Positions 1 through 64,000 of a DNA stretch of 64,000 nucleotides are shown here, piece after piece; the first letter of the stretch is position 1; each line of letters starts with the position of its first letter. The position numbers were made by a program, and so were the translations under genes. The notes beneath the pieces were generated by a model, which was given only the letters and a program-made list of their open reading frames with translations, had not been told where the DNA came from and did no database searches. Source of the DNA: Patescibacteria group bacterium (GTDB taxonomy: Bacteria; Patescibacteriota; Minisyncoccia; Phycocordibacterales; SIBU01); NCBI GenBank assembly GCA_040390045.1, contig JAZJZC010000002.1, positions 101,113 to 165,112 on the forward strand, written 5' to 3'.

Positions 1-346
1 CATTGCTATTATTTAAAATTTCTCCGGAATTTGTTCCGCGCGTCAGCGTTAAATTCCCCGAAGTTATTTCAAAAGTTAGAGGGTTTTGGTTGGTTGGAAG
101 TTCCGCGCGTTCGATTGCCAGTTTGTTGGTCGTGGGCGTGTCTACTGAGTTTGCTCCGGAAAGCGCCCAGTCTATTTTCCCAATAAGATACGCGCCTTCT
201 TCCTCGAGCATGGCTTTTGCTTGGTTTCGGTTGTGAGATTCAAAAATATTAAAAACTGAAACCAGCGTGCCGCCGATAATTATTCCGTACAACGCGAGGT
301 AGATAAGGGTTTCTATTAATGTGAAGCCAGAGTTTTTTCGAGTCAT
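1..346 (-). CDS. type IV pilin-like protein (5'-partial, runs off window)
   Basis: Reverse-strand ATG at 346-344 translates MTRKNSGFTLIETLIYLALYGIIIGG...; this has a G|FTLIE prepilin-peptidase motif with Glu5 followed by a hydrophobic helix. No stop is reached before the window edge. Confidence 0.6.
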   Translation of the reverse strand, partial: MTRKNSGFTLIETLIYLALYGIIIGGTLVSVFNIFESHNRNQAKAMLEEEGAYLIGKIDWALSGANSVDTPTTNKLAIERAELPTNQNPLTFEITSGNLTLTRGTNSGEILNNSN

Positions 347-354
347 TTTAATTT

Positions 355-2340
355 TTAAGAACTAGTTACCGTTGTAATATATCCTGTGTTGCTAGCATCG
401 ACTGAACCAACGTACAAATAATTCCCTTCGCAATCAAGAGCCACGCCTCCGACGCCAGTTGTGTTGTTTGGCCAAGGTATCGCGGGAGCGAAACTGGCAG
501 TTGAAGTGGCGTTCAGGATTTGCAATTGTCCACCTTTGGTTGCGCTTCCGAGTAACAAAAAGGCCAGCGAATCTCGCACAAGTAATCCGTTGAGGCTAAA
601 CGGGTTACTACTATTTGGCCCGACATCTTTCGTTTGTAAAATTTTCGGAATTGTTGATGATGCATCCAAAGATATAAATTCCGGCGCGGTGCTAATGTAG
701 GTTCGGCCCAAAAACCAGCGGTCACCGACGACGTAGAGACTTCTGCCAAAACCGAAACCGCTTTGTTCGGGCAGGGCGTTGTAGAAAAATTTTAAATTTG
801 GCGAGCTCGGATTGCTAACATCTAACACCACAATTTCTTTGGCTTGGTCGCTGGTGGTCAGATACGCCGTGTTTCCACGAACATACATTTTGTTGATCGC
901 GCTTCCGATTGAGTAGCCGCCGACAAGCGTTGGATTTCCTGGATCGCGCACGTCGATAATATTAAATTCCGGCCCACTATTTGTCTTTGTTAATCCGAGA
1001 TAGACGTAACCGTTTTTATAAAAAATACTGTTACCCAAAGCCTGCCCGCCGTTTCCGGTAACCGTTGGAATTGTGTAGGTGCTCAAAACTTCTGCCGGAT
1101 CGACACTGACATCAATAATTTGCAGTTGGCCGCTGGCGGGACCAGAGTCGGTTGCGACGTAGGCGAAGTGTCCATCTGTGGCGAGAGTATTAAAACCACT
1201 TGTGATTGTAGAGTTGCTACCGAGACCAGAATAAAAAGTTGGATTTTTCGGATCTGCCAGATTAAAAATATACAATTGTTTTATGTAGGTGACCGTGATT
1301 CTGACATGGTCGACTGAAGCTGTGCGCGTTGAAGCAGAGGATCCGATGGCCGAAAGAGCAACGCCGAAGTTCGAATTATTTATTTCCGATGGGCTCCAGG
1401 TTTCTCCCCACAAATCTCCACTGTTGCCGTAGACGGCGTAGGTGTCGGCGCTCGGCCACGGATTTAAGGTGGCTTTGTTTGTGGTGCCGATTGTGCCATC
1501 TGATTTTACAATTTTGATTTCTTTATCTAAAACGCTACCCGCTCCTGCGCTGCCTCGACTGCGTTCGATTTCCACCTTGATGCCGAGAATGGTGGCACCG
1601 GGTGGAATGGTGAAGCCGAAATTTTGAGCTAAAAGATAGTGAGTGGAAATCGCGCCATTTATAGATGCGGTTGCGGAAGCATTATCGCTTGCCACAATTT
1701 TTTCTGGGTTGTTCCACGGTAGGCTCCCGACACTTGAATCGTCGTTTCCTGTTCCGGCATTTTTTGGTCCGAGATTTTGGCTCGATTGATTTACCGTTAC
1801 GTGCAATTTTCCGTTGCTCGCATCGAGATCAGTGATTGGGTAGGCATTTGAAATATCGCCAATTAAATTTCCGAGAGAAAAATTGGTGACCGTGGGATTT
1901 TTCCAATTGCCTGAGAGAAACGAATTGCAGGTATCACCACTTGAAACATTTTCAAAATTACTGACGAGGGTCGACATTTCGACATGTCTTGAAATTTTGC
2001 TGTCATCAGTCCAGCTGACATGCGCGGTTACCTCCTTTGTCAGAAAATTGTTTGTGGTGGGCGAGTTGATGTCCGTCCAAATTTTGTAATAGCCGTCTGG
2101 GGTTGTGGTGGCGGAAGATGGATTAACCATTCGAAAATCTTTTCGAGCAGTGGCCGCCGCTTCTTCCAAAATTTTTTGCGCCTCTCCTAAAGCCTCGGAG
2201 TTTGTTTGTGCGCCGATTAAAAAATTTTGATTACCGAAAGAAACCATAATGACTGAAGAAATTACGGTGCTCATGATCGCCAGCGCGATCATGATTTCCA
2301 AAGTGCTAAAACCTCTTTGGTTGGGGGTTAGTTGGTCCAT
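355..2340 (-). CDS. pilin-like N-terminus fused to a large LVIVD-repeat beta-propeller domain (putative pilus-tip adhesin)
   Basis: 661-aa ORF. The N-terminus is MDQLTPNQRGFSTLEIMIALAIM (prepilin cleavage/methylation motif). The C-terminal half carries repeated LQIIDVSVDP / FNIIDVRDPGNP / IVVLDVSNPSSP blocks typical of LVIVD repeats. Confidence 0.65.
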   Translation of the reverse strand: MDQLTPNQRGFSTLEIMIALAIMSTVISSVIMVSFGNQNFLIGAQTNSEALGEAQKILEEAAATARKDFRMVNPSSATTTPDGYYKIWTDINSPTTNNFLTKEVTAHVSWTDDSKISRHVEMSTLVSNFENVSSGDTCNSFLSGNWKNPTVTNFSLGNLIGDISNAYPITDLDASNGKLHVTVNQSSQNLGPKNAGTGNDDSSVGSLPWNNPEKIVASDNASATASINGAISTHYLLAQNFGFTIPPGATILGIKVEIERSRGSAGAGSVLDKEIKIVKSDGTIGTTNKATLNPWPSADTYAVYGNSGDLWGETWSPSEINNSNFGVALSAIGSSASTRTASVDHVRITVTYIKQLYIFNLADPKNPTFYSGLGSNSTITSGFNTLATDGHFAYVATDSGPASGQLQIIDVSVDPAEVLSTYTIPTVTGNGGQALGNSIFYKNGYVYLGLTKTNSGPEFNIIDVRDPGNPTLVGGYSIGSAINKMYVRGNTAYLTTSDQAKEIVVLDVSNPSSPNLKFFYNALPEQSGFGFGRSLYVVGDRWFLGRTYISTAPEFISLDASSTIPKILQTKDVGPNSSNPFSLNGLLVRDSLAFLLLGSATKGGQLQILNATSTASFAPAIPWPNNTTGVGGVALDCEGNYLYVGSVDASNTGYITTVTSS

Positions 2341-2810
2341 GAAATTTGTCCTTCACTGCCGATGGTTATTGTTGATGATGCGCTAGTTTCATCTGAGAGA
2401 ATAATGCTTGCCGGATTTGCATCTGCTGAGAGTTGTTCAAAATAAATATCGACCGGTCCGGTGGCGTCGATTGCTTGAGAAATATTTTTACCAACGTCAA
2501 TTGGAACGTTGAGTGAGTCAGTCGTGTTGTAGATTTTTCCTTGAAACATAATTAATTTCAAAAGTTTTCCGGAACTTATTTCCAAATGGACGCCGTGAGC
2601 CGCGCCGTCGGTACAATTGCCAAGACAGACGTTGTGCATGGATTGTGCTCGAGAGTGCTGAAGGGCCAAGACCAGCATGTCTCGTTGGTTACGGAAAGAA
2701 GAATTTTGGTAATCCCGCGTACTGACAAATAAACCGAGTGAAGCTACGACACCAAGAAGCGCAGTGACGATAATAATTTCTATGAGAGTGATTCCTCGTT
2801 TGTATTTCAT
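2328..2810 (-). CDS. minor pilin / pseudopilin
   Basis: Internal start MKYKRGITLIEIIIVTALLGV at 2810 gives a prepilin motif. The upstream 34 codons of the listed ORF would overlap the pilC-like gene, so the shorter start is preferred. Confidence 0.6.
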   Translation of the reverse strand: MKYKRGITLIEIIIVTALLGVVASLGLFVSTRDYQNSSFRNQRDMLVLALQHSRAQSMHNVCLGNCTDGAAHGVHLEISSGKLLKLIMFQGKIYNTTDSLNVPIDVGKNISQAIDATGPVDIYFEQLSADANPASIILSDETSASSTITIGSEGQISWTN

Positions 2811-2841
2811 CGTAAAAAGAAATTCGCCAAACATATGAGCT

Positions 2842-3927
2842 CTAAGGGTGTAAGTTCTGGGTGATACTGTATATCGGTGTAATGATTGATATCGCAATAA
2901 AACCCACCACAAGTCCCATGCAAATCATAAGCACCGGTTCGATAATGCTCGATATATTTTTAGTGAAATCATCAATTTCTCCGTCGTATAATTCGGAAAC
3001 ATAGGTTAAAGAATTTGATAAATTACCACTGCGTTCTCCGACTGAAATAATTTGCGAGACAACATCAGGAAAAATGTTTCGTTTGGTTTTCAGATGCTCA
3101 GACATTTTTTCTCCGCGATCAACGACGAGCGCCAAGGTTAGAAATTCTTTCCGGTAAACAAGATTTTTCGTGGTGTTTACTAAAATAGGCAGGGCTTCGG
3201 AAATCGTAATGCCACTCTTTAAAAGAATTCCGAGAGTTCTGGTGGCGCTGGCCAAATTATAGTGCTCGATCACTTTGCCAATGATTGGGATTTTTAGAAT
3301 GCAGAGATCAAAATAAAAATGAAGTCGTGGAATTTTCTTGAGAGCGATAAAAAATACAATTGATAATACGAAGAGGATTCCTAAAATTAAAAATCCGTCA
3401 TGAGTAACCATTTTGTTTATAAAAATCACGATTCGCGTCGAGAGGGGAAGTTTGATGTGTAAGCTCGCAAACACCGGCATGATTTTGGGAAACAAATAGA
3501 GGATTAAGAAAATCGTAATACCAAACGTGGCGAGGGTGACAATTGCGGGGTAGATAAAAGCCCCGATAATTTTTCGTTTCAAGATTTGTTTTTTGCGAAG
3601 CTCGTCCGCCAGGTAACTTAGGTTTTCGCTCAAGAGTCCCGTGGATTCGCCGATGCGTATAATATTGATGGCAAATTCCCCGAAGGCGTTTTCTTGAATG
3701 GAAAGTGAGGTTGAGAGAAAGAGTCCATTTCCAATGTCGTCTAAAATGGCTTTCAAAATTATTTTTTGTTTCTTTGATCGTGTTTGTTCAAGGAGCATCG
3801 ACAGACTTTCGTGCAGTGGCACACCCGCGCTTATTAAGAATGACAATCGTTTGATCAAAAAAGTTTGCTCCTTGACTGAGAGACGAGGCCGAAAGTAAGA
3901 AAGCCAGATTTTTTTGATAAATTTCAT
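2842..3927 (-). CDS. type II secretion / type IV pilus platform protein (GspF/PilC family)
   Basis: 361-aa polytopic membrane protein with two T2SSF-like halves. It is colinear with the GspE-like ATPase and the pseudopilin genes. Confidence 0.7.
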   Translation of the reverse strand: MKFIKKIWLSYFRPRLSVKEQTFLIKRLSFLISAGVPLHESLSMLLEQTRSKKQKIILKAILDDIGNGLFLSTSLSIQENAFGEFAINIIRIGESTGLLSENLSYLADELRKKQILKRKIIGAFIYPAIVTLATFGITIFLILYLFPKIMPVFASLHIKLPLSTRIVIFINKMVTHDGFLILGILFVLSIVFFIALKKIPRLHFYFDLCILKIPIIGKVIEHYNLASATRTLGILLKSGITISEALPILVNTTKNLVYRKEFLTLALVVDRGEKMSEHLKTKRNIFPDVVSQIISVGERSGNLSNSLTYVSELYDGEIDDFTKNISSIIEPVLMICMGLVVGFIAISIITPIYSITQNLHP

Positions 3928-3930
3928 ATT

Positions 3931-5166
3931 TTATTCATGAACGACGCGTAAAATTTCTTCGAGCGTGGTGATGCCCTCCGCCACTTTTTTACAGCCGTCT
4001 TCCATCATGGTGGTCATGCCTTCTGCTGTTGCAATTTTTTTAATTTTGCTTGCTGGTGCTCGACGGATGATGGCCTCTTTAATTGCGTCATCTGCCACAA
4101 GTACTTCGTTGATGGAAATTCTGCCGCGGTAACCGCTGTTGCCACAGGACATACAGCCGGCGCCTCGGCGTATTTTTTTGCTATCTCTCAAAATTTTTTC
4201 AAGCGTTGTGCCCGCAAGATTTTTCTCTAGCACGGTTGGCAATGTAACTTCTTTTGCGCAGTGCTGGCAGATTTTCCGGACGAGCCTTTGTCCAATTGCT
4301 AAAGTTACCGTTGAGGCAATTAAGTATTCTTCGATGCCCATATCTAAAAGGCGTGGAAGGGTGGTGGCGGCATCGTTTGTGTGGAGAGTTGAGAGCACGA
4401 GATGCCCCGTCAGGGCGGCGTTGACGGCGACGGTTGCGGTTTCGGCATCTCTGATTTCACCAACCATAATAATATTTGGATCTTGGCGGAGGATGGATCG
4501 TAGGCCGTTGGCGAAGGAAAGTTTTGTTTGAGCATTGACTTGAATTTGTTCGATGTCTGAAACAGCGTATTCAATTGGGTCTTCAATAGTAATGACCGAA
4601 ACTTCCGGTGTGCTCAGCATTTTGACCAAGGTGTAAAGTGTCGTGGTTTTACCCGAACCTGTTGGACCAGTTGAGAGAATCATGCCGCTGGTTTTTTTCA
4701 TGGCGGTCGAAATTTTCTCGATGTCATTTTTACTGAAGCCGAGGTTTTCCAAACTGAAATTTTCAGCGCGGTCGGAGAGCAGACGCAACACCGCATTTTC
4801 GCCGTGGTAGGTCGGCACAATCGAAACACGGATGTCCACGATTTCGTTGGTATCTGAAAAAATGTGTCTGAAACGCCCGTCTTGAGTTGCCTGATGTTCA
4901 TCGGTTCGCAGACGTGCCAAAACTTTAATTCGCGAAATAATTTCGGAGTGAATTTTTTTGGGAAAGTCGTGCGCGTGCTGTAAGACGCCGTCAATTCGAA
5001 AACGGATTCGAACACTTTCAACGTTTGGATCAATGTGGATATCGGAAACTCGGGCGCCGTGCGCTTCTTCGAGAAGGCCGGCGAATAGATTGATAATGGA
5101 AAGATTTTCTCCGCGCAGAAGTTCTTGGGCGACACGTTCAATTTTTTCTGAAGAGGGGAGAGGCAT
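3931..5166 (-). CDS. GspE/PilB-family secretion ATPase (short form lacking N-terminal domains)
   Basis: Walker A GPTGSGKTT, Asp box, Walker B and His box (LVLSTLHTND) are present. The C-terminus has a tetracysteine cluster (CQHCAKE...CMSCGNSGYRGR). At 411 aa it is shorter than canonical PilB. Confidence 0.75.
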   Translation of the reverse strand: MPLPSSEKIERVAQELLRGENLSIINLFAGLLEEAHGARVSDIHIDPNVESVRIRFRIDGVLQHAHDFPKKIHSEIISRIKVLARLRTDEHQATQDGRFRHIFSDTNEIVDIRVSIVPTYHGENAVLRLLSDRAENFSLENLGFSKNDIEKISTAMKKTSGMILSTGPTGSGKTTTLYTLVKMLSTPEVSVITIEDPIEYAVSDIEQIQVNAQTKLSFANGLRSILRQDPNIIMVGEIRDAETATVAVNAALTGHLVLSTLHTNDAATTLPRLLDMGIEEYLIASTVTLAIGQRLVRKICQHCAKEVTLPTVLEKNLAGTTLEKILRDSKKIRRGAGCMSCGNSGYRGRISINEVLVADDAIKEAIIRRAPASKIKKIATAEGMTTMMEDGCKKVAEGITTLEEILRVVHE

Positions 5167-5228
5167 GATTTTAGTGTAATATAAAAGTTGTCAGTATACA
5201 ACAACTAAAATATTACTAAATCAGCGAG

Positions 5229-5825
5229 GTGCGACTATGGTATACTTTTGCTATGCATTTTCTCAGAAAATATCAGTACGTTTTTCTTTTTTCGCTCTTA
5301 ATTTTGGCGGTGACCGCGGGAATTGAGTTGTGGACTGGGCGCTCGCCTTGGGGACCAGACGGAAAATTTGGTTGGTGGGATGGAAATGTTTGGGGTTCGG
5401 AAAGTTCTCAACGAGTGGCGGATGCATACTCGTTCTCGCACATTATTCACGGCATGTTGTTTTACGCTTTTTTGTGGCTGGTGGCGCGGCGGGTTCCGGC
5501 GAGATATCGATTTGTTCTTGCGCTTTTAATGGAAGCCGGCTGGGAGCTTTTGGAAAATTCTCCGATCATTGTTGATCGCTATCGAGCAGTTACAATTTCG
5601 CTTGGCTATGTCGGGGACAGCGTGCTCAATTCGGTTTCCGATATTATTATGGCGGGCATAGGATTTTTGATTTCACGAAGCGTGAAAGTTTGGGTGAGCA
5701 TTCTGCTTATTATTATCATGGAGGTTGGTTGTTTGTTTTGGGTGAGGGATAATTTAACGCTAAATGTCATTATGCTGGTGGCGCCGCAGGAATCTATTAA
5801 AAATTGGCAATCGGAAGGGCATTAA
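5229..5825 (+). CDS. hypothetical integral membrane protein
   Basis: 198-aa ORF with several hydrophobic helices. No motif recognised with certainty. Confidence 0.4.
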   Translation: MRLWYTFAMHFLRKYQYVFLFSLLILAVTAGIELWTGRSPWGPDGKFGWWDGNVWGSESSQRVADAYSFSHIIHGMLFYAFLWLVARRVPARYRFVLALLMEAGWELLENSPIIVDRYRAVTISLGYVGDSVLNSVSDIIMAGIGFLISRSVKVWVSILLIIIMEVGCLFWVRDNLTLNVIMLVAPQESIKNWQSEGH

Positions 5826-5957
5826 TAAATAATCCAACATATTTGTTATGGGAATAGAAAAAATGTATAAATTCTCAGGCCTTTTTATCGGTGCGGCTTT
5901 AGGTTTAGTTTCTTTGGTTGTAACAGTGCCGATTTTTTTTTCGCTGTTTTTGGACTC

Positions 5958-6752
5958 ATGTTATTTGGAGGCAATGCTCCGCTTATACCGATGATAGGCG
6001 GCCCTCTCATTATTTTTTTGACCTGCGTAATTATTTTTTCATACATCGGATCAAAAATTGGTACGAGAATTGAGTCTGATACTGAAAACGTAGAGAAAAA
6101 TAAAAAACGGGCAGCGTTAATTTTTTGGCTATCGCTTCTATGTCTAGCAGGAGGGGCTTTTTTCTCTGTCACAAGATTAGTTTCAATTTACGTGGCAACT
6201 CTTTCCGCAACTAAAGAGGCAAGTACGGAAGCCGGAGCAATTACTTCGACAGAACCGCACTATGAAAATTATGCAACGATTGGCGATGTTAGTTTTGAAA
6301 CGCAAGAACCATTTTCCGAAAAACAAGGTATCAACGGCCAATTAATTACAGTCTCTTTGTTCAAAAAATTGCAAATACTTGTTCCTATTTCTGTAACGCA
6401 GGCAGGAACCTATCAGGTGAATCTTCAGTATGGTGATGAGAAAATTGGCACTGCTCCGATGAAGGTGATTACACAAGCTCTCCACGTTGGCTCCAACATT
6501 GTTACGATTGAATTTCTTGCTGATGAGTCTCGAGAATATGGCTATGTTTCTCCAAAATCTGCTGGAGGAGTTGCCCAAGTTCAGTTAGGATACCTTGTAT
6601 CAAAAAAGGAACTTATGGGTAGTCTGAAATCAAATAACGCGATCAATCAAAAGATACTTGAACAATTTATGAAAGACGAAGCCTCTAATCAAGGGGTTAA
6701 TTCCAATGCGACTGTTAATAAATTTATTGTTAAAAAAGAAGTTCAATTTTAA
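5958..6752 (+). CDS. hypothetical membrane-anchored/secreted protein
   Basis: 264-aa ORF with an N-terminal hydrophobic region. No recognisable domain. Confidence 0.35.
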   Translation: MLFGGNAPLIPMIGGPLIIFLTCVIIFSYIGSKIGTRIESDTENVEKNKKRAALIFWLSLLCLAGGAFFSVTRLVSIYVATLSATKEASTEAGAITSTEPHYENYATIGDVSFETQEPFSEKQGINGQLITVSLFKKLQILVPISVTQAGTYQVNLQYGDEKIGTAPMKVITQALHVGSNIVTIEFLADESREYGYVSPKSAGGVAQVQLGYLVSKKELMGSLKSNNAINQKILEQFMKDEASNQGVNSNATVNKFIVKKEVQF

Positions 6753-6757
6753 TCGCC

Positions 6758-7231
6758 ATGTTTTTATTTTTATGTAAATGTTTTCTCGGATTGATTCTCG
6801 CTATGCTTTTATTGGGAGTGGCGCGGACGTTATTTCTCGAGCATTCGGACAATCAAGCAAAATTTTCAGCGGGAAAATTTCCGAGTGTGGCGCCCGAAGG
6901 TTTTTTCAAGGGCACGGTTCCGGGCTACAGCGTTTCGTGGAAAGGAAAAAAATTTTCAGCGGCAGAAAGCAGTGGGATCAATCTTTTTGACGATGGCAAT
7001 GGTGGTCAAAAAGAACGGTATCCTTTTGTGACAAGTGAAGGCAAGGGCGTGCACGATAAAAGTCTTGAAGTTTTGAAAATTGATTACAACATTTCGGCAA
7101 ATCCGCTTTGGTTGCGACCAATTTTAGATGAGATTGTCGAGGTTTCTCCTGAGCATTTTCTTGGAAAAGTGCACGTGAGGATTATCCCGGGATTTCCATT
7201 TACTCTCGCTTTTTTCGAGCTTCAAAAATAA
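6758..7231 (+). CDS. hypothetical protein with N-terminal signal/TM segment
   Basis: 157-aa ORF with a hydrophobic N-terminus. Confidence 0.3.
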   Translation: MFLFLCKCFLGLILAMLLLGVARTLFLEHSDNQAKFSAGKFPSVAPEGFFKGTVPGYSVSWKGKKFSAAESSGINLFDDGNGGQKERYPFVTSEGKGVHDKSLEVLKIDYNISANPLWLRPILDEIVEVSPEHFLGKVHVRIIPGFPFTLAFFELQK

Positions 7232-7242
7232 TCTGAAAAGTT

Positions 7243-7890
7243 TTAGTGCGCCAAGGCGATTGATAAAATTTTTCGAGCGCCCGCGCGCCGGAGCGCGCGG
7301 GCGGCTTCGTCAAACGTTGCGCCGGTTGTAGTGACGTCGTCAAAAAGAATAATATTTTTTCCTGAAATTTTTTCAGGATCGGACACCTCGAAACAACCTG
7401 AAAGATTTTCCAGCCGTTCTGAGCGATTCTTTTTGGTTTGACTGACCGTATCTTTATTTTTTACTAAAAGATTTTTTTCATATTGAAAAAAATTTCCACC
7501 ATCTTTGCTGTACACCAAATCAGTGACTAGTTCGCACTGATTAAAACCGCGCTCAGCTCGGCGAGTTTTTGAGAGGGGAATGGGAATTAAAATTGGTTTA
7601 CCAAAGGCTTCAAATATTTCTCGCTCGCTCAACTCCTCCGCCAGTTCATCATAGAGACATTCCGCGAAAAGGTGCGCCACTTTTTTATTTCCTCGATATT
7701 TTAGTTCCCAAATCATTTGTTTTATCAAAAGATTTTTGTAGTCAAAGATGGCAGTGGTATCTTTCGGTAAATTTCCGGAATTTTTAAGCGTTAGCTTTTT
7801 TAAATTCTCCGGAGTGAGCGCGTCGATCTCTTTTAAGATTTTTGACTGCGGCAAGAGAAGCTCGAGAATATAGATGAAAAGTTTTTTCAT
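7243..7890 (-). CDS. comF: ComF-family phosphoribosyltransferase-like competence protein
   Basis: RGFNQ motif and C-terminal PRTase signature ILFDDVTTTGATFDEAARAL. Adjacent to pilus genes. Confidence 0.65.
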   Translation of the reverse strand: MKKLFIYILELLLPQSKILKEIDALTPENLKKLTLKNSGNLPKDTTAIFDYKNLLIKQMIWELKYRGNKKVAHLFAECLYDELAEELSEREIFEAFGKPILIPIPLSKTRRAERGFNQCELVTDLVYSKDGGNFFQYEKNLLVKNKDTVSQTKKNRSERLENLSGCFEVSDPEKISGKNIILFDDVTTTGATFDEAARALRRAGARKILSIALAH

Positions 7891-7969
7891 GTCATGTTAT
7901 ACTAATATATACGGCTGAGTATGCAATCTGATATGTTTCGGTTGATCAAACTCTTCTTTTTCATTTTCT

Positions 7970-9109
7970 ATGGACAATCCTTTAAAAACTATTCTCAATT
8001 TGTTTAAAAAGTCCGGCGATTCCGTTTTAGGTATTGATATTGGCGCATCCTCGATCAAGGTGGTTCAAGTGAGAAAGAAAGCTGGGCAAGCGGTGCTTGA
8101 AACCTACGGTGAATTGGCGCTTGGACCCTACGCTGGTTTTGAAGTTGGTCGCGCTACCCATTTGCCGACGGATAAAATTATCGAAGCGATGGGGGATGTG
8201 CTTCGTGAAGCAAACACAACCACTAAACGATGCGGCGTTTCTATTCCTCTTTCTTCAAGTTTGGTTTCGCTTATTGAAATGCCTTCTATTCCAACAGCCC
8301 AGCTCGCGCAAATGGTTCCGCTCGAAGCTCGAAAATATATTCCGGTGCCGGTTAGTGAAATTACGCTCGACTGGTGGGTGATTCCCAAAGAAGAAAGCAA
8401 GGTGTTTACCTCAGAGCCGACTGACGCTCCACTCGGCGCATCGGCATTGAAGCCCACGACGGAAAAAATAAATGTTTTGGTTGTGGCTATTCACAATGAG
8501 GCCATCAATAAATATCAGGACATTGTTTCAAAAAGCATGTTGGACTCTTCTTTTTTCGAGATTGAAATTTTCAGTTCCATGAGATCAGTATTGCGTGAGG
8601 AAAATGCTACGGCGATGATTTTTGATTTTGGCGCTGGATCAACCAAGCTCTACATTATCGACCGCGGCATTGTCAGAGTTTCTCACACGATCAATCGCGG
8701 TTCGCAAGACATTACGCTTGCCATGTCGCGGGCGCTCAACATCTCAGTTCCGGAAGCAGAAAATATTAAACGAACTTCCGGTTTGGGTTATCAAGGTGGT
8801 GGTGTGGATATCACACAAGTTATTTCTGCGAGCCTCAACTTCGTGCTTTCTGAAGCCAGCAGAGTATTGGTGACGTATGAAAAACGCTACAACAAAACGT
8901 TAAATAGCGTGGTGTTGACGGGAGGAGGTTCCAACTTGAAAGGTTTTTTTGAAATGGCTAGAGACAATTTCCAAATTCCAGTGGTGATGGCTGATCCGTT
9001 TTCGCGACTGCAATCGCCGCCGTTTCTTGATCCGGTACTCAAGGGCGCTGGGCCAGAATTTGCCGTGGCGATTGGTGTGGCGTTGCGTCGGTTGCAAGAA
9101 ACTGCGTAA
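7970..9109 (+). CDS. pilM: type IV pilus assembly ATPase-like protein PilM
   Basis: N-terminal GIDIGASSIKVVQV actin-like fold motif. 379 aa. Pilus gene context. Confidence 0.75.
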   Translation: MDNPLKTILNLFKKSGDSVLGIDIGASSIKVVQVRKKAGQAVLETYGELALGPYAGFEVGRATHLPTDKIIEAMGDVLREANTTTKRCGVSIPLSSSLVSLIEMPSIPTAQLAQMVPLEARKYIPVPVSEITLDWWVIPKEESKVFTSEPTDAPLGASALKPTTEKINVLVVAIHNEAINKYQDIVSKSMLDSSFFEIEIFSSMRSVLREENATAMIFDFGAGSTKLYIIDRGIVRVSHTINRGSQDITLAMSRALNISVPEAENIKRTSGLGYQGGGVDITQVISASLNFVLSEASRVLVTYEKRYNKTLNSVVLTGGGSNLKGFFEMARDNFQIPVVMADPFSRLQSPPFLDPVLKGAGPEFAVAIGVALRRLQETA

Positions 9110-9120
9110 GGAAGTAGGTT

Positions 9121-9155
9121 AGCCCGCCTGAACGACTGAGACCGTTCAGTTGGGC
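9121..9155 (+). terminator. GC-rich hairpin after pilM (cccgcctgaacg...cgttcagttgggcggg)
   Basis: Perfect inverted repeat immediately downstream of the pilM stop. Confidence 0.5.
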
Positions 9156-9193
9156 GGGTAAGTTAGTAGGTAGAGGGTAGAAAAAACAAAACT

Positions 9194-9220
9194 AATGGCC
9201 GCGACTCTGTCGCGGCCATT
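9194..9220 (+). terminator. hairpin aatggccgcgactctgtcgcggccatt followed by a T-rich tract
   Basis: Inverted repeat plus atttatt; rho-independent terminator-like. Confidence 0.55.
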
Positions 9221-9251
9221 ATTTATTCGGGTTTCCCCGTTCCTTGTGTTC

Positions 9252-9284
9252 CCCGCCCGTACCGAAACGTTACGTTCGGGCGGG
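9252..9284 (+). terminator. third hairpin cccgcccgtaccgaaacgttacgttcgggcggg
   Basis: Inverted repeat that shares its cccgcc...ggcggg ends with the first hairpin. Confidence 0.4.
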
Positions 9285-9342
9285 CATGATCCATGTTCTG
9301 TGATTCTGGAAGTTATCCCCACCTCTCTTCTCTTCAAAAAAG

Positions 9343-9351
9343 TGCTACAAT
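9343..9351 (+). promoter_or_regulatory. extended -10-like element TGcTACAAT upstream of the giant ORF
   Basis: tgctacaat lies 11 nt upstream of ATG 9362. No clear -35 or Shine-Dalgarno sequence is present. Confidence 0.35.
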
Positions 9352-9361
9352 ACTGAATAAT

Positions 9362-12300
9362 ATGGACTTTTTCTATACAGAAAAAAGGAGATTTTTACGT
9401 ACGATTCTACCCCTGTTAATCTTTTCAATCCTTTTCTTTCCTTCTCCCTCGAATGCCTCGGGACCTTCGGTGAATACACCTTCGGCTAACGCTGTATTAG
9501 CTGATACTACTCCCTCAGTTCTCTCTACCGTAGCGCAACAAGTTTACACTGGGGTTAACTCGTTCTTCTGCTCTCTCGGAAGTTTGTTTGGTGCTTGTGG
9601 AACTACTAAAACTACTACCGTTGTTACACCTTCTCTTCCAACTGCTCCAGTTGGAACTCCGAACTCGTCTGCGAGCATCGGAGCCACTCCCACGATTGTA
9701 AACAACTACATCACTCAACCAGTAATTCACGAAACTACAGTTTCAAACACAGGTGGTGTTACCCAAGGACAACTTGCAGCAGCGCTCAACCAACTCGAAA
9801 ACAAACTTTCTTCTAAATTCTTTTCCATTGTTGGAACTCCGAACTCGTCTTCGAGCATCGGAGCCGCACCGGTTAACATTACGCAAATTATTCAAAATCC
9901 TCCGTTACCTTTTGCAACGAGGATTGATAAATTGGAAAATGTGATTCTCACTACACCTACAGTTTCAGGAGGTTCATTTAGTAATCCTACGATCTCAGGA
10001 GGTTCCATTGTCGGAACTTCAATTTCCGCTACCACCGGATCTTTTTCAGGTGATGTTACGATCTTGGGCAATCTCATTGCACCCTCAAGTGTCACAACGT
10101 ACGGAGCTTCGATTGCCCCTTATTTTACGGCGACCTCAAGTACGGCGACATCTACGTTTGCAGGAGGAATGAATGTGGCGGGGGATACGGGGCTTACGGT
10201 GTTACAAAATGGAAAAGTTGGGATTGGGACGGCGGCGCCGCGGTTCGGCTTATCTCTTGGTTCCATAACTAATGCAGGCACCGACACTCCAGATACCATC
10301 GATCTCGGCGGTACTTACAGCTCGACCCCAGGTTCCAACCTCAAGCTTCGCGCGTATTGGGACGGTGCAGTTCAATATGGAATTGGCGTTTCTGCCAATC
10401 AGATGGAATTCGTAACGACCGTCGGTTCCCAAGTTTGGTTTAACGCCGGTAGTGAGAAAATGCGCCTTACTCAAACCGGCAACCTTGGCATCGGCACCAC
10501 CACTCCCGCCGCCCGTCTTTCACTCAACCAACCTTCCACCACCGCTCTCGGCCTGTATCTTGCCGGCTTCTCGAACGCCACTGTCGACCTCTTCCGCATT
10601 TCCACTTCAACCCTCACCGCAACCTCCACAGCTTTTGTTGTTAACTCCAACGGCAAAGTCGGGATTGGGACGACGAGTCCGCAAGCAACTTTGGGTATGA
10701 CGGGTAGTATCGGTGTCAATTCGAGTCATTTGTTTTTGGCGACGAATGGAAATGTTGGCATCGGCACAACCTCTCCAACCCAACGCCTCTCCCTCCAAGG
10801 CTCCGCTCTTTTTAGTGGAGACCTAAACCTCGCCAACTTGACCGCCACCGGAACAATCTCAACTCCAAACCTCACCGTCACCGGCTTTGTAAACGGCGGC
10901 GCTCAATGTTTGCAAATCAACGCCAGTGGAGTGGTCTCCGGAACTGGAGGAGTCTGCGGAGGAGCGGGGCAAAGTCCAGCGGGAGTGACCGGAACCATGC
11001 AATACAACAACGGGGGAGTCTTCGGAGGTACCGCCAACATTTTCTTTGACTCAACAAACAGCAGACTTGGTATCGGTACTTCCACCCCAGGTACCCTGAC
11101 TGAACTCTACGCTTCCAATACCGGAACCACACTCGCTACTCTCACCGAACCATCTCTCTCCATCACTAACTCCGCCACTACCGTCAATAACTTTGAGTCT
11201 CTCTTGTTCCGCCACATCACCTCCACCGGTGCCCAACAAACCATGGCCCAAATCTCTGGTGTTAACTTGGTGCACACCAACGCGATCGACTCCGGAGCTC
11301 TTGCCTTCCTCACCCGAAACGCCGGAACTCTTTCAGAGAAAATGCGATTGACTAACGCCGGTCTTTTTGGAGTTGGCACGAGCACCCCCTCATCTCTCGT
11401 CGAGGTTTACGGATCCAATACTGGGACTTTACTCACAACCTTTGCCGACCCAACTCTTTCCATTACCAACCCCAATACCACTGTCAACAACTTTTCCACT
11501 TTGGCCTTCAGACACATCACCTCAACCGGAGCTGAAACTACTATGTCCCAGATCTCTGGAGTGAACCTCGTCCATACCAATGCTGCTGATTCTGGAGCGC
11601 TCGCATTCCTCACAAGAAACACTGGCACCCTTGCTGAAAAAATGCGCATCACCAACCAAGGTCTTGTCGGTATTGGCACCACTTCTCCTGGCCTTATCCT
11701 CACCGTCTCCGCCACATCTTCTCTTTCCAACCTCGGACTCTTTGATGTGGTGGCAGTACCAAGTGCTGGAGCTACTACTACAGCTCTGCGAGTAATATCG
11801 AGCGGCAACGTTGGCATCGGTACCAGTTCTCCATACTCTAAGCTCTCAGTCGCTGGCGAAGTAGTCGCCCAAAACTTCACCGCCACCTCAACCGCCACTT
11901 CCACCTTCGCCGGAGGAGTGGGCATCGGCACCACCTCTCCCCAAGCCAACCTCGGTATCCAAGGTTCAATCGGAGTCAACGCTTCTCAACTCTACCTCGC
12001 CGCAACCGGTAACGTCGGCATCAACACCACCAACCCCGGCGCCCTCTTCTCCGTCAACGGCACCGCTTCCACCTCTCTCCTCACTATCTCCGGTATCACA
12101 ACCGCTACTGGTCAATGTCTCCAAATCAATTCACTCGGAGTTGTCTCAGGAACCGGAGCAGTTTGTGGAGGTGCCGGCTCAGTTCCCGCAGGAAGTAGTG
12201 GAGCACTACAATTCAATAACGCCGGAGTGTTCGGAGGAGGTAATCTTTCTTGGGACAACACCAACAACATTCTCTCAACAACAGCTGGCACATTCTCTCT

Positions 12301-15300
12301 CAATTCTTTCACTGGTAATGTAGGCATTGGCACAAGCACTCCCTACGCAGCACTTTCTATAGCTGGAGCGTCAGGTGTGGTGGCTAATATTTTTACGGCA
12401 ACTTCAACAACCGCCACTTCCACCTTTGCCGGAGGAGTTGGTATTGGCACCACGTCTCCTTCCGCCACGCTTTCAATTTCCGGAGACACCTACACCTCAG
12501 GAAATCTTTCTGCCACCAACATAACCGCTTCAGGTACTGCCAGCTCAAGCGCTCTCACTGTCTCCGGTCTCGCCACTCTCCAATCACTGACCATCTCAGG
12601 AATTGCATCCACTGCACAATGTTTACAAATCAATTCTCTCGGAGTCGTCTCAGGCACTGGAACAACCTGTGCCGGAGGTTCGGGTTCAGGATCAACAACG
12701 CCACAAGGAGTTTCTGGAGCGTTGCAGTTTAACAATGGGGGAGTACTTGGTGGGGCGAATCCGCTCATTTGGGACAACATAAATAATATTTTTTCTCTTT
12801 CGGATCCGACGAAGTTGGGGATCGGAACAACGAGTCCGCAAGCAACAATTGGTATGGCTGGATCAATCGGGGTTAATTCTTCGCAGTTGGTTTTGGCTTC
12901 GAGTGGATTTGTGGGTATTGGGACAACAACTCCATCTGATTTCCTACATGTTTTTGCAGATAATGCTCATACACGGGCAATAATTCAAGCGACAGGATCT
13001 TTTCTTGCTGGGGTATCATTGACGACAGATACGAGTCAATGGACTATCGATAACAGAGGAACATTTGATGCTCCAAATGATCGCTTCCTTATTACTCACC
13101 AAGGTGTCGCTGTTCGAATGGTGATAGATAACACCGGTAACGTTGGTTTTGGTACTTCTTCTCCTTACGCTAAAATCTCTATCGGTTCTACTGCAACCGC
13201 TTCAACAACTCTCGCTCTTCGGCCAATTGCTTCACAAACAGGAAATATTTTAGATATATACAACACCTCAGGAGCTCTGACATCAGTAATGACTGCAAGT
13301 GGTAAACTTGGTATTGGTACTTCGTCACCTTTTGCAACTTTTGCTGTAAATCCAATAGGGGGTCAGGCTAGTAATCAGTTTGTCGTCGGCTCCTCAACTG
13401 CCACCAACTTCATCATCACAAATGGGGGACTTGTCGGTATTGGAACTACTTCTCCTTCCCAAGTTCTTTCTGTCAACGGTGGCGGACTTTTCAACGGCGC
13501 TCTTTCGGGGGTCACCAGTCTCGCAATGAACGGCAATCTTTCGGGTGTCGCCAACCTCACAACAACCGGAACCGTCACTTTCGCTAATATCAATGGCTCC
13601 GCCCAATGTCTCCATGTTGATTCATCAGGTAACCTCACCGGCACAGGTAGCGACTGTGGAGGAGCAGGTTCATCCCCAGGAAGCCCAGTGGGAGGAATTC
13701 AATTCAACACCGGAGGAGTCTTCACTGCATCAACATCACTGACCTTCGACAACACCACCACAGGTCTTTTGGGTATTGGTACCACCACTCCAACTTCAAG
13801 TATCGAAATCTACAAAACGAGCTCCGGTACAACATTAGCTACCTTTGCCGAACCAACTCTTTCCATCACCAACCCCAACACAACAGTAAACAACTTCTCA
13901 ACTCTTGCTTTCCGTCACATCACCTCAACCGGAGCAGAAACCACTAACTCTCAAATTTCTGGTGTCAACCTCGTCCATACCAACGCAGCTGACTCGGGAG
14001 CTCTGGCATTCCTGACCAGAAACGCGGGAACCCTTGCAGAAAAAATGCGCTTGACCAACGCCGGTCTTTTGGGAGTTGGAACTTCAACTCCAGGAAGTCT
14101 CATCGAAGTCTACGCTTCTGCTGCAGGAACCACTCTAACCACTCACGCCGATCCAACCCTTTCAATCACCAACAGTAACACCACGGTAAACAATTTCTCT
14201 ACACTGGCTTTCAGACACATCACTTCAACTGGAGCAGAAACCACCAACTCTCAAATCTCTGGAATAAACCTCATACATACGAACGCCGCCGACTCTGGTA
14301 TCATGGCCTTCCTTACCCGAAACGCCGGAACTCTTGCTGAAAAAATGCGCATCACCAACACCGGACTCGTAGGTATTGGCACCACTACTCCGTTTGCGCA
14401 ACTTTCTGTTAATCCGAACGCCATCGGTTCTGCCGCCGCTTTCATCATCGGCTCTTCAACTGCTACTAACTTTGTCGTGACGAACGGAGGTAATGTTGGA
14501 ATCGGTACCGCTGTCCCCGGTTCACTTCTTACTGTTGCCGGTCTCACCAGCACCACCAACCTCACCGTCTCCGGAATCACGAACGGCTCTGGACAATGTC
14601 TCCAAATCAATTCCGCCGGAGCAGTTTCAGGAACCGGAGCAGTTTGTGGAGGTTCAGGATCAGTGCCACTAGGCTCTACTGGCGCACTCCAATATAACAA
14701 CGGCGGTCTCTTTGCTGGAGCAGCTACTATGATTTGGGACGCCACCAACAACCGACTCGGCATTGGAACTTCTACTCCTTACACCGCACTCGGAGTTGCC
14801 GGAACCGTAGTAGCTGATAACTACATTGCTACTTCAACGACAGCTCCATCAGTCTTTACTTACGCTTCCACCACCGCTCTCACTGTCACCGGAGTCAACT
14901 CACTCTTTGTGAGCGGCGTCATCAACTCCGCCACCTCAACTGCTGCCGGTATCACAACGACAGATGCCAACACCACTTCAACCTTTGCTGGTTCACTTTC
15001 CGTCAACGGCACTGCTTCAACTTCACTCCTAACCATTTCCAACATTAGTAATGGAGCCGGACAATGTTTGCAGATTAATGCGACGGGACAAGTGACGGGG
15101 ACGGGAGCTGCTTGTGGAGGAAGTGGATCGGTGCCGGGAGGAAGTACAGGGGCAATTCAGTACAATACCGGCGGAGTCTTCACGGGAGGAAATTTGACGT
15201 GGGACAATACGCTGAATGCTTTGAACACCAACACCGCAATTCTTTCTCTTGGAGGCAACGCGCTAGCAGGAAGCTTTACGGCAACATCGACGACAGCGAC

Positions 15301-18145
15301 GAGTACCTTTACCGGCGCAACCTTTTCTGGAAATGTAGGAATTGGCACAACCACTCCTTCTGCCAAACTTACCATCGACAATCGTGGAAATGACACCAAT
15401 CCCTTTTCAATTACCACAAATGGATCAGTGGGAAACTACACGGCTACAAACACCGCGATGTTCATCCGAGATGCCGCGGGGACAGAGCTCATGAGAATAT
15501 TTGCGAGTGATTCAAATGGAGCACACTTTAACTCAGGTAACCTCTACATGGGGTATCAAGCAGGTGCGTCCAACCCAGTCGCTAACGTTTCAACATCCGG
15601 TTATTACAATACAGGTGTTGGATATCAAACGATGCTATCTAATACCAGTGGTGTCAGTAATACCGCTAATGGTTGGGGATCGCTTTTGAATAATACCAGC
15701 GGTTCATATAACGCAGGTTTCGGTATGTATTCTCTAGCTATAAATTTTACAGGTTCAAATAACGCCAGTCTTGGTGCATATTCTCAGGTGTACAACGGTT
15801 CAGCAACCAGTAGCACTGCTGTTGGGTATGCTGCTGGTTCTGGACTTGGAGGTGGATCACAATTTAACAACCAAGGTGGCACCTACGTCGGATACCAAAG
15901 TGGTTACAACCTAAGAACCAACTCGGACTACAACACCTTCCTCGGCTACCAATCAGGATATGGAGTAACCACAGGTAAAGATAATATTATTCTTGGTACT
16001 GCCACTTCTTCAACAGCCATCGCCAATCTCACTACCGGTTCACAAAACATTTTAATTGGAAGTAATATTTCCTTCCCATCTGCAACAGCCAGTGGTCAAC
16101 TTACTATTGGAAACATCATTTACGGAACGGGAAATACAGGAGCAGGATCAAATTTGTCGACGGGGAAGATTGGTATTGGTACTGCAAATCCTACCCAAAA
16201 ACTTGATATTGCTGGGAGTCTTGCAATACAAGGAGGAACAATTAATTTTGGTACTGGTTCTGCAACTTCAACTCTCACTTCAGTGAGCGGCAATCTTGGC
16301 ATCGGCACCACTACTCCCGGCGCAACCTTCGCGGTCACTGGTAGCGGTCTCTTCTCAACACAAGTGAGCACTCCAAATCTTTCTATCACCGGCATTACCA
16401 ACGGCGGAGCACAATGTTTGCAAATCAATGCACAAGGTTTGGTTTCTGGTACTGGTGGAGTCTGTGGAGGTGGGGGAAGCGGATCGGTTCCTGCGGGATC
16501 AGACGGAGCATTGCAGTTTAATAGTGGGGGAGTTTTCGGAGGAGGACATCTATTCTGGAACGACACAACAAATAATTTGACTACCGATTCAGGAGACTTC
16601 TTGCTGAATCCAACTGGAAATATTGGTATTGGTACTACGACAACAAATTCTACGTTCAAAGTGACTCTGCAAGGTTCACAAAATATTGTGGACGGTACGC
16701 TGTATCTACACTCTGGAGCGATACCAGGCGATAGTGCTACCGTCTCAGGGAGTGTTACATCAGCAGTGAGAGGTTTGCAACTGACTGGAGGAGGAGCTTT
16801 TGGTAGCAGTACCATAACCGCTTGGCACAATAGCGGTGGCGCGTTAGAAATCAATGGTAAGAGTACCGGTGTAGGAGCAACCACAGCTCAAATAACCCTA
16901 ATGCCGTCAACAAGTAGCTTTACTCCTTATCTATCTTTTAGCACAGGCGGTACTGCTTTTTCACTAACCGAAAGAATGAAAATTACTTCTACTGGCCGAA
17001 TTGGTATTGGTACCAGCACTCCCGGCTCTTTCTTCTCAATCCTGGATATCGCCAACTTCGCTACTTCTACCGGCGTTACTTTCTATAGAGGTCTCACCAC
17101 TCCCAACTTCATTGCAACCTCCTCTCTTGCTTCTGTCTTCCCATTCGCTTCCACTACCGCCATCACCTCAAGTGGTTCAGCATACTTTGCAACTCTCGGT
17201 GGTGCTGTCGGAATCGGCACAACTTCTCCTTCCTCGCTATTGTCTCTCACTCAACCCACCAACACCGAAGCCGGCGGCCTCTGGATCGCAGGCACCGACG
17301 GCGACTACCGCTCTATATATATATCTGACACCACAGGCGTTCTCTCCTTCGGAGGGGGAGACGCCGCCGGAGTCTACAACACCGCTACCCTCAATGACGC
17401 AGGAGCTTGGACTAATGCATCCGATAGAAAATACAAGGAAAACATTGCCGACTTAAACACCAAGTACACCCTCGATACCTTGATGAGCATCCAACCTCGC
17501 TTCTACACCATGAAAGGCACTGGAAAACCTCAGATTGGATTCATTGCTCAAGAACTTAAACTCGTTTTGCCTGAAGTCGTCGAAGGAGTAGATGGCTCCA
17601 TGGGAATCTCCTACGGAAACATGGTGGCACTGCTGGTAGAAGCCGTACAAGAATTAGCAAAAAAAGTCACGGGGTTTGCAAGTGAATTTACGACGAAGAA
17701 ACTTTGTGTGGATGACGTTTGTGTGACTCGCGACCAATTCAAAAAAATGATTGAAAATTCGGGAGCTACTTCAACAGGTTCAAGTGGTTCTGGAAGTGAG
17801 AGTGCCGCGCCCGCTGCGGGCGCGGCCTCCTCGACTCCTTCTACTGACATTACTCCACCAGTTATCACCTTGACCGGCGACAATCCAGCCACCATTTCTC
17901 TCGGTTCCTCATACATTGACCTTGGTGCAACTGTTACTGACAACGTTTCCCAAAACATCACAGCTGACCTTTTTGAAAATACTGTTGATACCACAACCGC
18001 GGGAACGTATTATGTAATTTATACGGCACATGATGCCGCGATGAACATTGCCACTTCGACGCGAAGTGTAGTTGTCAGTAATCCTGTTGTAACTCCCACC
18101 GCAACATCGACTGATCCCGTAGCAACCACCACGCCGACGGAATAA
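9362..18145 (+). CDS. giant secreted repeat fibre protein (beta-helix/tail-fibre-like) with C-terminal intramolecular chaperone autoproteolysis domain and terminal Ig-like domain
   Basis: Probable start MDFFYTEKRRFLRTILPLLIFSILFFPSPSNASG (signal peptide). About 2,900 aa of G/T/S-rich repeats (NVGIGTTSP; TATSTFAGG). The C-terminus has NASDRKYKENIADL...GFIAQELKLVLPEVV, resembling the S74 tail-fibre chaperone, then a PPVITLTGDNPATISLGSSYIDLGATVTDNV Ig-like segment. Confidence 0.75.
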   Translation: MDFFYTEKRRFLRTILPLLIFSILFFPSPSNASGPSVNTPSANAVLADTTPSVLSTVAQQVYTGVNSFFCSLGSLFGACGTTKTTTVVTPSLPTAPVGTPNSSASIGATPTIVNNYITQPVIHETTVSNTGGVTQGQLAAALNQLENKLSSKFFSIVGTPNSSSSIGAAPVNITQIIQNPPLPFATRIDKLENVILTTPTVSGGSFSNPTISGGSIVGTSISATTGSFSGDVTILGNLIAPSSVTTYGASIAPYFTATSSTATSTFAGGMNVAGDTGLTVLQNGKVGIGTAAPRFGLSLGSITNAGTDTPDTIDLGGTYSSTPGSNLKLRAYWDGAVQYGIGVSANQMEFVTTVGSQVWFNAGSEKMRLTQTGNLGIGTTTPAARLSLNQPSTTALGLYLAGFSNATVDLFRISTSTLTATSTAFVVNSNGKVGIGTTSPQATLGMTGSIGVNSSHLFLATNGNVGIGTTSPTQRLSLQGSALFSGDLNLANLTATGTISTPNLTVTGFVNGGAQCLQINASGVVSGTGGVCGGAGQSPAGVTGTMQYNNGGVFGGTANIFFDSTNSRLGIGTSTPGTLTELYASNTGTTLATLTEPSLSITNSATTVNNFESLLFRHITSTGAQQTMAQISGVNLVHTNAIDSGALAFLTRNAGTLSEKMRLTNAGLFGVGTSTPSSLVEVYGSNTGTLLTTFADPTLSITNPNTTVNNFSTLAFRHITSTGAETTMSQISGVNLVHTNAADSGALAFLTRNTGTLAEKMRITNQGLVGIGTTSPGLILTVSATSSLSNLGLFDVVAVPSAGATTTALRVISSGNVGIGTSSPYSKLSVAGEVVAQNFTATSTATSTFAGGVGIGTTSPQANLGIQGSIGVNASQLYLAATGNVGINTTNPGALFSVNGTASTSLLTISGITTATGQCLQINSLGVVSGTGAVCGGAGSVPAGSSGALQFNNAGVFGGGNLSWDNTNNILSTTAGTFSLNSFTGNVGIGTSTPYAALSIAGASGVVANIFTATSTTATSTFAGGVGIGTTSPSATLSISGDTYTSGNLSATNITASGTASSSALTVSGLATLQSLTISGIASTAQCLQINSLGVVSGTGTTCAGGSGSGSTTPQGVSGALQFNNGGVLGGANPLIWDNINNIFSLSDPTKLGIGTTSPQATIGMAGSIGVNSSQLVLASSGFVGIGTTTPSDFLHVFADNAHTRAIIQATGSFLAGVSLTTDTSQWTIDNRGTFDAPNDRFLITHQGVAVRMVIDNTGNVGFGTSSPYAKISIGSTATASTTLALRPIASQTGNILDIYNTSGALTSVMTASGKLGIGTSSPFATFAVNPIGGQASNQFVVGSSTATNFIITNGGLVGIGTTSPSQVLSVNGGGLFNGALSGVTSLAMNGNLSGVANLTTTGTVTFANINGSAQCLHVDSSGNLTGTGSDCGGAGSSPGSPVGGIQFNTGGVFTASTSLTFDNTTTGLLGIGTTTPTSSIEIYKTSSGTTLATFAEPTLSITNPNTTVNNFSTLAFRHITSTGAETTNSQISGVNLVHTNAADSGALAFLTRNAGTLAEKMRLTNAGLLGVGTSTPGSLIEVYASAAGTTLTTHADPTLSITNSNTTVNNFSTLAFRHITSTGAETTNSQISGINLIHTNAADSGIMAFLTRNAGTLAEKMRITNTGLVGIGTTTPFAQLSVNPNAIGSAAAFIIGSSTATNFVVTNGGNVGIGTAVPGSLLTVAGLTSTTNLTVSGITNGSGQCLQINSAGAVSGTGAVCGGSGSVPLGSTGALQYNNGGLFAGAATMIWDATNNRLGIGTSTPYTALGVAGTVVADNYIATSTTAPSVFTYASTTALTVTGVNSLFVSGVINSATSTAAGITTTDANTTSTFAGSLSVNGTASTSLLTISNISNGAGQCLQINATGQVTGTGAACGGSGSVPGGSTGAIQYNTGGVFTGGNLTWDNTLNALNTNTAILSLGGNALAGSFTATSTTATSTFTGATFSGNVGIGTTTPSAKLTIDNRGNDTNPFSITTNGSVGNYTATNTAMFIRDAAGTELMRIFASDSNGAHFNSGNLYMGYQAGASNPVANVSTSGYYNTGVGYQTMLSNTSGVSNTANGWGSLLNNTSGSYNAGFGMYSLAINFTGSNNASLGAYSQVYNGSATSSTAVGYAAGSGLGGGSQFNNQGGTYVGYQSGYNLRTNSDYNTFLGYQSGYGVTTGKDNIILGTATSSTAIANLTTGSQNILIGSNISFPSATASGQLTIGNIIYGTGNTGAGSNLSTGKIGIGTANPTQKLDIAGSLAIQGGTINFGTGSATSTLTSVSGNLGIGTTTPGATFAVTGSGLFSTQVSTPNLSITGITNGGAQCLQINAQGLVSGTGGVCGGGGSGSVPAGSDGALQFNSGGVFGGGHLFWNDTTNNLTTDSGDFLLNPTGNIGIGTTTTNSTFKVTLQGSQNIVDGTLYLHSGAIPGDSATVSGSVTSAVRGLQLTGGGAFGSSTITAWHNSGGALEINGKSTGVGATTAQITLMPSTSSFTPYLSFSTGGTAFSLTERMKITSTGRIGIGTSTPGSFFSILDIANFATSTGVTFYRGLTTPNFIATSSLASVFPFASTTAITSSGSAYFATLGGAVGIGTTSPSSLLSLTQPTNTEAGGLWIAGTDGDYRSIYISDTTGVLSFGGGDAAGVYNTATLNDAGAWTNASDRKYKENIADLNTKYTLDTLMSIQPRFYTMKGTGKPQIGFIAQELKLVLPEVVEGVDGSMGISYGNMVALLVEAVQELAKKVTGFASEFTTKKLCVDDVCVTRDQFKKMIENSGATSTGSSGSGSESAAPAAGAASSTPSTDITPPVITLTGDNPATISLGSSYIDLGATVTDNVSQNITADLFENTVDTTTAGTYYVIYTAHDAAMNIATSTRSVVVSNPVVTPTATSTDPVATTTPTE
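10900..16560 (+). repeat. intragenic protein-level repeat array (7x GxQCLQIN..VSGTG.VCGG modules; 4-5x ~100-aa LTEPSLSITN...EKMRLTNAGL units)
   Basis: Recurrent QCLQIN(A/S)xGxVSGTGxVCGG occurrences at about 10.91, 12.11, 12.62, 13.60, 14.59, 15.06 and 16.42 kb. Near-identical ~100-aa units at 11.08-11.70 kb and 13.78-14.40 kb. DNA copies have diverged at synonymous sites. Confidence 0.7.
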
Positions 18146-18189
18146 TTTCGAGGATTAGTATTTTCGCGAAATCTGGGGACTAGTGCGCA

Positions 18190-18220
18190 TAGTTGTTTTT
18201 TGGGTTTGGTATTATAATAG
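18190..18220 (+). promoter_or_regulatory. candidate promoter (TATAAT at 18213-18218) for the pilN/O/P-like genes
   Basis: Consensus -10 TATAAT lies about 50 nt upstream of ATG 18271. The -35 is poor. Confidence 0.3.
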
Positions 18221-18270
18221 TGAGATATAGGTTCTTGATACAATTTCACCCTTCTATATTTATATTAAAA

Positions 18271-18906
18271 ATGGAAACAAGATTTCAAACTTCGTTCATT
18301 CCCAAAAAAACTGTTCCTCAAAGAGTGGGGAATGGTAGACCTGAGTCAGTCAGTGTCGTGATGGTAGTTTCAGTGGTTATTTTTTTGCTAACGGCCGCGA
18401 GTGCGGGCGGAGTATTTGCCTACAAAAAAATTTTGATAGAAAGAATTAATAGCAAAAACAAGCAATTTGTGGACGCTAAAAATTCTTTCCAGCCTGGTTT
18501 TATCGAGGAATTAAATCGTCTTAATAAACGCATTGATTCTGCCAACACTATTTTGGCGAAGCATACTGCGGTATCTCCCATCTTTGATTTTTTAGCTGAT
18601 ACCACGTTGGCCACAGTGAAGTTCAGCAAATTTTCCTACGGCCTCGATGATCTCGGGGACGTGTCGTTGTCTATGACGGGCTTGGCCAAAAACTTTGACG
18701 CGGTAGCTCTTCAGTCCGATCTTTTTGGTAAGGAGCCGCGAATCAAAAACCCCGTTTTTTCTGATGTGAACCCAGATCAAAAGGGTAATATCGCTTTTAA
18801 ATTCAGCGCGTCCCTTGATCCCAATTTTATTTCTTATAAAAGTAATTTGTCAGCGTTGACCCCAACTGAGGTTACTGCGGCGCCACCGGCTGAAGTTGCC
18901 AATTAA
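18271..18906 (+). CDS. PilN-like pilus assembly protein (single TM, periplasmic coiled-coil)
   Basis: Start METRFQTSFIPKK; one TM helix (VVMVVSVVIFLLTAASAGGVFAY) followed by a coiled-coil. Position between pilM and pilB. Confidence 0.5.
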   Translation: METRFQTSFIPKKTVPQRVGNGRPESVSVVMVVSVVIFLLTAASAGGVFAYKKILIERINSKNKQFVDAKNSFQPGFIEELNRLNKRIDSANTILAKHTAVSPIFDFLADTTLATVKFSKFSYGLDDLGDVSLSMTGLAKNFDAVALQSDLFGKEPRIKNPVFSDVNPDQKGNIAFKFSASLDPNFISYKSNLSALTPTEVTAAPPAEVAN

Positions 18907-18910
18907 TTAT

Positions 18911-19588
18911 ATGAGTATCCTTGTTCCAATCATTTTAATAGTTTCATCCATCGGAATATTTTTCGGTTACATTAATCCGGCCTATACAGCGGTGACGGGC
19001 AGTTCTGATCTGACAGAAAAAAGCGTTAAGGAGTTGCAGTCGGTTGAACAAGATTATGTGGATGCTTTGAATAAAACCGCACAAATTGAAACCGTCAGGG
19101 AAGGTTTGCTCACCAAATTTAACACGCTCTCCCTTGAGAACCGAGAAAAAATTTTTAAATTATTGCCAGACCACATTGATTCGGTTCGCTTGATTATTGA
19201 TACGAACAACATCGCTTCACGATACGGTATGTCGCTTTCTGATATTAAACTTTTTGCCAATAGTATTGTTGATAAAAATAATCCAGCAGGAGCCACAGGC
19301 TCGGCGCAAAATCCTAATGCCAACACCGCCAATGCTCCTCAGCAAATAGGGCCAGATAGTAGTTTGTATGATTCGGTAAAATTAGGTTTTAGCATGTCGG
19401 GGCCGTATGAAAATTTCTTACTGTTTTTGTCGGATGTTCAAAAAAGTTTGCGTATCGTTGATATTACTTCGATTGCTTTTGAAAATTCTGATACTTCTGC
19501 GCCGCCAGCTGGTTCTAAAGTTGTGCAAACTTCCGGTCCTGAAATTTATAAGTATTCAATTAATTTAAGAACTTATTTTCTAAAATAA
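18911..19588 (+). CDS. PilO-like pilus assembly protein
   Basis: Start MSILVPIILIVSSIGIFFGY (single TM) then a coiled-coil. Immediately follows the PilN-like gene. Confidence 0.45.
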   Translation: MSILVPIILIVSSIGIFFGYINPAYTAVTGSSDLTEKSVKELQSVEQDYVDALNKTAQIETVREGLLTKFNTLSLENREKIFKLLPDHIDSVRLIIDTNNIASRYGMSLSDIKLFANSIVDKNNPAGATGSAQNPNANTANAPQQIGPDSSLYDSVKLGFSMSGPYENFLLFLSDVQKSLRIVDITSIAFENSDTSAPPAGSKVVQTSGPEIYKYSINLRTYFLK

Positions 19589-19592
19589 TTAG

Positions 19593-20003
19593 ATGGAAAC
19601 CTACCAACAACATAAAAAGCTTTTCCTGTTCGGAGGGATTTTCCTCGTTCTGGTTATTTTATACTGGTTGTTTTTTTCTGGTGGGGGAGATACAGCGCCG
19701 AATGTTCCCACGAGTCCTACTGGCGGGTTGGTCACAGAGGTTGCCGAAAGTTCTTCCGATCAAATTGTAGGGCGCGAACTTCTTAATTTGCTTGCCGAAA
19801 TTCAAACCATCTCTTTGGACTTTTCCATTTTCGAAAATCCCGTGTTTTCGAGTTTGCAAGATTGGAGTAAGCCAATCGAGCCACAGCCGTTAGGTCAAAC
19901 CCTTGGTCGGAAAAATCCTTTTTCTGATTTCAGTAGCGATGCCAGTGTGGCTGGCGCGCGAGCGGCGCAACAAGTTGCGCCGGCGAATGCTCCCACTCAG
20001 TAG
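19593..20003 (+). CDS. small TM protein (PilP-like?)
   Basis: 136 aa with one TM helix. Operon position after the PilN/O-like genes and before pilB. Confidence 0.35.
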   Translation: METYQQHKKLFLFGGIFLVLVILYWLFFSGGGDTAPNVPTSPTGGLVTEVAESSSDQIVGRELLNLLAEIQTISLDFSIFENPVFSSLQDWSKPIEPQPLGQTLGRKNPFSDFSSDASVAGARAAQQVAPANAPTQ

Positions 20004-20033
20004 AAGCGCGTGGGGAAAATAATATAAATTTAC

Positions 20034-21740
20034 ATGAGCGTTTTAGACATACTCGTTGAAAAAAAACTAATCGCTGCCTCGGACATTCCGCAAATCAAAC
20101 AAGAAGTTGATAGGGCTGGAGGCAACCTTGACTCAGTGCTCGAAAAGCGCGGTATATCTCCTGCTGAAATATTGGCAAGTAAGGCAGATTACCTCGGCAT
20201 TCCTTTTATGAGTCTTGATGGCGTGACCGTACCTTTCGATATTTTGAAATACGTTCCAGAAGAATCGGCGGCCTACTATAAATTTGTGCCGATTAGTTTA
20301 AAAGAGGGCGTGCTTGATGTTGGTATTGTTGATCCTGACAATATCGAAGCGCGTGACGCTCTGAATTTCATTTCTACGAAAATTGATTTGCCTTTCAAGC
20401 TTTTTATTATTTCTCAGAAAGATTTTCAACGAGTGGTTGAGTCATATAAAGGATTATCCGGTGAAGTGACGCAGGCGCTTTCTGAACTCGAAACAGAACT
20501 GACTACCGACGACGCCTTGGAGCTCGGTGAAGACAAAGGTGACGGTGAAACTCGTATTATTGAAGATGCGCCGGTTACTAAAATTGTGGCTACGATTTTG
20601 CACTACGCCACCGAAGGCGACGCGTCGGATATTCACATTGAAAATGTAGGGGATAAGGTGCGCGTTCGCTTTCGAGTGGATGGAGTTTTAAATACCAGCC
20701 TCTTGCTTCCGATCAAGGTCTATTCGGCCGTGATCGCCCGTATCAAAATACTTTCCAACATGCGTCTCGATGAAAAACGTAAACCACAAGACGGTCGTTT
20801 TTCCGCAAAAATCGAAGGCCGTAAAGTCGACTTTCGTGTTTCTTCTTTGCCTGCGTATTATGGAGAAAAAATTGTAATGCGAATTCTCGATGCTGAAAAG
20901 GGAGTCAGCCCTATTGATAAAATGGGTCTTTCCCCGAGAAATTTGAAATTGCTTCGAGATGCGATCAACAAACCGTACGGCATGATTTTGATTTCAGGTC
21001 CGACCGGTTCTGGTAAATCAAGTACGCTCTACTCGATGCTAAACGAGGTGGATCGCGAGAAAAAAAATGTGATTTCGCTCGAAGATCCAGTTGAATACAA
21101 TATTGCTGGCATGAACCAATCTCAAGTGCGTCCGGAAATCGGATACACCTTTGCCAACGGGTTGCGTTCGATTTTGCGACAGGACCCCGACATTATCATG
21201 GTGGGAGAAATCCGCGATAAAGAAACGGCACTTCTCGCTGTGCAAGCGGCGCTCACGGGACATTTGGTGCTTTCCACTATTCACACTAACAATGCTGCTG
21301 GAGTAATTCCACGTTTGATTGACATGGGAGTTGATCCGTACTTGATTGCGCCGACCTTGATTCTCGCTATTGCTCAGCGATTGGTCAGTCTCATTTGTCC
21401 GGGATCAGGTAAAGAGGTTCCCATTTCAGGCAGTTTGAAAATGATGATGGATAAAGGATTTGAAGATTTACCTGCTGAGTTTAAGAAAGAGGTACCGACG
21501 AGCACTACGGTTTCTGAGTTGTGCCCAACACCCGAATGTCCAAAAGGCACGCGCGGTAGAGTGGCGGTATTTGAAATATTGCAGATGAGCGCTGCGCTTG
21601 AACAGGTGATTTTACACAATCCGACAGAACCCGAATTATTTAAAGTTGGGCGAAAGCAGGGGATGTTTACGTTGAAAGAAGACGCGTTAATTAAGGCGTT
21701 ACGGCAGGAAATTCCAATGGAAGAAGTTAATAAGTTGTAA
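20034..21740 (+). CDS. pilB: type IV pilus assembly ATPase PilB
   Basis: N-terminal GSPII_E_N-like domain, Walker A GPTGSGKSST, His box LVLSTIHTNN and a C-terminal Cys cluster. 568 aa. Confidence 0.85.
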   Translation: MSVLDILVEKKLIAASDIPQIKQEVDRAGGNLDSVLEKRGISPAEILASKADYLGIPFMSLDGVTVPFDILKYVPEESAAYYKFVPISLKEGVLDVGIVDPDNIEARDALNFISTKIDLPFKLFIISQKDFQRVVESYKGLSGEVTQALSELETELTTDDALELGEDKGDGETRIIEDAPVTKIVATILHYATEGDASDIHIENVGDKVRVRFRVDGVLNTSLLLPIKVYSAVIARIKILSNMRLDEKRKPQDGRFSAKIEGRKVDFRVSSLPAYYGEKIVMRILDAEKGVSPIDKMGLSPRNLKLLRDAINKPYGMILISGPTGSGKSSTLYSMLNEVDREKKNVISLEDPVEYNIAGMNQSQVRPEIGYTFANGLRSILRQDPDIIMVGEIRDKETALLAVQAALTGHLVLSTIHTNNAAGVIPRLIDMGVDPYLIAPTLILAIAQRLVSLICPGSGKEVPISGSLKMMMDKGFEDLPAEFKKEVPTSTTVSELCPTPECPKGTRGRVAVFEILQMSAALEQVILHNPTEPELFKVGRKQGMFTLKEDALIKALRQEIPMEEVNKL

Positions 21741-21744
21741 TTTC

Positions 21745-21862
21745 AATACGAAAATACGAAAAAGGTTACGAATATACGAACTTATACAAAAACTTTTTTG
21801 CAGTCACTACGGTTTTCGTACAATTTCGTATTTTCGTTAGTCCGCATTTCGTATCGAAGGAC
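21745..21862. repeat. R1 palindromic intergenic element (TACGAA-hexamer array / core / TTCGTA-hexamer array)
   Basis: Left half is caaTACGAAaaTACGAAaaaggtTACGAAtaTACGAA. Core is caaaaacttttttgcagtcactacggttttcgt. Right half is tttcgtattttcgttagtccgcatttcgtatcgaaggac. The last 37 nt are identical to the R1 copy at 35868-35903. Confidence 0.7.
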
Positions 21863-21909
21863 AGGTGGAGCATTTTCGTCTATACTATAAATTTGATATA
21901 CTTATAAAC

Positions 21910-22317
21910 ATGCCCGAGGATAAAAAACAAAAAGTTTTGATTATTGACGACGATGAGTTTCTTTTGAATATGTACTCGATGAAATTTAAAAAGTCGGGTT
22001 TTGAAATTGATACCGCGAAGAGCGGTAGTAGTGCGCTCAGTAAGATAAAAGAGGGTTCCAACCCTGATATTGTATTGCTTGATTTGGTAATGCCTGACAT
22101 GGATGGGCTAGAACTTTTAGGGACGTTGCGTAAGGAAAAATTGCTACCGAACGCTTCGGTTATTATTTTGAGTAATCAGAATCAACAGACAGATGTCGAC
22201 CGAGCGAAAAGTCTCGGTGTTGCTGGGTACATCGTTAAGGCCAGCTCTATTCCATCGGAAGTAGTGAGCGAAGTGGAACGAATTATTGCAACACCGGGCG
22301 CGAGCGTGAAAAAATAA
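21910..22317 (+). CDS. single-domain CheY-like response regulator (PilH/PilG-like receiver)
   Basis: Start MPEDKKQKVLIIDDDE; the phosphoacceptor Asp lies in LLDLVMPDMDG. The listed ORF begins at a GTG inside the R1 repeat, so the ATG at 21910 is preferred. Confidence 0.7.
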   Translation: MPEDKKQKVLIIDDDEFLLNMYSMKFKKSGFEIDTAKSGSSALSKIKEGSNPDIVLLDLVMPDMDGLELLGTLRKEKLLPNASVIILSNQNQQTDVDRAKSLGVAGYIVKASSIPSEVVSEVERIIATPGASVKK

Positions 22318-22326
22318 TGTAAACCA

Positions 22327-23394
22327 ATGTCAATTGATTACAACAAAGAATTGGAGGAGCTCATTGAGTACGTCATTAAAGAAGGCGGGTCTGATTTGCA
22401 TATTTCTGTAGGACGTCCACCGACTATTAGAGTGGCCGGCTCTTTAATTCCACTTGTCAAAAAGCCGAAACTGACAGAGGCCGACACCATGAGTCTTATT
22501 GAGATACTTTTAACTCCTGATAAGAGAGAACGTTTTTTGAGGGAGCATGAAGTGGATTTTTCCTATAGCTACAAAAATCGCGTCAGGTTTCGAGGTAACG
22601 GTTTTTTCCAACAAGAAAAAGTTTCGATTGCTCTGCGATTAATTCCCAAGGATATCAAAAATTTCGCTGACCTTTCTTTACCACCAATTTTGGAAACCTT
22701 TGCCCAGAGGCACCAGGGATTTTTCTTGGTTGTCGGCCCGATCGGCCAAGGAAAAACGACAACTCTCGCTTCAATGATCGAGTACATCAATACCACTCGA
22801 GCAGAACATATTATGACTATCGAAGATCCGATAGAGTATGTCTACGAAGAAAAAATGTCGATCATTGACCAGCGCGAGGTGGGCATTGATACCAAAGATT
22901 TTGCCAAGGCGCTCAGTAGTGTGTTTCGCGAAGATATAAATGTGGTGATGATTGGAGAAATGCGCGATCCGGAAACTATTTCGACCGCGGTTACCGCCGC
23001 TGAGACCGGACACTTAGTGCTTTCCACCTTGCATACCAATAACGCTTCGCAAACCATTGACCGTATTATTGACTCTTTTCCTTCTGGCCAGCAAGAGCAA
23101 ATTAGAATTCAACTCGCAGGAAGTTTGACTGGAATATTTTCCCAGCGATTGATCCCTCGAATTTCTGGGGGTTTAATTCCAGCCTACGAACTTTTGATTA
23201 ACAACAACGCCGTGGCCAACTTGATTCGCGAAAAACGTACTCACGAAATCGATACAATTATTGAAACGGGATTACAGCTTGGCATGATCGATATGAATCG
23301 CACCTTGGCAGATCTCGTTCGGGCAGGGGAGATTAGCAGTGAGAACGCTTTGTTGTATTCAGTAAATCCGAAGTCGTTGGAGCACCTTATGTAA
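22327..23394 (+). CDS. pilT: twitching-motility retraction ATPase PilT
   Basis: GPIGQGKTTT Walker A, and HLVLSTLHTNNASQTIDRI His box / PilT motif. 355 aa. Confidence 0.85.
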   Translation: MSIDYNKELEELIEYVIKEGGSDLHISVGRPPTIRVAGSLIPLVKKPKLTEADTMSLIEILLTPDKRERFLREHEVDFSYSYKNRVRFRGNGFFQQEKVSIALRLIPKDIKNFADLSLPPILETFAQRHQGFFLVVGPIGQGKTTTLASMIEYINTTRAEHIMTIEDPIEYVYEEKMSIIDQREVGIDTKDFAKALSSVFREDINVVMIGEMRDPETISTAVTAAETGHLVLSTLHTNNASQTIDRIIDSFPSGQQEQIRIQLAGSLTGIFSQRLIPRISGGLIPAYELLINNNAVANLIREKRTHEIDTIIETGLQLGMIDMNRTLADLVRAGEISSENALLYSVNPKSLEHLM

Positions 23395-23395
23395 C

Positions 23396-23546
23396 GATAC
23401 GAAAATACGAAATGAAAACGAAAATACGAAATCATACAAAAACTTTTCCGGTGCCATTACGGTTTTCGTTTATAATTTTGCTCACACGTTTAATAAATGC
23501 GTCAGTTTTCGTATAGTTTCGTATTTTCGTATAATAATTTCGTATC
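23396..23546. repeat. R1 palindromic intergenic element (copy 2)
   Basis: Left half gaTACGAAaaTACGAAatgaaaaCGAAaaTACGAAatcatacaaaaacttttccggtgccattacggttttcgtt. Right half 5x TTTCGTA. It fills the whole pilT-pilC spacer. Confidence 0.7.
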
Positions 23547-24752
23547 ATGTTATTTAATTACCAAGCACTCGACAATCAAAGCCAGACAGTCAAAGGTTCA
23601 ATTGATGCTATTTCAATTGATGTAGCGATCAGTTCTCTTCAGCATAGAGGATTTATTATTTCCTCGATTGCTCCTGCATCGGGCGGCACTGGTTTGAACA
23701 TGCAGATTAACTGGTTCAATCGTATCAAGACAAAAGATATTGTGCTTCTCTCAAGGCAACTTGCCACGCTTTTTCAAGCCCAGGTTTCTGCGTTAAGAAT
23801 TTTCCGGTTGATTTCGGCTGAGGCTGAAAATCCAACCCTTCAGTCTAAGCTTTTAGAAATTGCCGACGACTTGCAAGGCGGCAATTCTATTTCTAAATCG
23901 CTTTCAAAACACCCAGATGTTTTTTCTGATTTTTATGTCAACATGGTTCGTTCCGGTGAAGAGGCGGGGAAGCTCGATCAAACGTTCGAATATCTTGCTG
24001 ACTATCTTGAACGCTCGTATGAAATTCTTTCCAAGGCTCGTGGCGCCTTGATATACCCGGCGTTCGTAGTTGTGGTGTTTATTTCCGTGATGGTCTTGAT
24101 GCTCGTTCTTGTGATACCAAACTTAAGCGCCACCTTAATTGAGTCTGGACAGGAAATACCTGTGTACACGAAAGGTGTTATTGCTGTCAGCAATCTTTTT
24201 GTCCATTACGGTATTATTCTTTTAATTGTTGTAGTTGGGGGAGGCGTCGGTATTTGGAGGTGGGGGAAGACAAAAACTGGAGCTTTAGCCATTGACACTT
24301 TTAAATTAAAAGTTCCATACCTCGGCACTCTCTATAGCAAAATTTATTTAGCTCGTATTTCAGATAACCTAAACACATTGTTGCAGTCTGCTATACCAAT
24401 TGTTAAAACCTTGGAAATTACATCCTCTGTTATCGACAACGTAGTATATAAGGCGATTTTGAGTGACACGATTGAAGGGGTCAAGGCGGGGAACTCAATT
24501 TCAGATTCCATGGGACGACACCCAGAAATTCCAGGTATCATGATCCAGATGATGAAGGTGGGAGAAGAAACCGGTGAGCTCGGATCAATTCTCAAAACCT
24601 TATCTCGCTTTTATGCCCGTGAAGTTTCTAATGCAGTCGATGCACTTGTTAGTCTCATTGAGCCAGCCATGGTGGTAGGTCTTGGATTGGGCGTCGGATT
24701 CCTCTTTGCTGCCATCCTTATCCCGATTTACAACATCTCGGCGGCGCAATAA
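23547..24752 (+). CDS. pilC: type IV pilus inner-membrane platform protein PilC
   Basis: 401 aa with duplicated T2SSF domains. Downstream of pilT. Confidence 0.8.
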   Translation: MLFNYQALDNQSQTVKGSIDAISIDVAISSLQHRGFIISSIAPASGGTGLNMQINWFNRIKTKDIVLLSRQLATLFQAQVSALRIFRLISAEAENPTLQSKLLEIADDLQGGNSISKSLSKHPDVFSDFYVNMVRSGEEAGKLDQTFEYLADYLERSYEILSKARGALIYPAFVVVVFISVMVLMLVLVIPNLSATLIESGQEIPVYTKGVIAVSNLFVHYGIILLIVVVGGGVGIWRWGKTKTGALAIDTFKLKVPYLGTLYSKIYLARISDNLNTLLQSAIPIVKTLEITSSVIDNVVYKAILSDTIEGVKAGNSISDSMGRHPEIPGIMIQMMKVGEETGELGSILKTLSRFYAREVSNAVDALVSLIEPAMVVGLGLGVGFLFAAILIPIYNISAAQ

Positions 24753-24760
24753 ACACATAG

Positions 24761-25210
24761 CATGTAACACGTAACATGGAGCATGGAACAGAAGAGTCAA
24801 ATACGGAGAAAACATTCCACCAGAAGCTCCAGTTAAAAATTGATGAGTATGTCCACGGGGTGTATGCACTTAGTAAAAAATTCCCAAAGGAGGAAGCGTA
24901 TGGCATAACCTCTCAGCTAAGGCGAGCAAGTCTTTCTGTCCCGCTTAATTACATTGAGGGGTATGCGCGACAGAGGGATAAGGTCTACAAAAATTTTCTT
25001 GAAATTTCCTACGGTTCCCTGAAAGAATCCTTATATCTGATTAAGTTTTCTTATGACGAAAATCTAATTTCTAAAGAACAATATGAAAAATATATTAGTC
25101 TAGGAGATGAAATAGGCGCAATGATATGGTCAATTTTGCGCAAAATCTAGTCTTCTGGCCTCTTTATCCCCCCTTGTTGCATGCTACGTGCTCCATGTTC
25201 CATGATTCAG
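24761..25210. mobile_element. R2-family palindromic element carrying a four-helix-bundle gene
   Basis: Left end catgtaacacgtaacatggagcatggaacag (24761-24791). Right end atgctacgtgctccatgttccatgattcag (25181-25210) contains the reverse complement of the same acatggagca / catggaaca motifs. Confidence 0.5.
24776..25150 (+). CDS. four-helix-bundle protein (TIGR02436-like, the '23S rRNA intervening-sequence protein' family)
   Basis: KKFPKEEAYGITSQLRRASLSVPLNYIEGYARQ matches the family's conserved core. The N-terminal MEHGTEESN residues are partly encoded by the repeat end. Confidence 0.6.
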   Translation: MEHGTEESNTEKTFHQKLQLKIDEYVHGVYALSKKFPKEEAYGITSQLRRASLSVPLNYIEGYARQRDKVYKNFLEISYGSLKESLYLIKFSYDENLISKEQYEKYISLGDEIGAMIWSILRKI

Positions 25211-25352
25211 CCCGTTATCCACACCCCTTTTCAAACTTGAAACGAAAGGAGTATAATAGACCCATAGTAAATAACAGCCACTCTGAATGTATTAAGGAGA
25301 GGGCGGTCGAGCGGTTTAAAAAAATTATTAATTATTAAAATTTTTTAACATA

Positions 25353-25718
25353 ATGAAAAATTCAAAAGGTTTTACCCTTATCGAACTTTTGGTAGTTATC
25401 GCAATTATCGGTATCTTGTCTTCTGTTGTTTTGGTTAGCCTTAACAGTGCTCGCCAGAGAGCTAAGGATGCCGCCTTCAAAGCTGAGGCCACTGGAATAG
25501 TTCCAGGACTTGTAAGCATCTGTGATCAGGCCAACGTTGTTGTCGGTGATTTGGGTAGTCCTTCTACTTACTCGGCAGCTGCTGCTTTTGGAACAATTGT
25601 TCAGAGCTGTGGATCTTCTGGAACAGGAGTTTGGACTATGACAGTGACTGCAACCAACGGCGCCGTTTCTACTGCTGATGTTGCTGCATGTTCACAAAGT
25701 GGTTGTACATTCAGTTAG
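25353..25718 (+). CDS. type IV pilin (major-pilin candidate)
   Basis: [26 protein letters not shown] prepilin motif. 121 aa with a C-terminal Cys pair (CSQSGCTFS). Confidence 0.8.
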
Positions 25719-25740
25719 ATCTTTTTCTCAAGCTAGTTTA

Positions 25741-25776
25741 AAAAAACAAAGCCCTTTGCCGGGCTTTGTTTTTTTA
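25741..25776 (+). terminator. rho-independent terminator (caaagccctttgccgggctttg + T-tract)
   Basis: Perfect hairpin followed by tttttttaaa directly after the pilin stop. Confidence 0.7.
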
Positions 25777-26025
25777 AAGCGAACGAAAAATGTTACTATG
25801 GGGAGAGGCCTTTTTGATATAACATTTACGCCTTTTGCACTGGGGATTGGCGGAGCTTGTACTTCAGCTACTATGACGCAAGGATATGTTACATATGTGG
25901 GGTGTTAACAAGTCATTAAATTAAAATTGTTACCCAATGACCCTTTCCGCTCCGTGTCGAATGTGTGGATAAGTAGATTTCACTTTTAGTGTACAATAGA
26001 GCAATTAAGAACTAATTTATTTTTT

Positions 26026-26394
26026 ATGCAGTTACGCCAAAAAGGTTTTACTTTAATTGAGCTTCTCGTGGTTATCGCAATTATCGGTATTCTGTCTAGT
26101 GTTGTTTTAGTAAGTCTTAATAGCGCTCGCCAAAGGAGTAAAGATGCTGCATTTAAGGCAGAAGCTCGTGGTGTGGTGGCTGGAATAAATAGTATATGTA
26201 ATGAGGTTTCAGTAGTGGTTGCTGATCTCAAAACGCCATCAACTTACAGTGCCGCTGCCGCTTTTGGAACCATGGTGCAGAATTGCGGTTCTTCAGGAAC
26301 AGGTGTGTGGACTATGACTATAACGGCAACCAACGGGGCAGTTTCTACGGCTAATGTTGCTGCATGCTCCCAGGGTGGTTGTACTTTCAGTTAA
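26026..26394 (+). CDS. type IV pilin (tandem paralogue)
   Basis: [27 protein letters not shown] prepilin motif. About 70% identical to the preceding pilin, with a near-identical C-terminal disulfide-loop region. Confidence 0.8.
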   Translation: MQLRQKGFTLIELLVVIAIIGILSSVVLVSLNSARQRSKDAAFKAEARGVVAGINSICNEVSVVVADLKTPSTYSAAAAFGTMVQNCGSSGTGVWTMTITATNGAVSTANVAACSQGGCTFS

Positions 26395-26478
26395 TTCTTT
26401 AAGTATCAAAGAATACTATTGTGTGAGAGGCAGGAATCTGTCTAGGGTGGTTGTTTATATTTTCTTAACTATTTATTT

Positions 26479-26964
26479 ATGAATGATCAGACAAAAATCA
26501 AAAGCTACGGATTTACTCTCATCGAACTTTTGGTTGTGATTGCTATTGTGGGTATCTTATCTTCCGTGGTATTGATGAATTTAAATGGTGCTCGCGCAAG
26601 GTCTCGAGATGTGAAGCGTATTGCCGATGTCAAAAGCTTACAACTCGCGTTGGAATTGTATTTTGATAACAATCGTAGCTACCCCGCAACACTTTCAGTT
26701 TTGACTGCGGCGCCAACTTACATTTCCCCAGTTCCGACTCCTCCCGAAGGTGGTAGTTATGTGTATAGGCCGATTACTATCGGAGGTACTTGTAATAGCT
26801 ATCATTTGGGTGCGGTTTTGGAACAAAGTACTAGTGCTGAATTACTAACTGATGCAGACCCTCCTACGGGAAGTGTTTGCAGTGGAGCTGCGGATTTCAG
26901 TGGTGTAAGTACTGACTGTGGGACTGGTTCTGGAGCGGAGAGATGTTTCGATGTTGCGCCATAA
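26479..26964 (+). CDS. type IV pilin-like protein
   Basis: [32 protein letters not shown] prepilin motif. 161 aa with a C-terminal Cys-rich region. Confidence 0.75.
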   Translation: MNDQTKIKSYGFTLIELLVVIAIVGILSSVVLMNLNGARARSRDVKRIADVKSLQLALELYFDNNRSYPATLSVLTAAPTYISPVPTPPEGGSYVYRPITIGGTCNSYHLGAVLEQSTSAELLTDADPPTGSVCSGAADFSGVSTDCGTGSGAERCFDVAP

Positions 26965-26988
26965 ATTAAAATAGCCAATTTTGTTGAG

Positions 26989-27024
26989 AAAACGCCGGCT
27001 GGGCTTTGCCCAGCCGGCGTTTTC
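26989..27024 (+). terminator. rho-independent terminator (aaacgccggctgggctttgcccagccggcgtttt)
   Basis: 14-bp perfect stem with a T-tract. Confidence 0.7.
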
Positions 27025-27080
27025 GTTTAGCGGAAAAGTTACTCACGGAGTATAATAGAGGAGTGGGTCCCGTAGTAGAA

Positions 27081-27196
27081 AATGGCGTTGCTGTTTGCTA
27101 CAACAAGTTTTTAAAGTAACGCTAGATTGTAATTTACAAAACTTAATTTAATTTAAATTTGGTACAAGTTGCTTCACAGCAAACGACGCCATTTTT
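27081..27196 (+). promoter_or_regulatory. long-range inverted repeat (aaaatggcgttgctgtttgc ... gcaaacgacgccatttttc) in the pilD leader
   Basis: Arms of about 18 bp, roughly 80 nt apart, directly upstream of ATG 27206. Confidence 0.3.
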
Positions 27197-27205
27197 CACT
27201 ACCGG

Positions 27206-28069
27206 ATGGAAATTCTAACAACATTCCTCTTTTTTATTTTCGGCACCATTGTCGGAAGTTTTTTAAATGTTGTCATTCTCCGCTTTAACACTGGTGGGAC
27301 GCTCGGAGGGAGATCCCATTGTTTTACGTGTGGCAAAGACATCGCGTGGTACGACCTCGTGCCGTTGTGGAGTTTTTTATTTTTAGGCGGCACATGTCGT
27401 TTTTGCAAAAGTAAAATTTCATTTCAGTATCCCTTAGTTGAATTTCTAGCTGGTTTAATTTTTGCCATATCTTTCTGCCAATTTTCTCCTCAAGTTTCCT
27501 TGCTCGGCCTCTACCATACTACCGACTATCTACTATTCTCTATCTCTCTCATCATCTACTCTCTCTTGATTGTTATTGCCGTATATGATTTCCGTCACCA
27601 AATTATTCCCGACCTGTTAGTTTTTTTGTTCGCGATTTTTGCCTTGCTCAAATTATTTTTAATGAACGATGTGTCTGCGTTGTTTATGTTTCCCGGACTA
27701 CTCAATCTTTTAGCCGGACCACTGTTAGCCTTGCCGCTATTTCTCCTGTGGTTAGTTTCTCGTGGCAGATGGATTGGGCTTGGCGATGCCAAACTGATGC
27801 TCGGCGTTGGTTGGTTTTTAGGTTTCACTCTTGGCGCCTCGGCAATGATTATCGGTTTTTGGATAGGAGCTCTTGTTTCTGTCTTACTTCTCGGTCTCGG
27901 GAAACTTATGAAAGCCAGTTTCGGGCAATTTCTGGGTTTGAGTTTCAGCCTGAAAAATCTTACAATTAAGAGCGAAGTTCCTCTGGCGCCGTTTCTCATC
28001 CTCGGATTCTTTATAGCGGCCTTTTTCAAAATTGATGTTTTGGGATTGAGTTCAATGTTTTCTATATGA
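27206..28069 (+). CDS. pilD: prepilin peptidase PilD (A24 family)
   Basis: N-terminal tetracysteine CFTCGKDIAWYDLVPLW...CRFCKSKI, polytopic membrane topology. 287 aa. Confidence 0.8.
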   Translation: MEILTTFLFFIFGTIVGSFLNVVILRFNTGGTLGGRSHCFTCGKDIAWYDLVPLWSFLFLGGTCRFCKSKISFQYPLVEFLAGLIFAISFCQFSPQVSLLGLYHTTDYLLFSISLIIYSLLIVIAVYDFRHQIIPDLLVFLFAIFALLKLFLMNDVSALFMFPGLLNLLAGPLLALPLFLLWLVSRGRWIGLGDAKLMLGVGWFLGFTLGASAMIIGFWIGALVSVLLLGLGKLMKASFGQFLGLSFSLKNLTIKSEVPLAPFLILGFFIAAFFKIDVLGLSSMFSI

Positions 28070-28079
28070 ATTAAGAATT

Positions 28080-28763
28080 ATGAATTATGAATTAAGAAAA
28101 CAAAAAGATAAGTCGCGGAAGTGCTTTCCCAGGTTTTTCCATAATTCCTACTTCCTGATTCCTAATTCGCCTAAAAAGGGTTTTTCCCTGATTGAGCTTA
28201 TGGTCTCAATTGCCATTTTTACGCTTTTGACAAGCATTGTGATGGTAAGCCAGCAGAAATTTGGTGGTCAGATTTTGATTACCAATCTCGCGTATGATAT
28301 CGCGCTCGGTATTCGCGAAGCTCAGGTGTATGGTATCAGTGTTAAAACTACGACAGGTGGGAAGTTTGATAAAAGTTACGGTATTCATTTTAAAGATCCT
28401 AATTATTATGTTTTGTTTGTGGATAGTAGCCCGGCGAATGGAAAATATGATGGGCCAGATAGTGGCAGTGCCTGTATGGCAGGCGGGGAGTGTCTTAGTT
28501 TTTTTAGAATAGAAAAAGGGAATGCGATTACTCGACTATGTGCCGATAACGAATGTACTGACTCTGGGGCTGGCAATCAAATTTCTGGACTTGACCTTTT
28601 ATTCACAAGACCTGAACCCGATCCAATGATCCATCCGTTGGATAACGCGGGCGCTCAAATGCTCGGTGCGTTTTCCACAGCTCAAGTGACGGTCGCCTCA
28701 CCGCAGGGTCTCACACGAACTATTAATATTTTAAAGAGCGGTCAAGTGTCGGTAGTTAATTAA
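28080..28763 (+). CDS. minor pilin / pseudopilin
   Basis: KKGFSLIELMVSIAIFTLL prepilin motif. It follows an unusually long (about 30-aa) leader, so the start is uncertain. Confidence 0.6.
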   Translation: MNYELRKQKDKSRKCFPRFFHNSYFLIPNSPKKGFSLIELMVSIAIFTLLTSIVMVSQQKFGGQILITNLAYDIALGIREAQVYGISVKTTTGGKFDKSYGIHFKDPNYYVLFVDSSPANGKYDGPDSGSACMAGGECLSFFRIEKGNAITRLCADNECTDSGAGNQISGLDLLFTRPEPDPMIHPLDNAGAQMLGAFSTAQVTVASPQGLTRTINILKSGQVSVVN

Positions 28764-28768
28764 TTGAC

Positions 28769-29347
28769 ATGAAACTTTCGCTGAAAAATTCAAAAGGCTT
28801 TACCCTCATAGAAATTTTGGTTTCCATCGCGCTTTTTGGTTTTGTGATGCTTGCCACTACGTCAACATTATTGAGTCTTGTTGATGCTAATCACAAAGCA
28901 CAATCAACTAAAACCGCAATCGATAACCTGAGTTTGGCGCTTGAAAGTATGACGAGAAATATTAGAACTGGCACACAATATAACTATGCTGGCGGCCATC
29001 ACTGTTCATCAACGTCGGGTGGAAGCACGGATGGGTATACCGGTATAAGTCTTAAAGACCAGAAAGGTAATGACCTAAGTTATTCTTGGGTTGAGGGGAG
29101 TGACGATATTAAAAAAACCCTTAACAGTAATACCTTCACTATCACCTCTCCAGAAATTACTATAGATCGTTTGTGTTTTTATATTGCGGGAACTAGCGCA
29201 ACTGACGGGACCGGTGAAGAACAGCCGATTGTTTCCGTGACGATTGGCGGAGTAGTCAACAACACGATTGCCGCAGGGGCCAAGCAAAAAACGGTTTCTC
29301 GTTTTGATATTCAAACATTAGTTTCGCAGAGAGTTTTGGATATATAA
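28769..29347 (+). CDS. minor pilin / pseudopilin
   Basis: [28 protein letters not shown] prepilin motif. Confidence 0.7.
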   Translation: MKLSLKNSKGFTLIEILVSIALFGFVMLATTSTLLSLVDANHKAQSTKTAIDNLSLALESMTRNIRTGTQYNYAGGHHCSSTSGGSTDGYTGISLKDQKGNDLSYSWVEGSDDIKKTLNSNTFTITSPEITIDRLCFYIAGTSATDGTGEEQPIVSVTIGGVVNNTIAAGAKQKTVSRFDIQTLVSQRVLDI

Positions 29348-29351
29348 TTAT

Positions 29352-29954
29352 ATGACAGTGTTGCAACCAGTAAAAAAAGTTGGGAACCTTCATCATTACA
29401 AAAAGCGTAATGCCGGTTTTACCATCATTGAAACCATTGTGGCGATCGCGATACTCGCTGTGGCCGTGGTTGCGCCACTCTCTCTTGCGCAACGGAGTTT
29501 GAACGCTGATATCTATGCTCGAGATCAAGTTACCGCTTTTTATTTAGCTCAAGAAGCGGTTGAGTATGTTAGAAATATCAGAGATGGTAATGGTTTAAGT
29601 GTCACCCCCTTAACCGGCTGGCTCGATGGGCTCAATGAGTGCACAGGAAATAATTATTGTGGTATTGATCCTTCTAATCGCGAGCCACCGAGTCGCATCA
29701 TCGCCTGTGATCACTTGAGCAACAATGATGGCTGTCAATTAGTTTTTGATTCATCATTAAAAATATACAGAGCAATGGTAGGAGGCGAGACAGCAAGCAG
29801 TCTTTTTCGCAGGGAGCTTCAAATACGACCAGTCGGTAGCCTTTTGCCAAATGACGCGGCTGATATTATTTCGACTGTGACGTGGCAGGTTGGGAGTATT
29901 ACAAAAACCCTTGTAATTAATGCTAGAATTTTTAATTGGTATCAGTCGTCGTAA
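29352..29954 (+). CDS. minor pilin / pseudopilin
   Basis: KKRNAGFTIIETIVAIAILAVAVV prepilin motif. Confidence 0.7.
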   Translation: MTVLQPVKKVGNLHHYKKRNAGFTIIETIVAIAILAVAVVAPLSLAQRSLNADIYARDQVTAFYLAQEAVEYVRNIRDGNGLSVTPLTGWLDGLNECTGNNYCGIDPSNREPPSRIIACDHLSNNDGCQLVFDSSLKIYRAMVGGETASSLFRRELQIRPVGSLLPNDAADIISTVTWQVGSITKTLVINARIFNWYQSS

Positions 29955-29958
29955 AAAA

Positions 29959-30067
29959 CACGGAACATGGAGCACAGAACACAGAACAGAAAAAAAGAAG
30001 GAAAGAGCCGCGCGCTTTGCGCGCGGCCTTTTCCCCATGCTGCATGCTCCATGATTCATGCTCCATG
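29959..30067. repeat. R2 palindromic element (no cargo) enclosing a terminator hairpin
   Basis: cacggaacatggagcacagaacacagaacag ... gccgcgcgctttgcgcgcggc ... catgctgcatgctccatgattcatgctccatg. Confidence 0.65.
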
Positions 30068-30497
30068 CCAAAAGGGTTTCGCCCTCTTGTTCGCCGTGCT
30101 CGCCTCAAGCGTTTTTCTCTCAATCGGTATCGCCATCTGGAATATTTCTTTGCGCCAGGTTCTTTTTTCTTCTTTCGGTCGGGAATCACAAGTGGCTTTT
30201 TACGCCGCTGATGCTGGCATTGAGTGTGCACTGTTTTATGACACTAAACATGATTATTTTAATCCCGATGATCCTGCTACTGTAATGAATTGTGGTGGAG
30301 GAGATGTGATGATTGATCCAGATGCCAATCCCGTTTTTACCATATCGGATATTAGGCTCACGGATTCTGATACAGGTCCCTGTGTCGATGTGACAGTTAC
30401 GAAAGATCTCATCACCACGGTGGAAGCTCGAGGGCATAATACTTGCGACACTTTAAGTCCGACACGAGTAGAGCGCGGGTTGAGAGTAACCTACTAA
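30051..30497 (+). CDS. pilin-like protein lacking Glu5 (GspK/PilX-type minor pilin candidate)
   Basis: MIHAPCQKG|FALLFAVLASSVFLSIGIAIW. The first ATG of the listed ORF (29967, MEHRTQN...) lies inside the R2 repeat and is probably not used. Confidence 0.45.
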   Translation: MIHAPCQKGFALLFAVLASSVFLSIGIAIWNISLRQVLFSSFGRESQVAFYAADAGIECALFYDTKHDYFNPDDPATVMNCGGGDVMIDPDANPVFTISDIRLTDSDTGPCVDVTVTKDLITTVEARGHNTCDTLSPTRVERGLRVTY

Positions 30498-30502
30498 TCC
30501 CC

Positions 30503-32521
30503 ATGGCTCGCATTCCAGAAGGCATTGTGAAAAGACTCGAAAAGCTTCGAGCGACGATTGAAAAAGAACGCTACGCGTATCACGTTCTTGATAAACCCGA
30601 AATGTCAGAAGCGGCGCTCGACTCGTTGAAGCACGAACTTGTGCAAATTGAAACAGAATATCCGGAACTTATTACTCCTGATTCTCCTTCGCAAAGAGTG
30701 GCGGGGAAGCCCTTGCCGCAATTTACCAAAGTGCGTCACACGGTACCGCAGTGGTCGTACAACGACGCTTTTAGTCCTGAGGAGATGGTTTTGTTTGATG
30801 AGCGGGTGAAGCGTTTTTTAAAAACGGAAACCAAAAAGGACATTTCTCCAACCTACACCTGCGAACATAAAATCGATGGTTTAAAAATTGTGCTTGAATA
30901 TAAAAAAGGACTACTTTTCCGAGCAGCTACGCGAGGAGACGGTACTATCGGTGAGGACGTTACGGAAAATGTTAAAACTATTGAATCGGTGCCACTTCGA
31001 CTCACCGAGTCAGTGGATATTATTGTTGAAGGTGAAGTGTGGATGGCCAAAAGCCAATTGAAAATTTTGAATGATGCGCGGAAAATTGCGGGCGAAGAGC
31101 CGTTCGCCAACCCAAGAAATTTGGCTGCTGGTTCTATTCGCCAGCTCGATCCTGCTGTGGCGGCGTCTCGAAAATTACAGACATTTATTTATGACGTTGC
31201 ACAGTACGAGAAAAAATTACCCGACGGTCAGTCGGCAGAATTGGAATTATTGAAGCGCTTGGGTTTTAAAGTAAATCCATATTACAAACATTGTAAAAAT
31301 ATCTCTGAAGTGGTGGCCTACTGGATGGAATGGCAAAAAAAGATGAACAAAGAGGATTATTTGGCTGATGGGGTGGTGGTGAAAATTGATGAACGGATCT
31401 ACCAGGAAGCACTGGGCTACACCGGCAAAGCGCCGCGATGGGGAATTGCCTTTAAATTTGCTGCAGAGCAAGTGACAACCATCGTAGAAGACATTGTACT
31501 GCAGGTTGGGCGAACGGGAGTTTTGACGCCGGTAGCTCATTTAAAACCTGCGACGGTGGCGGGTTCCTTAGTTTCGCGAGCCACGCTTCACAATGAAGAC
31601 GAAATCAAACGACTCGATGTCAGAATCGGAGATACAGTAATTCTACAAAAAGCCGGGGATGTTATTCCCGACATTGTTTCCGTAGTTACAGATTTACGGA
31701 CTGGGAAAGAAAAACCTTTCAAATGGCCGACCCATGTCGAGGCGTGTGGAGGAGACGGTAGTATCGAAAGAATTCCAGGAGAATCTGCATGGCGCTGTGT
31801 TAATAAAAACTCCTTCCCTCAGGTTAAGCGAAAATTTTATCATTTCGTTTCAAAAAAATGTTTCAATATGGATGGGCTTGGTCCTAAAATAATTGACGTG
31901 CTTTTAGAAAATAATTTAATCGCCACCTTCGATGATATTTTTAAATTGAAGCGCACTGACCTTTTGGCGCTGCCGCGATTTGCTGAAAAATCAGTCGATA
32001 ATTTGCTTGAAACAATAGAACATTCACGAAAGGTGACCCTGCCGAGATTTTTGGCGTCACTTTCGATTCCGCAGGTTGGTGAAGAAACCGCCTATGACTT
32101 AGCCAATCATTTTTTCAGTCTAAAGGCAGTTTCAAAAGCCACATTTTCTGAGCTTGAAGTCATCAATGGTGTTGGGCCAGTTGTCGCGCAGTCTTTGGTG
32201 GATTGGTTTAAAGAAAAAAATAATCGCGCGCTAATCAGTAGATTAGAGTCCCAGGTAGTTATTGAAAAAGTGGTAAAGCCTGACGTTTCAAAATTGCCGC
32301 TTTCTGGAAAATCTTTTGTCTTGACTGGAACACTCGCCTCAATGAGTCGTGATGAAGCGGGGCAAAAAATCCGCGCGCTTGGAGGAGAGGTTTCAAGTTC
32401 GGTCTCAAAAGCTACCAGTTTCTTGGTCGCAGGGGAAAGCGCTGGTTCGAAATTGGATAAAGCTCAAACTCTCGGTGTTTCAGTTTTGAGCGAGGAACAG
32501 TTTTTGAAAATGTTAAAATAA
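30503..32521 (+). CDS. ligA: NAD-dependent DNA ligase LigA
   Basis: Start MARIPEGIVKRLEKLR. KIDG adenylation motif (CEHKIDGLKIV), Zn-finger cysteines and a C-terminal BRCT domain. About 672 aa. Confidence 0.9.
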   Translation: MARIPEGIVKRLEKLRATIEKERYAYHVLDKPEMSEAALDSLKHELVQIETEYPELITPDSPSQRVAGKPLPQFTKVRHTVPQWSYNDAFSPEEMVLFDERVKRFLKTETKKDISPTYTCEHKIDGLKIVLEYKKGLLFRAATRGDGTIGEDVTENVKTIESVPLRLTESVDIIVEGEVWMAKSQLKILNDARKIAGEEPFANPRNLAAGSIRQLDPAVAASRKLQTFIYDVAQYEKKLPDGQSAELELLKRLGFKVNPYYKHCKNISEVVAYWMEWQKKMNKEDYLADGVVVKIDERIYQEALGYTGKAPRWGIAFKFAAEQVTTIVEDIVLQVGRTGVLTPVAHLKPATVAGSLVSRATLHNEDEIKRLDVRIGDTVILQKAGDVIPDIVSVVTDLRTGKEKPFKWPTHVEACGGDGSIERIPGESAWRCVNKNSFPQVKRKFYHFVSKKCFNMDGLGPKIIDVLLENNLIATFDDIFKLKRTDLLALPRFAEKSVDNLLETIEHSRKVTLPRFLASLSIPQVGEETAYDLANHFFSLKAVSKATFSELEVINGVGPVVAQSLVDWFKEKNNRALISRLESQVVIEKVVKPDVSKLPLSGKSFVLTGTLASMSRDEAGQKIRALGGEVSSSVSKATSFLVAGESAGSKLDKAQTLGVSVLSEEQFLKMLK

Positions 32522-32524
32522 TTA

Positions 32525-33202
32525 TTAAAAACTCATTTGTTGAACCCGGTATTCAGACAGAGGGATTACGCGGCCGTCCTTTTTTAGTTCAATATTATTC
32601 CATAATACAAACATTTCGTCTGTTGGATAGGATTTAGCGGCACTTTCTCCTGGTGCACCAGTCCACGGATCAAAATTATTAAAATCTTGTGTAAAAATTG
32701 ACGCTAAACTAATTTTTTTACCATCGTTGGCAACAAGATATAGTTCTACATTTTCTGATCCAACGTCTTTTTTAGACTCTAAGATTGAATATGTATTTAA
32801 GTCTATGCTCGTGATAAGAGAACCATCTAATTTACAGCACTCGAGAATACGATTATTATCCTTAGAAAAATAACCATTTCTAAAATAACCGTATGTATTC
32901 AAAATTTTTGATCTGATCAAAAATCCAACATACGCGATGACGACAACAGAACCAATAAACCCGTAATAAACGGCCGGTAGAATAAACAGTAATGCTAGGA
33001 TACCCCGCAAAGTTTCATTCATTAATCCGCCCAACCATCCGCCAAAAGCAGCACTCAGAACAACAAGAAGGCAAAATAATATTAAACAAACTATTGAAAT
33101 AAAAGTAAGGATAACAGCACATACTACTGTTTTTAAAGTTGTTGTTCTTTGGGCAATATAAACCGTGTTGTTATTTCGAGTGTCAAAATTTAGGGACAAC
33201 AT
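32525..33202 (-). CDS. hypothetical membrane protein
   Basis: 225 aa with two or three TM helices. Convergent with ligA. Confidence 0.4.
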   Translation of the reverse strand: MLSLNFDTRNNNTVYIAQRTTTLKTVVCAVILTFISIVCLILFCLLVVLSAAFGGWLGGLMNETLRGILALLFILPAVYYGFIGSVVVIAYVGFLIRSKILNTYGYFRNGYFSKDNNRILECCKLDGSLITSIDLNTYSILESKKDVGSENVELYLVANDGKKISLASIFTQDFNNFDPWTGAPGESAAKSYPTDEMFVLWNNIELKKDGRVIPLSEYRVQQMSF

Positions 33203-33278
33203 ACTTTATAATACTATCACGAAAATAAGGTAAAGAAATTATATTAACCAATTTTTGGTTTTGTGTTACCATTGAGCC

Positions 33279-33563
33279 ATGATCAGCATTAAAGAAATTG
33301 AAAAATTGGCTGAGTTGAGCCGGCTTCAGTTGTCAGAAGAGGAAAAACAAGCTTTTCAGAAAGACCTCGAATCTATTTTGGGGTACATAGATCAGATTCA
33401 GAAAGTTTCCGCTGATTTGTCGAGCGAAAAAAAAGCTGGCGTCATTCACAATGTGTTACGCGATGACACTGCTCCGTATGCGAGTGGCATGTATACCGAA
33501 ATTTTGATTTCCGCCGCACCAAAAAGGGAAAGTAACTATCTCAAAGTAAAGAAGATACTTTGA
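33279..33563 (+). CDS. gatC: Asp/Glu-tRNA amidotransferase subunit C
   Basis: MISIKEIEKLAELSRLQLSEEEKQAFQKDLESILGYIDQI is a typical GatC. 94 aa. Confidence 0.8.
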   Translation: MISIKEIEKLAELSRLQLSEEEKQAFQKDLESILGYIDQIQKVSADLSSEKKAGVIHNVLRDDTAPYASGMYTEILISAAPKRESNYLKVKKIL

Positions 33564-33570
33564 GATAAAT

Positions 33571-33685
33571 TCGAAGCACTAAGCACGAAATTCGAAACAA
33601 ACCTTTAAATTTCAATGTTTAAAATTTCAAAAATTAGAACTTAGATATTGTTTCGAATTTCGATATTCGTATTTCGTGCTTAACA
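33571..33685. repeat. R1-related palindromic element (aagcacgaaattcgaaac ... gtttcgaatttcgatattcgtatttcgtgctt)
   Basis: Inverted-repeat arms 33581-33598 and 33650-33681 in the gatC-gatA spacer. The ttcgaatttcg / atttcgtgctta motifs recur at 43050-43095. Confidence 0.6.
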
Positions 33686-33686
33686 T

Positions 33687-35123
33687 TTGTTTCATATGAT
33701 CGATTTAAAAAATCTTACAATCACCAAAGCTCACAACTCCTTGATGAAAGGAGAATTTACTGCTGTGGAATTAGCGACCGCTTACCTCGAAGAAATTACT
33801 TTAAAAAATAAGGAGCTCAACGCCTACATCGAAGTCTATGGCGATGTTTTGTCCCAGGCTGAGGCCGCGGATAAAAAAATTAAAGATGGTAGCGCTACTA
33901 CTTTGACAGGAATTCCAATTGCGCTTAAAGATAATATTTTAATTCAGGGCAAACATGCGAGCGCGTCTTCAGGCATTTTGGAAAATTATGTAGCAAGTTA
34001 CGATGCGACAGTTATCACCAAATTAAAAGCGGCCGGCGCGGTATTTTTGGGACGAACCAATATGGATGATGCCGCCATGGGTAGTTCAACGGAAACTTCT
34101 TTTTATGGAACCTCGCGAAATCCTCACGACACTTCGCGCGTGCCAGGAGGTTCAAGTGGTGGCTCGGCAGCGGTGGTTGCCGCTAATTTGGCACTCGTGG
34201 CTTTAGGGTCAGACACGGGCGGTTCGATTCGCCAGCCAGCCGCTTTTTGCGGTTTGGTGGGACTTAAGCCAACCTACGGATCAGTTTCAAGAAGTGGTTT
34301 GATCGCTATGGCTTCGTCACTCGATGTCATTGGTCCAATTACTAAAAATGTTGAGGATGCAAAAATACTTTTTGATTGTATCAAGGGAAAAGATTCTCTA
34401 GACAGCACTTCATGGGATTTACCAAAATTGCCAGACATTTCAAAAGCTGGAAAGAAATTTGTTATCGGTGTGCCGAGAGCCTTTACCGAAAGTGAGGGCA
34501 TTGATCAAAGTGTGACGGATAATTTCAAAGTCTCAATTGAAAAATTAAAAAGTCTTGGGCATACCATTACAGATATCGTTCTGCCAAATATTGCTGCTTC
34601 ACTCGCGGTCTATTATGTGTTGATGCCCGCTGAAGCTTCAACCAATCTTTCGCGTTTTGATGGTATTAAATACGGCTTGTATATTCCCGGAAATAATTTA
34701 CTCGAGGACTACAAACTTTCAAGAGGTAAGGGCTTCGGTCGCGAAGTGCGTCGCAGAATTTTGCTCGGCGCCTACGTGCTTTCTTCCGGATACTACGATG
34801 CGTACTACAATAAGGCGATTGCGGTGCGAGATGTCATCACTCGAGATTTTGAAAAAGCCTTTGAAGAAGTTGATTTTGTTGTGACGCCAACCACCCCCTC
34901 ATATGCGTTTAAAATCGGTGAAAAATCGAGCGACCCACTCTCAATGTATCTTGCGGATATTTTTACCGTGAGCGCCAACATCGCCAGTATCCCTGCTATT
35001 TCCGTACCGTCGGGTTTTGTTGAAGTTTCTGGTAAAAAATTGCCGCTGGGCTTTCAGTTCATGGCCAAAGCAGGTGAGGAATCTTCACTTTTTTCAATCT
35101 GCAGTGATTTTTGTGGAGAATAA
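33687..35123 (+). CDS. gatA: Asp/Glu-tRNA amidotransferase subunit A (amidase)
   Basis: Amidase signature GGSSGGSAAVVAANLALVALGSDTGGSIRQPAAFCG. 478 aa. The start may instead be M4 at 33696. Confidence 0.9.
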   Translation: MFHMIDLKNLTITKAHNSLMKGEFTAVELATAYLEEITLKNKELNAYIEVYGDVLSQAEAADKKIKDGSATTLTGIPIALKDNILIQGKHASASSGILENYVASYDATVITKLKAAGAVFLGRTNMDDAAMGSSTETSFYGTSRNPHDTSRVPGGSSGGSAAVVAANLALVALGSDTGGSIRQPAAFCGLVGLKPTYGSVSRSGLIAMASSLDVIGPITKNVEDAKILFDCIKGKDSLDSTSWDLPKLPDISKAGKKFVIGVPRAFTESEGIDQSVTDNFKVSIEKLKSLGHTITDIVLPNIAASLAVYYVLMPAEASTNLSRFDGIKYGLYIPGNNLLEDYKLSRGKGFGREVRRRILLGAYVLSSGYYDAYYNKAIAVRDVITRDFEKAFEEVDFVVTPTTPSYAFKIGEKSSDPLSMYLADIFTVSANIASIPAISVPSGFVEVSGKKLPLGFQFMAKAGEESSLFSICSDFCGE

Positions 35124-35141
35124 TTTTAAGTTTAAAAATAT

Positions 35142-35771
35142 ATGTCATCAGAAGTAAATTTTTCACTAACCGGCCTCTATCAGCTAATCTACAATCTTTT
35201 ATCTGGAAAATATTTTGCCGATGGTGGCACGTTGCTGTCACTGTTCCACTCATTTCTAATTTTTATTCGCCCATTTTCTATTTTGTTGACCCTGCTTTTT
35301 TTGACCGGAATTATTTATTGCATCATTCGCACGGGAGAGGTGCTTAATGAAATTAAACACGGAAGCGGTCACGGACACGGAGCTGCTCACGGAGGAGGAC
35401 ACGCTCACGCCGCTCCAAGCGCCGCCGCGCATCACGACCATAGTTCAGAAAATAAGGAAAATCCTCGTTGGGAAAAAATTACTCACCATATCAATTCCAC
35501 CAATCCAAGCGACTGGCGGTTGGCCATTCTTGAGTGCGACATTATTCTCGACGAAATGCTGACCAAGATGGGATATCATGGAGATACTTTGGCTGATAGG
35601 TTGAAGGGGGTAGAGAAAAGTGATTTCCTCACAATCGATCAGGCGTGGGAGGCGCACCGGGTTCGAAATGCTATTGCGCACGATGGTAGTAATTTCCAAA
35701 TTACGGATAGGGAGGCGAAAAGGGTTGTTGGATTGTATGAGATGGTGTTCAAAGAATTTAAGTATATCTAA
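35142..35771 (+). CDS. membrane protein with His/Gly-rich linker and C-terminal HEPN-like (R-x4-H) domain
   Basis: Two N-terminal TM helices, then HGSGHGHGAAHGGGHAHAAPSAAAHHDH, and a C-terminal ...AHRVRNAIAHDGSNFQITDREAKRVV. Confidence 0.4.
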   Translation: MSSEVNFSLTGLYQLIYNLLSGKYFADGGTLLSLFHSFLIFIRPFSILLTLLFLTGIIYCIIRTGEVLNEIKHGSGHGHGAAHGGGHAHAAPSAAAHHDHSSENKENPRWEKITHHINSTNPSDWRLAILECDIILDEMLTKMGYHGDTLADRLKGVEKSDFLTIDQAWEAHRVRNAIAHDGSNFQITDREAKRVVGLYEMVFKEFKYI

Positions 35772-35774
35772 TAT

Positions 35775-35903
35775 TTCAATACGAAAATACGAATTATATA
35801 TACGAACATACGAAATAATACGAAAACTATTCTGGTGTTACTGAAATTTTCGTATCGTTTCGTATTTTCGTTAGTCCGCATTTCGTATCGAAGGACGAGA
35901 CCA
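35775..35903. repeat. R1 palindromic intergenic element (copy 3)
   Basis: caaTACGAAaaTACGAAttatatatacgaacatacgaaataatacgaaaac ... ttttcgtatcgtttcgtattttcgttagtccgcatttcgtatcgaaggac. The 3' 37 nt are identical to copy 1. Confidence 0.7.
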
Positions 35904-35945
35904 AAAAAGTTGATTTTTTAATGGGGAAGTGTATACTGTGGCCTT

Positions 35946-36641
35946 ATGAAAACGCCGATTATATTAGAAGTTTCTCCACGACAACCAAAGGAAAAATTGG
36001 CTGATCTTCGCAGTTCTGGCAAGATGCCAGCGGTTTATTATGGAAAAAAGCAGGCCTCAACTCCTGTATCTGTTTCTTTGGTGGAATTTATGAAAGTTTT
36101 TAAAAAAGCTGGAGAGTCAACTGTTGTGACTTTGAAAACCAAGGAAGGCGAACTCGATTCTCTCATCTATGATGTCGATCGCGATCCATTATCTGACAGC
36201 CCACGACATGCTGATTTTTACGTATTCGAAAAGGGTCAGAAAATTAAAATTAAAATTCCTCTTGAGTTTACCGGAGTGGCTCCTGCAGTCAAAGATCTCG
36301 GTGGAGTTTTGGTGAAAGTGCTTCGTGAAATAGAAATTGAAGCGTCTCCAAAAGATTTACCATCAGTGCTTCATGTTGATGTGAGCACTCTTGTTAATTT
36401 TGAAAGTCAGGCATTGGCCAAAGATATCATTCTTCCAGAAGGTGTAGTTCTCGTTGAGAAACCGGAAGAAGTGGTGGCTTCTGTCTACGAACCAAAAGAA
36501 GAAGTGGTGGAGGTTGCTCCAGTCGATCTCTCGAAGATTGAAGTGGTAGCTAAAGGAAAAGAAGTGAAGGAGGGTGAAGAAGGTGCAGAGGCCGCTGCCG
36601 CTCCAGAAAAAGCTCCTGAAAAAAAGGCTGATAAAAAGTAA
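35946..36641 (+). CDS. rplY: ribosomal protein L25 (Ctc/general-stress form with acidic C-terminal extension)
   Basis: MKTPIILEVSPRQPKEKLADLRSSGKMPAVYYGKK is an L25 N-terminus. 231 aa. Confidence 0.8.
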   Translation: MKTPIILEVSPRQPKEKLADLRSSGKMPAVYYGKKQASTPVSVSLVEFMKVFKKAGESTVVTLKTKEGELDSLIYDVDRDPLSDSPRHADFYVFEKGQKIKIKIPLEFTGVAPAVKDLGGVLVKVLREIEIEASPKDLPSVLHVDVSTLVNFESQALAKDIILPEGVVLVEKPEEVVASVYEPKEEVVEVAPVDLSKIEVVAKGKEVKEGEEGAEAAAAPEKAPEKKADKK

Positions 36642-36665
36642 CTTTACATTTAGAATCTTAAGAAA

Positions 36666-36708
36666 AAACCCATCCGATTCGCCGCGGCGAATCGGATGGG
36701 TTTTTTTC
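36666..36708 (+). terminator. rho-independent terminator (aacccatccgattcgccgcggcgaatcggatgggtt + T7)
   Basis: 16-bp stem followed by tttttttc. Confidence 0.75.
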
Positions 36709-36776
36709 GATACAAGCTTCATCTCAACTTTTGTAGTAGAATTAAGCTATGCCTAGATAGGAGGTTGGCGTTTTTC

Positions 36777-38135
36777 ATGGCTAAAAATTTAAAAATCATC
36801 ATCTTTTTGAGTCTTTTTGTGAGCGTTTTAATGCTCGGCCATTTTACGTGGGCCCAAACTGCTACTGACGACGCTGTGGCCAAACGCCAGGCCGCGCTTC
36901 AAGCAGAGTTGGATAAAACCCAAAAAGATATTGACTACTGGGCAAATATTTTGGCCGGCAAGCAAAAAGAAACCGCCTCAATTTCCCGAGATATTTCTAT
37001 ATTAAATGCAAAAATTGCCGAGGCTAACGCGCTCATTAAAAAGAAAAATATTATAGCTCAGCAACTCGGGAAGGATATAACCGCGAAAGTTGCCACCATT
37101 GAAACACTCGATCAAAAAATGGAAAGGCAGAAGTCTGCTTTAGCAGAACTTATCCGAAAAACCAATGAGGTCGAGAGCTATTCAGTGGGTGAGCTGGTGT
37201 TGAGTGGCAAACCGCTTTCCGATTTTTTTGTGGACTTGGAAGCTTCTGGTTTTATTACCGAATCACTCAATTCTGCACTCGCGCTTGTGCGTGAGACTCG
37301 TATTGAAACAGAAGCGGAGAAAGAGGATTTGAGTAAAAAACAAGCGGCGGAAATTGACGCGCGTAAAGCGGCAGAAGCCGAGCAGAGATTGGTGAAGAAA
37401 AACGAAGAGCAAAAAAAACAACTGTTGGCTGTTAACAAAAATCAAGAAAAAGCCTACCAGAGTATTTTATCTGAACGGCAAAAAGCGGCGGCAAAAATTA
37501 GGTCAGCGTTGTTTGCACTTCGTGATAGTGCCTCGATTCCTTTCGGCACAGCCTATAACTATGCGTTGGAAGTTCAAAAAGTAACCGGCGTGCGCCCAGC
37601 ATTTTTGCTCGCCATTCTAACTCAAGAAACTAATCTTGGTGAAAACGTTGGGCAGTGCCTCGTTACCAATTTGGTTACTGGAGATGGCGTCGGTAAAAAT
37701 ACAGGAACAGTTTTTAAAGGCATCATGAAGCCGACCAGAGACTTAGCGCCGTTTATTAATTTGGCCAGTCGTCTTGGTTTTGATCCTGCTTCTCAGCCAG
37801 TATCTTGTCCTCAGGGCGGAGGGTACGGCGGAGCTATGGGGCCTTCACAATTTATTCCTTCGACATGGGTTGGATACGAAAAAAGAATTGCTGCAGCGAC
37901 TGGTGTGGCAATTCCAAATCCGTGGATAGCTCACGATGCGTTTTTTGCTTCAGCTTTGTATTTGGCTGATCTGGGTGCTGGAGCAGGGGGCTATTCAGCT
38001 GAATCTGCCGCTGCGGCAAAATATTATGCAGGAAGTAATTGGAAAAAAACTGCCGGGCAAAATTATGCTTCGAGCGTCATGGGACACGCTCAAAATATTC
38101 AGGAGAATATGATTGATCCGTTGCAGAATCTTTAG
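36777..38135 (+). CDS. secreted coiled-coil protein with C-terminal MltB/Slt35-like lytic transglycosylase domain
   Basis: Start MAKNLKIIIF lies 7-8 nt after a GGAGG RBS; signal peptide present. ILTQETNLGEN and GAMGPSQFIPSTW motifs are typical of lytic murein transglycosylases. Confidence 0.65.
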   Translation: MAKNLKIIIFLSLFVSVLMLGHFTWAQTATDDAVAKRQAALQAELDKTQKDIDYWANILAGKQKETASISRDISILNAKIAEANALIKKKNIIAQQLGKDITAKVATIETLDQKMERQKSALAELIRKTNEVESYSVGELVLSGKPLSDFFVDLEASGFITESLNSALALVRETRIETEAEKEDLSKKQAAEIDARKAAEAEQRLVKKNEEQKKQLLAVNKNQEKAYQSILSERQKAAAKIRSALFALRDSASIPFGTAYNYALEVQKVTGVRPAFLLAILTQETNLGENVGQCLVTNLVTGDGVGKNTGTVFKGIMKPTRDLAPFINLASRLGFDPASQPVSCPQGGGYGGAMGPSQFIPSTWVGYEKRIAAATGVAIPNPWIAHDAFFASALYLADLGAGAGGYSAESAAAAKYYAGSNWKKTAGQNYASSVMGHAQNIQENMIDPLQNL

Positions 38136-38175
38136 GATAGATTTAAGATTCACGATTCAAGATTTAAGAATGGGA
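38133..38175. repeat. R3 motif (atagatttaagattcacgattcaagatttaagaat)
   Basis: An almost identical 40-nt motif recurs at 45376-45421 after pheS. Confidence 0.5.
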
Positions 38176-38185
38176 AAAGAAAAAA

Positions 38186-38220
38186 GCGGCGCGCATAAGC
38201 GTAACCCTTATGCGCGCCGC
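38186..38220. terminator. bidirectional terminator hairpin (gcggcgcgcataagcgtaacccttatgcgcgccgc)
   Basis: 12-bp GC-rich stem with an A-tract upstream. It serves convergent genes. Confidence 0.6.
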
Positions 38221-38228
38221 AGTTGCTC

Positions 38229-38513
38229 TCATGCTGAAAGTTGTCGTTCAAGTTCTGCAATAAGAAGCCGACTGTCTTCGCCCAGGTCCGGTGAGTAGAC
38301 TTCGACATCCAACCCAGTTTGGGAAGGTGTGGTGGCAGATTCAGCAGGATGTTCCAGCGAGGTTTTGAGAGCCCAAAAGCTGATGTTTCCCCTTACCCAA
38401 TTCCTCACTGCGTTCGGGTTGGATTTTATGTCCTGTTTTAGTTTTTCCTTACTCTCGGCTCGTGAATTGCCGAGGATTCGGGTGGCGGTCAACTCGATGG
38501 CTTTTGTGGTCAT
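38229..38513 (-). CDS. hypothetical small protein
   Basis: 94-aa ORF sitting between a bidirectional terminator and the rpmE promoter. No recognisable motif. Confidence 0.3.
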
Positions 38514-38567
38514 TTCTTTGTTATTTCCAAGGTTTTTCTAAAGCCGATACTAAGCTTTTCCCTACAT

Positions 38568-38596
38568 TTGTCAATTTTAAGTCTTTCTGCTAGACT
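38568..38596 (+). promoter_or_regulatory. sigma70-like promoter TTGTCA-N17-TAGACT for rpmE
   Basis: -35 at 38568-38573 and -10 at 38591-38596, with ATG at 38622. Confidence 0.45.
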
Positions 38597-38621
38597 GCTC
38601 CTATCCGTAATTCACATCTAT

Positions 38622-38852
38622 ATGAAAAAAGACACCCACCCACAATATTTTGCAAAAGCTACTGTTACCTGCGCCTGCGGTAACGTTTTTCACATTGGCT
38701 CTACTAAAGAGAAGATTGATGTTGAAATCTGCAGTGCTTGCCACCCTTTTTATACTGGAAACGATAAGGTTATCGATACCGCCGGTCGCGTTGAACGATT
38801 CAAATCTCGCGCCGCTAAAGTTGCAACAAAGGTTAGCAAAAAGACGAAGTAG
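38622..38852 (+). CDS. rpmE: ribosomal protein L31
   Basis: [46 protein letters not shown] (CxxC...CxxC zinc-ribbon form). Confidence 0.85.
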
Positions 38853-38862
38853 CTTCTCCGGC

Positions 38863-38960
38863 TATACGAAAGGGGTACGAAAATACGAAAAAATACGAAA
38901 GCTTTTTTGGTACCATCACGGTTTTCGTATAGTTTCGTATTTTCGTAATTTACTTTCGTA
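38863..38960. repeat. R1 palindromic intergenic element (copy 4)
   Basis: ctaTACGAAaggggTACGAAaaTACGAAaaaaTACGAAagcttttttggtaccatcacggttttcgtatagtttcgtattttcgtaatttactttcgta. It runs right up to the prfA ATG. Confidence 0.7.
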
Positions 38961-38961
38961 T

Positions 38962-39921
38962 ATGGATTTAGAACCCTATAAAAAAAATCAAAAGACTAGC
39001 TATCTGGCAGAACGGTATGAAGCTCTCGTTAAGGAAGAACAAGAGCTTTTAAAAATGGCTGAAAAAGACCCTGGGTTAAAAGAATTGACCGAAGAAGAAC
39101 TTTCGGCTATTCGTGCTGAACAAAAAATTCTGGCCGATCAAATGCAGAAAAATCTGGCTGAAGATGAGGTCGAGGAGGAATTTCCAAGAGAAGCCATTCT
39201 TGAAGTTCGAGCTGGGGCTGGTGGGGAGGAAGCCGCACTTTTTGCCGAAGAGCTTGCCATCATGTACAAAAAGTACGCCGAGACCGTTGGTTGGTCTTGG
39301 AAAACGGTTTCTCAATCGGAAAGTTCTCTTGGTGGTTACAAAGAAGCCACATTTGAAATTTCTGGAGATGATGTGTATAAAAAATTACGTTTTGAAACCG
39401 GAGTTCATCGAATTCAGCGGGTTCCAGCTACGGAAAAAATTGGCCGCGTGCATACCTCAACCGCTTCGGTGGCGGTTCTCCCAATTCGTAAAAAAGTTTC
39501 ATTTGAGATCAACCCGGTTGATTTGGAAATGGAATTTTCGCGTTCAGGTGGAGCCGGCGGACAAAATGTTAACAAGGTGGAAACAGCAGTGCGCCTCATT
39601 CACAAGCCTACCGGACTTGATGTGCGTTCAACGTCCGAAAGAAGTCAGGTGAAAAACCGAGAAAAGGCTTTGGCGATTTTGTCGGCCAAAATTTTGGCGC
39701 TGAAAGAGGAGGAGGAAGCCAAAAAATACGCCGGTGTGCGTAAAAATCAAATCGGTACCGGCGATCGTTCCGAAAAAATCAGAACCTACAACGTTTTACA
39801 GGATCGCGTAACCGATCACCGAATTAAAGAATCATGGCACAATATTGCCGGAATTTTCGAGGGAAATATTGGTGCGATTATCGAAGCTCTTTCCGCAGAG
39901 GCAGAAAAAAACTCAAATTAA
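38962..39921 (+). CDS. prfA: peptide chain release factor 1
   Basis: Start [25 protein letters not shown] (PxT tripeptide) and GGQ motif ([11 protein letters not shown]). The longer listed ORF from 38650 reads through rpmE and the R1 repeat and is rejected. Confidence 0.85.
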
Positions 39922-40011
39922 AATATTATTCGCCATAAGGCGTGCCCACTCCTCGTAGGACTCGGAGTCCTCGATTTTGCAACCACAGAATACTGTGGGC
40001 AAAATTGGGAT

Positions 40012-40040
40012 TTGCATCAGGAATAATTATCTGCTATATT
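40012..40040 (+). promoter_or_regulatory. promoter TTGCAT-N17-TATATT for rpsB (near-leaderless)
   Basis: The -10 ends 8 nt before ATG 40049. Upstream palindromes lie at 39957-39971 and 39982-39997. Confidence 0.4.
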
Positions 40041-40048
40041 CATGTCTC

Positions 40049-40780
40049 ATGACAACGTCAAAAACCCAATCACATAGCACCGAAACTATCGATTCAATGT
40101 TTAAGGCCGGAGCCCACTACGCTTTTTCTCGTTCTCGACGACACCCAACTTTGGCACCATTTATTTTCGGTGTTAAGAATCATGTTGAAATTTTCGACTT
40201 GGAAAAGACCAATGAACTCCTTGAAAAGGCCAAAGATTTTGTAAGAACACTCGCAACCGAAGGCAAGCAGATTTTGCTCGTCGGCGGTAAAAGTGAGGCC
40301 CGCGATGCTATCAAGCGAGCGGCAGCTGAACTCGACATGCCATACGTTGTTGACCGCTGGCTCGGAGGTACACTCTCAAACTTTAAAGAAATTCGATCCC
40401 GCGTCGAGAAGCTTCTTGATTTGACCGCTAAACGCGAGAAAGGAGAACTTTCCAAATATACAAAAAAAGAACGACTTTTGATTGATCGCGAAATCGAGAA
40501 GCTCGAGCGATTTTTCTCAGGTCTTGTCCCAATGAAAGAATTGCCAAAAGCTCTTTTTGTCATTGACTCAAAACACGAACACATCGCAGTGACCGAAGCC
40601 AGAAAAGCTGGTATTCCTGTAATCGCTCTTATGGGTTCGGACTGCAATATTAAAACTGTTGATTATGCTATTCCAGGAAACGACGCTTCAATCGCTAGTG
40701 TGGCCTTTTTTGTGGATCAGATCGTGTGGGCATACAAGGAGGGTAGAAATGAAAAGCTAAAGAAGGCACAAAACGCGTAA
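40049..40780 (+). CDS. rpsB: ribosomal protein S2
   Basis: MTTSKTQSHSTETIDSMFKAGAHYAFSRSRRHPTLAPFIFG...IDSKHEHIAVTEARKAGIPVIAL. Confidence 0.85.
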   Translation: MTTSKTQSHSTETIDSMFKAGAHYAFSRSRRHPTLAPFIFGVKNHVEIFDLEKTNELLEKAKDFVRTLATEGKQILLVGGKSEARDAIKRAAAELDMPYVVDRWLGGTLSNFKEIRSRVEKLLDLTAKREKGELSKYTKKERLLIDREIEKLERFFSGLVPMKELPKALFVIDSKHEHIAVTEARKAGIPVIALMGSDCNIKTVDYAIPGNDASIASVAFFVDQIVWAYKEGRNEKLKKAQNA

Positions 40781-40848
40781 CACGTAGCATGGAGCATAAG
40801 ACAGGGACACTATGTTCCATGTTGTGTGCTCCATGTTCCATGAACACC
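40774..40848. repeat. R2 palindromic element between rpsB and tsf
   Basis: cgcgtaacacgtagcatggagcataagacagggacactatgttccatgttgtgtgctccatgttccatgaacacc. It overlaps the rpsB stop and supplies the false MEHKTGTL... extension on tsf. Confidence 0.65.
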
Positions 40849-41436
40849 ATGATTACAACAGAACAAATTAAAGAACTTCGCGACTCAACTGGGATTTCAG
40901 TGATGCAATGCAAGAAAGCTTTGGAAGAAGCTCAGGGTGACATGGAAAAGGCACTTGTGATTTTGAGGAAGAAAGGCGCAGATATTGCTAACAAAAAATC
41001 AGATAGAACCTTAGGAGCGGGGATTATCGCTTCATATGTTCACAGTAATGGCCTTGTAGGATCCATCGTTGAACTTTCCTGTGAGACCGATTTCGTTGCC
41101 AAAAATCAGGAATTTAAAACCTTGGCGTATGATTTGGCGATGCATGTTGCCGCCAGCAATCCTACCTATCTCAAACCTCAGGATATTACTGAAGAGGCGA
41201 AAGCAAAGGCTCGAGAAGTTTTTGCTAAAGAAATTGTTGGAAAGCCTGCGGCTATGCAAGAAAAAATTATGGAAGGTAAGCTTCAGTCATACTTTGGCGA
41301 AGCCACACTCCTTGATCAGTCATTTATTAAAAATCCAGATTTGACTGTTCAAGGGTTGATTCAATCAGCCATACAAAAATTCGGTGAAAAAATAGAAGTG
41401 AGCCGATTCGTTAGATTTGGGGTTTTGGAAAAATAA
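40849..41436 (+). CDS. tsf: elongation factor Ts
   Basis: Start MITTEQIKELRDSTGISVMQCKKALEEAQGDMEKALVIL (UBA-like N-terminus). 195 aa. Confidence 0.85.
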   Translation: MITTEQIKELRDSTGISVMQCKKALEEAQGDMEKALVILRKKGADIANKKSDRTLGAGIIASYVHSNGLVGSIVELSCETDFVAKNQEFKTLAYDLAMHVAASNPTYLKPQDITEEAKAKAREVFAKEIVGKPAAMQEKIMEGKLQSYFGEATLLDQSFIKNPDLTVQGLIQSAIQKFGEKIEVSRFVRFGVLEK

Positions 41437-41454
41437 CCAGCTCTTAAAATGTAT

Positions 41455-41854
41455 GTATATTCTCGATCTCAGTGTGATAATTGTTTCTACGATCGGGGGT
41501 CTGTCTCTTTTTTTGGTTAAGTTTTTTGAAATAAAATCTGGCCAGCCGGGGGTTTTGACTCGCGTAAGCCTTTTTGCTGATCCAACATTTTCGGCATTTG
41601 GCAGTAAGCTCAGAAGGTTTTGGTTGGAGTTGGAAAATTTTCCGTTCAGAAAAGTGCTACACCAGTTTATTCAGGGAGTTTTCCATCTTTTCGGAGTCAC
41701 GGGTTTGTTTATTGCGAAGTACCACAAGCAGTTTATAAACAGTAAGAGACAGATCAATGAAAAAGGGGTAGTTTCCTTTTTTCTTAAAGATGTGGCAGAA
41801 TCGAGAGAGAGTAAGACAGATCACGGAACACAGAACACAGATCATAAAATGTAA
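41455..41854 (+). CDS. hypothetical small membrane protein (uncertain)
   Basis: MYILDLSVIIVSTIGGLSLFLVKFF... in an ORF that ends inside an R2 repeat. The start is ambiguous; the listed ORF overlaps the tsf end. Confidence 0.25.
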
Positions 41855-41899
41855 GAGAGAAAAATGTTTCGTGGTCCGTGTTCTGTGGTCTGTAACGTG
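41822..41899. repeat. R2 palindromic element abutting tRNA-Thr
   Basis: cacggaacacagaacacag ... gtggtccgtgttctgtggtctgtaacgtg. It ends 7 nt before the tRNA. Confidence 0.6.
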
Positions 41900-41906
41900 A
41901 AAGAAT

Positions 41907-41982
41907 GCCACCCTAGCTCAGTTGGTAGAGCGCCACTTTTGTAAAGTGGATGTCGTCAGTTCGAATCTGACGGGTGGCTCCA
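41907..41982 (+). tRNA. tRNA-Thr (anticodon UGU), CCA encoded
   Basis: Manual fold. 7-bp acceptor gccaccc/gggtggc. D-arm tagctcagttggtagagc. Anticodon stem ccact/agtgg with loop tTTGTAa. T-arm gtcag-ttcgaat-ctgac. Discriminator t, then cca. Confidence 0.85.
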
Positions 41983-42029
41983 CTAAATTAAATCTGTAAC
42001 TTTTTTCTATCTGTTGAGTTCTAACTTGT

Positions 42030-42401
42030 ATGCAAACTCAAAATATAAGTTTAGTTAGGAGGAAAGCTTTTATACATGCGGGCATAGCGGCGTCATATGT
42101 GATGTTAGTGGTTTTATTTTTGTTTTACGTTCCGGAGTTTTTCCAGCCAACATTTAGTCTTCTTATTCCCATTTGCATGCTGATGCTTTTTGTTCTCTCA
42201 GCTGCCGTTATGGGTATTTTGGTTTTTGGGCAGCCAATCTTGTGGTATCTCGATGGCAAAAAACAAGAAGCTATTTCTTTGCTTATGTATACACTCGGCA
42301 TCTTTTTCTGTATTTGGGTTGTGGTGCTCGGTGTAATTGGCATCTATTCCACCCAAGTTAAGCCCTCTGGAGATTCAGAGAATTCTATAGGGTTTGAGTA
42401 G
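42030..42401 (+). CDS. hypothetical membrane protein
   Basis: 123 aa with three or four hydrophobic helices. Confidence 0.35.
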   Translation: MQTQNISLVRRKAFIHAGIAASYVMLVVLFLFYVPEFFQPTFSLLIPICMLMLFVLSAAVMGILVFGQPILWYLDGKKQEAISLLMYTLGIFFCIWVVVLGVIGIYSTQVKPSGDSENSIGFE

Positions 42402-43029
42402 TTGAACTAGCCTCGCGAAGTTCTGGTAAAAGTTTCTTAATCTCTTCAATAGTTTGGAACCCAGTGTACGGTTTATTTTTTATGACGATCGCCGGCAGTT
42501 TCTTGCCGATGCCGTAGACTGAGGCTAGAGTCTTAAGAGCAGAAACGTCCAGGTTGTAATCAAAAGAATATACGCGGAGCTCAGGGTAGTGTTCTCTGAG
42601 ATAGGTAAGAACGTAGCCTTCTCTGTCACAGTCGGGACAATCACTTTCATAAAAATATAAAATTGGAATAGGTTTTTCTTCACAATCTTTTAATTTTTTC
42701 GTGAGGATATAATCTTTGATTTCCAGTATCGAGTAATATTTTTTAAGATCAAGCACCTCGCTATTGTCCACGCCAAATTTTTCTTGACTGTAATTAATTT
42801 TTTCACCAAGATCATCCATCTCTTTTGAAAGGGTGGAATTTTTAATATCCGGGCAGGAAATTTCACCAAGCAAAGCAAATTGGGTTTCAGAGGAGAGGAT
42901 GTCGATAGAAATTTTGTTTCCCGCGTCCTTAAGTTCCTGAATTTTTCTATCACTGAAAAAATTGCCGATATACAGAGCGGTGACAAAGATAAGAGCGGTT
43001 ATGAGGAATGCGTATAAATATTTTTTCAT
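42385..43029 (-). CDS. membrane-anchored thioredoxin-like protein (CPDC active-site motif)
   Basis: N-terminal TM helix, then ...ILYFYESDCPDCDREGYVLTYL in a thioredoxin-fold-like context. 214 aa. Confidence 0.5.
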   Translation of the reverse strand: MKKYLYAFLITALIFVTALYIGNFFSDRKIQELKDAGNKISIDILSSETQFALLGEISCPDIKNSTLSKEMDDLGEKINYSQEKFGVDNSEVLDLKKYYSILEIKDYILTKKLKDCEEKPIPILYFYESDCPDCDREGYVLTYLREHYPELRVYSFDYNLDVSALKTLASVYGIGKKLPAIVIKNKPYTGFQTIEEIKKLLPELREASSTTQTL

Positions 43030-43049
43030 ATTGATTATAATTTTAGCTT

Positions 43050-43095
43050 TTTTCGAATTTCGGATTTGAGATTTCGTGCTTACACGTTTCGTGTT
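43050..43095. repeat. half-copy of the R1-related motif (ttcgaatttcggatttgagatttcgtgcttacacgtttcgtg)
   Basis: Shares ttcgaatttcg and atttcgtgctta with the element at 33650-33681. Confidence 0.4.
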
Positions 43096-43096
43096 G

Positions 43097-44338
43097 TTAT
43101 CTCCAACTTGTATTTTTAGATAAAACTACGAGATAAATAGCTTTTGATAGCCATGCGATAGAAAAAATGCCGTATACCAAAGGAAAATATAAAGTATGAA
43201 AAGAGAAATGGTTGTTTTTAGTATCTGAGATTTGTTTACCGAGCGTGACGAGAAGGATGGTTGAGAGGAAGAGTAGTAGCCCCAGAAACATTTTTGAATC
43301 AGTATTGATGAAAAACCAATCAAAATGAAAGCCGTTCCAGACCCAATTAAAACCAATGGTTTTAATTTCTGTATATTTATCAGCAACCATTCTCAGGATA
43401 TTTATTGATACCATGCCAACGGAGACCATGAAAAGCACGATACCAACGACCGACATCGGAAGCATAAAAAGTCCCAAGTGTTTGTGTTTTGGATTGAAAA
43501 ACATCGAACGATAATCGATTGAGTTGGCAAGAAAACCGCTCACCCAGCGAACTCGTTGGCGGTAGAGTTTAGCGAAAGACCCTGGTCCAACCGTGTAGAC
43601 GACAGCGTCGTGCGCGTTGCCGATACGATAACCATTTTTCTGCATGCGCATAGCAATCTCCAAGTCTTCGGTATTGTGAGCTTCGTGGAATAATCCAAGA
43701 TTATCAAAAACTGTTTTTCGAAAAATAGAAAAGGGCCCGGGAGTCACGGTGATTGCATCGAGCATGCTGAAAGATTTTTTCATAAAAATACCCAGGTTGT
43801 ATTCGTTGCTTTGAACATGGCGGATCATTCGGTCAGGCTCGAAAATTTTAATGGCCGGTGTTACTGCCATGATTTTTTGATTTTCAAAATGGGGAATAAT
43901 TTTCGTCAGCGTATCTGGTGGGACAAATGAATCGGCGTCGAGACATCCGACAAGCTCGGTTTCCGTTTTACGGATGGCGGCATTAAGCGCGGTATATTTC
44001 CCTCCATTTTTTTTATTGATGACCTCGATCCGTTTGTTCCATCGGAAAGTTTTCAATACACCGGCTGTGTCATCGGTTGAACCGTCATTAACTGCAATAA
44101 TTTTCAATTTGTCTTTCGGGTAGTCTAATTTTAACAGTGAGTAGATTGTTTTACTGATGGTTTTTTCTTCGTTGAATGCAGGCACAATGATAGTAACTGA
44201 TGGAAGAATCGACGATAACTTGATTTTCTCACCGCCTTTTTCAGTGCGGTTTTCCAAAAAGCTGATCAGCAAAAAAACTTCAAAGTACAATGACGTGAAA
44301 AAAGAAATATAGAGAATGATGTTAGAAATTTGACTCAT
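43097..44338 (-). CDS. family-2 glycosyltransferase (processive, QxxRW type; polytopic membrane)
   Basis: Start MSQISNIILY. IIVPAFNEE ... NDGSTDDT ... LDADSF ... QRVRWVSG motifs, with C-terminal TM helices. Confidence 0.7.
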   Translation of the reverse strand: MSQISNIILYISFFTSLYFEVFLLISFLENRTEKGGEKIKLSSILPSVTIIVPAFNEEKTISKTIYSLLKLDYPKDKLKIIAVNDGSTDDTAGVLKTFRWNKRIEVINKKNGGKYTALNAAIRKTETELVGCLDADSFVPPDTLTKIIPHFENQKIMAVTPAIKIFEPDRMIRHVQSNEYNLGIFMKKSFSMLDAITVTPGPFSIFRKTVFDNLGLFHEAHNTEDLEIAMRMQKNGYRIGNAHDAVVYTVGPGSFAKLYRQRVRWVSGFLANSIDYRSMFFNPKHKHLGLFMLPMSVVGIVLFMVSVGMVSINILRMVADKYTEIKTIGFNWVWNGFHFDWFFINTDSKMFLGLLLFLSTILLVTLGKQISDTKNNHFSFHTLYFPLVYGIFSIAWLSKAIYLVVLSKNTSWR

Positions 44339-44469
44339 TGTAAGGGTTTGGCCCCTGTGTTTTCCTAGTCTACTGCATCGCAAGCTCTAACTCAAGGTAG
44401 GTAGGGCGCTTTCGCACACGCTATGCATGGGTTGCGCTTGGGTTGTGTGGTTTCAAAATTAGACTCAAA

Positions 44470-44511
44470 AGCAACACACTAATTCATTGCTATAGCAATG
44501 AATTAGTGTGT
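44470..44511. promoter_or_regulatory. perfect 19-bp-arm palindrome (aacacactaattcattgc tat agcaatgaattagtgtgtt) upstream of pheS
   Basis: Seen directly in the sequence. It lies between divergent-orientation genes and may be a bidirectional terminator or an operator. Confidence 0.4.
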
Positions 44512-44573
44512 TTGAAGTTTTCAAGGATTCTTAATGTTTGGGCGTATTTCTCCTTTTTCTTCTTTACTATATA

Positions 44574-45380
44574 ATGACTGCTATGCAGGACAAGGAACAG
44601 GTTGCACAAGGACATATTCACCCGATTTCACGGGCGATTTTTGATATTCGAACAATCTTTGCCGAACTGGGTTTTGCTGTTGCGGTGGGACCTGAAATGG
44701 AGGATGAGTGGCACAATTTTGACGCGCTTAATATTCCTAAAGATCATCCGGCACGCGATATGCAGGACACCTTCTGGCTCAAGAATGCGGAACAGACGCA
44801 GAACAACGCAGAACGAACGCCGAAGAATACCCACGAAAATTTTCCGCATCAGTCCGCGTCCATTCCGCGCAGTTCTGCACTTCTGCGTACTCATACAAGT
44901 CCGGTACAAATAAGATATATGGAAAAAAAACTCGAAGCTGGCATACAGCCGCCATATCGAATTATCGTGCCAGGAAAAGTTTTTAGAAATGAAGCCACGG
45001 ACGCTACTCACGAAGCGCAATTTTTTCAGGTTGAGGGGTTGTATGTTGATAAAAATGTTTCTATGGCTCACTTGAAAGGTGTTCTTGAGTTTTTCTTTAA
45101 AAAGTTTTTCGGCAACGATGTAGTCATTCGATTTCGTCCAAGTTTTTTTGCGTTCACCGAGCCGTCGGTGGAAGTTGATATGAAATTTAAGGGCAAATGG
45201 CTTGAAATGATGGGAGCAGGGCTCGTGCATCCAAACGTTTTAAAGGCCGCAGGCGTGCCGGAAGGCTTTAGTGGGTTTGCTTTCGGCGGAGGCATTGATC
45301 GAATGGTGATGGTGAAGTACGGCATCACCGATATTCGATTACTGTATTCCGGAGATTTGCGCTTAGTTAATCAGTTCTAA
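44574..45380 (+). CDS. pheS: phenylalanine-tRNA ligase alpha subunit (short form) with in-frame repeat insertion
   Basis: Start MTAMQDKEQ immediately after tataat (leaderless?). Class II motifs FRNEATDATHEAQFFQVEG and GFAFGGGIDRMVMVKYGI. About 30 extra residues between DTFWL and LLRTHTSPVQ. Confidence 0.85.
   Translation: MTAMQDKEQVAQGHIHPISRAIFDIRTIFAELGFAVAVGPEMEDEWHNFDALNIPKDHPARDMQDTFWLKNAEQTQNNAERTPKNTHENFPHQSASIPRSSALLRTHTSPVQIRYMEKKLEAGIQPPYRIIVPGKVFRNEATDATHEAQFFQVEGLYVDKNVSMAHLKGVLEFFFKKFFGNDVVIRFRPSFFAFTEPSVEVDMKFKGKWLEMMGAGLVHPNVLKAAGVPEGFSGFAFGGGIDRMVMVKYGITDIRLLYSGDLRLVNQF
44786..44882 (+). repeat. R2-like palindromic insertion inside the pheS reading frame
   Basis: tgcggaacagacgcagaacaacgcagaacgaacg ... 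cgcatcagtccgcgtccattccgcgcagttctgca. It encodes NAEQTQNNAERTPKNTHENFPHQSASIPRSSA without breaking the frame. Confidence 0.55.
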
Positions 45381-45421
45381 AATAGATTTAAGATTTAGGA
45401 TTAAAGATTTAAGAATAAGAA
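45376..45421. repeat. R3 motif copy (atagatttaagatttaggattaaagatttaagaataag)
   Basis: Near-identical to 38133-38175. Sits in the pheS-pheT spacer. Confidence 0.5.
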
Positions 45422-45427
45422 AAAATA

Positions 45428-47302
45428 ATGCTTATATCCTACAACTGGCTACAATCATATTTTGACGAAACACTTCCTGAACCGGAAAAGCTAGGGGAAC
45501 TTTTGACGTTCGCCTCTTTTGAGTTGGAAGGAATTGAAAAAAAGGGCAGTGACACAATTCTTGATTTAAAAGTTTTACCTGACCGCGCTTGTTATGCACT
45601 TTCGCATCGCGGAATGGGATACGAAGTTGCAGCCATTACCGGCTTGGCTAAGAAAAAACAGGAACAGATTTTACCGCCAGTAGGAAAAACTCGACCATTC
45701 AATGTGCGCGTGGAAGACTCTGATTTGTGTGCGCGATATATGGCCCGAGTAATTGAAAATGTTACCCAAAGAGAATTGCCGGTGGTGAAAGAGAGATTGC
45801 AGAGTGTTGGCCAGCGCTCGATCAACCCAGTTGTTGATAGTGCCAATTTTGTGATGCTTGATCGAGGTCAACCGCTCCATGCGTTTGACGCGGATAAAGT
45901 GAAGGGGGATATTGTAGTGCGTAGAGCAAAAACAGGGGAAAAAATAATTACACTTGATAATCGCGAGGTCGACTTGGATGAAACTATTTTGATTATTGCA
46001 GATGAAGAAGCGCCACTTGCGATCGCGGGAATTAAGGGTGGGAAAAGAGCTGAGGTTACGTCGAGCACAAAAAATTTAATTCTCGAGTCGGCCAGTTTCA
46101 ATGCGTCATATATTCGTAAAACCTCGGACAAGCTCGGCATTAGAACTGACGCATCAAAGCGATACGAAAATAAATTTTCAGCGGATATGACGAGTAAAGG
46201 AATGAATGATTTTAGCGCGCTCTTGTTTGAAATGGATTCACAAATTTTGGCCGGTGAAGTAATCGATATCTATTCCAATGTTCTGCAGAACATTGGAATA
46301 GATATAACAGCAGAGTATATTTCAAATAGGTTAGGGTTGGATTTACCAGAAGAGGTAATTGTCGATGTTCTCAGATGTCTAAAAATTGAAGTTAAAAAAA
46401 GAGGGAAGGAGTTAATACTCACGCCACCAATCTTTCGCGCTGACCTCTTGATTCCCGAGGACATTGCAGAAGAGGTGGGAAGAATTGTCGGGTACGATAA
46501 AGTTCCGGCCACTCTTCCACCTGTCCTCAAAATGGAACTAGAAATTCCAAAGCAGTTTTACTATGAATGGAAAATTCGTGAGATTTTGGCGAACGCTGGT
46601 TTTTCGGAGGTGATGACGTCATCATTTTCATCGAGTGGGGAAATTGCGATTGAGAAACCGCTGGCAGAAGATAAAAAATTCACTCGGCCAAATTTACGAA
46701 ACAACTTTGCAATGGCGCTCAAACTCAATTTCGGCAACGCTTCACTTTTTGGTTCTGAAGAAATAAAAATTTTTGAAATAGGAAAAGTTTTTGGAAGAGG
46801 TGGCGAGCATGCCGCACTTGCTGTAGGATTTGCGGGACCAAAAAAGAAAGTCGCTTCTGAACTTTCTGCTGTCGTCGCGCTTCTTTCAGAAAAACTTGGA
46901 TGCAACCTAGAAGGGGAAACCAAAGACGGCATTTTTGAAACTAATTTGGATAAAGCCCTGAGCGATCTGCCACAGCCAAAAAGTTCGGACGTCCTAACTT
47001 TTCCTCTTTGTGACGCCATGTTTAAGCCATTTTCTGTCTATCCTTTTATTGTTCGCGATATTGCGCTCTTTGTTCCAGCCGGCACAGATTCTGAAACTAT
47101 CCACCAATTAATTTTAGGAGACGCCGGAGATTTTGTGGTTCACTCGAAACTATTCGACCGATTTGAGAAAGATGGAAAAGTTTCCTACGGCTTTCGTTTA
47201 GTGTTTCAATCTATGGGGCGGACGTTGACCGATGAAGAAATAAATAAAGTTATGGAAAAAGTGTACGAAACATTAAAAGCTAAGGGTTGGGAAATTAGAT
47301 AA
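45428..47302 (+). CDS. pheT: phenylalanine-tRNA ligase beta subunit (short form)
   Basis: MLISYNWLQSYFDETLPEPEKL N-terminus and B3/4 domain. 624 aa (bacterial PheT is usually about 800). Confidence 0.85.
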   Translation: MLISYNWLQSYFDETLPEPEKLGELLTFASFELEGIEKKGSDTILDLKVLPDRACYALSHRGMGYEVAAITGLAKKKQEQILPPVGKTRPFNVRVEDSDLCARYMARVIENVTQRELPVVKERLQSVGQRSINPVVDSANFVMLDRGQPLHAFDADKVKGDIVVRRAKTGEKIITLDNREVDLDETILIIADEEAPLAIAGIKGGKRAEVTSSTKNLILESASFNASYIRKTSDKLGIRTDASKRYENKFSADMTSKGMNDFSALLFEMDSQILAGEVIDIYSNVLQNIGIDITAEYISNRLGLDLPEEVIVDVLRCLKIEVKKRGKELILTPPIFRADLLIPEDIAEEVGRIVGYDKVPATLPPVLKMELEIPKQFYYEWKIREILANAGFSEVMTSSFSSSGEIAIEKPLAEDKKFTRPNLRNNFAMALKLNFGNASLFGSEEIKIFEIGKVFGRGGEHAALAVGFAGPKKKVASELSAVVALLSEKLGCNLEGETKDGIFETNLDKALSDLPQPKSSDVLTFPLCDAMFKPFSVYPFIVRDIALFVPAGTDSETIHQLILGDAGDFVVHSKLFDRFEKDGKVSYGFRLVFQSMGRTLTDEEINKVMEKVYETLKAKGWEIR

Positions 47303-47314
47303 TTTTTTCACTAT

Positions 47315-47654
47315 GTCATCCTCGCGAATGCGGGGACCCAGGTATGATGTATTACGTTTACATTTTAGCTAGTCAACGGAACGGCACTTTGTATATTGGA
47401 ATTACTTCAGATTTACAAAAGAGAATTTATCAGCATAAAACAAATGCAGTTTAAGGATTTACTCAAAAATATGCTGTTCATACTTTGGTTTACTATGAAT
47501 ATACCGAGAATGTTGAAGCAGCAATTGCACGAGAGAAACAACTCAAAAAATGGAATCGCAAGTGGAAATTGGATTTAATTGAAAAAGATAATCCGCAATG
47601 GAGAGATTTGCAGGGGATGTTATGAGTCTGGATCCCCGCATTCGCGAGGATGAC
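47315..47654. mobile_element. GIY-YIG nuclease cassette bracketed by 27-bp terminal inverted repeats
   Basis: Left gtcatcctcgcgaatgcggggacccag (47315-47341). Right ctggatccccgcattcgcgaggatgac (47628-47654), whose reverse complement matches the left at 26 of 27 positions. Confidence 0.6.
47344..47625 (+). pseudogene. GIY-YIG (UPF0213/YhbQ-like) nuclease gene with a single in-frame TAA at 47452-47454
   Basis: MMYYVYILASQRNGTLYIGITSDLQKRIYQHKTNAV*GFTQKYAVHTLVYYEYTENVEAAIAREKQLKKWNRKWKLDLIEKDNPQWRDLQGML. Homologues have a sense codon (K/S) at the stop position. Confidence 0.6.
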
Positions 47655-47735
47655 AGAGGGTTGTTTAGAAATGGCAATTTTGTAATTATAAAAAATAAAA
47701 GAAAAATTTGTACGATATATCGTACAAATAAAAAC

Positions 47736-47760
47736 CCCATCGTGTAGAAGGGGTTGAATG
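47736..47760 (-). terminator. rho-independent terminator for the minus-strand gene (aaccccttctacacgatggggttttt)
   Basis: Hairpin plus T-tract on the minus strand immediately after the stop at 47766. Confidence 0.6.
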
Positions 47761-47765
47761 ACCGA

Positions 47766-48809
47766 TTATTTTTTCGGAAGTATTAGCAGTTGGCCGTCAC
47801 ATGGCCTTGTAAGATAGGTAAGATTGTTCTTGCCCAGATTGATATTTACAACCCGGCTTTTGCCGATTAGAAATCCCGCCGACGTTGACTCGGCGACGTG
47901 GTACACTTTCTCGCCGATCGGGAATGAAAGCTCGTTACTCGGAACAAAATCTCCAGCAACGAGAACCGTGACATGCGACGGGTAGTATCCCAGATAGTAG
48001 GGAATTTCGTACTGCTCGAGCAGGCTAGCAAGGAGCACTGCTTTCGCGCCACACGTGCCTGTTTTGGTGAGCAAGGTTTCCTCAGGTTTTTTTATGACCT
48101 GTCTGGAGTTTGCCCATTGTATCTCTTCCGGATCGTATTCGATTTCGGTAGAGACGAAGTCGAGGAGTTTCTGGGCGATTTTTTCAGGCTTGATTTCACC
48201 CTTAACCAGATTTTTCGCCAAGCGACTGAGCGACGGCTCTCCTTTTTTACCGACCACCGAGCCGAAATTGGCAATGACGTGATCGATTCCTCTGCCGTCT
48301 ACGTACTCAGAGAAAAAGTATTTTCCGCCAATCACCGATTTATTATCCATGAAGTCCGCCAGTTCCTGCGGAGTTGTTTCAAACTTCACGGACGGGTAAG
48401 GGACGACAATTTTTGCTTCGGAGTTGATCACGAAATTTTCCATCGGGAAACAGACAAGGCGTCTACCCTTTTGTGTGTACTGATATTTACCCAAATGAGC
48501 GAGGTCACCCCTTTCTTCACCCATCTCCACGTCCTCTAAGGGCAAACTGCAAACTTTTCGCAGGTCGCTCAGGAGTTTCGCCTTGGGAAATGACAGGTAC
48601 AGCATTCGACTGTCAAGGTCCAAAATTTCCAACTCGGCTTCCGTGCCCGTCAGTTGAGCCATTAGGTTTTCCGAGGAGAACTTGGGTTGCGCTAAAAAGT
48701 CGAGCATCGCCAAAGCGAGGGAACGCCGAGGTTTGATTGGAGATGACATGTGAACCAAGAAGCCAACGAGACCCAATAGCAACAAAATAGCAAAGATCTT
48801 TGTTTTCAT
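47766..48809 (-). CDS. secreted transglutaminase-like (Cys-His-Asp papain-like) domain protein
   Basis: Signal peptide MKTKIFAILLLLGLVGFLV; TGTCGAKAVLLASLLEQYEIPYYLGYYPSHVTV resembles the transglutaminase-core G-x-C...A..F....R..GIP-R motif. Confidence 0.45.
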   Translation of the reverse strand: MKTKIFAILLLLGLVGFLVHMSSPIKPRRSLALAMLDFLAQPKFSSENLMAQLTGTEAELEILDLDSRMLYLSFPKAKLLSDLRKVCSLPLEDVEMGEERGDLAHLGKYQYTQKGRRLVCFPMENFVINSEAKIVVPYPSVKFETTPQELADFMDNKSVIGGKYFFSEYVDGRGIDHVIANFGSVVGKKGEPSLSRLAKNLVKGEIKPEKIAQKLLDFVSTEIEYDPEEIQWANSRQVIKKPEETLLTKTGTCGAKAVLLASLLEQYEIPYYLGYYPSHVTVLVAGDFVPSNELSFPIGEKVYHVAESTSAGFLIGKSRVVNINLGKNNLTYLTRPCDGQLLILPKK

Positions 48810-48994
48810 TTTCAGAATAACGGAGATTGCGGTTTACGAAACTAATTTATTTTTAACACAACTTACGCTAATTTGTCAAATTTTTGTCTCGAGTTTTATC
48901 CACCTTCAAAGTGCAAAAAAGCTTTTATTTCAAGCTCATTTTTGCTATACTTGTGTTACCTAAAAGCACAAAGCTTTTTTAATTTTGTATCAAA

Positions 48995-51058
48995 ATGGCC
49001 AAAGAAAAGGAAGAAAAGGAAGAAAAGAAAGGCAATTATAGCGCTCAGGACATCACTGTTTTGGAGGGTTTGGAACCTGTCCGTAAGCGTCCGGGAATGT
49101 ACATCGGAACCACTGGTCCCGACGGTTTGCATCACCTCATCACTGAAATTTTCGACAACTCTCGCGACGAAGCGATGGGAGGTTTTTGTAATGATATTGA
49201 AATCACCCTGTTACCGGAGAACCGCGTGCGCGTGGTAGACAATGGCCGAGGAATTCCTGTGGACATTCACAAACAATCAAAAGTTTCTGCCCTTGAAACG
49301 ATCATGACAACACTCCACGCTGGAGGAAAATTCGGTGGGGAAGGCTACAAAGTTTCGGGCGGACTTCACGGAGTCGGTGCCTCTGTCGTTAATGCCCTTT
49401 CGATTTTTTGTGAAGTGGTAGTGCATCGAGACGGTGGAGTTTTTGTTCAGGAATACAAACAAGGTAAGAAAAAATCTGCCGTTAAAAAAATTGGTAAGTC
49501 AGATCTTCACGGCACGATTACTACTTTTGAACCTGACAAAGAAATTTTCAAGGAAGGAACAGTCTTTGATTTCAACCGCGTTTTGGGACACATGCGCCAG
49601 CAAGCCTATCTCGTGAAAGCGTTGCGAATTTCCGTCATCGACGCCCGCGAAACAAAAGTGCCGATTGATACTGCCGACATTTTTTATCTCCGCGAACTCG
49701 GACTCGATTTCCCATCCCAAACATTTTATTTCGAGGGAGGTTTGCTTTCCTTGGTAAAATTTTCTAACCAGTTTTTAAAACCAGTTCACAAAAATATTTT
49801 TTACGTTGAGAAAAAAGTAGAAGGTATTGAGTCTGTCGAGGTGGCGCTTCAATATGTCGACGATATTTCCGCCCGCATTTTACCTTTCGCCAACAACATT
49901 TACACCGGCGAAGGAGGTACACATATTACCGGTTTCAAAACTGCGCTCACCAGAACTATCAATAGTTACGCTCGCAAGGGTGGTCTAGTAAAAGAGAGCG
50001 AAGATAATTTTACCGGCGAAGATGTGCTCGAAGGATTGACCGCCGTGGTTTCGGTCAAGCTCCGCGAAATTCAATTTGAAGGTCAGACCAAATCAAAACT
50101 TGGAAGTGTTGAAGCTCAGGGCGCAGTCGCCACCGTTTTCGGCGAAGCCTTTACCGCGTTTCTTGAGGAAAATCCTGATGATGCCAAAGCCATTGTTTAC
50201 AAAGTAGTTTTGGCGCTTAAGGCGCGAAAGGCTGCCAAGGCGGCAAAGGATTCAGTATTGCGAAAGGGTGCACTGGAAGGCATGACGTTGCCTGGAAAAC
50301 TGGCTGATTGTCAGAGTAAGGATGCGTCTGAATCAGAACTTTTTATTGTGGAGGGAGATTCGGCCGGAGGTACGGCAAAAACAGGACGAGATCGAAAAAC
50401 TCAAGCCATCTTGCCGCTCCGAGGAAAAATTTTAAACATCGAACGAGCGCGACTCGACAAGATGCTCGACTCTGAGCAGATTAAAAATTTGGTGGTGGCG
50501 ATCGGCACAGCCATCGGAGATACGTTTGATTTGGCTAAATTGCGATATCACAAAATTATTATCGCTACTGATGCCGACGTCGACGGGGCTCACATTCGCA
50601 CACTTATTCTGACGCTCTTTTACCGACATTTCAAACCACTCATTGAAGGCGGATTTATTTATATTGCTCAGCCGCCACTGTACAAAGTAAAACGTGGAAA
50701 AGAAATTTTGTATTTTTATAGTGAAGAGGAAAAAACCAAAGCTCTTGGCAAAGAAGAAATTCCGCTCGATGAAAGTGGATCTGAAGAAACAGAGGAAGCT
50801 GAATCCGAGGAGGAAGAGAAGGTTGGTAAAACTAAAACAGCCAAGGTTTCAATTCAACGTTACAAAGGTCTCGGAGAAATGAATGCTGAAGAACTTTGGG
50901 AGACGACCATGGATCCTGAAAAACGAATTCTAAAACAGGTTCGAATTGAAGACGCACAGGACGCGGACAAAGTATTTGATATGCTCATGGGAACCGATGT
51001 TCCTTCTCGCAAAAGCTTTATTCAGTCAAACGCGAAGTTGGCGAACCTCGATATTTAA
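48995..51058 (+). CDS. gyrB: DNA gyrase subunit B
   Basis: GHKL ATPase motifs (EIFDNSRDEAMGG; GLHGVGASVVNALS), Toprim EGDSAGG, and C-terminal KGLGEMNAEELWETTMDP. Acidic insertion DESGSEETEEAESEEEEK. Confidence 0.9.
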   Translation: MAKEKEEKEEKKGNYSAQDITVLEGLEPVRKRPGMYIGTTGPDGLHHLITEIFDNSRDEAMGGFCNDIEITLLPENRVRVVDNGRGIPVDIHKQSKVSALETIMTTLHAGGKFGGEGYKVSGGLHGVGASVVNALSIFCEVVVHRDGGVFVQEYKQGKKKSAVKKIGKSDLHGTITTFEPDKEIFKEGTVFDFNRVLGHMRQQAYLVKALRISVIDARETKVPIDTADIFYLRELGLDFPSQTFYFEGGLLSLVKFSNQFLKPVHKNIFYVEKKVEGIESVEVALQYVDDISARILPFANNIYTGEGGTHITGFKTALTRTINSYARKGGLVKESEDNFTGEDVLEGLTAVVSVKLREIQFEGQTKSKLGSVEAQGAVATVFGEAFTAFLEENPDDAKAIVYKVVLALKARKAAKAAKDSVLRKGALEGMTLPGKLADCQSKDASESELFIVEGDSAGGTAKTGRDRKTQAILPLRGKILNIERARLDKMLDSEQIKNLVVAIGTAIGDTFDLAKLRYHKIIIATDADVDGAHIRTLILTLFYRHFKPLIEGGFIYIAQPPLYKVKRGKEILYFYSEEEKTKALGKEEIPLDESGSEETEEAESEEEEKVGKTKTAKVSIQRYKGLGEMNAEELWETTMDPEKRILKQVRIEDAQDADKVFDMLMGTDVPSRKSFIQSNAKLANLDI

Positions 51059-51066
51059 GGCGCTCG

Positions 51067-51273
51067 GAATCATTTCCCAAGAACACGGATAAAGCCGGCC
51101 AGCGCCGGCTTTTCCTATGCTCAACTCGCCACAGTCAAGAGCCCCTCGCGATTACACTCAGGGTCGTTGACTGACCAGCTGGCTCGTTTCCGCAATGTTC
51201 TTGGGAAATGATTCCTCGCTGAGATACCCCCTTAAACTTCAGAAAGTTTAAGGGGGTAGGGGGAAATCTCAGC
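51067..51273. repeat. structured palindromic element: perfect 20-bp inverted repeat (ggaatcatttcccaagaaca) flanking the gyrB terminator, plus a 56-nt extended hairpin
   Basis: IR arms at 51067-51086 and 51196-51215. Terminator hairpin aaagccggccagcgccggcttttcc at 51091-51115. Nested hairpin gctgagat-a-ccccc-ttaaactt-cagaa-agtttaa-ggggg...atctcagc at 51218-51273. Confidence 0.55.
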
Positions 51274-51379
51274 ACTTCTGTTCATAGTCTTACTTGTCTT
51301 CAGTTTTTGGAGGAGTATCATTAAGTTATTGTGGAATTTCTAGAAAAGCATTTTAAAAATTAGTATTTATTAATCATTT

Positions 51380-53812
51380 ATGGGATTACGTGAAAAGTTA
51401 TTAGCTGCAGGGGCAGAAAAGTTAGCTACACAAGAACAGGAAGCAACGAGTATCAGAGAAAGACTTGTACGCGAAGCAAAAGAAAAAGAAGCGGCAAGTG
51501 TTCGAATGGAAATTGCCGCTTTGACTGATAAAAAAGCTAAATTGGAGGCAGCTTTGGCTGATCTCGAGGCGTCCTATACAGAATTAGCGCACGATAGATC
51601 ATCATTAAAAACTGGCAGAAGAGAGGTTGCTCAAAAGAAAGCAGGCAAGGAAAGCTCAGAACGAAAAATTGTTGCTTTGCTCGATGTTCTCACCCCAAGG
51701 GAGGGCGAAACCCGAGAGGATCAAATGCTTCGCGAAGCTCTACAAGCAAGAGGTCTCACTACCGCAGAACAAATTATTGCTCATCCAGAGTTTCAAGACG
51801 ATCCTGACGTAGTAGGTTTAAAACGTGGTGAGGTTGAAGTTACCACTTCCAAAGAAGCTCTAAAACCAAAAAAGCGTGCTCTGGTTGATAAGTATTTAGG
51901 AGAAGAAGTTGCTCCAGCAACAGAGGCTGATGTTCCAGAAACCAAGAAAAAAAGAGTGGGTGGAGCACGAGTAGCGCGACAGGCGGTTAAAGAGGCCATC
52001 CCAGAAATCGTAGAAGGTGGAGAAAATTTTTCATTTGCAGGGAAAAATCGTCCAGAATCAGTCAAAAAATTGAAAGCACATCTTAAAGTAATGCAAGAAG
52101 AGATTGGTGCTCTTGAATTGAAAACTCCAGAAGGTCAAGCGGAACTTAAAAAGAGGTTTGAAAGATTTTACGCAAACCGTTTTCAGGATAAGAACTATTT
52201 CGTTAGAGCAGAAAGGGGTGTGCCACGTAATTTTGTTGATCAAAGCGATATTGCCGATGCAGAGAAATACGGTGTTGAGGTAATAAAAGGCACCCTCAAA
52301 GAACAAGTGCAAGCAAGACTGGCGACAGAAGTTGAAAAGGCAAAAGGCACAGTCGGGGTGGTTAAGGCCAAAAATGACGTAGTAAAAATTGAAAGCTCAG
52401 AGCAAAAGCTAGAGCCATTTATTGGAAGAGTGCATGTTCTCGAAAGGAAAAGACAAGAAGTTCTCGCCGCTCTAAAAGCAAAGGAAAAAGACGTTGCTGG
52501 TTTAATCAGACATTATTTTGGCGATGAAAGCAGTAATGGACGTGGCTTTCAGCCTATGTTGAAAAGCGATCCTACTCGAGCTTGGCTGTATTATCTTGAA
52601 AAATTTTCATGCCAGTTTTTGCTTGAAGCTACTAGAGACGGTGGCACCAGTGATGAAACTATTAGAAGAGGTGTCCCGGCCGTGATGCTGGAATTTCTCC
52701 AGAAGAAAAGAGGAGATTCTTTCAATTCAAAGGACCCTGTCGCAAGTATGTTTGATACTGAATCTTTTGAAAAAGGTCTTGTAATATATGAGCAATTTTT
52801 AAATGAAGTTTCAAACATTGTAACTAATCAGCCTGAAAGTATTGCGGGTAGTGAACGTCGTTCAGGAAGTGATGCAATGGTTCTTGCTGATAAGTTTAGA
52901 GATGCTTCTAAGCTAAACCCTTACCAAAGTGTCCGTATTGAAAGTGAACAGGTTATGGCGTCAGTAAATGCTGGACGTAGTTTAGATCAAATTAAGAAGA
53001 ATATACAAGAAGCTGAAAAACCTTTTGATCAAGCTCGAAAGGAGCGTGGTGAATATTTGGATCGATTGGTGGATAAGGAGTGGGCGGAGGAGGAAGAAAA
53101 AGCTTTTTCAAGGGCGCATTCTGAAACGGCAGATATTAGCCAGAAAGCGGAGAGAATAAGGGTGCAAAAAGAGGTTGCGCAAGAGTTGTCTCCACTAGTT
53201 TTAAAAGCCAGAACAAGTCTTTTGTCTGGTGAATTTGGTCCAGATAAAACTTCTGGAGAGTTTCAGATTAGTTTGGACCGTGAAGGCTATCCACGGGTCA
53301 CACATACTGAGTATGATTCTGCTTCACAAGAATACAATACAGCACAAAAAGAATTAGAATTACTTAAAAATAAAATTCTAGAAAATGAAAGACAAGAACG
53401 GCCTCGAAAGTGGTTCGGAGAGAAACCGCTAGATGTGGAGCTTAAACGCTTAAAGGCTGATCAACCAATTAAGGCTGAACGTTTTGCTGCGGCTGAGCAA
53501 AGATATAATGCAATTGATGTTCAGACGAAGAGTGTTTATACAGCATTCAGCGAGCTTCATAAGTTGATTCCAAGAGGCGGTTTTGAGATCGACTCTAATC
53601 CTAGGCCTCTTCCTGAATTTATCGATATGCTTCAAAGGATAAGTAATGAAGCTTCCTCTGCAACCCTATCTCCTGAAGAGCAAAAGATTTTTAATGAATT
53701 TATTCGGTTGAGACGAAAAACCACACAAGCGACTGTAGAAGTCCAAGGAGCCAAGGGTATAAGTAGAGATACTATTGAGAAACTTCGAGAACTTAGGTAC
53801 GGATTAACCTAA
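51380..53812 (+). CDS. large (810-aa) coiled-coil-rich cytoplasmic hypothetical protein
   Basis: No TM helix, P-loop or recognisable catalytic motif. Long charged heptad-like stretches. Confidence 0.45.
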   Translation: MGLREKLLAAGAEKLATQEQEATSIRERLVREAKEKEAASVRMEIAALTDKKAKLEAALADLEASYTELAHDRSSLKTGRREVAQKKAGKESSERKIVALLDVLTPREGETREDQMLREALQARGLTTAEQIIAHPEFQDDPDVVGLKRGEVEVTTSKEALKPKKRALVDKYLGEEVAPATEADVPETKKKRVGGARVARQAVKEAIPEIVEGGENFSFAGKNRPESVKKLKAHLKVMQEEIGALELKTPEGQAELKKRFERFYANRFQDKNYFVRAERGVPRNFVDQSDIADAEKYGVEVIKGTLKEQVQARLATEVEKAKGTVGVVKAKNDVVKIESSEQKLEPFIGRVHVLERKRQEVLAALKAKEKDVAGLIRHYFGDESSNGRGFQPMLKSDPTRAWLYYLEKFSCQFLLEATRDGGTSDETIRRGVPAVMLEFLQKKRGDSFNSKDPVASMFDTESFEKGLVIYEQFLNEVSNIVTNQPESIAGSERRSGSDAMVLADKFRDASKLNPYQSVRIESEQVMASVNAGRSLDQIKKNIQEAEKPFDQARKERGEYLDRLVDKEWAEEEEKAFSRAHSETADISQKAERIRVQKEVAQELSPLVLKARTSLLSGEFGPDKTSGEFQISLDREGYPRVTHTEYDSASQEYNTAQKELELLKNKILENERQERPRKWFGEKPLDVELKRLKADQPIKAERFAAAEQRYNAIDVQTKSVYTAFSELHKLIPRGGFEIDSNPRPLPEFIDMLQRISNEASSATLSPEEQKIFNEFIRLRRKTTQATVEVQGAKGISRDTIEKLRELRYGLT

Positions 53813-53861
53813 TATGGTTGCATAGGATAATTTAGAACACGCGAAATGTTTGTGTTTTAAA

Positions 53862-53894
53862 AATTGCGCAACAGCTGTTGCGCAATTTTTTGCT
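53862..53894. terminator. perfect palindrome aaaattgcgcaacagctgttgcgcaatttt (bidirectional terminator)
   Basis: 14-bp arms with A/T tracts on both sides. Confidence 0.6.
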
Positions 53895-53925
53895 AGTGAT
53901 ACCATAAAGAACCAGAGAGTCTCTA

Positions 53926-54444
53926 TTGAAATTTGGAAAACAGAAAGCAAAACCTATGAGCGGACGTTGTGGTTTCCATCCGGATGGCCCTTGGAAAAGG
54001 GTCAGTTCTCACCCGAGTGCTTCAAACTACAGTTTGGTTTTCGGACCATACCTGGAAGTGCTTCACGCGCATCCAGTCGATGAACCAGCTGATTTCACTC
54101 AGCCCTTCCTCTCGATTTCTTTCGCGCTTCCCGGCGTACGAGAAGATTTGCGAATTCAGGTTCGGGCAGAGCCTGATCCAATCAAGTTGTGTGCCTTTCT
54201 GGCTCATAACATTAAGGCCGCACGGAGCGGAGTCGTTGGAACTTTTTTCTACACCTGTTGTGGGAATGTGCCAGCCCACGATCCACTGAAAACCTTGCTT
54301 CATTCGTTCGATAAGTGGGGAGGCTGGTGCGAAGAGGGGCTACCGCTTCACGACGAAATTCTGTTGGCCTGCCAACGCGCGCGTACGCAAGTACCACGGC
54401 AAGTTTTGCCGGTGCGACCTCTTTGTTCTTGTCTTCAGGCTTAA
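53926..54444 (+). CDS. hypothetical Cys-rich protein in a GC-rich (~50%) island
   Basis: 172-aa ORF. Local GC is clearly above the flanks. Coding status uncertain, as overlapping antisense ORFs exist. Confidence 0.25.
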   Translation: MKFGKQKAKPMSGRCGFHPDGPWKRVSSHPSASNYSLVFGPYLEVLHAHPVDEPADFTQPFLSISFALPGVREDLRIQVRAEPDPIKLCAFLAHNIKAARSGVVGTFFYTCCGNVPAHDPLKTLLHSFDKWGGWCEEGLPLHDEILLACQRARTQVPRQVLPVRPLCSCLQA

Positions 54445-54527
54445 TATAGCGATAAACTCAACCGATTGGCGGCTGAGTTTTTTCTTCGGCGGAAAGGTTG
54501 AGCCTTACGGAAAGAAAAAAAGCAATC

Positions 54528-54764
54528 CTAAGATTGCTTTTGACGAGTGAAAATTAAGTAGCGTGTACCGGCTACAACGAGCGGCCCCTCTAGGTAGCCA
54601 TTTCCGATGCTGATGCCCTCGAGAATGTCGTGGGCTCTCGAAGCACTAGCGTTGATCACGTACCTCTTGGGAGAAATTTCAAGCTCGCCTTGCGCGAGTT
54701 CGGCAACGTGCCGGGATACGAAATCCTGGTCAGCGCTATCGACGAAAGTTGAGTTGAGTTTCAT
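54528..54764 (-). CDS. hypothetical small protein
   Basis: 78 aa. Its stop overlaps a terminator hairpin (aagcaatcttaggattgctttt). Confidence 0.3.
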   Translation of the reverse strand: MKLNSTFVDSADQDFVSRHVAELAQGELEISPKRYVINASASRAHDILEGISIGNGYLEGPLVVAGTRYLIFTRQKQS

Positions 54765-54810
54765 ATTTCGAGTTATTTTATAGCATTATAATAAAATTTA
54801 GTCAACTTTC

Positions 54811-55755
54811 TTACGTGATCCTCTTCTGTAAGTCGACTCGGGCTTTTGCGGGGTCTTGATTACCTTTTCTTAGGGTATCGATTATATCCTCTAGTTGTTT
54901 TAAATCTGTCGCTTTTGCCGTCTCATCTGGGGTTCCATTGTAGGTACCAGTTCCGAAATCTATAATGTGAGGTGATAAAGTTTCGTAATCAAACATGATA
55001 TTTCGCAGGCTCAAGTCCCCGTGATAGATTCCTTCTTTGTGTAAAATATCCAACCCATTGCGCAAAGTTTTTTCTGCTGCACCCACATCTATTCTTCGCA
55101 GCGTATCCGGTTCATTTAGGATAATTTTTTCGAGATTTGAACCTTTTATTTTATCCATCAAAAGTAGTGAAAGTTTTTCAGTCACCATGTACATGTCCGG
55201 TGTTCCTTCTTCACCAGTTTCCTCGTGTTTCATTTGCACCACACTGGTGATATTGGGAACAAAATCTTTTAGTCCTGCTCTTGAAGCGATAAGGTGAGCG
55301 GCGTGAGTAATTGTAGCTTCGTACACAGGTCTATTCTGTGGTGTAAAGGCAAAACCCTTTGATACGAACTGTCTTTTTTTCGCTTTAATACCGTCAAAAT
55401 ATTCTTCGACTGCACGTAATTTTTTTGCTGGAGGAGGCAACCGGTCGTATTTTTTGCTCTTTTGATTGACTAGTAATTGGTCCCATACACATTTTATACA
55501 ATATGGTGAGCCGTCTTCTGTTTCAAAAACCAATGCATGGTTGCCGCCATCAAGAAATCTTTTTGGATCAGAAATAATTCGTTCGTATGCCCCTCGGAAA
55601 ATGAGCGCCTCCTCAGATGTTAGTTCTTCCGGAGTAGAAGTGGTTTCGACGCTTTCATTACCTAACACTTCTTTCAGGCGAATAATTTTCCAATCCATTT
55701 CAGAGGTTTCCGCTTTTGCCGGAGTGGTTTCTGTCACTGGTGTTCTTTCGCTCAT
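54811..55755 (-). CDS. atypical protein kinase-like protein (RIO/Bud32/Kdo-kinase-like catalytic motifs)
   Basis: YCIKCV (beta3 Lys), YHGDLSLRNIMFD (catalytic loop HGDLxxxNI) and IIDFGTG (DFG). 314 aa with an acidic N-terminal extension. Colinear with and downstream of thrS. Confidence 0.5.
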   Translation of the reverse strand: MSERTPVTETTPAKAETSEMDWKIIRLKEVLGNESVETTSTPEELTSEEALIFRGAYERIISDPKRFLDGGNHALVFETEDGSPYCIKCVWDQLLVNQKSKKYDRLPPPAKKLRAVEEYFDGIKAKKRQFVSKGFAFTPQNRPVYEATITHAAHLIASRAGLKDFVPNITSVVQMKHEETGEEGTPDMYMVTEKLSLLLMDKIKGSNLEKIILNEPDTLRRIDVGAAEKTLRNGLDILHKEGIYHGDLSLRNIMFDYETLSPHIIDFGTGTYNGTPDETAKATDLKQLEDIIDTLRKGNQDPAKARVDLQKRIT

Positions 55756-55761
55756 AGAAAA

Positions 55762-57516
55762 TTACAGTTTCTTTGTTACTTCACCTTTGAGTTTCGTGAC
55801 AATTTCCGCAACATCAAGTTGGCCTAGGTTTCCTTTGTCGCGACTTTCGAGGGTGACTTTTTCTGCGGCGATGTCTTTGTCACCGATGATTATAAAGTAG
55901 GGAATTTTCATCGATTTAGCTTCGCGGATTTTTTTACCGAAACCTTGATCAGAGTTGTCGAGGTCAACGCGAAGGCCAGCCGCCAAAAGTGCGGTGGCCG
56001 CGCTTTTGGCGGCTTCGTTGTGTTTTTCCTCAATTGGAATAATTTTTACTTGGGTTGGTGCAAGCCAGAGAGGGAAGGCGCCAGCTGTGTGTTCAATCAA
56101 AATACCGATGAAGCGTTCAAGAGAACCATAAATAACTCGATGAACTACCACAGGTGTTTTTCTTGATCCATCTTTGTCGGTATAGTGAAGTTCAAATCGC
56201 AATGGTTGTTGAAAATCAAGTTGAATAGTACCCATTTGCCATTCTCGGCCGATAGAATCCTTCATAAGAATGTCGATTTTTGGGCCGTAAAAAGCACCAT
56301 CGCCTTCAGCCACAATATATGCCTTTTTAGATTTTTCCAATATTTCTCGCAAAGCTTTTTCTGCTTTATCCCAAGTTGTCGCTTCTCCCATGAATTCTTT
56401 TGGTCGAGTTCCCAAACGGAATGAGTATTCAAGATTAAAAATTCCGTAGAAATTTTTACAGACCTCAAAGATATGCTCGTATTCCGCGGCGATCATGTCT
56501 TCCGAAATAAAATTGTGAGAATCGTCTTGTTGAAACGACCGTACTCGTAAAAGTCCGTTTAAAGTTCCGGAACGTTCATAGCGATGAAGTCTGTCTGTAT
56601 CAGAAAGTCGAAGTGGCAATTGCTTATAGCTTACTTGCATAGATTGGAAAACAATCATGGCGTTCGGGCAGTTCATTGGCTTGATGCCATACACTTCATT
56701 TTCGCCCATGTCGGCGATAAACATGTCATCTTTGTAGTGATTCCAATGTCCTGAAGTTTTCCAAAGGTCAGATTTGTTGACGAGTGGGCTTGATATTTCC
56801 TGATACCCAAGTTTGTCGTGTTCAGTTCTCCAGAAATTCACGAGTTCATTGTACAACTTCAAACCATTCGGTAACCAATAAGGCATTCCAGGAGAAGTTT
56901 CGTGGAACATAAAGAGTCCAAGATCCTTTCCGAGTTTTTTATGATCTCGTTTTTTTGCTTCCTCGATTTGTTTCTCGTAGGCTTCAAGTTCAGCGGCAGT
57001 ATTAAAAGCCAAGCCGTAAATGCGGGTAAGCATTTTATTTTTTTCATCACCACGCCAGTAGGCTCCGGCGACACGTTCAAGTTTGAAAGAACTTTTGTCG
57101 ATATCTTGGGCTGGGTTTTCTGCGTGGCCGCCACGACAGAGATCGGTAAATTTTCCGACAGTATAGAGGGTTATTTTCTCGCCTTTCGCAGCAATTTCTT
57201 TTATGAGTTCGAGTTTGTACGGGTTTCCCTTGTAGATCTCGCTGGCCTCTTTTTCTGAAACTTCCTTGTGAGAAAAAGCCTTCCAAGATTTCAAAGTTTC
57301 CCGCATTTTCTTTTCGATTTTTTGCAGTTCCTTATCCGATATAGGCGCGCTAAATTCAAAATCGTAATAGAAACCATTATCAATGGCTGGTCCAATGGTC
57401 AGTTTTGTATCTGGCCACAACTCCTGTACAGACGCTCCCAAAAGATGGGCGAGAGTGTGTCTCGCATGCGCTAATTTTTCCAAACTACTTTCATTTGTTT
57501 CTTTTGGCGAATTCAT
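55762..57516 (-). CDS. thrS: threonine-tRNA ligase (N-terminally short form)
   Basis: Class II motifs (FHETSPGMPYWLPNG; HRVIYGSLERFIGILIEH) and C-terminal anticodon-binding domain. Preferred start MNSPKETNE (57516). The upstream ATG 57561 overlaps the neighbouring TTGACA box. Confidence 0.85.
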   Translation of the reverse strand: MNSPKETNESSLEKLAHARHTLAHLLGASVQELWPDTKLTIGPAIDNGFYYDFEFSAPISDKELQKIEKKMRETLKSWKAFSHKEVSEKEASEIYKGNPYKLELIKEIAAKGEKITLYTVGKFTDLCRGGHAENPAQDIDKSSFKLERVAGAYWRGDEKNKMLTRIYGLAFNTAAELEAYEKQIEEAKKRDHKKLGKDLGLFMFHETSPGMPYWLPNGLKLYNELVNFWRTEHDKLGYQEISSPLVNKSDLWKTSGHWNHYKDDMFIADMGENEVYGIKPMNCPNAMIVFQSMQVSYKQLPLRLSDTDRLHRYERSGTLNGLLRVRSFQQDDSHNFISEDMIAAEYEHIFEVCKNFYGIFNLEYSFRLGTRPKEFMGEATTWDKAEKALREILEKSKKAYIVAEGDGAFYGPKIDILMKDSIGREWQMGTIQLDFQQPLRFELHYTDKDGSRKTPVVVHRVIYGSLERFIGILIEHTAGAFPLWLAPTQVKIIPIEEKHNEAAKSAATALLAAGLRVDLDNSDQGFGKKIREAKSMKIPYFIIIGDKDIAAEKVTLESRDKGNLGQLDVAEIVTKLKGEVTKKL

Positions 57517-57554
57517 CGAGCAATCATAACAGTTTTGTAAAAAGCTCGCACCTA

Positions 57555-57583
57555 TTGACATTAGTAAAATAATGTGTAAGTGT
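57555..57583 (+). promoter_or_regulatory. conserved promoter/operator motif TTGACATtAgTAAAATAATGTGTAAgT (copy 1, upstream of the NUDIX gene)
   Basis: 23 of 26 positions identical to the motif at 58156-58184. Confidence 0.45.
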
Positions 57584-57614
57584 TATCGGCAGTTTAGCGT
57601 TCGATTGAAATTTT

Positions 57615-58118
57615 ATGTCCAAACATTCATGTGTTGGGATAGCTTTCCGGTTACGATCAGGAGCATCGGTAGCCAGAGCTGAGGTTATGCTCGTTTGCCA
57701 AGGTGTTAGGGAAGGTGACAGCAAAGAGCCATGGCACTGGCAATTGCCGGGCGGCAAATGTTGCAAAGACAAAACCAAAGGGGACAATTGTTGCCCTGAG
57801 GAGCCAGTTGTCACGATGGCGCGCGAGTGGGGAGAGGAAGTCGGGGGAACAATTCGCATTGTCAAAGAGGTGCGAGCTGATCATCGGAAAAGTCCGATAA
57901 GTGGGGAACCCTTCATCTGGTACGTCTACCTTGTGGAAATTCTTGAACTCCCGACGGTTAATGAGGTGACACTAGCGGGGGAGCAATCACCACAGTGGTG
58001 GCCGGTGCAAAATTTACCGGAAAATCTGTTTCCATCGCACCGGTCGGTCATCTGTCGTACCTTTGCATACGTTAGCTTCAACAAACTCTTTACGACGGGT
58101 GTTTTGGTGACTCAATAA
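57615..58118 (+). CDS. NUDIX hydrolase with Cys-rich insertion
   Basis: Nudix box ...PGGK[CCKDKTKGDNCC]PEEPVVTMAREWGEEVGG (REx2EExG). About 50% GC. Confidence 0.5.
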   Translation: MSKHSCVGIAFRLRSGASVARAEVMLVCQGVREGDSKEPWHWQLPGGKCCKDKTKGDNCCPEEPVVTMAREWGEEVGGTIRIVKEVRADHRKSPISGEPFIWYVYLVEILELPTVNEVTLAGEQSPQWWPVQNLPENLFPSHRSVICRTFAYVSFNKLFTTGVLVTQ

Positions 58119-58155
58119 TTTTTCAGGCCCTTCAATTTATTTGGAGGGCTTTTTC

Positions 58156-58184
58156 TTGACATAATTAAAATAATGTGTAAATAT
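58156..58184 (+). promoter_or_regulatory. conserved promoter/operator motif TTGACATaAtTAAAATAATGTGTAAaT (copy 2, TTGACA-N17-AAATAT)
   Basis: Upstream of the ndk-like gene. A weak terminator hairpin precedes it at 58128-58155. Confidence 0.45.
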
Positions 58185-58216
58185 CCGCTTTAGTACACAT
58201 TGCAGAAAGGCTTTTT

Positions 58217-58687
58217 GTGGTAATGCAACGAAGCACGTTTTTCATTAAACCGGAGGCGGAGAGGTTTTCCAAACAGATTCTCGGGTTGATTGAGGCTTCG
58301 GGGTTGAGAATCGTTCGGAGAGACCGATTTCGTCTTACGGAAAAAGTTTTACGAACACTCTATCATCGACTGACCCTCGATGAGGAACATCGGTTAATTT
58401 GGGAACAAACCCAACAACAGCTTATCGGTCAGGAGGTGGTGATGGGGATTGTCGAAGGTGAAGGCGCGATCGATCGGTTGTTCTTTTTGTGTGGCGAATC
58501 GACTGTGCCAAGCAAGTGCAACTCAAAGAGTATTCGGTTTTATTTTGCCGATGCGATAAAGCTCCAGCCGGTTAGTTGTGGTAAATACTTTTATTGGGCT
58601 AACGGCATCCACCGCGCCAAAACTCCAGACGAAGTTAAGCGAGATCTCGGGCTCTTTTTCCCCGATGAGTTGCAAGCAGTAAGTTGA
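58217..58687 (+). CDS. divergent nucleoside-diphosphate-kinase-like protein
   Basis: STFFIKPEAERFSKQILGLIE ... NGIHRAKTPDEVKRDLGLFF parallels the NDK N-terminus and the NIIHGSDS...EIxLWF C-terminus. About 50% GC. Confidence 0.45.
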   Translation: MVMQRSTFFIKPEAERFSKQILGLIEASGLRIVRRDRFRLTEKVLRTLYHRLTLDEEHRLIWEQTQQQLIGQEVVMGIVEGEGAIDRLFFLCGESTVPSKCNSKSIRFYFADAIKLQPVSCGKYFYWANGIHRAKTPDEVKRDLGLFFPDELQAVS

Positions 58688-58741
58688 ACAGTCCAAGTCG
58701 GGCTGTTTTTTATTTTTCTTATACACGCCACAAAAACCTCA

Positions 58742-59161
58742 ATGTGGGTTATAATTCTTCACATGAGGCTCGTTCAAGTTCTCTGGTTTTATATTTTGTG
58801 GCACTATACGAAATCCTGGCAGGATGTCTTTCGAGTGATTTCAAACTATCTCTGGTTTGTCAGTAATTATTTTTCCATACAACTATTATCGAGAACGCTG
58901 TTTTCTCCGTGGCGCAGACTCTCTCTTTCTGGTGGCAAGGGTCAGGAGGATAGTTTTGTCGGAGCCTTACTCGTCAATACCATAATGAGAGTGGTTGGTT
59001 TTCTTATTCGATCTCTCACTATTTTCGCTGGTTGCATTGCGCTCCTACTCTCGGTTTTTGTCGCTGGCATATTTTTAATTTTGTGGCTCATTTTCCCGGT
59101 CGCTGTCTTTTTCTTATTTTTTGGAGGTTTGGGGAAAGTTTTGCAGGGTTTGTTGGGATGA
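58742..59161 (+). CDS. hypothetical polytopic membrane protein, translationally coupled to the downstream Clp-like gene
   Basis: 139 aa with four hydrophobic helices. Its TGA stop overlaps the ATG of the next gene (ATGA at 59158-59161). Confidence 0.4.
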   Translation: MWVIILHMRLVQVLWFYILWHYTKSWQDVFRVISNYLWFVSNYFSIQLLSRTLFSPWRRLSLSGGKGQEDSFVGALLVNTIMRVVGFLIRSLTIFAGCIALLLSVFVAGIFLILWLIFPVAVFFLFFGGLGKVLQGLLG

Positions 59162-61683
59162 TTAATTACGTTATGAACCAAGACGGCATTAAAAAATCAA
59201 TAGACAATTTTTATCCCGCGATTGTATTCGATGCGTTTTTGAGTCGACAGACCAGAGAATCTATCGACCGGATTTTGAAAACATTTTTAATTTTGCTCTG
59301 TATTCCAGTGGCCTTTTGTATTCTGATTTCGATTGTTGAGCATTTTTCCTCGCAATATTCTTTTTTGGTTTTTCCAGCACAGGTTTCTTTTTGGGTTCAT
59401 CAAGTGACTGATCGATCCGATTTAATTTACGGAGTTTTCATGATGTTCCTATCTGTTTGGCTAATTTCGCAAGCCTTTCGGGCGTTTTACTATTCCTATT
59501 ATTTCAAAGGTTTTAAAACAAGAATGCCTGAGAGTCATTTGTCAGATGAGGCGCCAGCCATGACGTTCGAAGCGGCAAAAGTTTTATATGAATCCTATTC
59601 TTGTGGCGATTTGACTATGGGTTTTGTCAGATCAGATTTAGGTTTTCTTTCTTTAATTCGTTCGGGTGTTGGCAGAGATTTTCTAAACAATTTTTTTGCG
59701 CACCGGGTTGGAGTGGCGGATCCTTTGCATTGTTCGTTTAGTAAAAAGCCGGAAGAAGGTCCGGTGGGTCTCGCTGATGTTGCAGAAGCCCTTGCATCGA
59801 TGGATCAAGAATTTATGAAAGCTCTTGCGTTACAGGAAATTTCACCGAGAGATTTTTCCGGCGCGGCGCATTGGGTGGAACGGACAGAAATTTTTTTCCG
59901 AAGTCGAGACAGATTTTGGGGCAAGGATTCACTCGGGAAAATTCCTGGTATTGGCAAAGACTGGGCGTACGGCGGTTCTTACACGTTAGAAAAATTTGCG
60001 CATGATATTACGGAACGGGAAATTAGCGAGGAGGATGTGCGAAGTCACGAGAAAGAACTCGAGGAACTGGAAGCGGTACTCGCGCGCACCGGAGAGTCCA
60101 ACGTGCTTTTGGTGGCGGAAGAAGGCGGGGGAGCGCTTGATGTGGTGTTTGCCTTGGGCACAAAAATTTCTCGAGGAAATGTTTTGCCGGCGCTCGAACA
60201 TAAACGTCTATATCTTTTTGACACCAACGCATTTATCGCTTTTGTTAAGATCAAGGCAAAATTTGAATTTGAATTGTTACATATTTTAAACGAATCGGTT
60301 CATTCAGGTCACGTGATTTTTGTTGTTTCCGATTTGCCCAATTTTGTGGAGAGCGCAAAAAGTTTAGGTTCCGATGTCCTAGCGCTTCTTGATCCGTACT
60401 TGGCCCTGCCAAAGTTTCAGATGATTGCTATCTCAGACACTGGGGCTTTTCACCAAGGGCTCGAAGAGCAGGGAAAAATTTTGCACCGGTTTGAAAAAGT
60501 GTTGGTACAGGAGCGAGATGTGGCATCGACGATGAAAGTTTTGGAAGATCGAGCAATTTTGGAAGAGGGAAAGGGTGATGTTTATTTTACATACCAAAGT
60601 TTGGAGGCTGTGGCTGACGGAGCGAAACGATATTTTACTGAAGGTGTACTTTCCGACAAGGCGTTGCACCTTTTGGCAGAACTGGTGCCAGCCGTTGAAG
60701 CCAAAGGAAAAAAGTTTGTTGAGCGAGCCGATGTTTTGAGTTTGATTCAATCAAAAACTGGCATCAAAACTGGCGCTATCGCAGGGCAGGAAAAAGACAC
60801 ACTGTTAAATCTTGAGGCTATTTTGCACAAACGCGTTGTCGGTCAGGAAGAGGCGGTGAAAGTTATTTCGGATTCAATGCGTCGCGCTCGATCGGATATC
60901 GAAAATCCAGAACGTCCGATGGGTTCATTCTTGTTTTTAGGGCCGACAGGTGTTGGAAAAACTGAAACTACCAAAGCGTTGGCCGCAGTCTTTTTTGGCA
61001 ACGAAGATTCTATTATTCGATTCGATATGTCCGAGTTCCATTCGCCTGACGCCATCACGCGGCTTATTGGATCATCTGAAAGTGGCAAGGCAGGAGTGCT
61101 GTCGTCAAAACTGCGCGAACAATCCTACGGAGTTTTGCTTCTCGATGAATTTGAAAAAGCGAACAGTGAAGTGCACAATCTTTTTCTCCAGATTTTAGAC
61201 GAAGGATTTTTCTCAGACATGTCAGGCAAAAAAGTGAATGCCAGAAATCTTATTATCGTCGCCACTTCAAACGCGGGGAGCGATTTAATTTGGAAATTGA
61301 TGCAAGAAGGGAAGGATTTGACGGCCAACAAAAATGAAGTGATTAATGCGATTATCGGTCAGGGAGTTTTCAAGCCGGAACTTCTGAACCGATTTGATGG
61401 CGTGGTACTGTTCCACCCACTTTCTCCCGCGCACTTACAAAAAATTGCCAATTTTATGTTGCAAAAATTACAAAAGCGTTTGGCGGAAAAGGGAATTGAA
61501 CTGGTGATTAATGATGTACTTTTGGCGGCGGTGATGAAGGCGGGAGTTGATCCACAATTCGGTGCGCGTCCGATGAACCGCGCTATTCAAGAAAAAGTGG
61601 AGCAGGCGGTGGCGCAGAGAATGATTGCGGGAACGGCGAAGTCGGGAACGAGAGTTGAGTTAACACCTGAGGAATTGGTATAA
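59158..61683 (+). CDS. membrane-anchored Clp/Hsp100-like AAA+ protein with degenerate D1 and intact D2 ATPase domain
   Basis: Start MINYVMNQDG. N-terminal TM helices. D1 scaffold retained (RYFTEGVLSDKALHLLAEL) but Walker A lost. D2 has GPTGVGKTETTKALA, LLLDEFEKA, sensor motifs and the ClpB_D2-small domain. Confidence 0.65.
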   Translation: MINYVMNQDGIKKSIDNFYPAIVFDAFLSRQTRESIDRILKTFLILLCIPVAFCILISIVEHFSSQYSFLVFPAQVSFWVHQVTDRSDLIYGVFMMFLSVWLISQAFRAFYYSYYFKGFKTRMPESHLSDEAPAMTFEAAKVLYESYSCGDLTMGFVRSDLGFLSLIRSGVGRDFLNNFFAHRVGVADPLHCSFSKKPEEGPVGLADVAEALASMDQEFMKALALQEISPRDFSGAAHWVERTEIFFRSRDRFWGKDSLGKIPGIGKDWAYGGSYTLEKFAHDITEREISEEDVRSHEKELEELEAVLARTGESNVLLVAEEGGGALDVVFALGTKISRGNVLPALEHKRLYLFDTNAFIAFVKIKAKFEFELLHILNESVHSGHVIFVVSDLPNFVESAKSLGSDVLALLDPYLALPKFQMIAISDTGAFHQGLEEQGKILHRFEKVLVQERDVASTMKVLEDRAILEEGKGDVYFTYQSLEAVADGAKRYFTEGVLSDKALHLLAELVPAVEAKGKKFVERADVLSLIQSKTGIKTGAIAGQEKDTLLNLEAILHKRVVGQEEAVKVISDSMRRARSDIENPERPMGSFLFLGPTGVGKTETTKALAAVFFGNEDSIIRFDMSEFHSPDAITRLIGSSESGKAGVLSSKLREQSYGVLLLDEFEKANSEVHNLFLQILDEGFFSDMSGKKVNARNLIIVATSNAGSDLIWKLMQEGKDLTANKNEVINAIIGQGVFKPELLNRFDGVVLFHPLSPAHLQKIANFMLQKLQKRLAEKGIELVINDVLLAAVMKAGVDPQFGARPMNRAIQEKVEQAVAQRMIAGTAKSGTRVELTPEELV

Positions 61684-61685
61684 AA

Positions 61686-61712
61686 AAACTCTTCCCACAA
61701 GGAAAGAGTTAC
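61686..61712. terminator. imperfect bidirectional hairpin (aactcttcccacaaggaaagagtt)
   Basis: Lies between convergent genes. Confidence 0.35.
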
Positions 61713-62260
61713 TCATTCAAGGTCGCACGAGGTGGTCCGCCCAACCTTCGAGCCTCAAGGGTCCTTAAATCTTTTCCGGTCGCCGGTAGTTCGACTGCAG
61801 GAGCGTTGGTTGTTTGCGGCGAATTGAGATCGCTGAGATCAACCAAGGAAACTCCAGTGTCATCCTTGTTTGCCACAACGACATGGCCCACTATAGATGC
61901 CGGCACCGACCGCGAAAGGTTGTATATTTTGCTTTCGCCATTCGGTGAGAACTCTTTGCTTCCTGGATTGAGTTCCAAGGGTTGGAGTCCGACGAGATAG
62001 TCGAAGCTGGTTGATCCCCGGTTGCGAAAGGCAAAAGTCACTTTGTAAAAGCCTTTCTGCTCGAGAGCGGTCTCGGGTGCAGGTAACCCTAGGTGTTCTT
62101 TTTTTTCGTGTACTCCCAACAAAAGTACTAAAAATAGTTGAGCTAAGACTCCCAAGCCGACGGGGATAATTCGATTGGGGCGGCCTTCGAGACGTGAAGC
62201 AAAAACTATGTACAGTGAAGTCGCGGCAATTCCTAGCAAGAGTAAGTTATATGAGTTCAT
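61709..62260 (-). CDS. hypothetical membrane protein
   Basis: 183 aa with two N-terminal TM helices. Confidence 0.35.
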   Translation of the reverse strand: MNSYNLLLLGIAATSLYIVFASRLEGRPNRIIPVGLGVLAQLFLVLLLGVHEKKEHLGLPAPETALEQKGFYKVTFAFRNRGSTSFDYLVGLQPLELNPGSKEFSPNGESKIYNLSRSVPASIVGHVVVANKDDTGVSLVDLSDLNSPQTTNAPAVELPATGKDLRTLEARRLGGPPRATLNE

Positions 62261-62369
62261 TTTTTACGATTCAAATTTCTTCTGTTTTCCACACTACTAT
62301 TTAATTTGGTTTTTGTCAAATAATTTGTCAAAAAAATGCCCCGATGGACATCGGGACAACCTTGAGAAT

Positions 62370-62723
62370 TTACGGCTCGAGAAGCGGTTGGTTTAAGCTG
62401 TTTGCCAGTTCACGCAGAGTAACCACAGCAGAATCAATTTGAACAACTAGCCCGCAAGTTTGGCAATGCAAAACCCTGACGAGTGGGGAACGATTTACCA
62501 ACTGTATCCTTCCTGGTGCACACGAGTGGGCAAAGGTACTCTCTGCAATTGTCCGGATTTGCCGCACCTCGTGGGTATTTGTCTCGAGTGGTTTTCCCCA
62601 AACAAGAAGGTCTCCATCGCCGTTTGGCAGTCTGATTTTGGCGATGAGCCGCTGGCCTCCATTTTGTCTTTGCATAATCTTGGATCTGAAACTTTCGGCA
62701 CTGTAACACGACCTTTTCCGCAT
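62370..62723 (-). CDS. hypothetical protein
   Basis: 117-aa ORF with no recognised motif. Confidence 0.25.
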   Translation of the reverse strand: MRKRSCYSAESFRSKIMQRQNGGQRLIAKIRLPNGDGDLLVWGKPLETNTHEVRQIRTIAESTFAHSCAPGRIQLVNRSPLVRVLHCQTCGLVVQIDSAVVTLRELANSLNQPLLEP

Positions 62724-62742
62724 ATCAAATAGGTGTGGTAGA

Positions 62743-63750
62743 GTGTCGTTTATGAATCAAGGATTTTGGGAAAAATTGAAGAAACCTATTATGGTCTTGG
62801 CGCCAATGGCGGATGTGACTGATGCGGCCTTTCGACGTTTAATAGCAAAATATGGTCGGCCGGACGTTACCTGGACTGAGTTTGTTTCGGCCGATGGACT
62901 TTGTCACCCCGATGGAAGAAAAAAACTTTTGATTGATTTGGCGTACACTGAAGCTGAACGTCCGATCGTGGCCCAGCTTTTTTCTGGCAATCCGGAAAAA
63001 ATGTTTGAAGCGGCAAAGCTTGTTCGTGAGCTCGGTTTCGACGGGCTTGATATCAATATGGGCTGTCCTGATCGTTCGATTGAAAAATCCGGCGCGGGAG
63101 CAATTTTAATTAAAAATCCCGCCCAAGCTAGGGCTGTAATTCGTGCAGCCAAGGAGGGCGCGGGAGGATTACCGGTGTCGGTCAAAACCCGCATTGGATA
63201 TAACAAAAATGAATTGGAAACTTGGCTTCCAGAACTTTTGGAAGAACATCCGGCGGTAGTCACGATTCACGCGCGAACTCGAAAAGAAATGTCGCTTGTG
63301 CCTGCGCGTTGGGAGCATGTGAAGCGGGCGGTAGAAATTCGCAACGAATTAAAAAGTGAGACGCTGATTTTTGGCAATGGTGATGTTTTAAATTTAGATG
63401 ATGCTCGGGCCAAGGTGCACGAAACTGGATGCGATGGGGTGATGCTTGGGAGGGCAATTTTTGGCAACCCGTTTCTTTTTTCTGACTTAAGAAAAAAGAA
63501 ACGTCCTGAGGCTTCCGAAGGGCAGCCACAAATGGAAAGTGTGTCTGGACGTCTTCAAGTAATGCTCGAACACACCAAACTTTTCGATGAACTTTTTCAT
63601 GGTATTAAAAATTTCGCCATTATGAAAAAACATTATAAAGCGTACGTTCAGGGTTTTGATGGATCAAAGGAGTTACGAATTAAACTGATGGAGGCGGAAA
63701 ATGTGGCTGATGTTGAGAGGGTGGTAACGGAGTATCTCAAAAGTCTATAG
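62743..63750 (+). CDS. dus: tRNA-dihydrouridine synthase
   Basis: MVLAPMADVTDAAFRRL ... DGLDINMGCPDRSIEKSGAGAILIKNP (FMN-binding TIM barrel; catalytic Cys in GCP). Confidence 0.85.
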   Translation: MSFMNQGFWEKLKKPIMVLAPMADVTDAAFRRLIAKYGRPDVTWTEFVSADGLCHPDGRKKLLIDLAYTEAERPIVAQLFSGNPEKMFEAAKLVRELGFDGLDINMGCPDRSIEKSGAGAILIKNPAQARAVIRAAKEGAGGLPVSVKTRIGYNKNELETWLPELLEEHPAVVTIHARTRKEMSLVPARWEHVKRAVEIRNELKSETLIFGNGDVLNLDDARAKVHETGCDGVMLGRAIFGNPFLFSDLRKKKRPEASEGQPQMESVSGRLQVMLEHTKLFDELFHGIKNFAIMKKHYKAYVQGFDGSKELRIKLMEAENVADVERVVTEYLKSL

Positions 63751-63834
63751 GTTGTTGTTTGTTACGGTGACTTGTGTTATTTTGCTTTTTCTTGTAAAAT
63801 GTCGTTCTTGCTTTAAGGTGATGGCAAATCAAAT

Positions 63835-63947
63835 AGCGGGGTAGAGTAACAGTAATTCGCAAGGCTCATAACCTTGAGATTCCCGTGCAAATCGGGACCC
63901 CGCAACAAGTTAAGAAAGACATCACAACTTTATTGTGGTGTTTTTCT
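63835..63947 (+). ncRNA. candidate small structured RNA with tRNA-like acceptor/T-arm, followed by a rho-independent terminator
   Basis: gcggggt...accccgc 7-bp acceptor-like stem. tcccg-tgcaaat-cggga T-arm-like hairpin. The would-be anticodon stem (ctca/tgag) closes only a 6-nt loop, so it is not a canonical tRNA. Terminator catcacaactttattgtggtg + ttttt at 63919-63947. Confidence 0.3.
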
Positions 63948-64000
63948 TTGCCAAAAAGTTTTTGTTTTTAGCGAAATTTTGTGTATTATAGAGTCCATTA

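Follow-up and report, generated by a model that had tools for sequence, protein, structure and literature searches.

The pheS gene in the window (the whole stretch of DNA that was analysed, 64,000 nucleotides) carries an in-frame insert of about 27-29 codons that is real, translated and hairpin-forming and that lies in the linker between motif 1 and motif 2 of PheS. The explanation that we prefer, and hold tentatively, is that this insert is an old, vertically shared and translated coding hairpin that would have arisen by template switching and slippage and would now be decaying. The gene, which like the parts of the linker and the pheT palindrome described below is on the forward strand, codes for the alpha subunit of phenylalanine-tRNA ligase. 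In the ORF list it is a single intact ORF that runs from 44574 or 44583 (the deposited protein, P0001, begins at 44583) to 45380, with pheT downstream of it at 45428-47302. It is of the short form without the N-terminal coiled coil, and its product matches PF01409 and, at E 1e-74, PheS chains in the PDB, and it is 100% identical to an NCBI protein from a metagenome-assembled genome named phenylalanine--tRNA ligase subunit alpha (Patescibacteria group bacterium). The initial annotation had raised the possibility of a frameshifted pheS pseudogene, and this reading was dropped, as the ORF is intact.

The variable linker is 34 codons or 102 nt long (LKNAEQTQNNAERTPKNTHENFPHQSASIPRSSA, 44778-44879) and stands between an upstream anchor of conserved D-M-Q-D-T-F-W codons (44757-44777) and the downstream anchor LLRTHTS (44880-44900); the peptide encoded by 44784-44879 is NAEQTQNNAERTPKNTHENFPHQSASIPRSSA. 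The closest relative with an empty site, locus L170 (protein P0004), has a PheS that is 88% identical in the protein alignment and an 8-residue linker, LKPREAGA. When the two genes were compared codon by codon, the inserted block proper was found to be 81 nt or 27 codons (44784-44864), the empty site reading CTC AAG on one side of the junction and CCG CGC on the other. The initial annotation had quoted the sequence at 44786-44882 correctly and had described it as an in-frame insertion of about 97 nt. Relative to most PheS it is indeed an in-frame insertion in an intact ORF, but 97 is not a multiple of 3 and the length that keeps the frame is that of the 102-nt linker.

In the alignment to E. 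coli PheS (3PCO), which is split such that query residues 9-70 match chain residues 100-161 and query residues 101-268 match chain residues 163-326, about 30 residues of the pheS product face about one residue of the E. coli chain, and the earlier statement that E. coli has only a few residues there is thus borne out. The flanking segments had also been called universally adjacent, and this does not hold: T. thermophilus PheS has about 17 residues between the same two flanks, and the eukaryotic or archaeal-type alpha chains among the matches (e.g. 3L4G) are about 11 residues longer than the query across the region. In solved PheRS structures the position is variable in length, and 1 to about 40 residues are tolerated there. 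In an AlphaFold2 model built with 42 homologues, residues 66-106 are all of low confidence, with pLDDT below 50 for residues 66-71 and 80-106 and with means of 39-53 for the 10-residue blocks across 66-106. The surface loop that had been proposed is compatible with the length-tolerant site and with this low-confidence stretch, but the neighbouring motif-1 residues are also of low confidence and the model fits a flexible loop and proves little. An intein remnant was considered and dropped on length, 34 low-complexity residues being too short, and an assembly or amplification chimera was dropped as well, as identical proteins are present on independent contigs from several sources. A diversity-generating retroelement target was considered and set aside; adenine-specific variability or a template repeat was not noticed.

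The inverted symmetry of the insert is real, and it is imperfect and modest. The arms, at 44798-44823 and 44853-44878, are 26 nt each, are 77% complementary and lie 29 nt apart, and the RNA fold of 44780-44890 has a free energy of -30.3 kcal/mol with a z of -2.8, so that the palindromic block of the initial annotation is confirmed. Two of 200 dinucleotide shuffles folded equally well, and when the 100-nt windows of the 64 kb are ranked by stability the fold is not among the top 45. The words that make up the insert are 10-11 nt long, with ACGCAGAAC as the left-hand word and TCCGCGT/TTCTGC as the right-hand ones. The left arm (44787-44826, direct repeat D1) consists of the tandem 10-11-nt words GCGGAACAG, ACGCAGAACA, ACGCAGAACGA and ACGCCGAAG, for which TRF reports a period of 11 and 3.3 copies at 44790-44824, and four words from 9 other genomes can be aligned to them. 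It is followed by a central segment, ATACCCACGAAAATT (44827-44841), that is mostly unpaired according to the repeat analysis and the fold, and then by the right arm (44842-44879, inverted repeats I1 and I2) with the complementary words TTCCGCATCAG, TCCGCGTCCA, TTCCGCGCAG and TTCTGCA, for which TRF reports a period of 11 and 2.7 copies at 44842-44869. The outermost stem is formed with the conserved L-L-R-T codons CTTCTGCGTACT (44880-44891; inverted repeats I4 and I5, and the fold). These contain, at 44881-44888, the word TTCTGCGT, which is the exact complement of ACGCAGAA at 44796 and 44806. In Rfam there was no match to the insert, and the only sub-threshold hits in 44300-45500 were microRNA models at the intergenic palindrome 44473-44512.

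The linker is a hotspot for such inserts. In the 120 PheS clusters nearest to the query it is between 5 and 41 aa long, with 74 of the clusters having 18 aa or more (18-41) and 43 having 11 aa or fewer, and the long linkers are of several unrelated low-complexity types. At the DNA level the comparison covered close relatives, 80 loci of GTDB species representatives and 80 metagenome loci; the species representatives were of little use and too distant, because most of their linkers are short. Of the 172 pheS linkers compared (5-42 aa), every one keeps the reading frame and has no stop codon, and therefore these segments are translated. The loci that had given no match were considered as frame-shifted or interrupted pheS genes and this was rejected, all of them being motif variants with in-frame linkers. 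The insert type of the window (peptides like NAExTQxNAE...QRxSASxQRxSA) is present at the same site in at least 10 other Patescibacteria pheS genes, and these homologues align to the window insert with local-alignment z of 5.6-22.6, the other linker types being at the null level. The homologous hairpins are better preserved in the relatives, with z down to -7.8 in L088 and -9.0 in L134, and therefore the window copy is a degenerate one within a family that is old and specific to this site. The initial annotation had let its claim of an insertion depend on an alignment of orthologues, and the outcome is divided. The segments in relatives are palindromic and the closest relatives, with 85-88% identical PheS, have no insert, as was claimed, but a homologous segment is common to some relatives, which means that the insert is old and lineage-specific and not recent. 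In a neighbour-joining tree of PheS the insert types are scattered, and simple vertical descent is therefore not established; the tree is too weakly resolved to separate descent with losses from repeated gain. When the protein database was searched with canonical insert peptides for other host genes, four candidates were obtained, none of them significant, and the search was uninformative.

What is conserved among the homologous inserts is the DNA. The inserts of the window and of L081 are 83% identical compared to 42% at the flanking third codon positions, and the similarity crosses a 1-nt shift, so that the DNA that is read as NNAERT in one of the two genomes is read as KSRTD in its counterpart. 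In an alignment of 10 genomes the core of the words, GCnGA on the left and TCnGC on the right, is invariant, and here too homologous words are read in different frames. RNAalifold gave a common hairpin with 24 pairs, 6 of which have double-sided changes, and the covariation term is about zero (+0.53). Of the stem pairs across the 10 hairpins, 96% are Watson-Crick and 4% are G-U, and such a small number of G-U pairs is expected from DNA-level copying. The insert is thus conserved far beyond neutral expectation, and therefore either selection or continuing re-templating is needed to account for it.

Many of the long linkers start with a hairpin, referred to here as H1, in which the 5' arm is made of the conserved (D)TFW codons together with Leu/Ile/Val codons and the 3' arm is their exact reverse complement, as for example in GGACACTTTTTGGGTC-aaa-GACCCAAAAAGTGTCC. 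Where the linker is 20 aa or longer, 17 of 38 distinct loci have a perfect H1 stem of 8-16 bp, compared to none of the 86 loci with linkers of 11 aa or fewer and 0.5% of control positions. The arms of H1 track the synonymous differences of their own genome (TTC/TTT, GAC/GAT), and therefore a foreign element cannot have carried H1 in. Complementarity between insert and flank is also seen when each insert is compared to its own upstream flank, taken as the reverse complement, the match being 8.24 nt against 5.86 nt for the flanks of other genomes (p=1.4e-6); complementarity to the downstream flank, across insert types, was not significant. The window copy has no H1, and its tie to its own flanks consists of the 8-nt word ACGCAGAA, which is present twice, and of a codon association, and nothing more. 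This association is that TTCTGCG is found in the LLR codons at 4 of the 10 loci with the window's insert type compared to 5 of 154 others (p=8e-4), and TTCTGCG is already there at the empty site of L170. In the same genome, a perfect 40-nt palindrome without a loop lies in pheT (DIYSNVLQNIGIDI, 46266-46305) and is not part of the insert; at this site the relatives are of equal length and have no palindrome. A palindrome that appears without a change in length is a template-switch signature and the product of one event (PMC8794818), and template switching has been documented as both creating and maintaining hairpins (PMC8794818).

The initial annotation had called the insert R2-like and a mobile palindrome, for which this copy gives no support, and in the window nothing significantly similar to it was found. 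The intergenic hairpins of the window use 7-8-nt words (AACACAG/CCATGCT, ATACGAAA and AGATTYA) compared to the period of 10-11 nt in the pheS insert. A blastn-short search of the rest of the 64-kb window gave a best hit of 23.8 bits, where the null has a mean of 22.8, and local alignment to each family of intergenic palindromes gave z of at most 2.8, which comes from one 10-nt word, ACGCAGAACA against ACACAGAACA. When the window was searched with the arms, exactly and with 3 mismatches, the insert itself was the sole match, and this single-copy status applies to the 64 kb of the window, which is about a third of the contig. Compared to the empty site of L170, neither a target-site duplication nor terminal inverted repeats are present. 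The sequence CTTCTG does flank the insert on both sides, but it is not a target-site duplication because the upstream copy, which is within the T-F-W codons, ends a few bases before the junction and because the empty-site relative has the downstream copy only. Multiple copies together with a related autonomous element, by which a MITE is recognised, were not found in the window, in which two Pfam scans were made for a transposase. The window does hold genuine dispersed hairpin repeats of another kind, with 39 nt of non-array sequence identical at 21824-21862 and 35858-35896. It also holds an element (24752-25207) of the kind of an rRNA intervening sequence, in which a PF05635 (23S-rRNA-IVS-protein) gene lies between inverted word arrays, and three hairpins that have no gene are made of arrays of that family; three PF05635 genes were found in 2.1 Mb. 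In the pheS insert there is no ORF between the arms, and the arms of this element are unrelated to it in sequence.

Beyond the window, clusters of the insert words are confined to the pheS linker over about 2.1 Mb of related loci, with the exception of L108. In L108, in which the pheS linker is short, arrays of the word ACGCRGAC are in frame in pheT (TQTDADATRTNAD) and in thrS (GNAELRGTDADKRG), and these two other synthetase genes are the only places outside pheS where arrays of the insert words were found. In the flanks of the other carriers of the insert type (about 4-21 kb each, less than 100 kb in total) there was no second copy. Other types of linker array also recur: the (AATTTCC)n array of the L101 pheS linker is found again, in frame, in a glycosyltransferase gene, the pheS word AAACTTC of L109 is found again in a 503-aa ORF, and in L093 an array similar to that of the pheS linker lies in a spacer without an open frame. 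Further in-frame arrays are present in three more genomes, in pheT in the case of L029 and L090 and in a different ORF in the case of L018. The recurrence in L108, L101, L109 and L093 means that a purely local origin does not account for everything; templating at ectopic sites, a mobile repeat family or selection acting on the words may each be involved.

It is for the words in pheT and thrS of L108 that a mobile origin remains a live rival to template switching and slippage. The insert would then descend from a mobile or dispersed palindromic repeat, similar to RPE, MITE or REP, that in an ancestor of this lineage had landed in frame at a site that permits and perhaps favours insertion, and of whose family this genome now has no active members or none at all. 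We regard this as conceivable and, on balance, doubtful. The recurrence of pheS-linker arrays elsewhere in L101, L109 and L093 would fit it, as would the scatter of insert types on the PheS tree; dispersed hairpin repeats evidently do exist in this genome (21824-21862 and 35858-35896), a PF05635 gene lies between inverted arrays of the family that makes up three gene-less hairpins, and RPEs are a precedent for repeats inserted in frame (PMC10969869). Against it are the lack of a second copy in the 64-kb window or in the flanks of the carriers, the difference from the window's own repeat families in both sequence and word period, the site without target-site duplication or terminal repeats, and the H1 stems of up to 16 bp that match each genome's own synonymous codons. 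The conservation at the nucleotide level makes possible another reading, compatible with either origin, in which the hairpin is a selected cis-acting nucleic-acid element in the pheS message or DNA and the peptide is a by-product. Such an element could act in ribosome pausing, in protein binding or on mRNA stability, and it could be common to aminoacyl-tRNA synthetase genes. It would explain why the insert and not the flanking third positions is conserved between the window and L081, why homologous words can be read in different frames while GCnGA and TCnGC stay invariant in 10 genomes, the double-sided changes at 6 of the 24 consensus pairs, the strong hairpins of L088 and L134, and the presence of word arrays in two other synthetase genes and no further ones. 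Nevertheless we consider it unlikely, since the closest relatives do without the insert, other relatives have unrelated sequences at the site, some of them with no second hairpin, and the window copy is degenerate. Moreover, G-U pairs are rare, the covariation from RNAalifold is about zero and Rfam has no match, and what looks like selection can result from re-templating through template switching (PMC8794818).

That the insert is just a protein loop of this lineage, kept by selection on its peptide and with the palindromy being incidental, is very improbable. Idiosyncratic loops do occur at this position elsewhere, as in T. thermophilus with about 17 aa and, longer, in eukaryotes and archaea. 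However, the peptide is of low complexity and of low AlphaFold2 confidence, close relatives have anything from 5 to 41 aa here, with sequences that are unrelated, and the versions of the relatives are strong nucleotide hairpins; the conservation of homologous DNA across a shift of frame largely refutes this reading.

Returning to template switching and slippage as the preferred origin, a proposed course of events is that replication errors built the insert in place, in the linker between motif 1 and motif 2. Template switching, or fold-back copying, would have written reverse complements of the neighbouring codons of pheS into the linker, and slippage would then have multiplied words of 10-11 nt to give a left array of ACGCAGAAC-like words and a complementary right array of TCCGCGT/TTCTGCG-like words, the latter resembling the native L-L-R codons CTTCTGCG. 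The survivors would be those versions that kept the frame, were free of stops and encoded hydrophilic residues, all of which is either seen in the linkers or strongly implied. If only such versions survive, the insert would be translated as a flexible and harmless surface loop and PheRS would stay functional. The insert would have been inherited by the pheS genes of related Patescibacteria/Paceibacteria and lost or replaced in others, and in this genome the pairing would have been worn down to 77%.

A broader proposal, and one that we think unlikely, is that all these arrays belong to an undescribed repeat system of Paceibacteria. Each genome would have its own arrays of 7-11-nt words, frequently as inverted pairs, that colonise the spacers between genes, where some of them bracket PF05635 or GIY-YIG genes, and surface loops of essential genes. 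The linker between motif 1 and motif 2 of PheS would be a recurrent hotspot, with each insertion beginning by fold-back copying of the host's T-F-W codons, and the ACGCRGAC/GTCYGCGT hairpin, along with the pheT and thrS arrays of L108, would be kept in its nucleotides as a cis-element of synthetase genes. Should local templating be true, it would mean that template switching together with slippage can repeatedly, and lastingly, add 20-40 codons to an essential enzyme, and the dozens of natural replicates at one site would make pheS a natural system for the study of how protein loops are gained de novo. If, on the other hand, the mobile or the cis-element reading is true, an undescribed class of repeat or a regulatory hairpin would be present in a very large and poorly understood bacterial radiation. 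There is also a warning for annotation in that low-complexity "inserts" in housekeeping proteins of Patescibacteria reflect the dynamics of hairpins at the DNA level and not protein function.

Among known systems, the RPEs resemble the pheS insert in that a housekeeping gene contains a hairpin repeat of about 100 nt, which is translated in its frame and sits where the fold can accommodate it (PMC10969869), and in that some genomes, at least, have related words in two or more genes. However, RPEs are units of about 150 bp in defined multi-copy families, each with a conserved peptide, whereas the pheS insert is an array of 10-11-nt words that is single-copy in the window, that is found at one orthologous site in many lineages and whose relatives at that site often open with an inverted copy of host codons. 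The RPE-like phenomenon that the initial annotation saw here fits as far as the outcome goes, in that an essential enzyme has gained a probable surface loop from a repeat; for the mechanism the likeness is conjectural. Hairpins made by template switching (Monttinen and Loytynoja 2022, PMC8794818; in yeast coding sequence, PMC8604942) are alike in that reverse complements of adjacent sequence give perfect stems, as in the H1 of the relatives, in having arms that track each other without G-U intermediates and in that pairing can be maintained without selection. The published work concerns RNA genes and short multi-nucleotide changes (PMC8794818; PMC8604942), unlike pheS, where an essential protein gene is expanded by 20-40 codons with amplification of words, at a hotspot shared by many lineages. 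The coding palindromes of Nematomorpha mitochondria are also inverted repeats within coding sequence with both arms translated, but they are numerous, perfect and long, with lengths of up to 284 bp (PMC6649704), and the pheS insert is short, word-based and imperfect and lies in a loop of a bacterial synthetase. The insertions in PheRS alpha chains of other lineages (T. thermophilus, eukaryotic/archaeal) are at the same position, from the DTFW strand to LLRTHTS, but they are stable and lineage-wide, whereas the insert described here is of low complexity, hypervariable among close relatives and palindromic in its DNA. Bacterial MITEs and REP/BIME elements are likewise small hairpin repeats, and dispersed intergenic hairpin families are present in the window; the pheS block differs from MITEs in having no terminal inverted repeats, target-site duplication or multiple copies and from REP/BIME elements in being inside coding sequence, REPs being extragenic by definition. 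In a non-exhaustive search of the literature we found no description of such a feature in Patescibacteria. In-frame palindromic repeats, coding palindromes and template-switch hairpins are each known, and what is new in pheS is the word-array form, the stems derived from the flanks and the hotspot at a single site.

The interior of pheT in the window holds a loop-less perfect palindrome of 40 nt (46266-46305, reading ATATCTATTCCAATGTTCTG and then CAGAACATTGGAATAGATAT), which codes for the peptide DIYSNVLQNIGIDI. Because relatives have a segment of equal length at this site (e.g. VDIYPHPVEGKKLTV) without the palindrome, it looks as if this essential gene was hit recently by template switching, a replication error that, with slippage, was proposed to have built the pheS insert. 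In the related genome L090 the matching spot of pheT is occupied by a tandem KLQVRKLQVRK array. Loop-less perfect palindromes are also found between genes, at 44473-44512 (40 nt, directly upstream of pheS with divergent genes on either side), at 36663-36706 (44 nt) and at 53859-53890 (32 nt), and the number of such palindromes in 64 kb is far above the chance expectation.

When 2.1 Mb of related loci were searched for ACGCRGAC words, the word family of the window pheS hairpin, arrays outside pheS were found only in L108, where both lie in frame in synthetase genes, pheT (9074-9113, TQTDADATRTNAD) and thrS (16425-16464, GNAELRGTDADKRG); the pheS linker of this genome, i.e. the variable segment that holds the insert in the window, is itself short. 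Arrays of heptamer or octamer words that are translated in frame occur in a glycosyltransferase gene (L101, 3212-3241), in a 503-aa ORF (L109, 9776-9812), in a probable CCA-adding enzyme gene assigned from translation motifs (L018, 13535-13563) and in pheT (L029, 5885-5914). In L101 and L109 the array word in the other gene is identical to a word of their own pheS linker. Heptamer arrays of GAATTAA, AGATTCA and AGATTTA occupy short intercistronic spacers of the window (28065-28098, 38137-38183 and 45382-45428), the pheS-pheT spacer among them, and in other genomes the pheS linker itself is composed of heptamer arrays resembling these.

The window also carries a dispersed family of intergenic hairpins built from ATACGAAA words (21745-21862, 23397-23533, 35772-35896 and 38864-38971). 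Since 39 nt outside the arrays, TTTCGTATTTTCGTTAGTCCGCATTTCGTATCGAAGGAC, are identical between two copies, these hairpins are, judged from sequence, truly copied repeats and would not be products of independent slippage. Words of the CATGGAGCA/AACACG family form inverted arrays on both sides of a gene for a PF05635 '23S rRNA intervening sequence protein' (24776-25150, E 1.5e-27; bAvd is matched less strongly), and hairpins of the same word family occur without a gene at 29957-30068, 40772-40842 and 41813-41893, which suggests that 24752-25207 is a gene-carrying element and that the gene-less copies are its solo hairpins. In the related loci L065 and L073 a PF05635 gene flanked by inverted repeats lies between pheS and pheT. 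Immediately 3' of pheT in the window, at 47311-47658, 31-nt inverted repeats (94% complementary) enclose a GIY-YIG nuclease gene whose frame is interrupted by a stop, PF01541 being matched by read-through translation (E 9.5e-18).

Elsewhere in the window, a giant ORF of 2950 aa (9293-18145) contains many diverged internal repeats, including a recurrent GGCATCGGCAC (G-I-G-T) motif, and in the region around it GC is raised, up to 0.54, and GC skew is reversed. In the related genome L085, gyrB (5477-8911, product 1144 aa) contains an intein (PF14890 match), which is a further kind of in-frame invader in the shared gene neighbourhood.

Follow-up and report, generated by a model that had tools for sequence, protein, structure and literature searches.

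The closest described counterparts of the locus analysed here are the Ssn systems (Chenal et al. 2025, Nat Commun, PMC11893778). Their single-domain GIY-YIG enzymes, of ~94 amino acids, bind a hairpin repeat, named NTS or more generally SRM, on single-stranded DNA, which they cleave a few nucleotides upstream of the repeat; SRMs typically lie on either side of the nuclease gene. SsnA of Neisseria meningitidis (94 amino acids, single-domain GIY-YIG, CDD cd10448) binds the NTS repeat CGTCATTCCCGCGMAVGCGGGAATCYRG only as single-stranded DNA and is inactive on double-stranded DNA, on RNA and on the reverse strand; cleavage is lost in the mutants Y6A, Y17A and E64A, and the specificity of Ssn enzymes depends on the sequence of the motif as well as on its shape (PMC11893778). 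Among ssnA homologues, 71% have at least one SRM nearby and 42% have SRMs on both sides; that such modules are selfish and mobile was raised by the same authors as a hypothesis and not as a result (PMC11893778). A related class of repeats, the CGTC-tagged REPs, has been described for which no dedicated enzyme was found (Di Nocera et al. 2013, PMC3733652).

The locus lies in a stretch of 64,000 nt (hereafter the window) taken from a contig of 189,921 bp of the NCBI MAG 'Patescibacteria group bacterium', and so differs from the published Ssn systems in its host, the Patescibacteria being absent from the text of PMC11893778. Its features are as follows.

45428 to 47302: pheT, with its stop codon 41 nt 5' of the ssn-type ATG
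47314 to 47341, plus strand: left SRM, an NTS-like hairpin motif in forward orientation, TGTCATCCTCGCGAATGCGGGGACCCAG, agreeing with the published SRM pattern at all positions
47319 to 47325 with 47330 to 47336, plus strand: stem of the left SRM, closed by the loop GAAT
47344 to 47625, plus strand: ssn-type gene, 93 codons followed by TGA, for a single-domain GIY-YIG nuclease, broken at codon 37
47452 to 47454, plus strand: premature TAA, codon 37 (Glu, Asp or Lys in homologues)
47628 to 47655, minus strand: right SRM in reverse orientation, reading TGTCATCCTCGCGAATGCGGGGATCCAG on the minus strand and matching the published SRM pattern

The left SRM begins 12 nt past the pheT stop codon and ends 2 nt before the ATG, and the right SRM begins 3 nt past the ssn stop codon. 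In the preliminary description, made from the DNA alone, the gene was said to stand between 27-bp inverted repeats. This was confirmed: the arms at 47315–47341 and 47628–47654 (the latter as its reverse complement) are identical at 26 of 27 positions, and a repeat finder extended them to 31 nt (47311–47341 and 47628–47658), of which 94% (29/31) are complementary. The suggested search for further copies of the arms was run within the window, and at ≤3 mismatches the 27-nt arm had no third site in the 64 kb beside the two flanking ones (0 in 100 shuffles). The arms are the cognate motif of the nuclease family encoded between them, and they can be regarded as terminal inverted repeats (31 nt, 94% complementary) around the gene of an enzyme that would act on them.

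The translation of 47344–47625 reads MMYYVYILASQRNGTLYIGITSDLQKRIYQHKTNAV, the in-frame TAA, and then GFTQKY...QGML up to the terminal stop codon; there is one in-frame TAA, and the six-frame ORF listed at 47396–47578 is indeed in another frame, as had been remarked earlier. That a 93-codon GIY-YIG ORF adjoins pheT is upheld by this translation, by the 41-nt gap and by Pfam, which placed a GIY-YIG domain at residues 2–76 (E = 1.4e-18) and no second domain; the product is thus, at 93 codons with GIY-YIG only, of the ~94-residue single-domain type, for which 5656 homologues of 93–96 amino acids were counted. The comparison with N. gonorrhoeae was made by tblastn against PLSDB, where a chromosome of this species is filed as a plasmid. 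The window protein aligned there with a 94-amino-acid protein over residues 1–89 at 65% identity (E = 2e-31), without gaps apart from one of a single residue near the C-terminus, and seven NTS copies lie within 1.4 kb of the corresponding ORF. With the N. gonorrhoeae protein taken as the SsnA orthologue, this similarity is within the threshold by which Ssn proteins are defined (E < 1e-10 to SsnA; PMC11893778). At 2.17 Mb each, the two N. gonorrhoeae records concerned (NZ_CP119140.1, our L232, and NZ_CP119142.1) are evidently chromosomes that PLSDB lists among plasmids, and their ssn-type gene is without an annotated feature in the PLSDB gene table. Tyr6, Tyr17 and Glu64 are invariant in a 23-sequence alignment and are found at the same numbering in the window copy, in which, before the stop as well as after it, every one of the 34 invariant and 16 nearly invariant positions of the family alignment is retained. 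By its sequence, the window gene, from a Patescibacteria genome, belongs with the Ssn nucleases (CDD cd10448).

Two other identities were considered. The label 'UPF0213/YhbQ-like' given to the gene earlier proved imprecise. BH0048 (PDB 1ZG2) of UPF0213/YhbQ is also a small single-domain GIY-YIG protein; it belongs, however, to a different CDD family, and its match to the window protein is marginal (E = 8e-4, 23 bits), the E-value being some 27 orders of magnitude above that of the Ssn match (2e-31 with the N. gonorrhoeae protein). To our knowledge, no link exists between UPF0213/YhbQ and SRM repeats. GIY-YIG homing endonucleases of group I introns and phages (I-TevI, I-BmoI, Seg) likewise combine this domain with a free-standing small gene in an intergenic spacer, but I-TevI-type enzymes cut double-stranded DNA and carry a C-terminal DNA-binding domain which the window protein lacks; with one domain in 93 residues, and 22.1 bits to TIGR01453 against a cut-off of 56, a group I intron or homing endonuclease was discarded.

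The SRM pattern of PMC11893778, HGTCWYN(0-2)YYVSBRHN(0-5)WNVSBRGN(0-2)RNCYNB, has exactly two matches in the 64-kb window, and these are the two arms (mean of 0.16 in shuffled windows); the gene is flanked by the motifs at 47314–47341 (plus strand) and 47628–47655 (minus strand), with no other in the window. Of the 28 positions of the Neisseria NTS consensus, 22 agree in the left arm and 23 in the right, so that 5–6 differ. Each arm is itself a hairpin of 7–8 bp (TCCTCGC-GAAT-GCGGGGA) with a T·G mismatch in the stem, the outermost A-T pair being absent from the left arm. Folded as single-stranded DNA, the left arm gave −5.9 kcal/mol, a value no better than that of 18 of 200 shuffles, and the right arm −8.4 kcal/mol (z = −3.4). 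All elements of an oriented SRM/CGTC-type motif are present, namely the 5' (C/T)GTC tag, the GC-rich 7–8-bp stem, the short loop, the C after the stem and the CCA-type tail. The window motif differs from the NTS as a variant with a TGTC tag, a CCTCGC/GCGGGG stem containing the T·G mismatch and a GAAT loop, and this unusual stem is common to both arms. By the published pattern, the arms are two copies of the Ssn recognition hairpin (SRM/NTS type) and not generic transposon ends.

Conservation of the hairpin itself was analysed in 56 distinct 28-nt SRM copies, retrieved by degenerate pattern, which limits the variation that can be seen in them: 98.4% of cells are paired in the 8-bp stem, 5 of the 8 pairs changed on both sides, none of 500 shuffles reached the covariation value and no slid register came near it. 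Extensions present on homologous proteins (SFPWKRESR, FQGNDK, GFPLSRE) resemble translated GC-rich palindromes. SRMs of the CCTCGC variant are dispersed on at least 120 metagenome contigs and have an ssn gene within 150 nt in only 3 of them; in their flanks, conservation extends to a pair of pyrimidines immediately 5' of GTCAT and no further. Being dispersed and mostly without ssn, the CCTCGC-type SRM behaves like the CGTC-type REPs (PMC3733652), and the window SRM is of the CGTC/TGTC-tagged REP type.

Taken feature by feature, the window resembles the SsnA system (PMC11893778) in its ~94-residue single-domain GIY-YIG protein, in Y6, Y17 and E64 at the same positions and in a forward SRM before and a reverse SRM after the gene. 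It is unlike Neisseria in that the motif is present as two flanking copies in 64 kb, where a Neisseria genome holds hundreds, and in that the window gene, unlike that of SsnA, carries a nonsense codon; many dispersed copies of the motif are not seen within these 64 kb of the host genome, which hold the two flanking copies only. The CGTC-tagged REPs (Neisseria dRS3, Rickettsia RPE-type palindromes; Di Nocera et al. 2013, PMC3733652) share the ~28-nt hairpin with a 5' (C/T)GTC tag and a 3' CCA-type tail; unlike them, the window repeats flank their nuclease gene, as in PMC11893778, and are not multi-copy in the window. REPtrons (RAYT tyrosine transposase genes with GTAG-type REPs) and IS200/IS605 elements are also built of a small gene between inverted hairpins recognised in single-stranded DNA, with solo hairpins dispersed elsewhere, whereas their enzyme, of unrelated fold and chemistry, is a HUH/Y1 transesterase in place of a hydrolytic GIY-YIG nuclease and the REPs are of the GTAG and not the CGTC type.

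The layout around the gene was then surveyed in 80 homologous loci taken from genomes across many phyla. Where an SRM lies within 100 nt upstream, the one closest to the gene has forward orientation in 32 loci and reverse orientation in 8, and as a rule it ends 5–24 nt ahead of the start codon; on the downstream side, 29 loci have a reverse and 9 a forward SRM as the closest one, typically no more than 40 nt past the stop codon. SRMs are found on both sides in 22 of the 80 loci within 100 nt and in 25 within 400 nt; in the remaining 55 genome loci at least one side is without an SRM inside 400 nt. The two SRMs around one gene differ from each other by 1.6 mismatches on average, against 2.6 between loci. 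Several contigs of viral classification also carry the SRM-ssn-SRM layout. Genes of the family usually have a forward SRM ahead of their ATG and a reverse one past their stop codon, and the window is arranged likewise. We consider it highly probable that the cassette is an Ssn module, i.e. a gene for a cd10448-type GIY-YIG nuclease with two inverted copies of its cognate SRM.

How such a module would work can be proposed because the enzymes of Neisseria and Wolbachia have been characterised, and it is from them that enzymatic activity and cut positions are extrapolated to the window. Once the DNA becomes single-stranded, the motif would fold into a 7–8-bp hairpin; the Ssn protein would bind this hairpin together with the oriented 5' tag (GTCAT) and the 3' tail (the C just past the stem), and would then nick the motif strand a few nucleotides 5' of TGTCAT, while double-stranded DNA, RNA and the complementary strand should be left alone. 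Cuts are predicted just outside the unit at either end, in the top strand near 47310 and in the bottom strand near 47659. From the window copy only a 36-residue fragment without Glu64 would be expected, which would make the locus a recently inactivated solitary module, with no other SRM target in the 64 kb.

It had been claimed that the ORF is intact apart from the TAA at 47452, and this is correct: one nonsense codon was found and no other decay. The residues expected at its position had been given as Lys or Ser; among the 80 homologues they are in fact Glu in 42, Asp in 22, Lys in 7 and Ser in 1, with GAA as the commonest codon (25/80). TAA being a single base away from GAA, one G-to-T change explains the stop. 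Both the catalytic Arg and the catalytic Glu had been placed past the stop, which is true of Glu64, downstream along with Asn71, and untrue of Arg27, upstream along with His31 (both of the upstream pair invariant). The pN value relative to the closest homologue is 0.10 before the stop and 0.087 after it, synonymous sites being saturated. Recoding of TAA was rejected, since 18 of the 22 long ORFs in the window are closed by TAA, pheT included, and the TAA of pheT comes after the C-terminal residues with which its homologues also end; the host organism does use TAA as a stop. Interrupted copies do occur in the family (1 of 80 loci, L029, with an in-frame stop elsewhere in the gene). An exact look-up of the window pheT found no other contig of the host organism on record; an identical NCBI protein (P0121) exists.

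As assembled, then, the reading frame is interrupted at codon 37 and the gene is a pseudogene member of the family. An active enzyme is not expected from the 36-residue fragment, which would keep Tyr6, Tyr17, Arg27 and His31 and lose Glu64 and Asn71. Because there is a single nonsense codon, the invariant residues are kept and pN is equally low on both sides, the break is therefore either very recent or an assembly error, and the recent decay proposed earlier is supported in this form (one stop, invariants kept, pN of ~0.09–0.10). Under the second of these options, the TAA would stem from an error of sequencing or assembly, or would represent a minority variant of the MAG, and the gene would be intact and the Ssn module functional. 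This would account for the commonest codon at the position (GAA, 25/80) being one base away, for every invariant residue being kept on either side of the stop and for the equally low pN before (0.10) and after (0.087) it, and the source is a single MAG contig; a G-to-T substitution is, however, atypical of homopolymer or indel errors, and nonsense-interrupted copies do exist in the family (L029, 1 of 80 loci). We regard an error as unlikely, if by no means far-fetched.

The order glycosyltransferase (minus strand), pheS, pheT, variable spacer, gyrB is common to the window and its relatives. In the window, the cassette is followed by a convergent transglutaminase-like gene at 47766–48809 (minus strand). 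Between the right SRM and this gene lies a perfect 24-bp palindrome (47706–47729, ATTTGTACGATA followed by TATCGTACAAAT) with a T-run on the minus strand, which looks like the terminator of the transglutaminase-like gene. The pheS ORF, 44538–45380 from a TTG start, has 280 amino acids where relatives have 234–245, and its low-complexity stretch QTQNNAERTPKNTHENFPHQSASIPRSS may be an insertion. Right after the gyrB stop codon there is an inverted repeat of 38 nt (51066–51103 and 51178–51215, 79% complementary, 74 nt apart), and past it a second GC-rich hairpin near 51227–51257.

Several other repeats were seen in the window. A palindromic intergenic repeat of ~70–110 nt, composed of TACGAAA-type heptamer units (e.g. 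TACGAAAATACGAAAAAATACGAAAGC...GGTTTTCGTATAGTTTCGTATTTTCGTA) and unrelated to the SRM, occurs at 21755–21862, 23405–23531, 35789–35896 and 38864–38971, and also at 33572–33676. Two short-period intergenic repeats are of the AACACGGAACATGGAGCACAGAACA type (both strands; 24752, 25175, 29957, 30038, 40772, 40813 and 41813) and of the ATAGATTTAAGATT...AAGATTTAAGAAT type (28065, 38137 and 45382–45428, the last copy filling the pheS-pheT spacer). From about 9600 to 17300 extends a very large coding region; the degenerate repeats in it number dozens (direct-repeat families D1–D4, D11 and D13–D15) and, judged from the DNA, appear to encode motifs of the G-x-V-G-I-G-T type, so that the product may be a giant repetitive surface protein. 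At 25354, 26030, 26495 and 28782, four paralogous gene starts have one 5' segment in common (repeat families D8/D9), in which a prepilin-type N-terminus, recognised by eye from the DNA, suggests a type IV pilin-like gene cluster.

Occupation of the pheT-gyrB spacer varies among relatives. Two of them (L089 and L093) have 125–145 nt between pheT and gyrB, without ssn or SRM, and two others (L091 and L092) have unrelated genes in the spacer. The closest Ssn homologue, P0001 (81–82% identical), is encoded directly after pheT in L001, where one blastn alignment runs colinearly with the window. In L001 (2950–2999), the first part of the window arm recurs unchanged as a half-motif, GTCATCCTCGC, which stands 12 nt past the pheT stop codon and is followed by a T-run and then by a complete SRM of canonical sequence; no SRM was found downstream of the ssn gene. 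The end of the L001 contig looks, by eye, like the start of a transposase gene. In pheT, the window is 63% identical to L001, and L001 is 68–69% identical to L091, L092 and L093. As the two ssn carriers, the window and L001, are not closest to each other by pheT, the cassette was either lost several times or inserted more than once. The proposed comparison of the pheT 3' flank did yield bare pheT-gyrB spacers, in relatives with pheT 62–65% identical in which no breakpoint was alignable; neither a precise empty site nor SRM remnants were found after pheT in L089–L093. In a distant lineage (L164, pheT 41% identical), a CCTCGC-variant SRM at 4606–4633 follows pheT at a distance of 115 nt, with a terminator-like hairpin in between and no ssn gene, and in L213 a variant SRM lies about 1.6 kb from pheT. 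These two cases among 120 variant-SRM contigs are too few to conclude that pheT is a preferred target.

Whether the SRM-ssn-SRM unit moves bears directly on the preliminary description, which had seen in it a selfish mobile cassette. A compact nuclease cassette bounded by inverted repeats is what we find; its mobility is unproven, there being no target-site duplication and single contexts throughout. No direct repeat adjoins the arms, and the relatives with a bare spacer, 62–65% identical in pheT, gave no precise empty site. The window holds one copy of the cassette, (near-)identical copies in different genomic contexts were not observed, and three recurrent homologues (P0001, P0106 and P0027, on 11, 8 and 13 contigs from different samples) each have one context. 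In an all-against-all blastn of the loci, the only informative pair was formed by two paralogous cassettes of one MAG (L010 and L020), whose similarity breaks off precisely at the left SRM's outer edge, the right boundary being lost at a contig end; this gives weak support to movement as a unit.

According to the mobile-element explanation, SRM-ssn-SRM is, or was until recently, an autonomous element with the nuclease as its transposase or homing enzyme, and the window contains a dead insertion after pheT. The insertion-sequence-like layout, remarked on also by the Ssn authors (PMC11893778), would suit it, as would predicted cuts just outside both arms, the sharp left boundary of the L010/L020 pair and the cassettes on contigs classified as viral. 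The pheT-gyrB spacers are empty in L089 and L093 and hold unrelated genes in L091 and L092, and of the ssn carriers, which share 63% identity in pheT, L001 is closer (68–69%) to the ssn-less L091–L093; but the 'empty' relatives are 62–65% identical in pheT, a distance at which loss and gain are indistinguishable. Against it also stand the missing target-site duplication, the single copy in 64 kb, the single context of each of the homologues on 11, 8 and 13 contigs and the many homologues with a one-sided SRM. Cuts on opposite strands, made in single-stranded DNA only, match no known transposition chemistry. We know of no strand-joining activity of Ssn. An autonomous element is on this evidence improbable. 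A more far-reaching form of the idea, a mobile Ssn unit having already been floated by the Ssn authors (PMC11893778), is that the GIY-YIG single-strand nuclease is the long-missing mobilising enzyme of the CGTC-type REPs and SRM-ssn-SRM a true transposable or homing unit. This we hold to be decidedly improbable; if it were true, the unit would have been inserted or excised repeatedly at a preferred site, which would be why it is scattered over the pheT-gyrB spacers of lineages that are not sisters (the window and L001).

Very improbable indeed is a role at the RNA level, with the arms either pairing as a ~30-bp stem that loops the gene out of the pheST transcript, a stem of this kind having been advanced earlier, or acting as a REP-type stabiliser or terminator for pheT: REPs are commonly downstream of genes and thought to be transcribed (PMC3733652), and a long stem is predicted for 47290–47680 (−106.7 kcal/mol, z = −5.4), but such a fold arises from any inverted repeat, SsnA binds the motif as single-stranded DNA and not as RNA (PMC11893778), no T-run follows either arm, the terminator scan was negative on the plus strand, Rfam and a tRNA scan returned nothing in the cassette region, and, since SRMs are so often one-sided (the closest homologue has a 5' SRM only, and in 55 of 80 loci one side at least has none within 400 nt), the family does not conserve the long stem.

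Read as an Ssn module, the seemingly novel miniature transposon is one more case of the Ssn nuclease with its SRM hairpins, a system published in 2025; the biology is known, and no new type of element is involved. A repaired protein together with the variant motif would offer one more enzyme-site pair for single-stranded DNA tools, and the window and its relatives, with an empty spacer, a one-sided SRM and the half-SRM of L001, may serve as comparison material for tests of module movement. The locus further indicates that nonsense-interrupted ssn copies exist and that the Ssn/SRM system, with a distinct SRM variant, is present in the small genomes of Patescibacteria. A solitary module whose repeat has not expanded over at least 64 kb would be a better fit to a relic or selfish remnant than to a genome-wide role such as transformation control.
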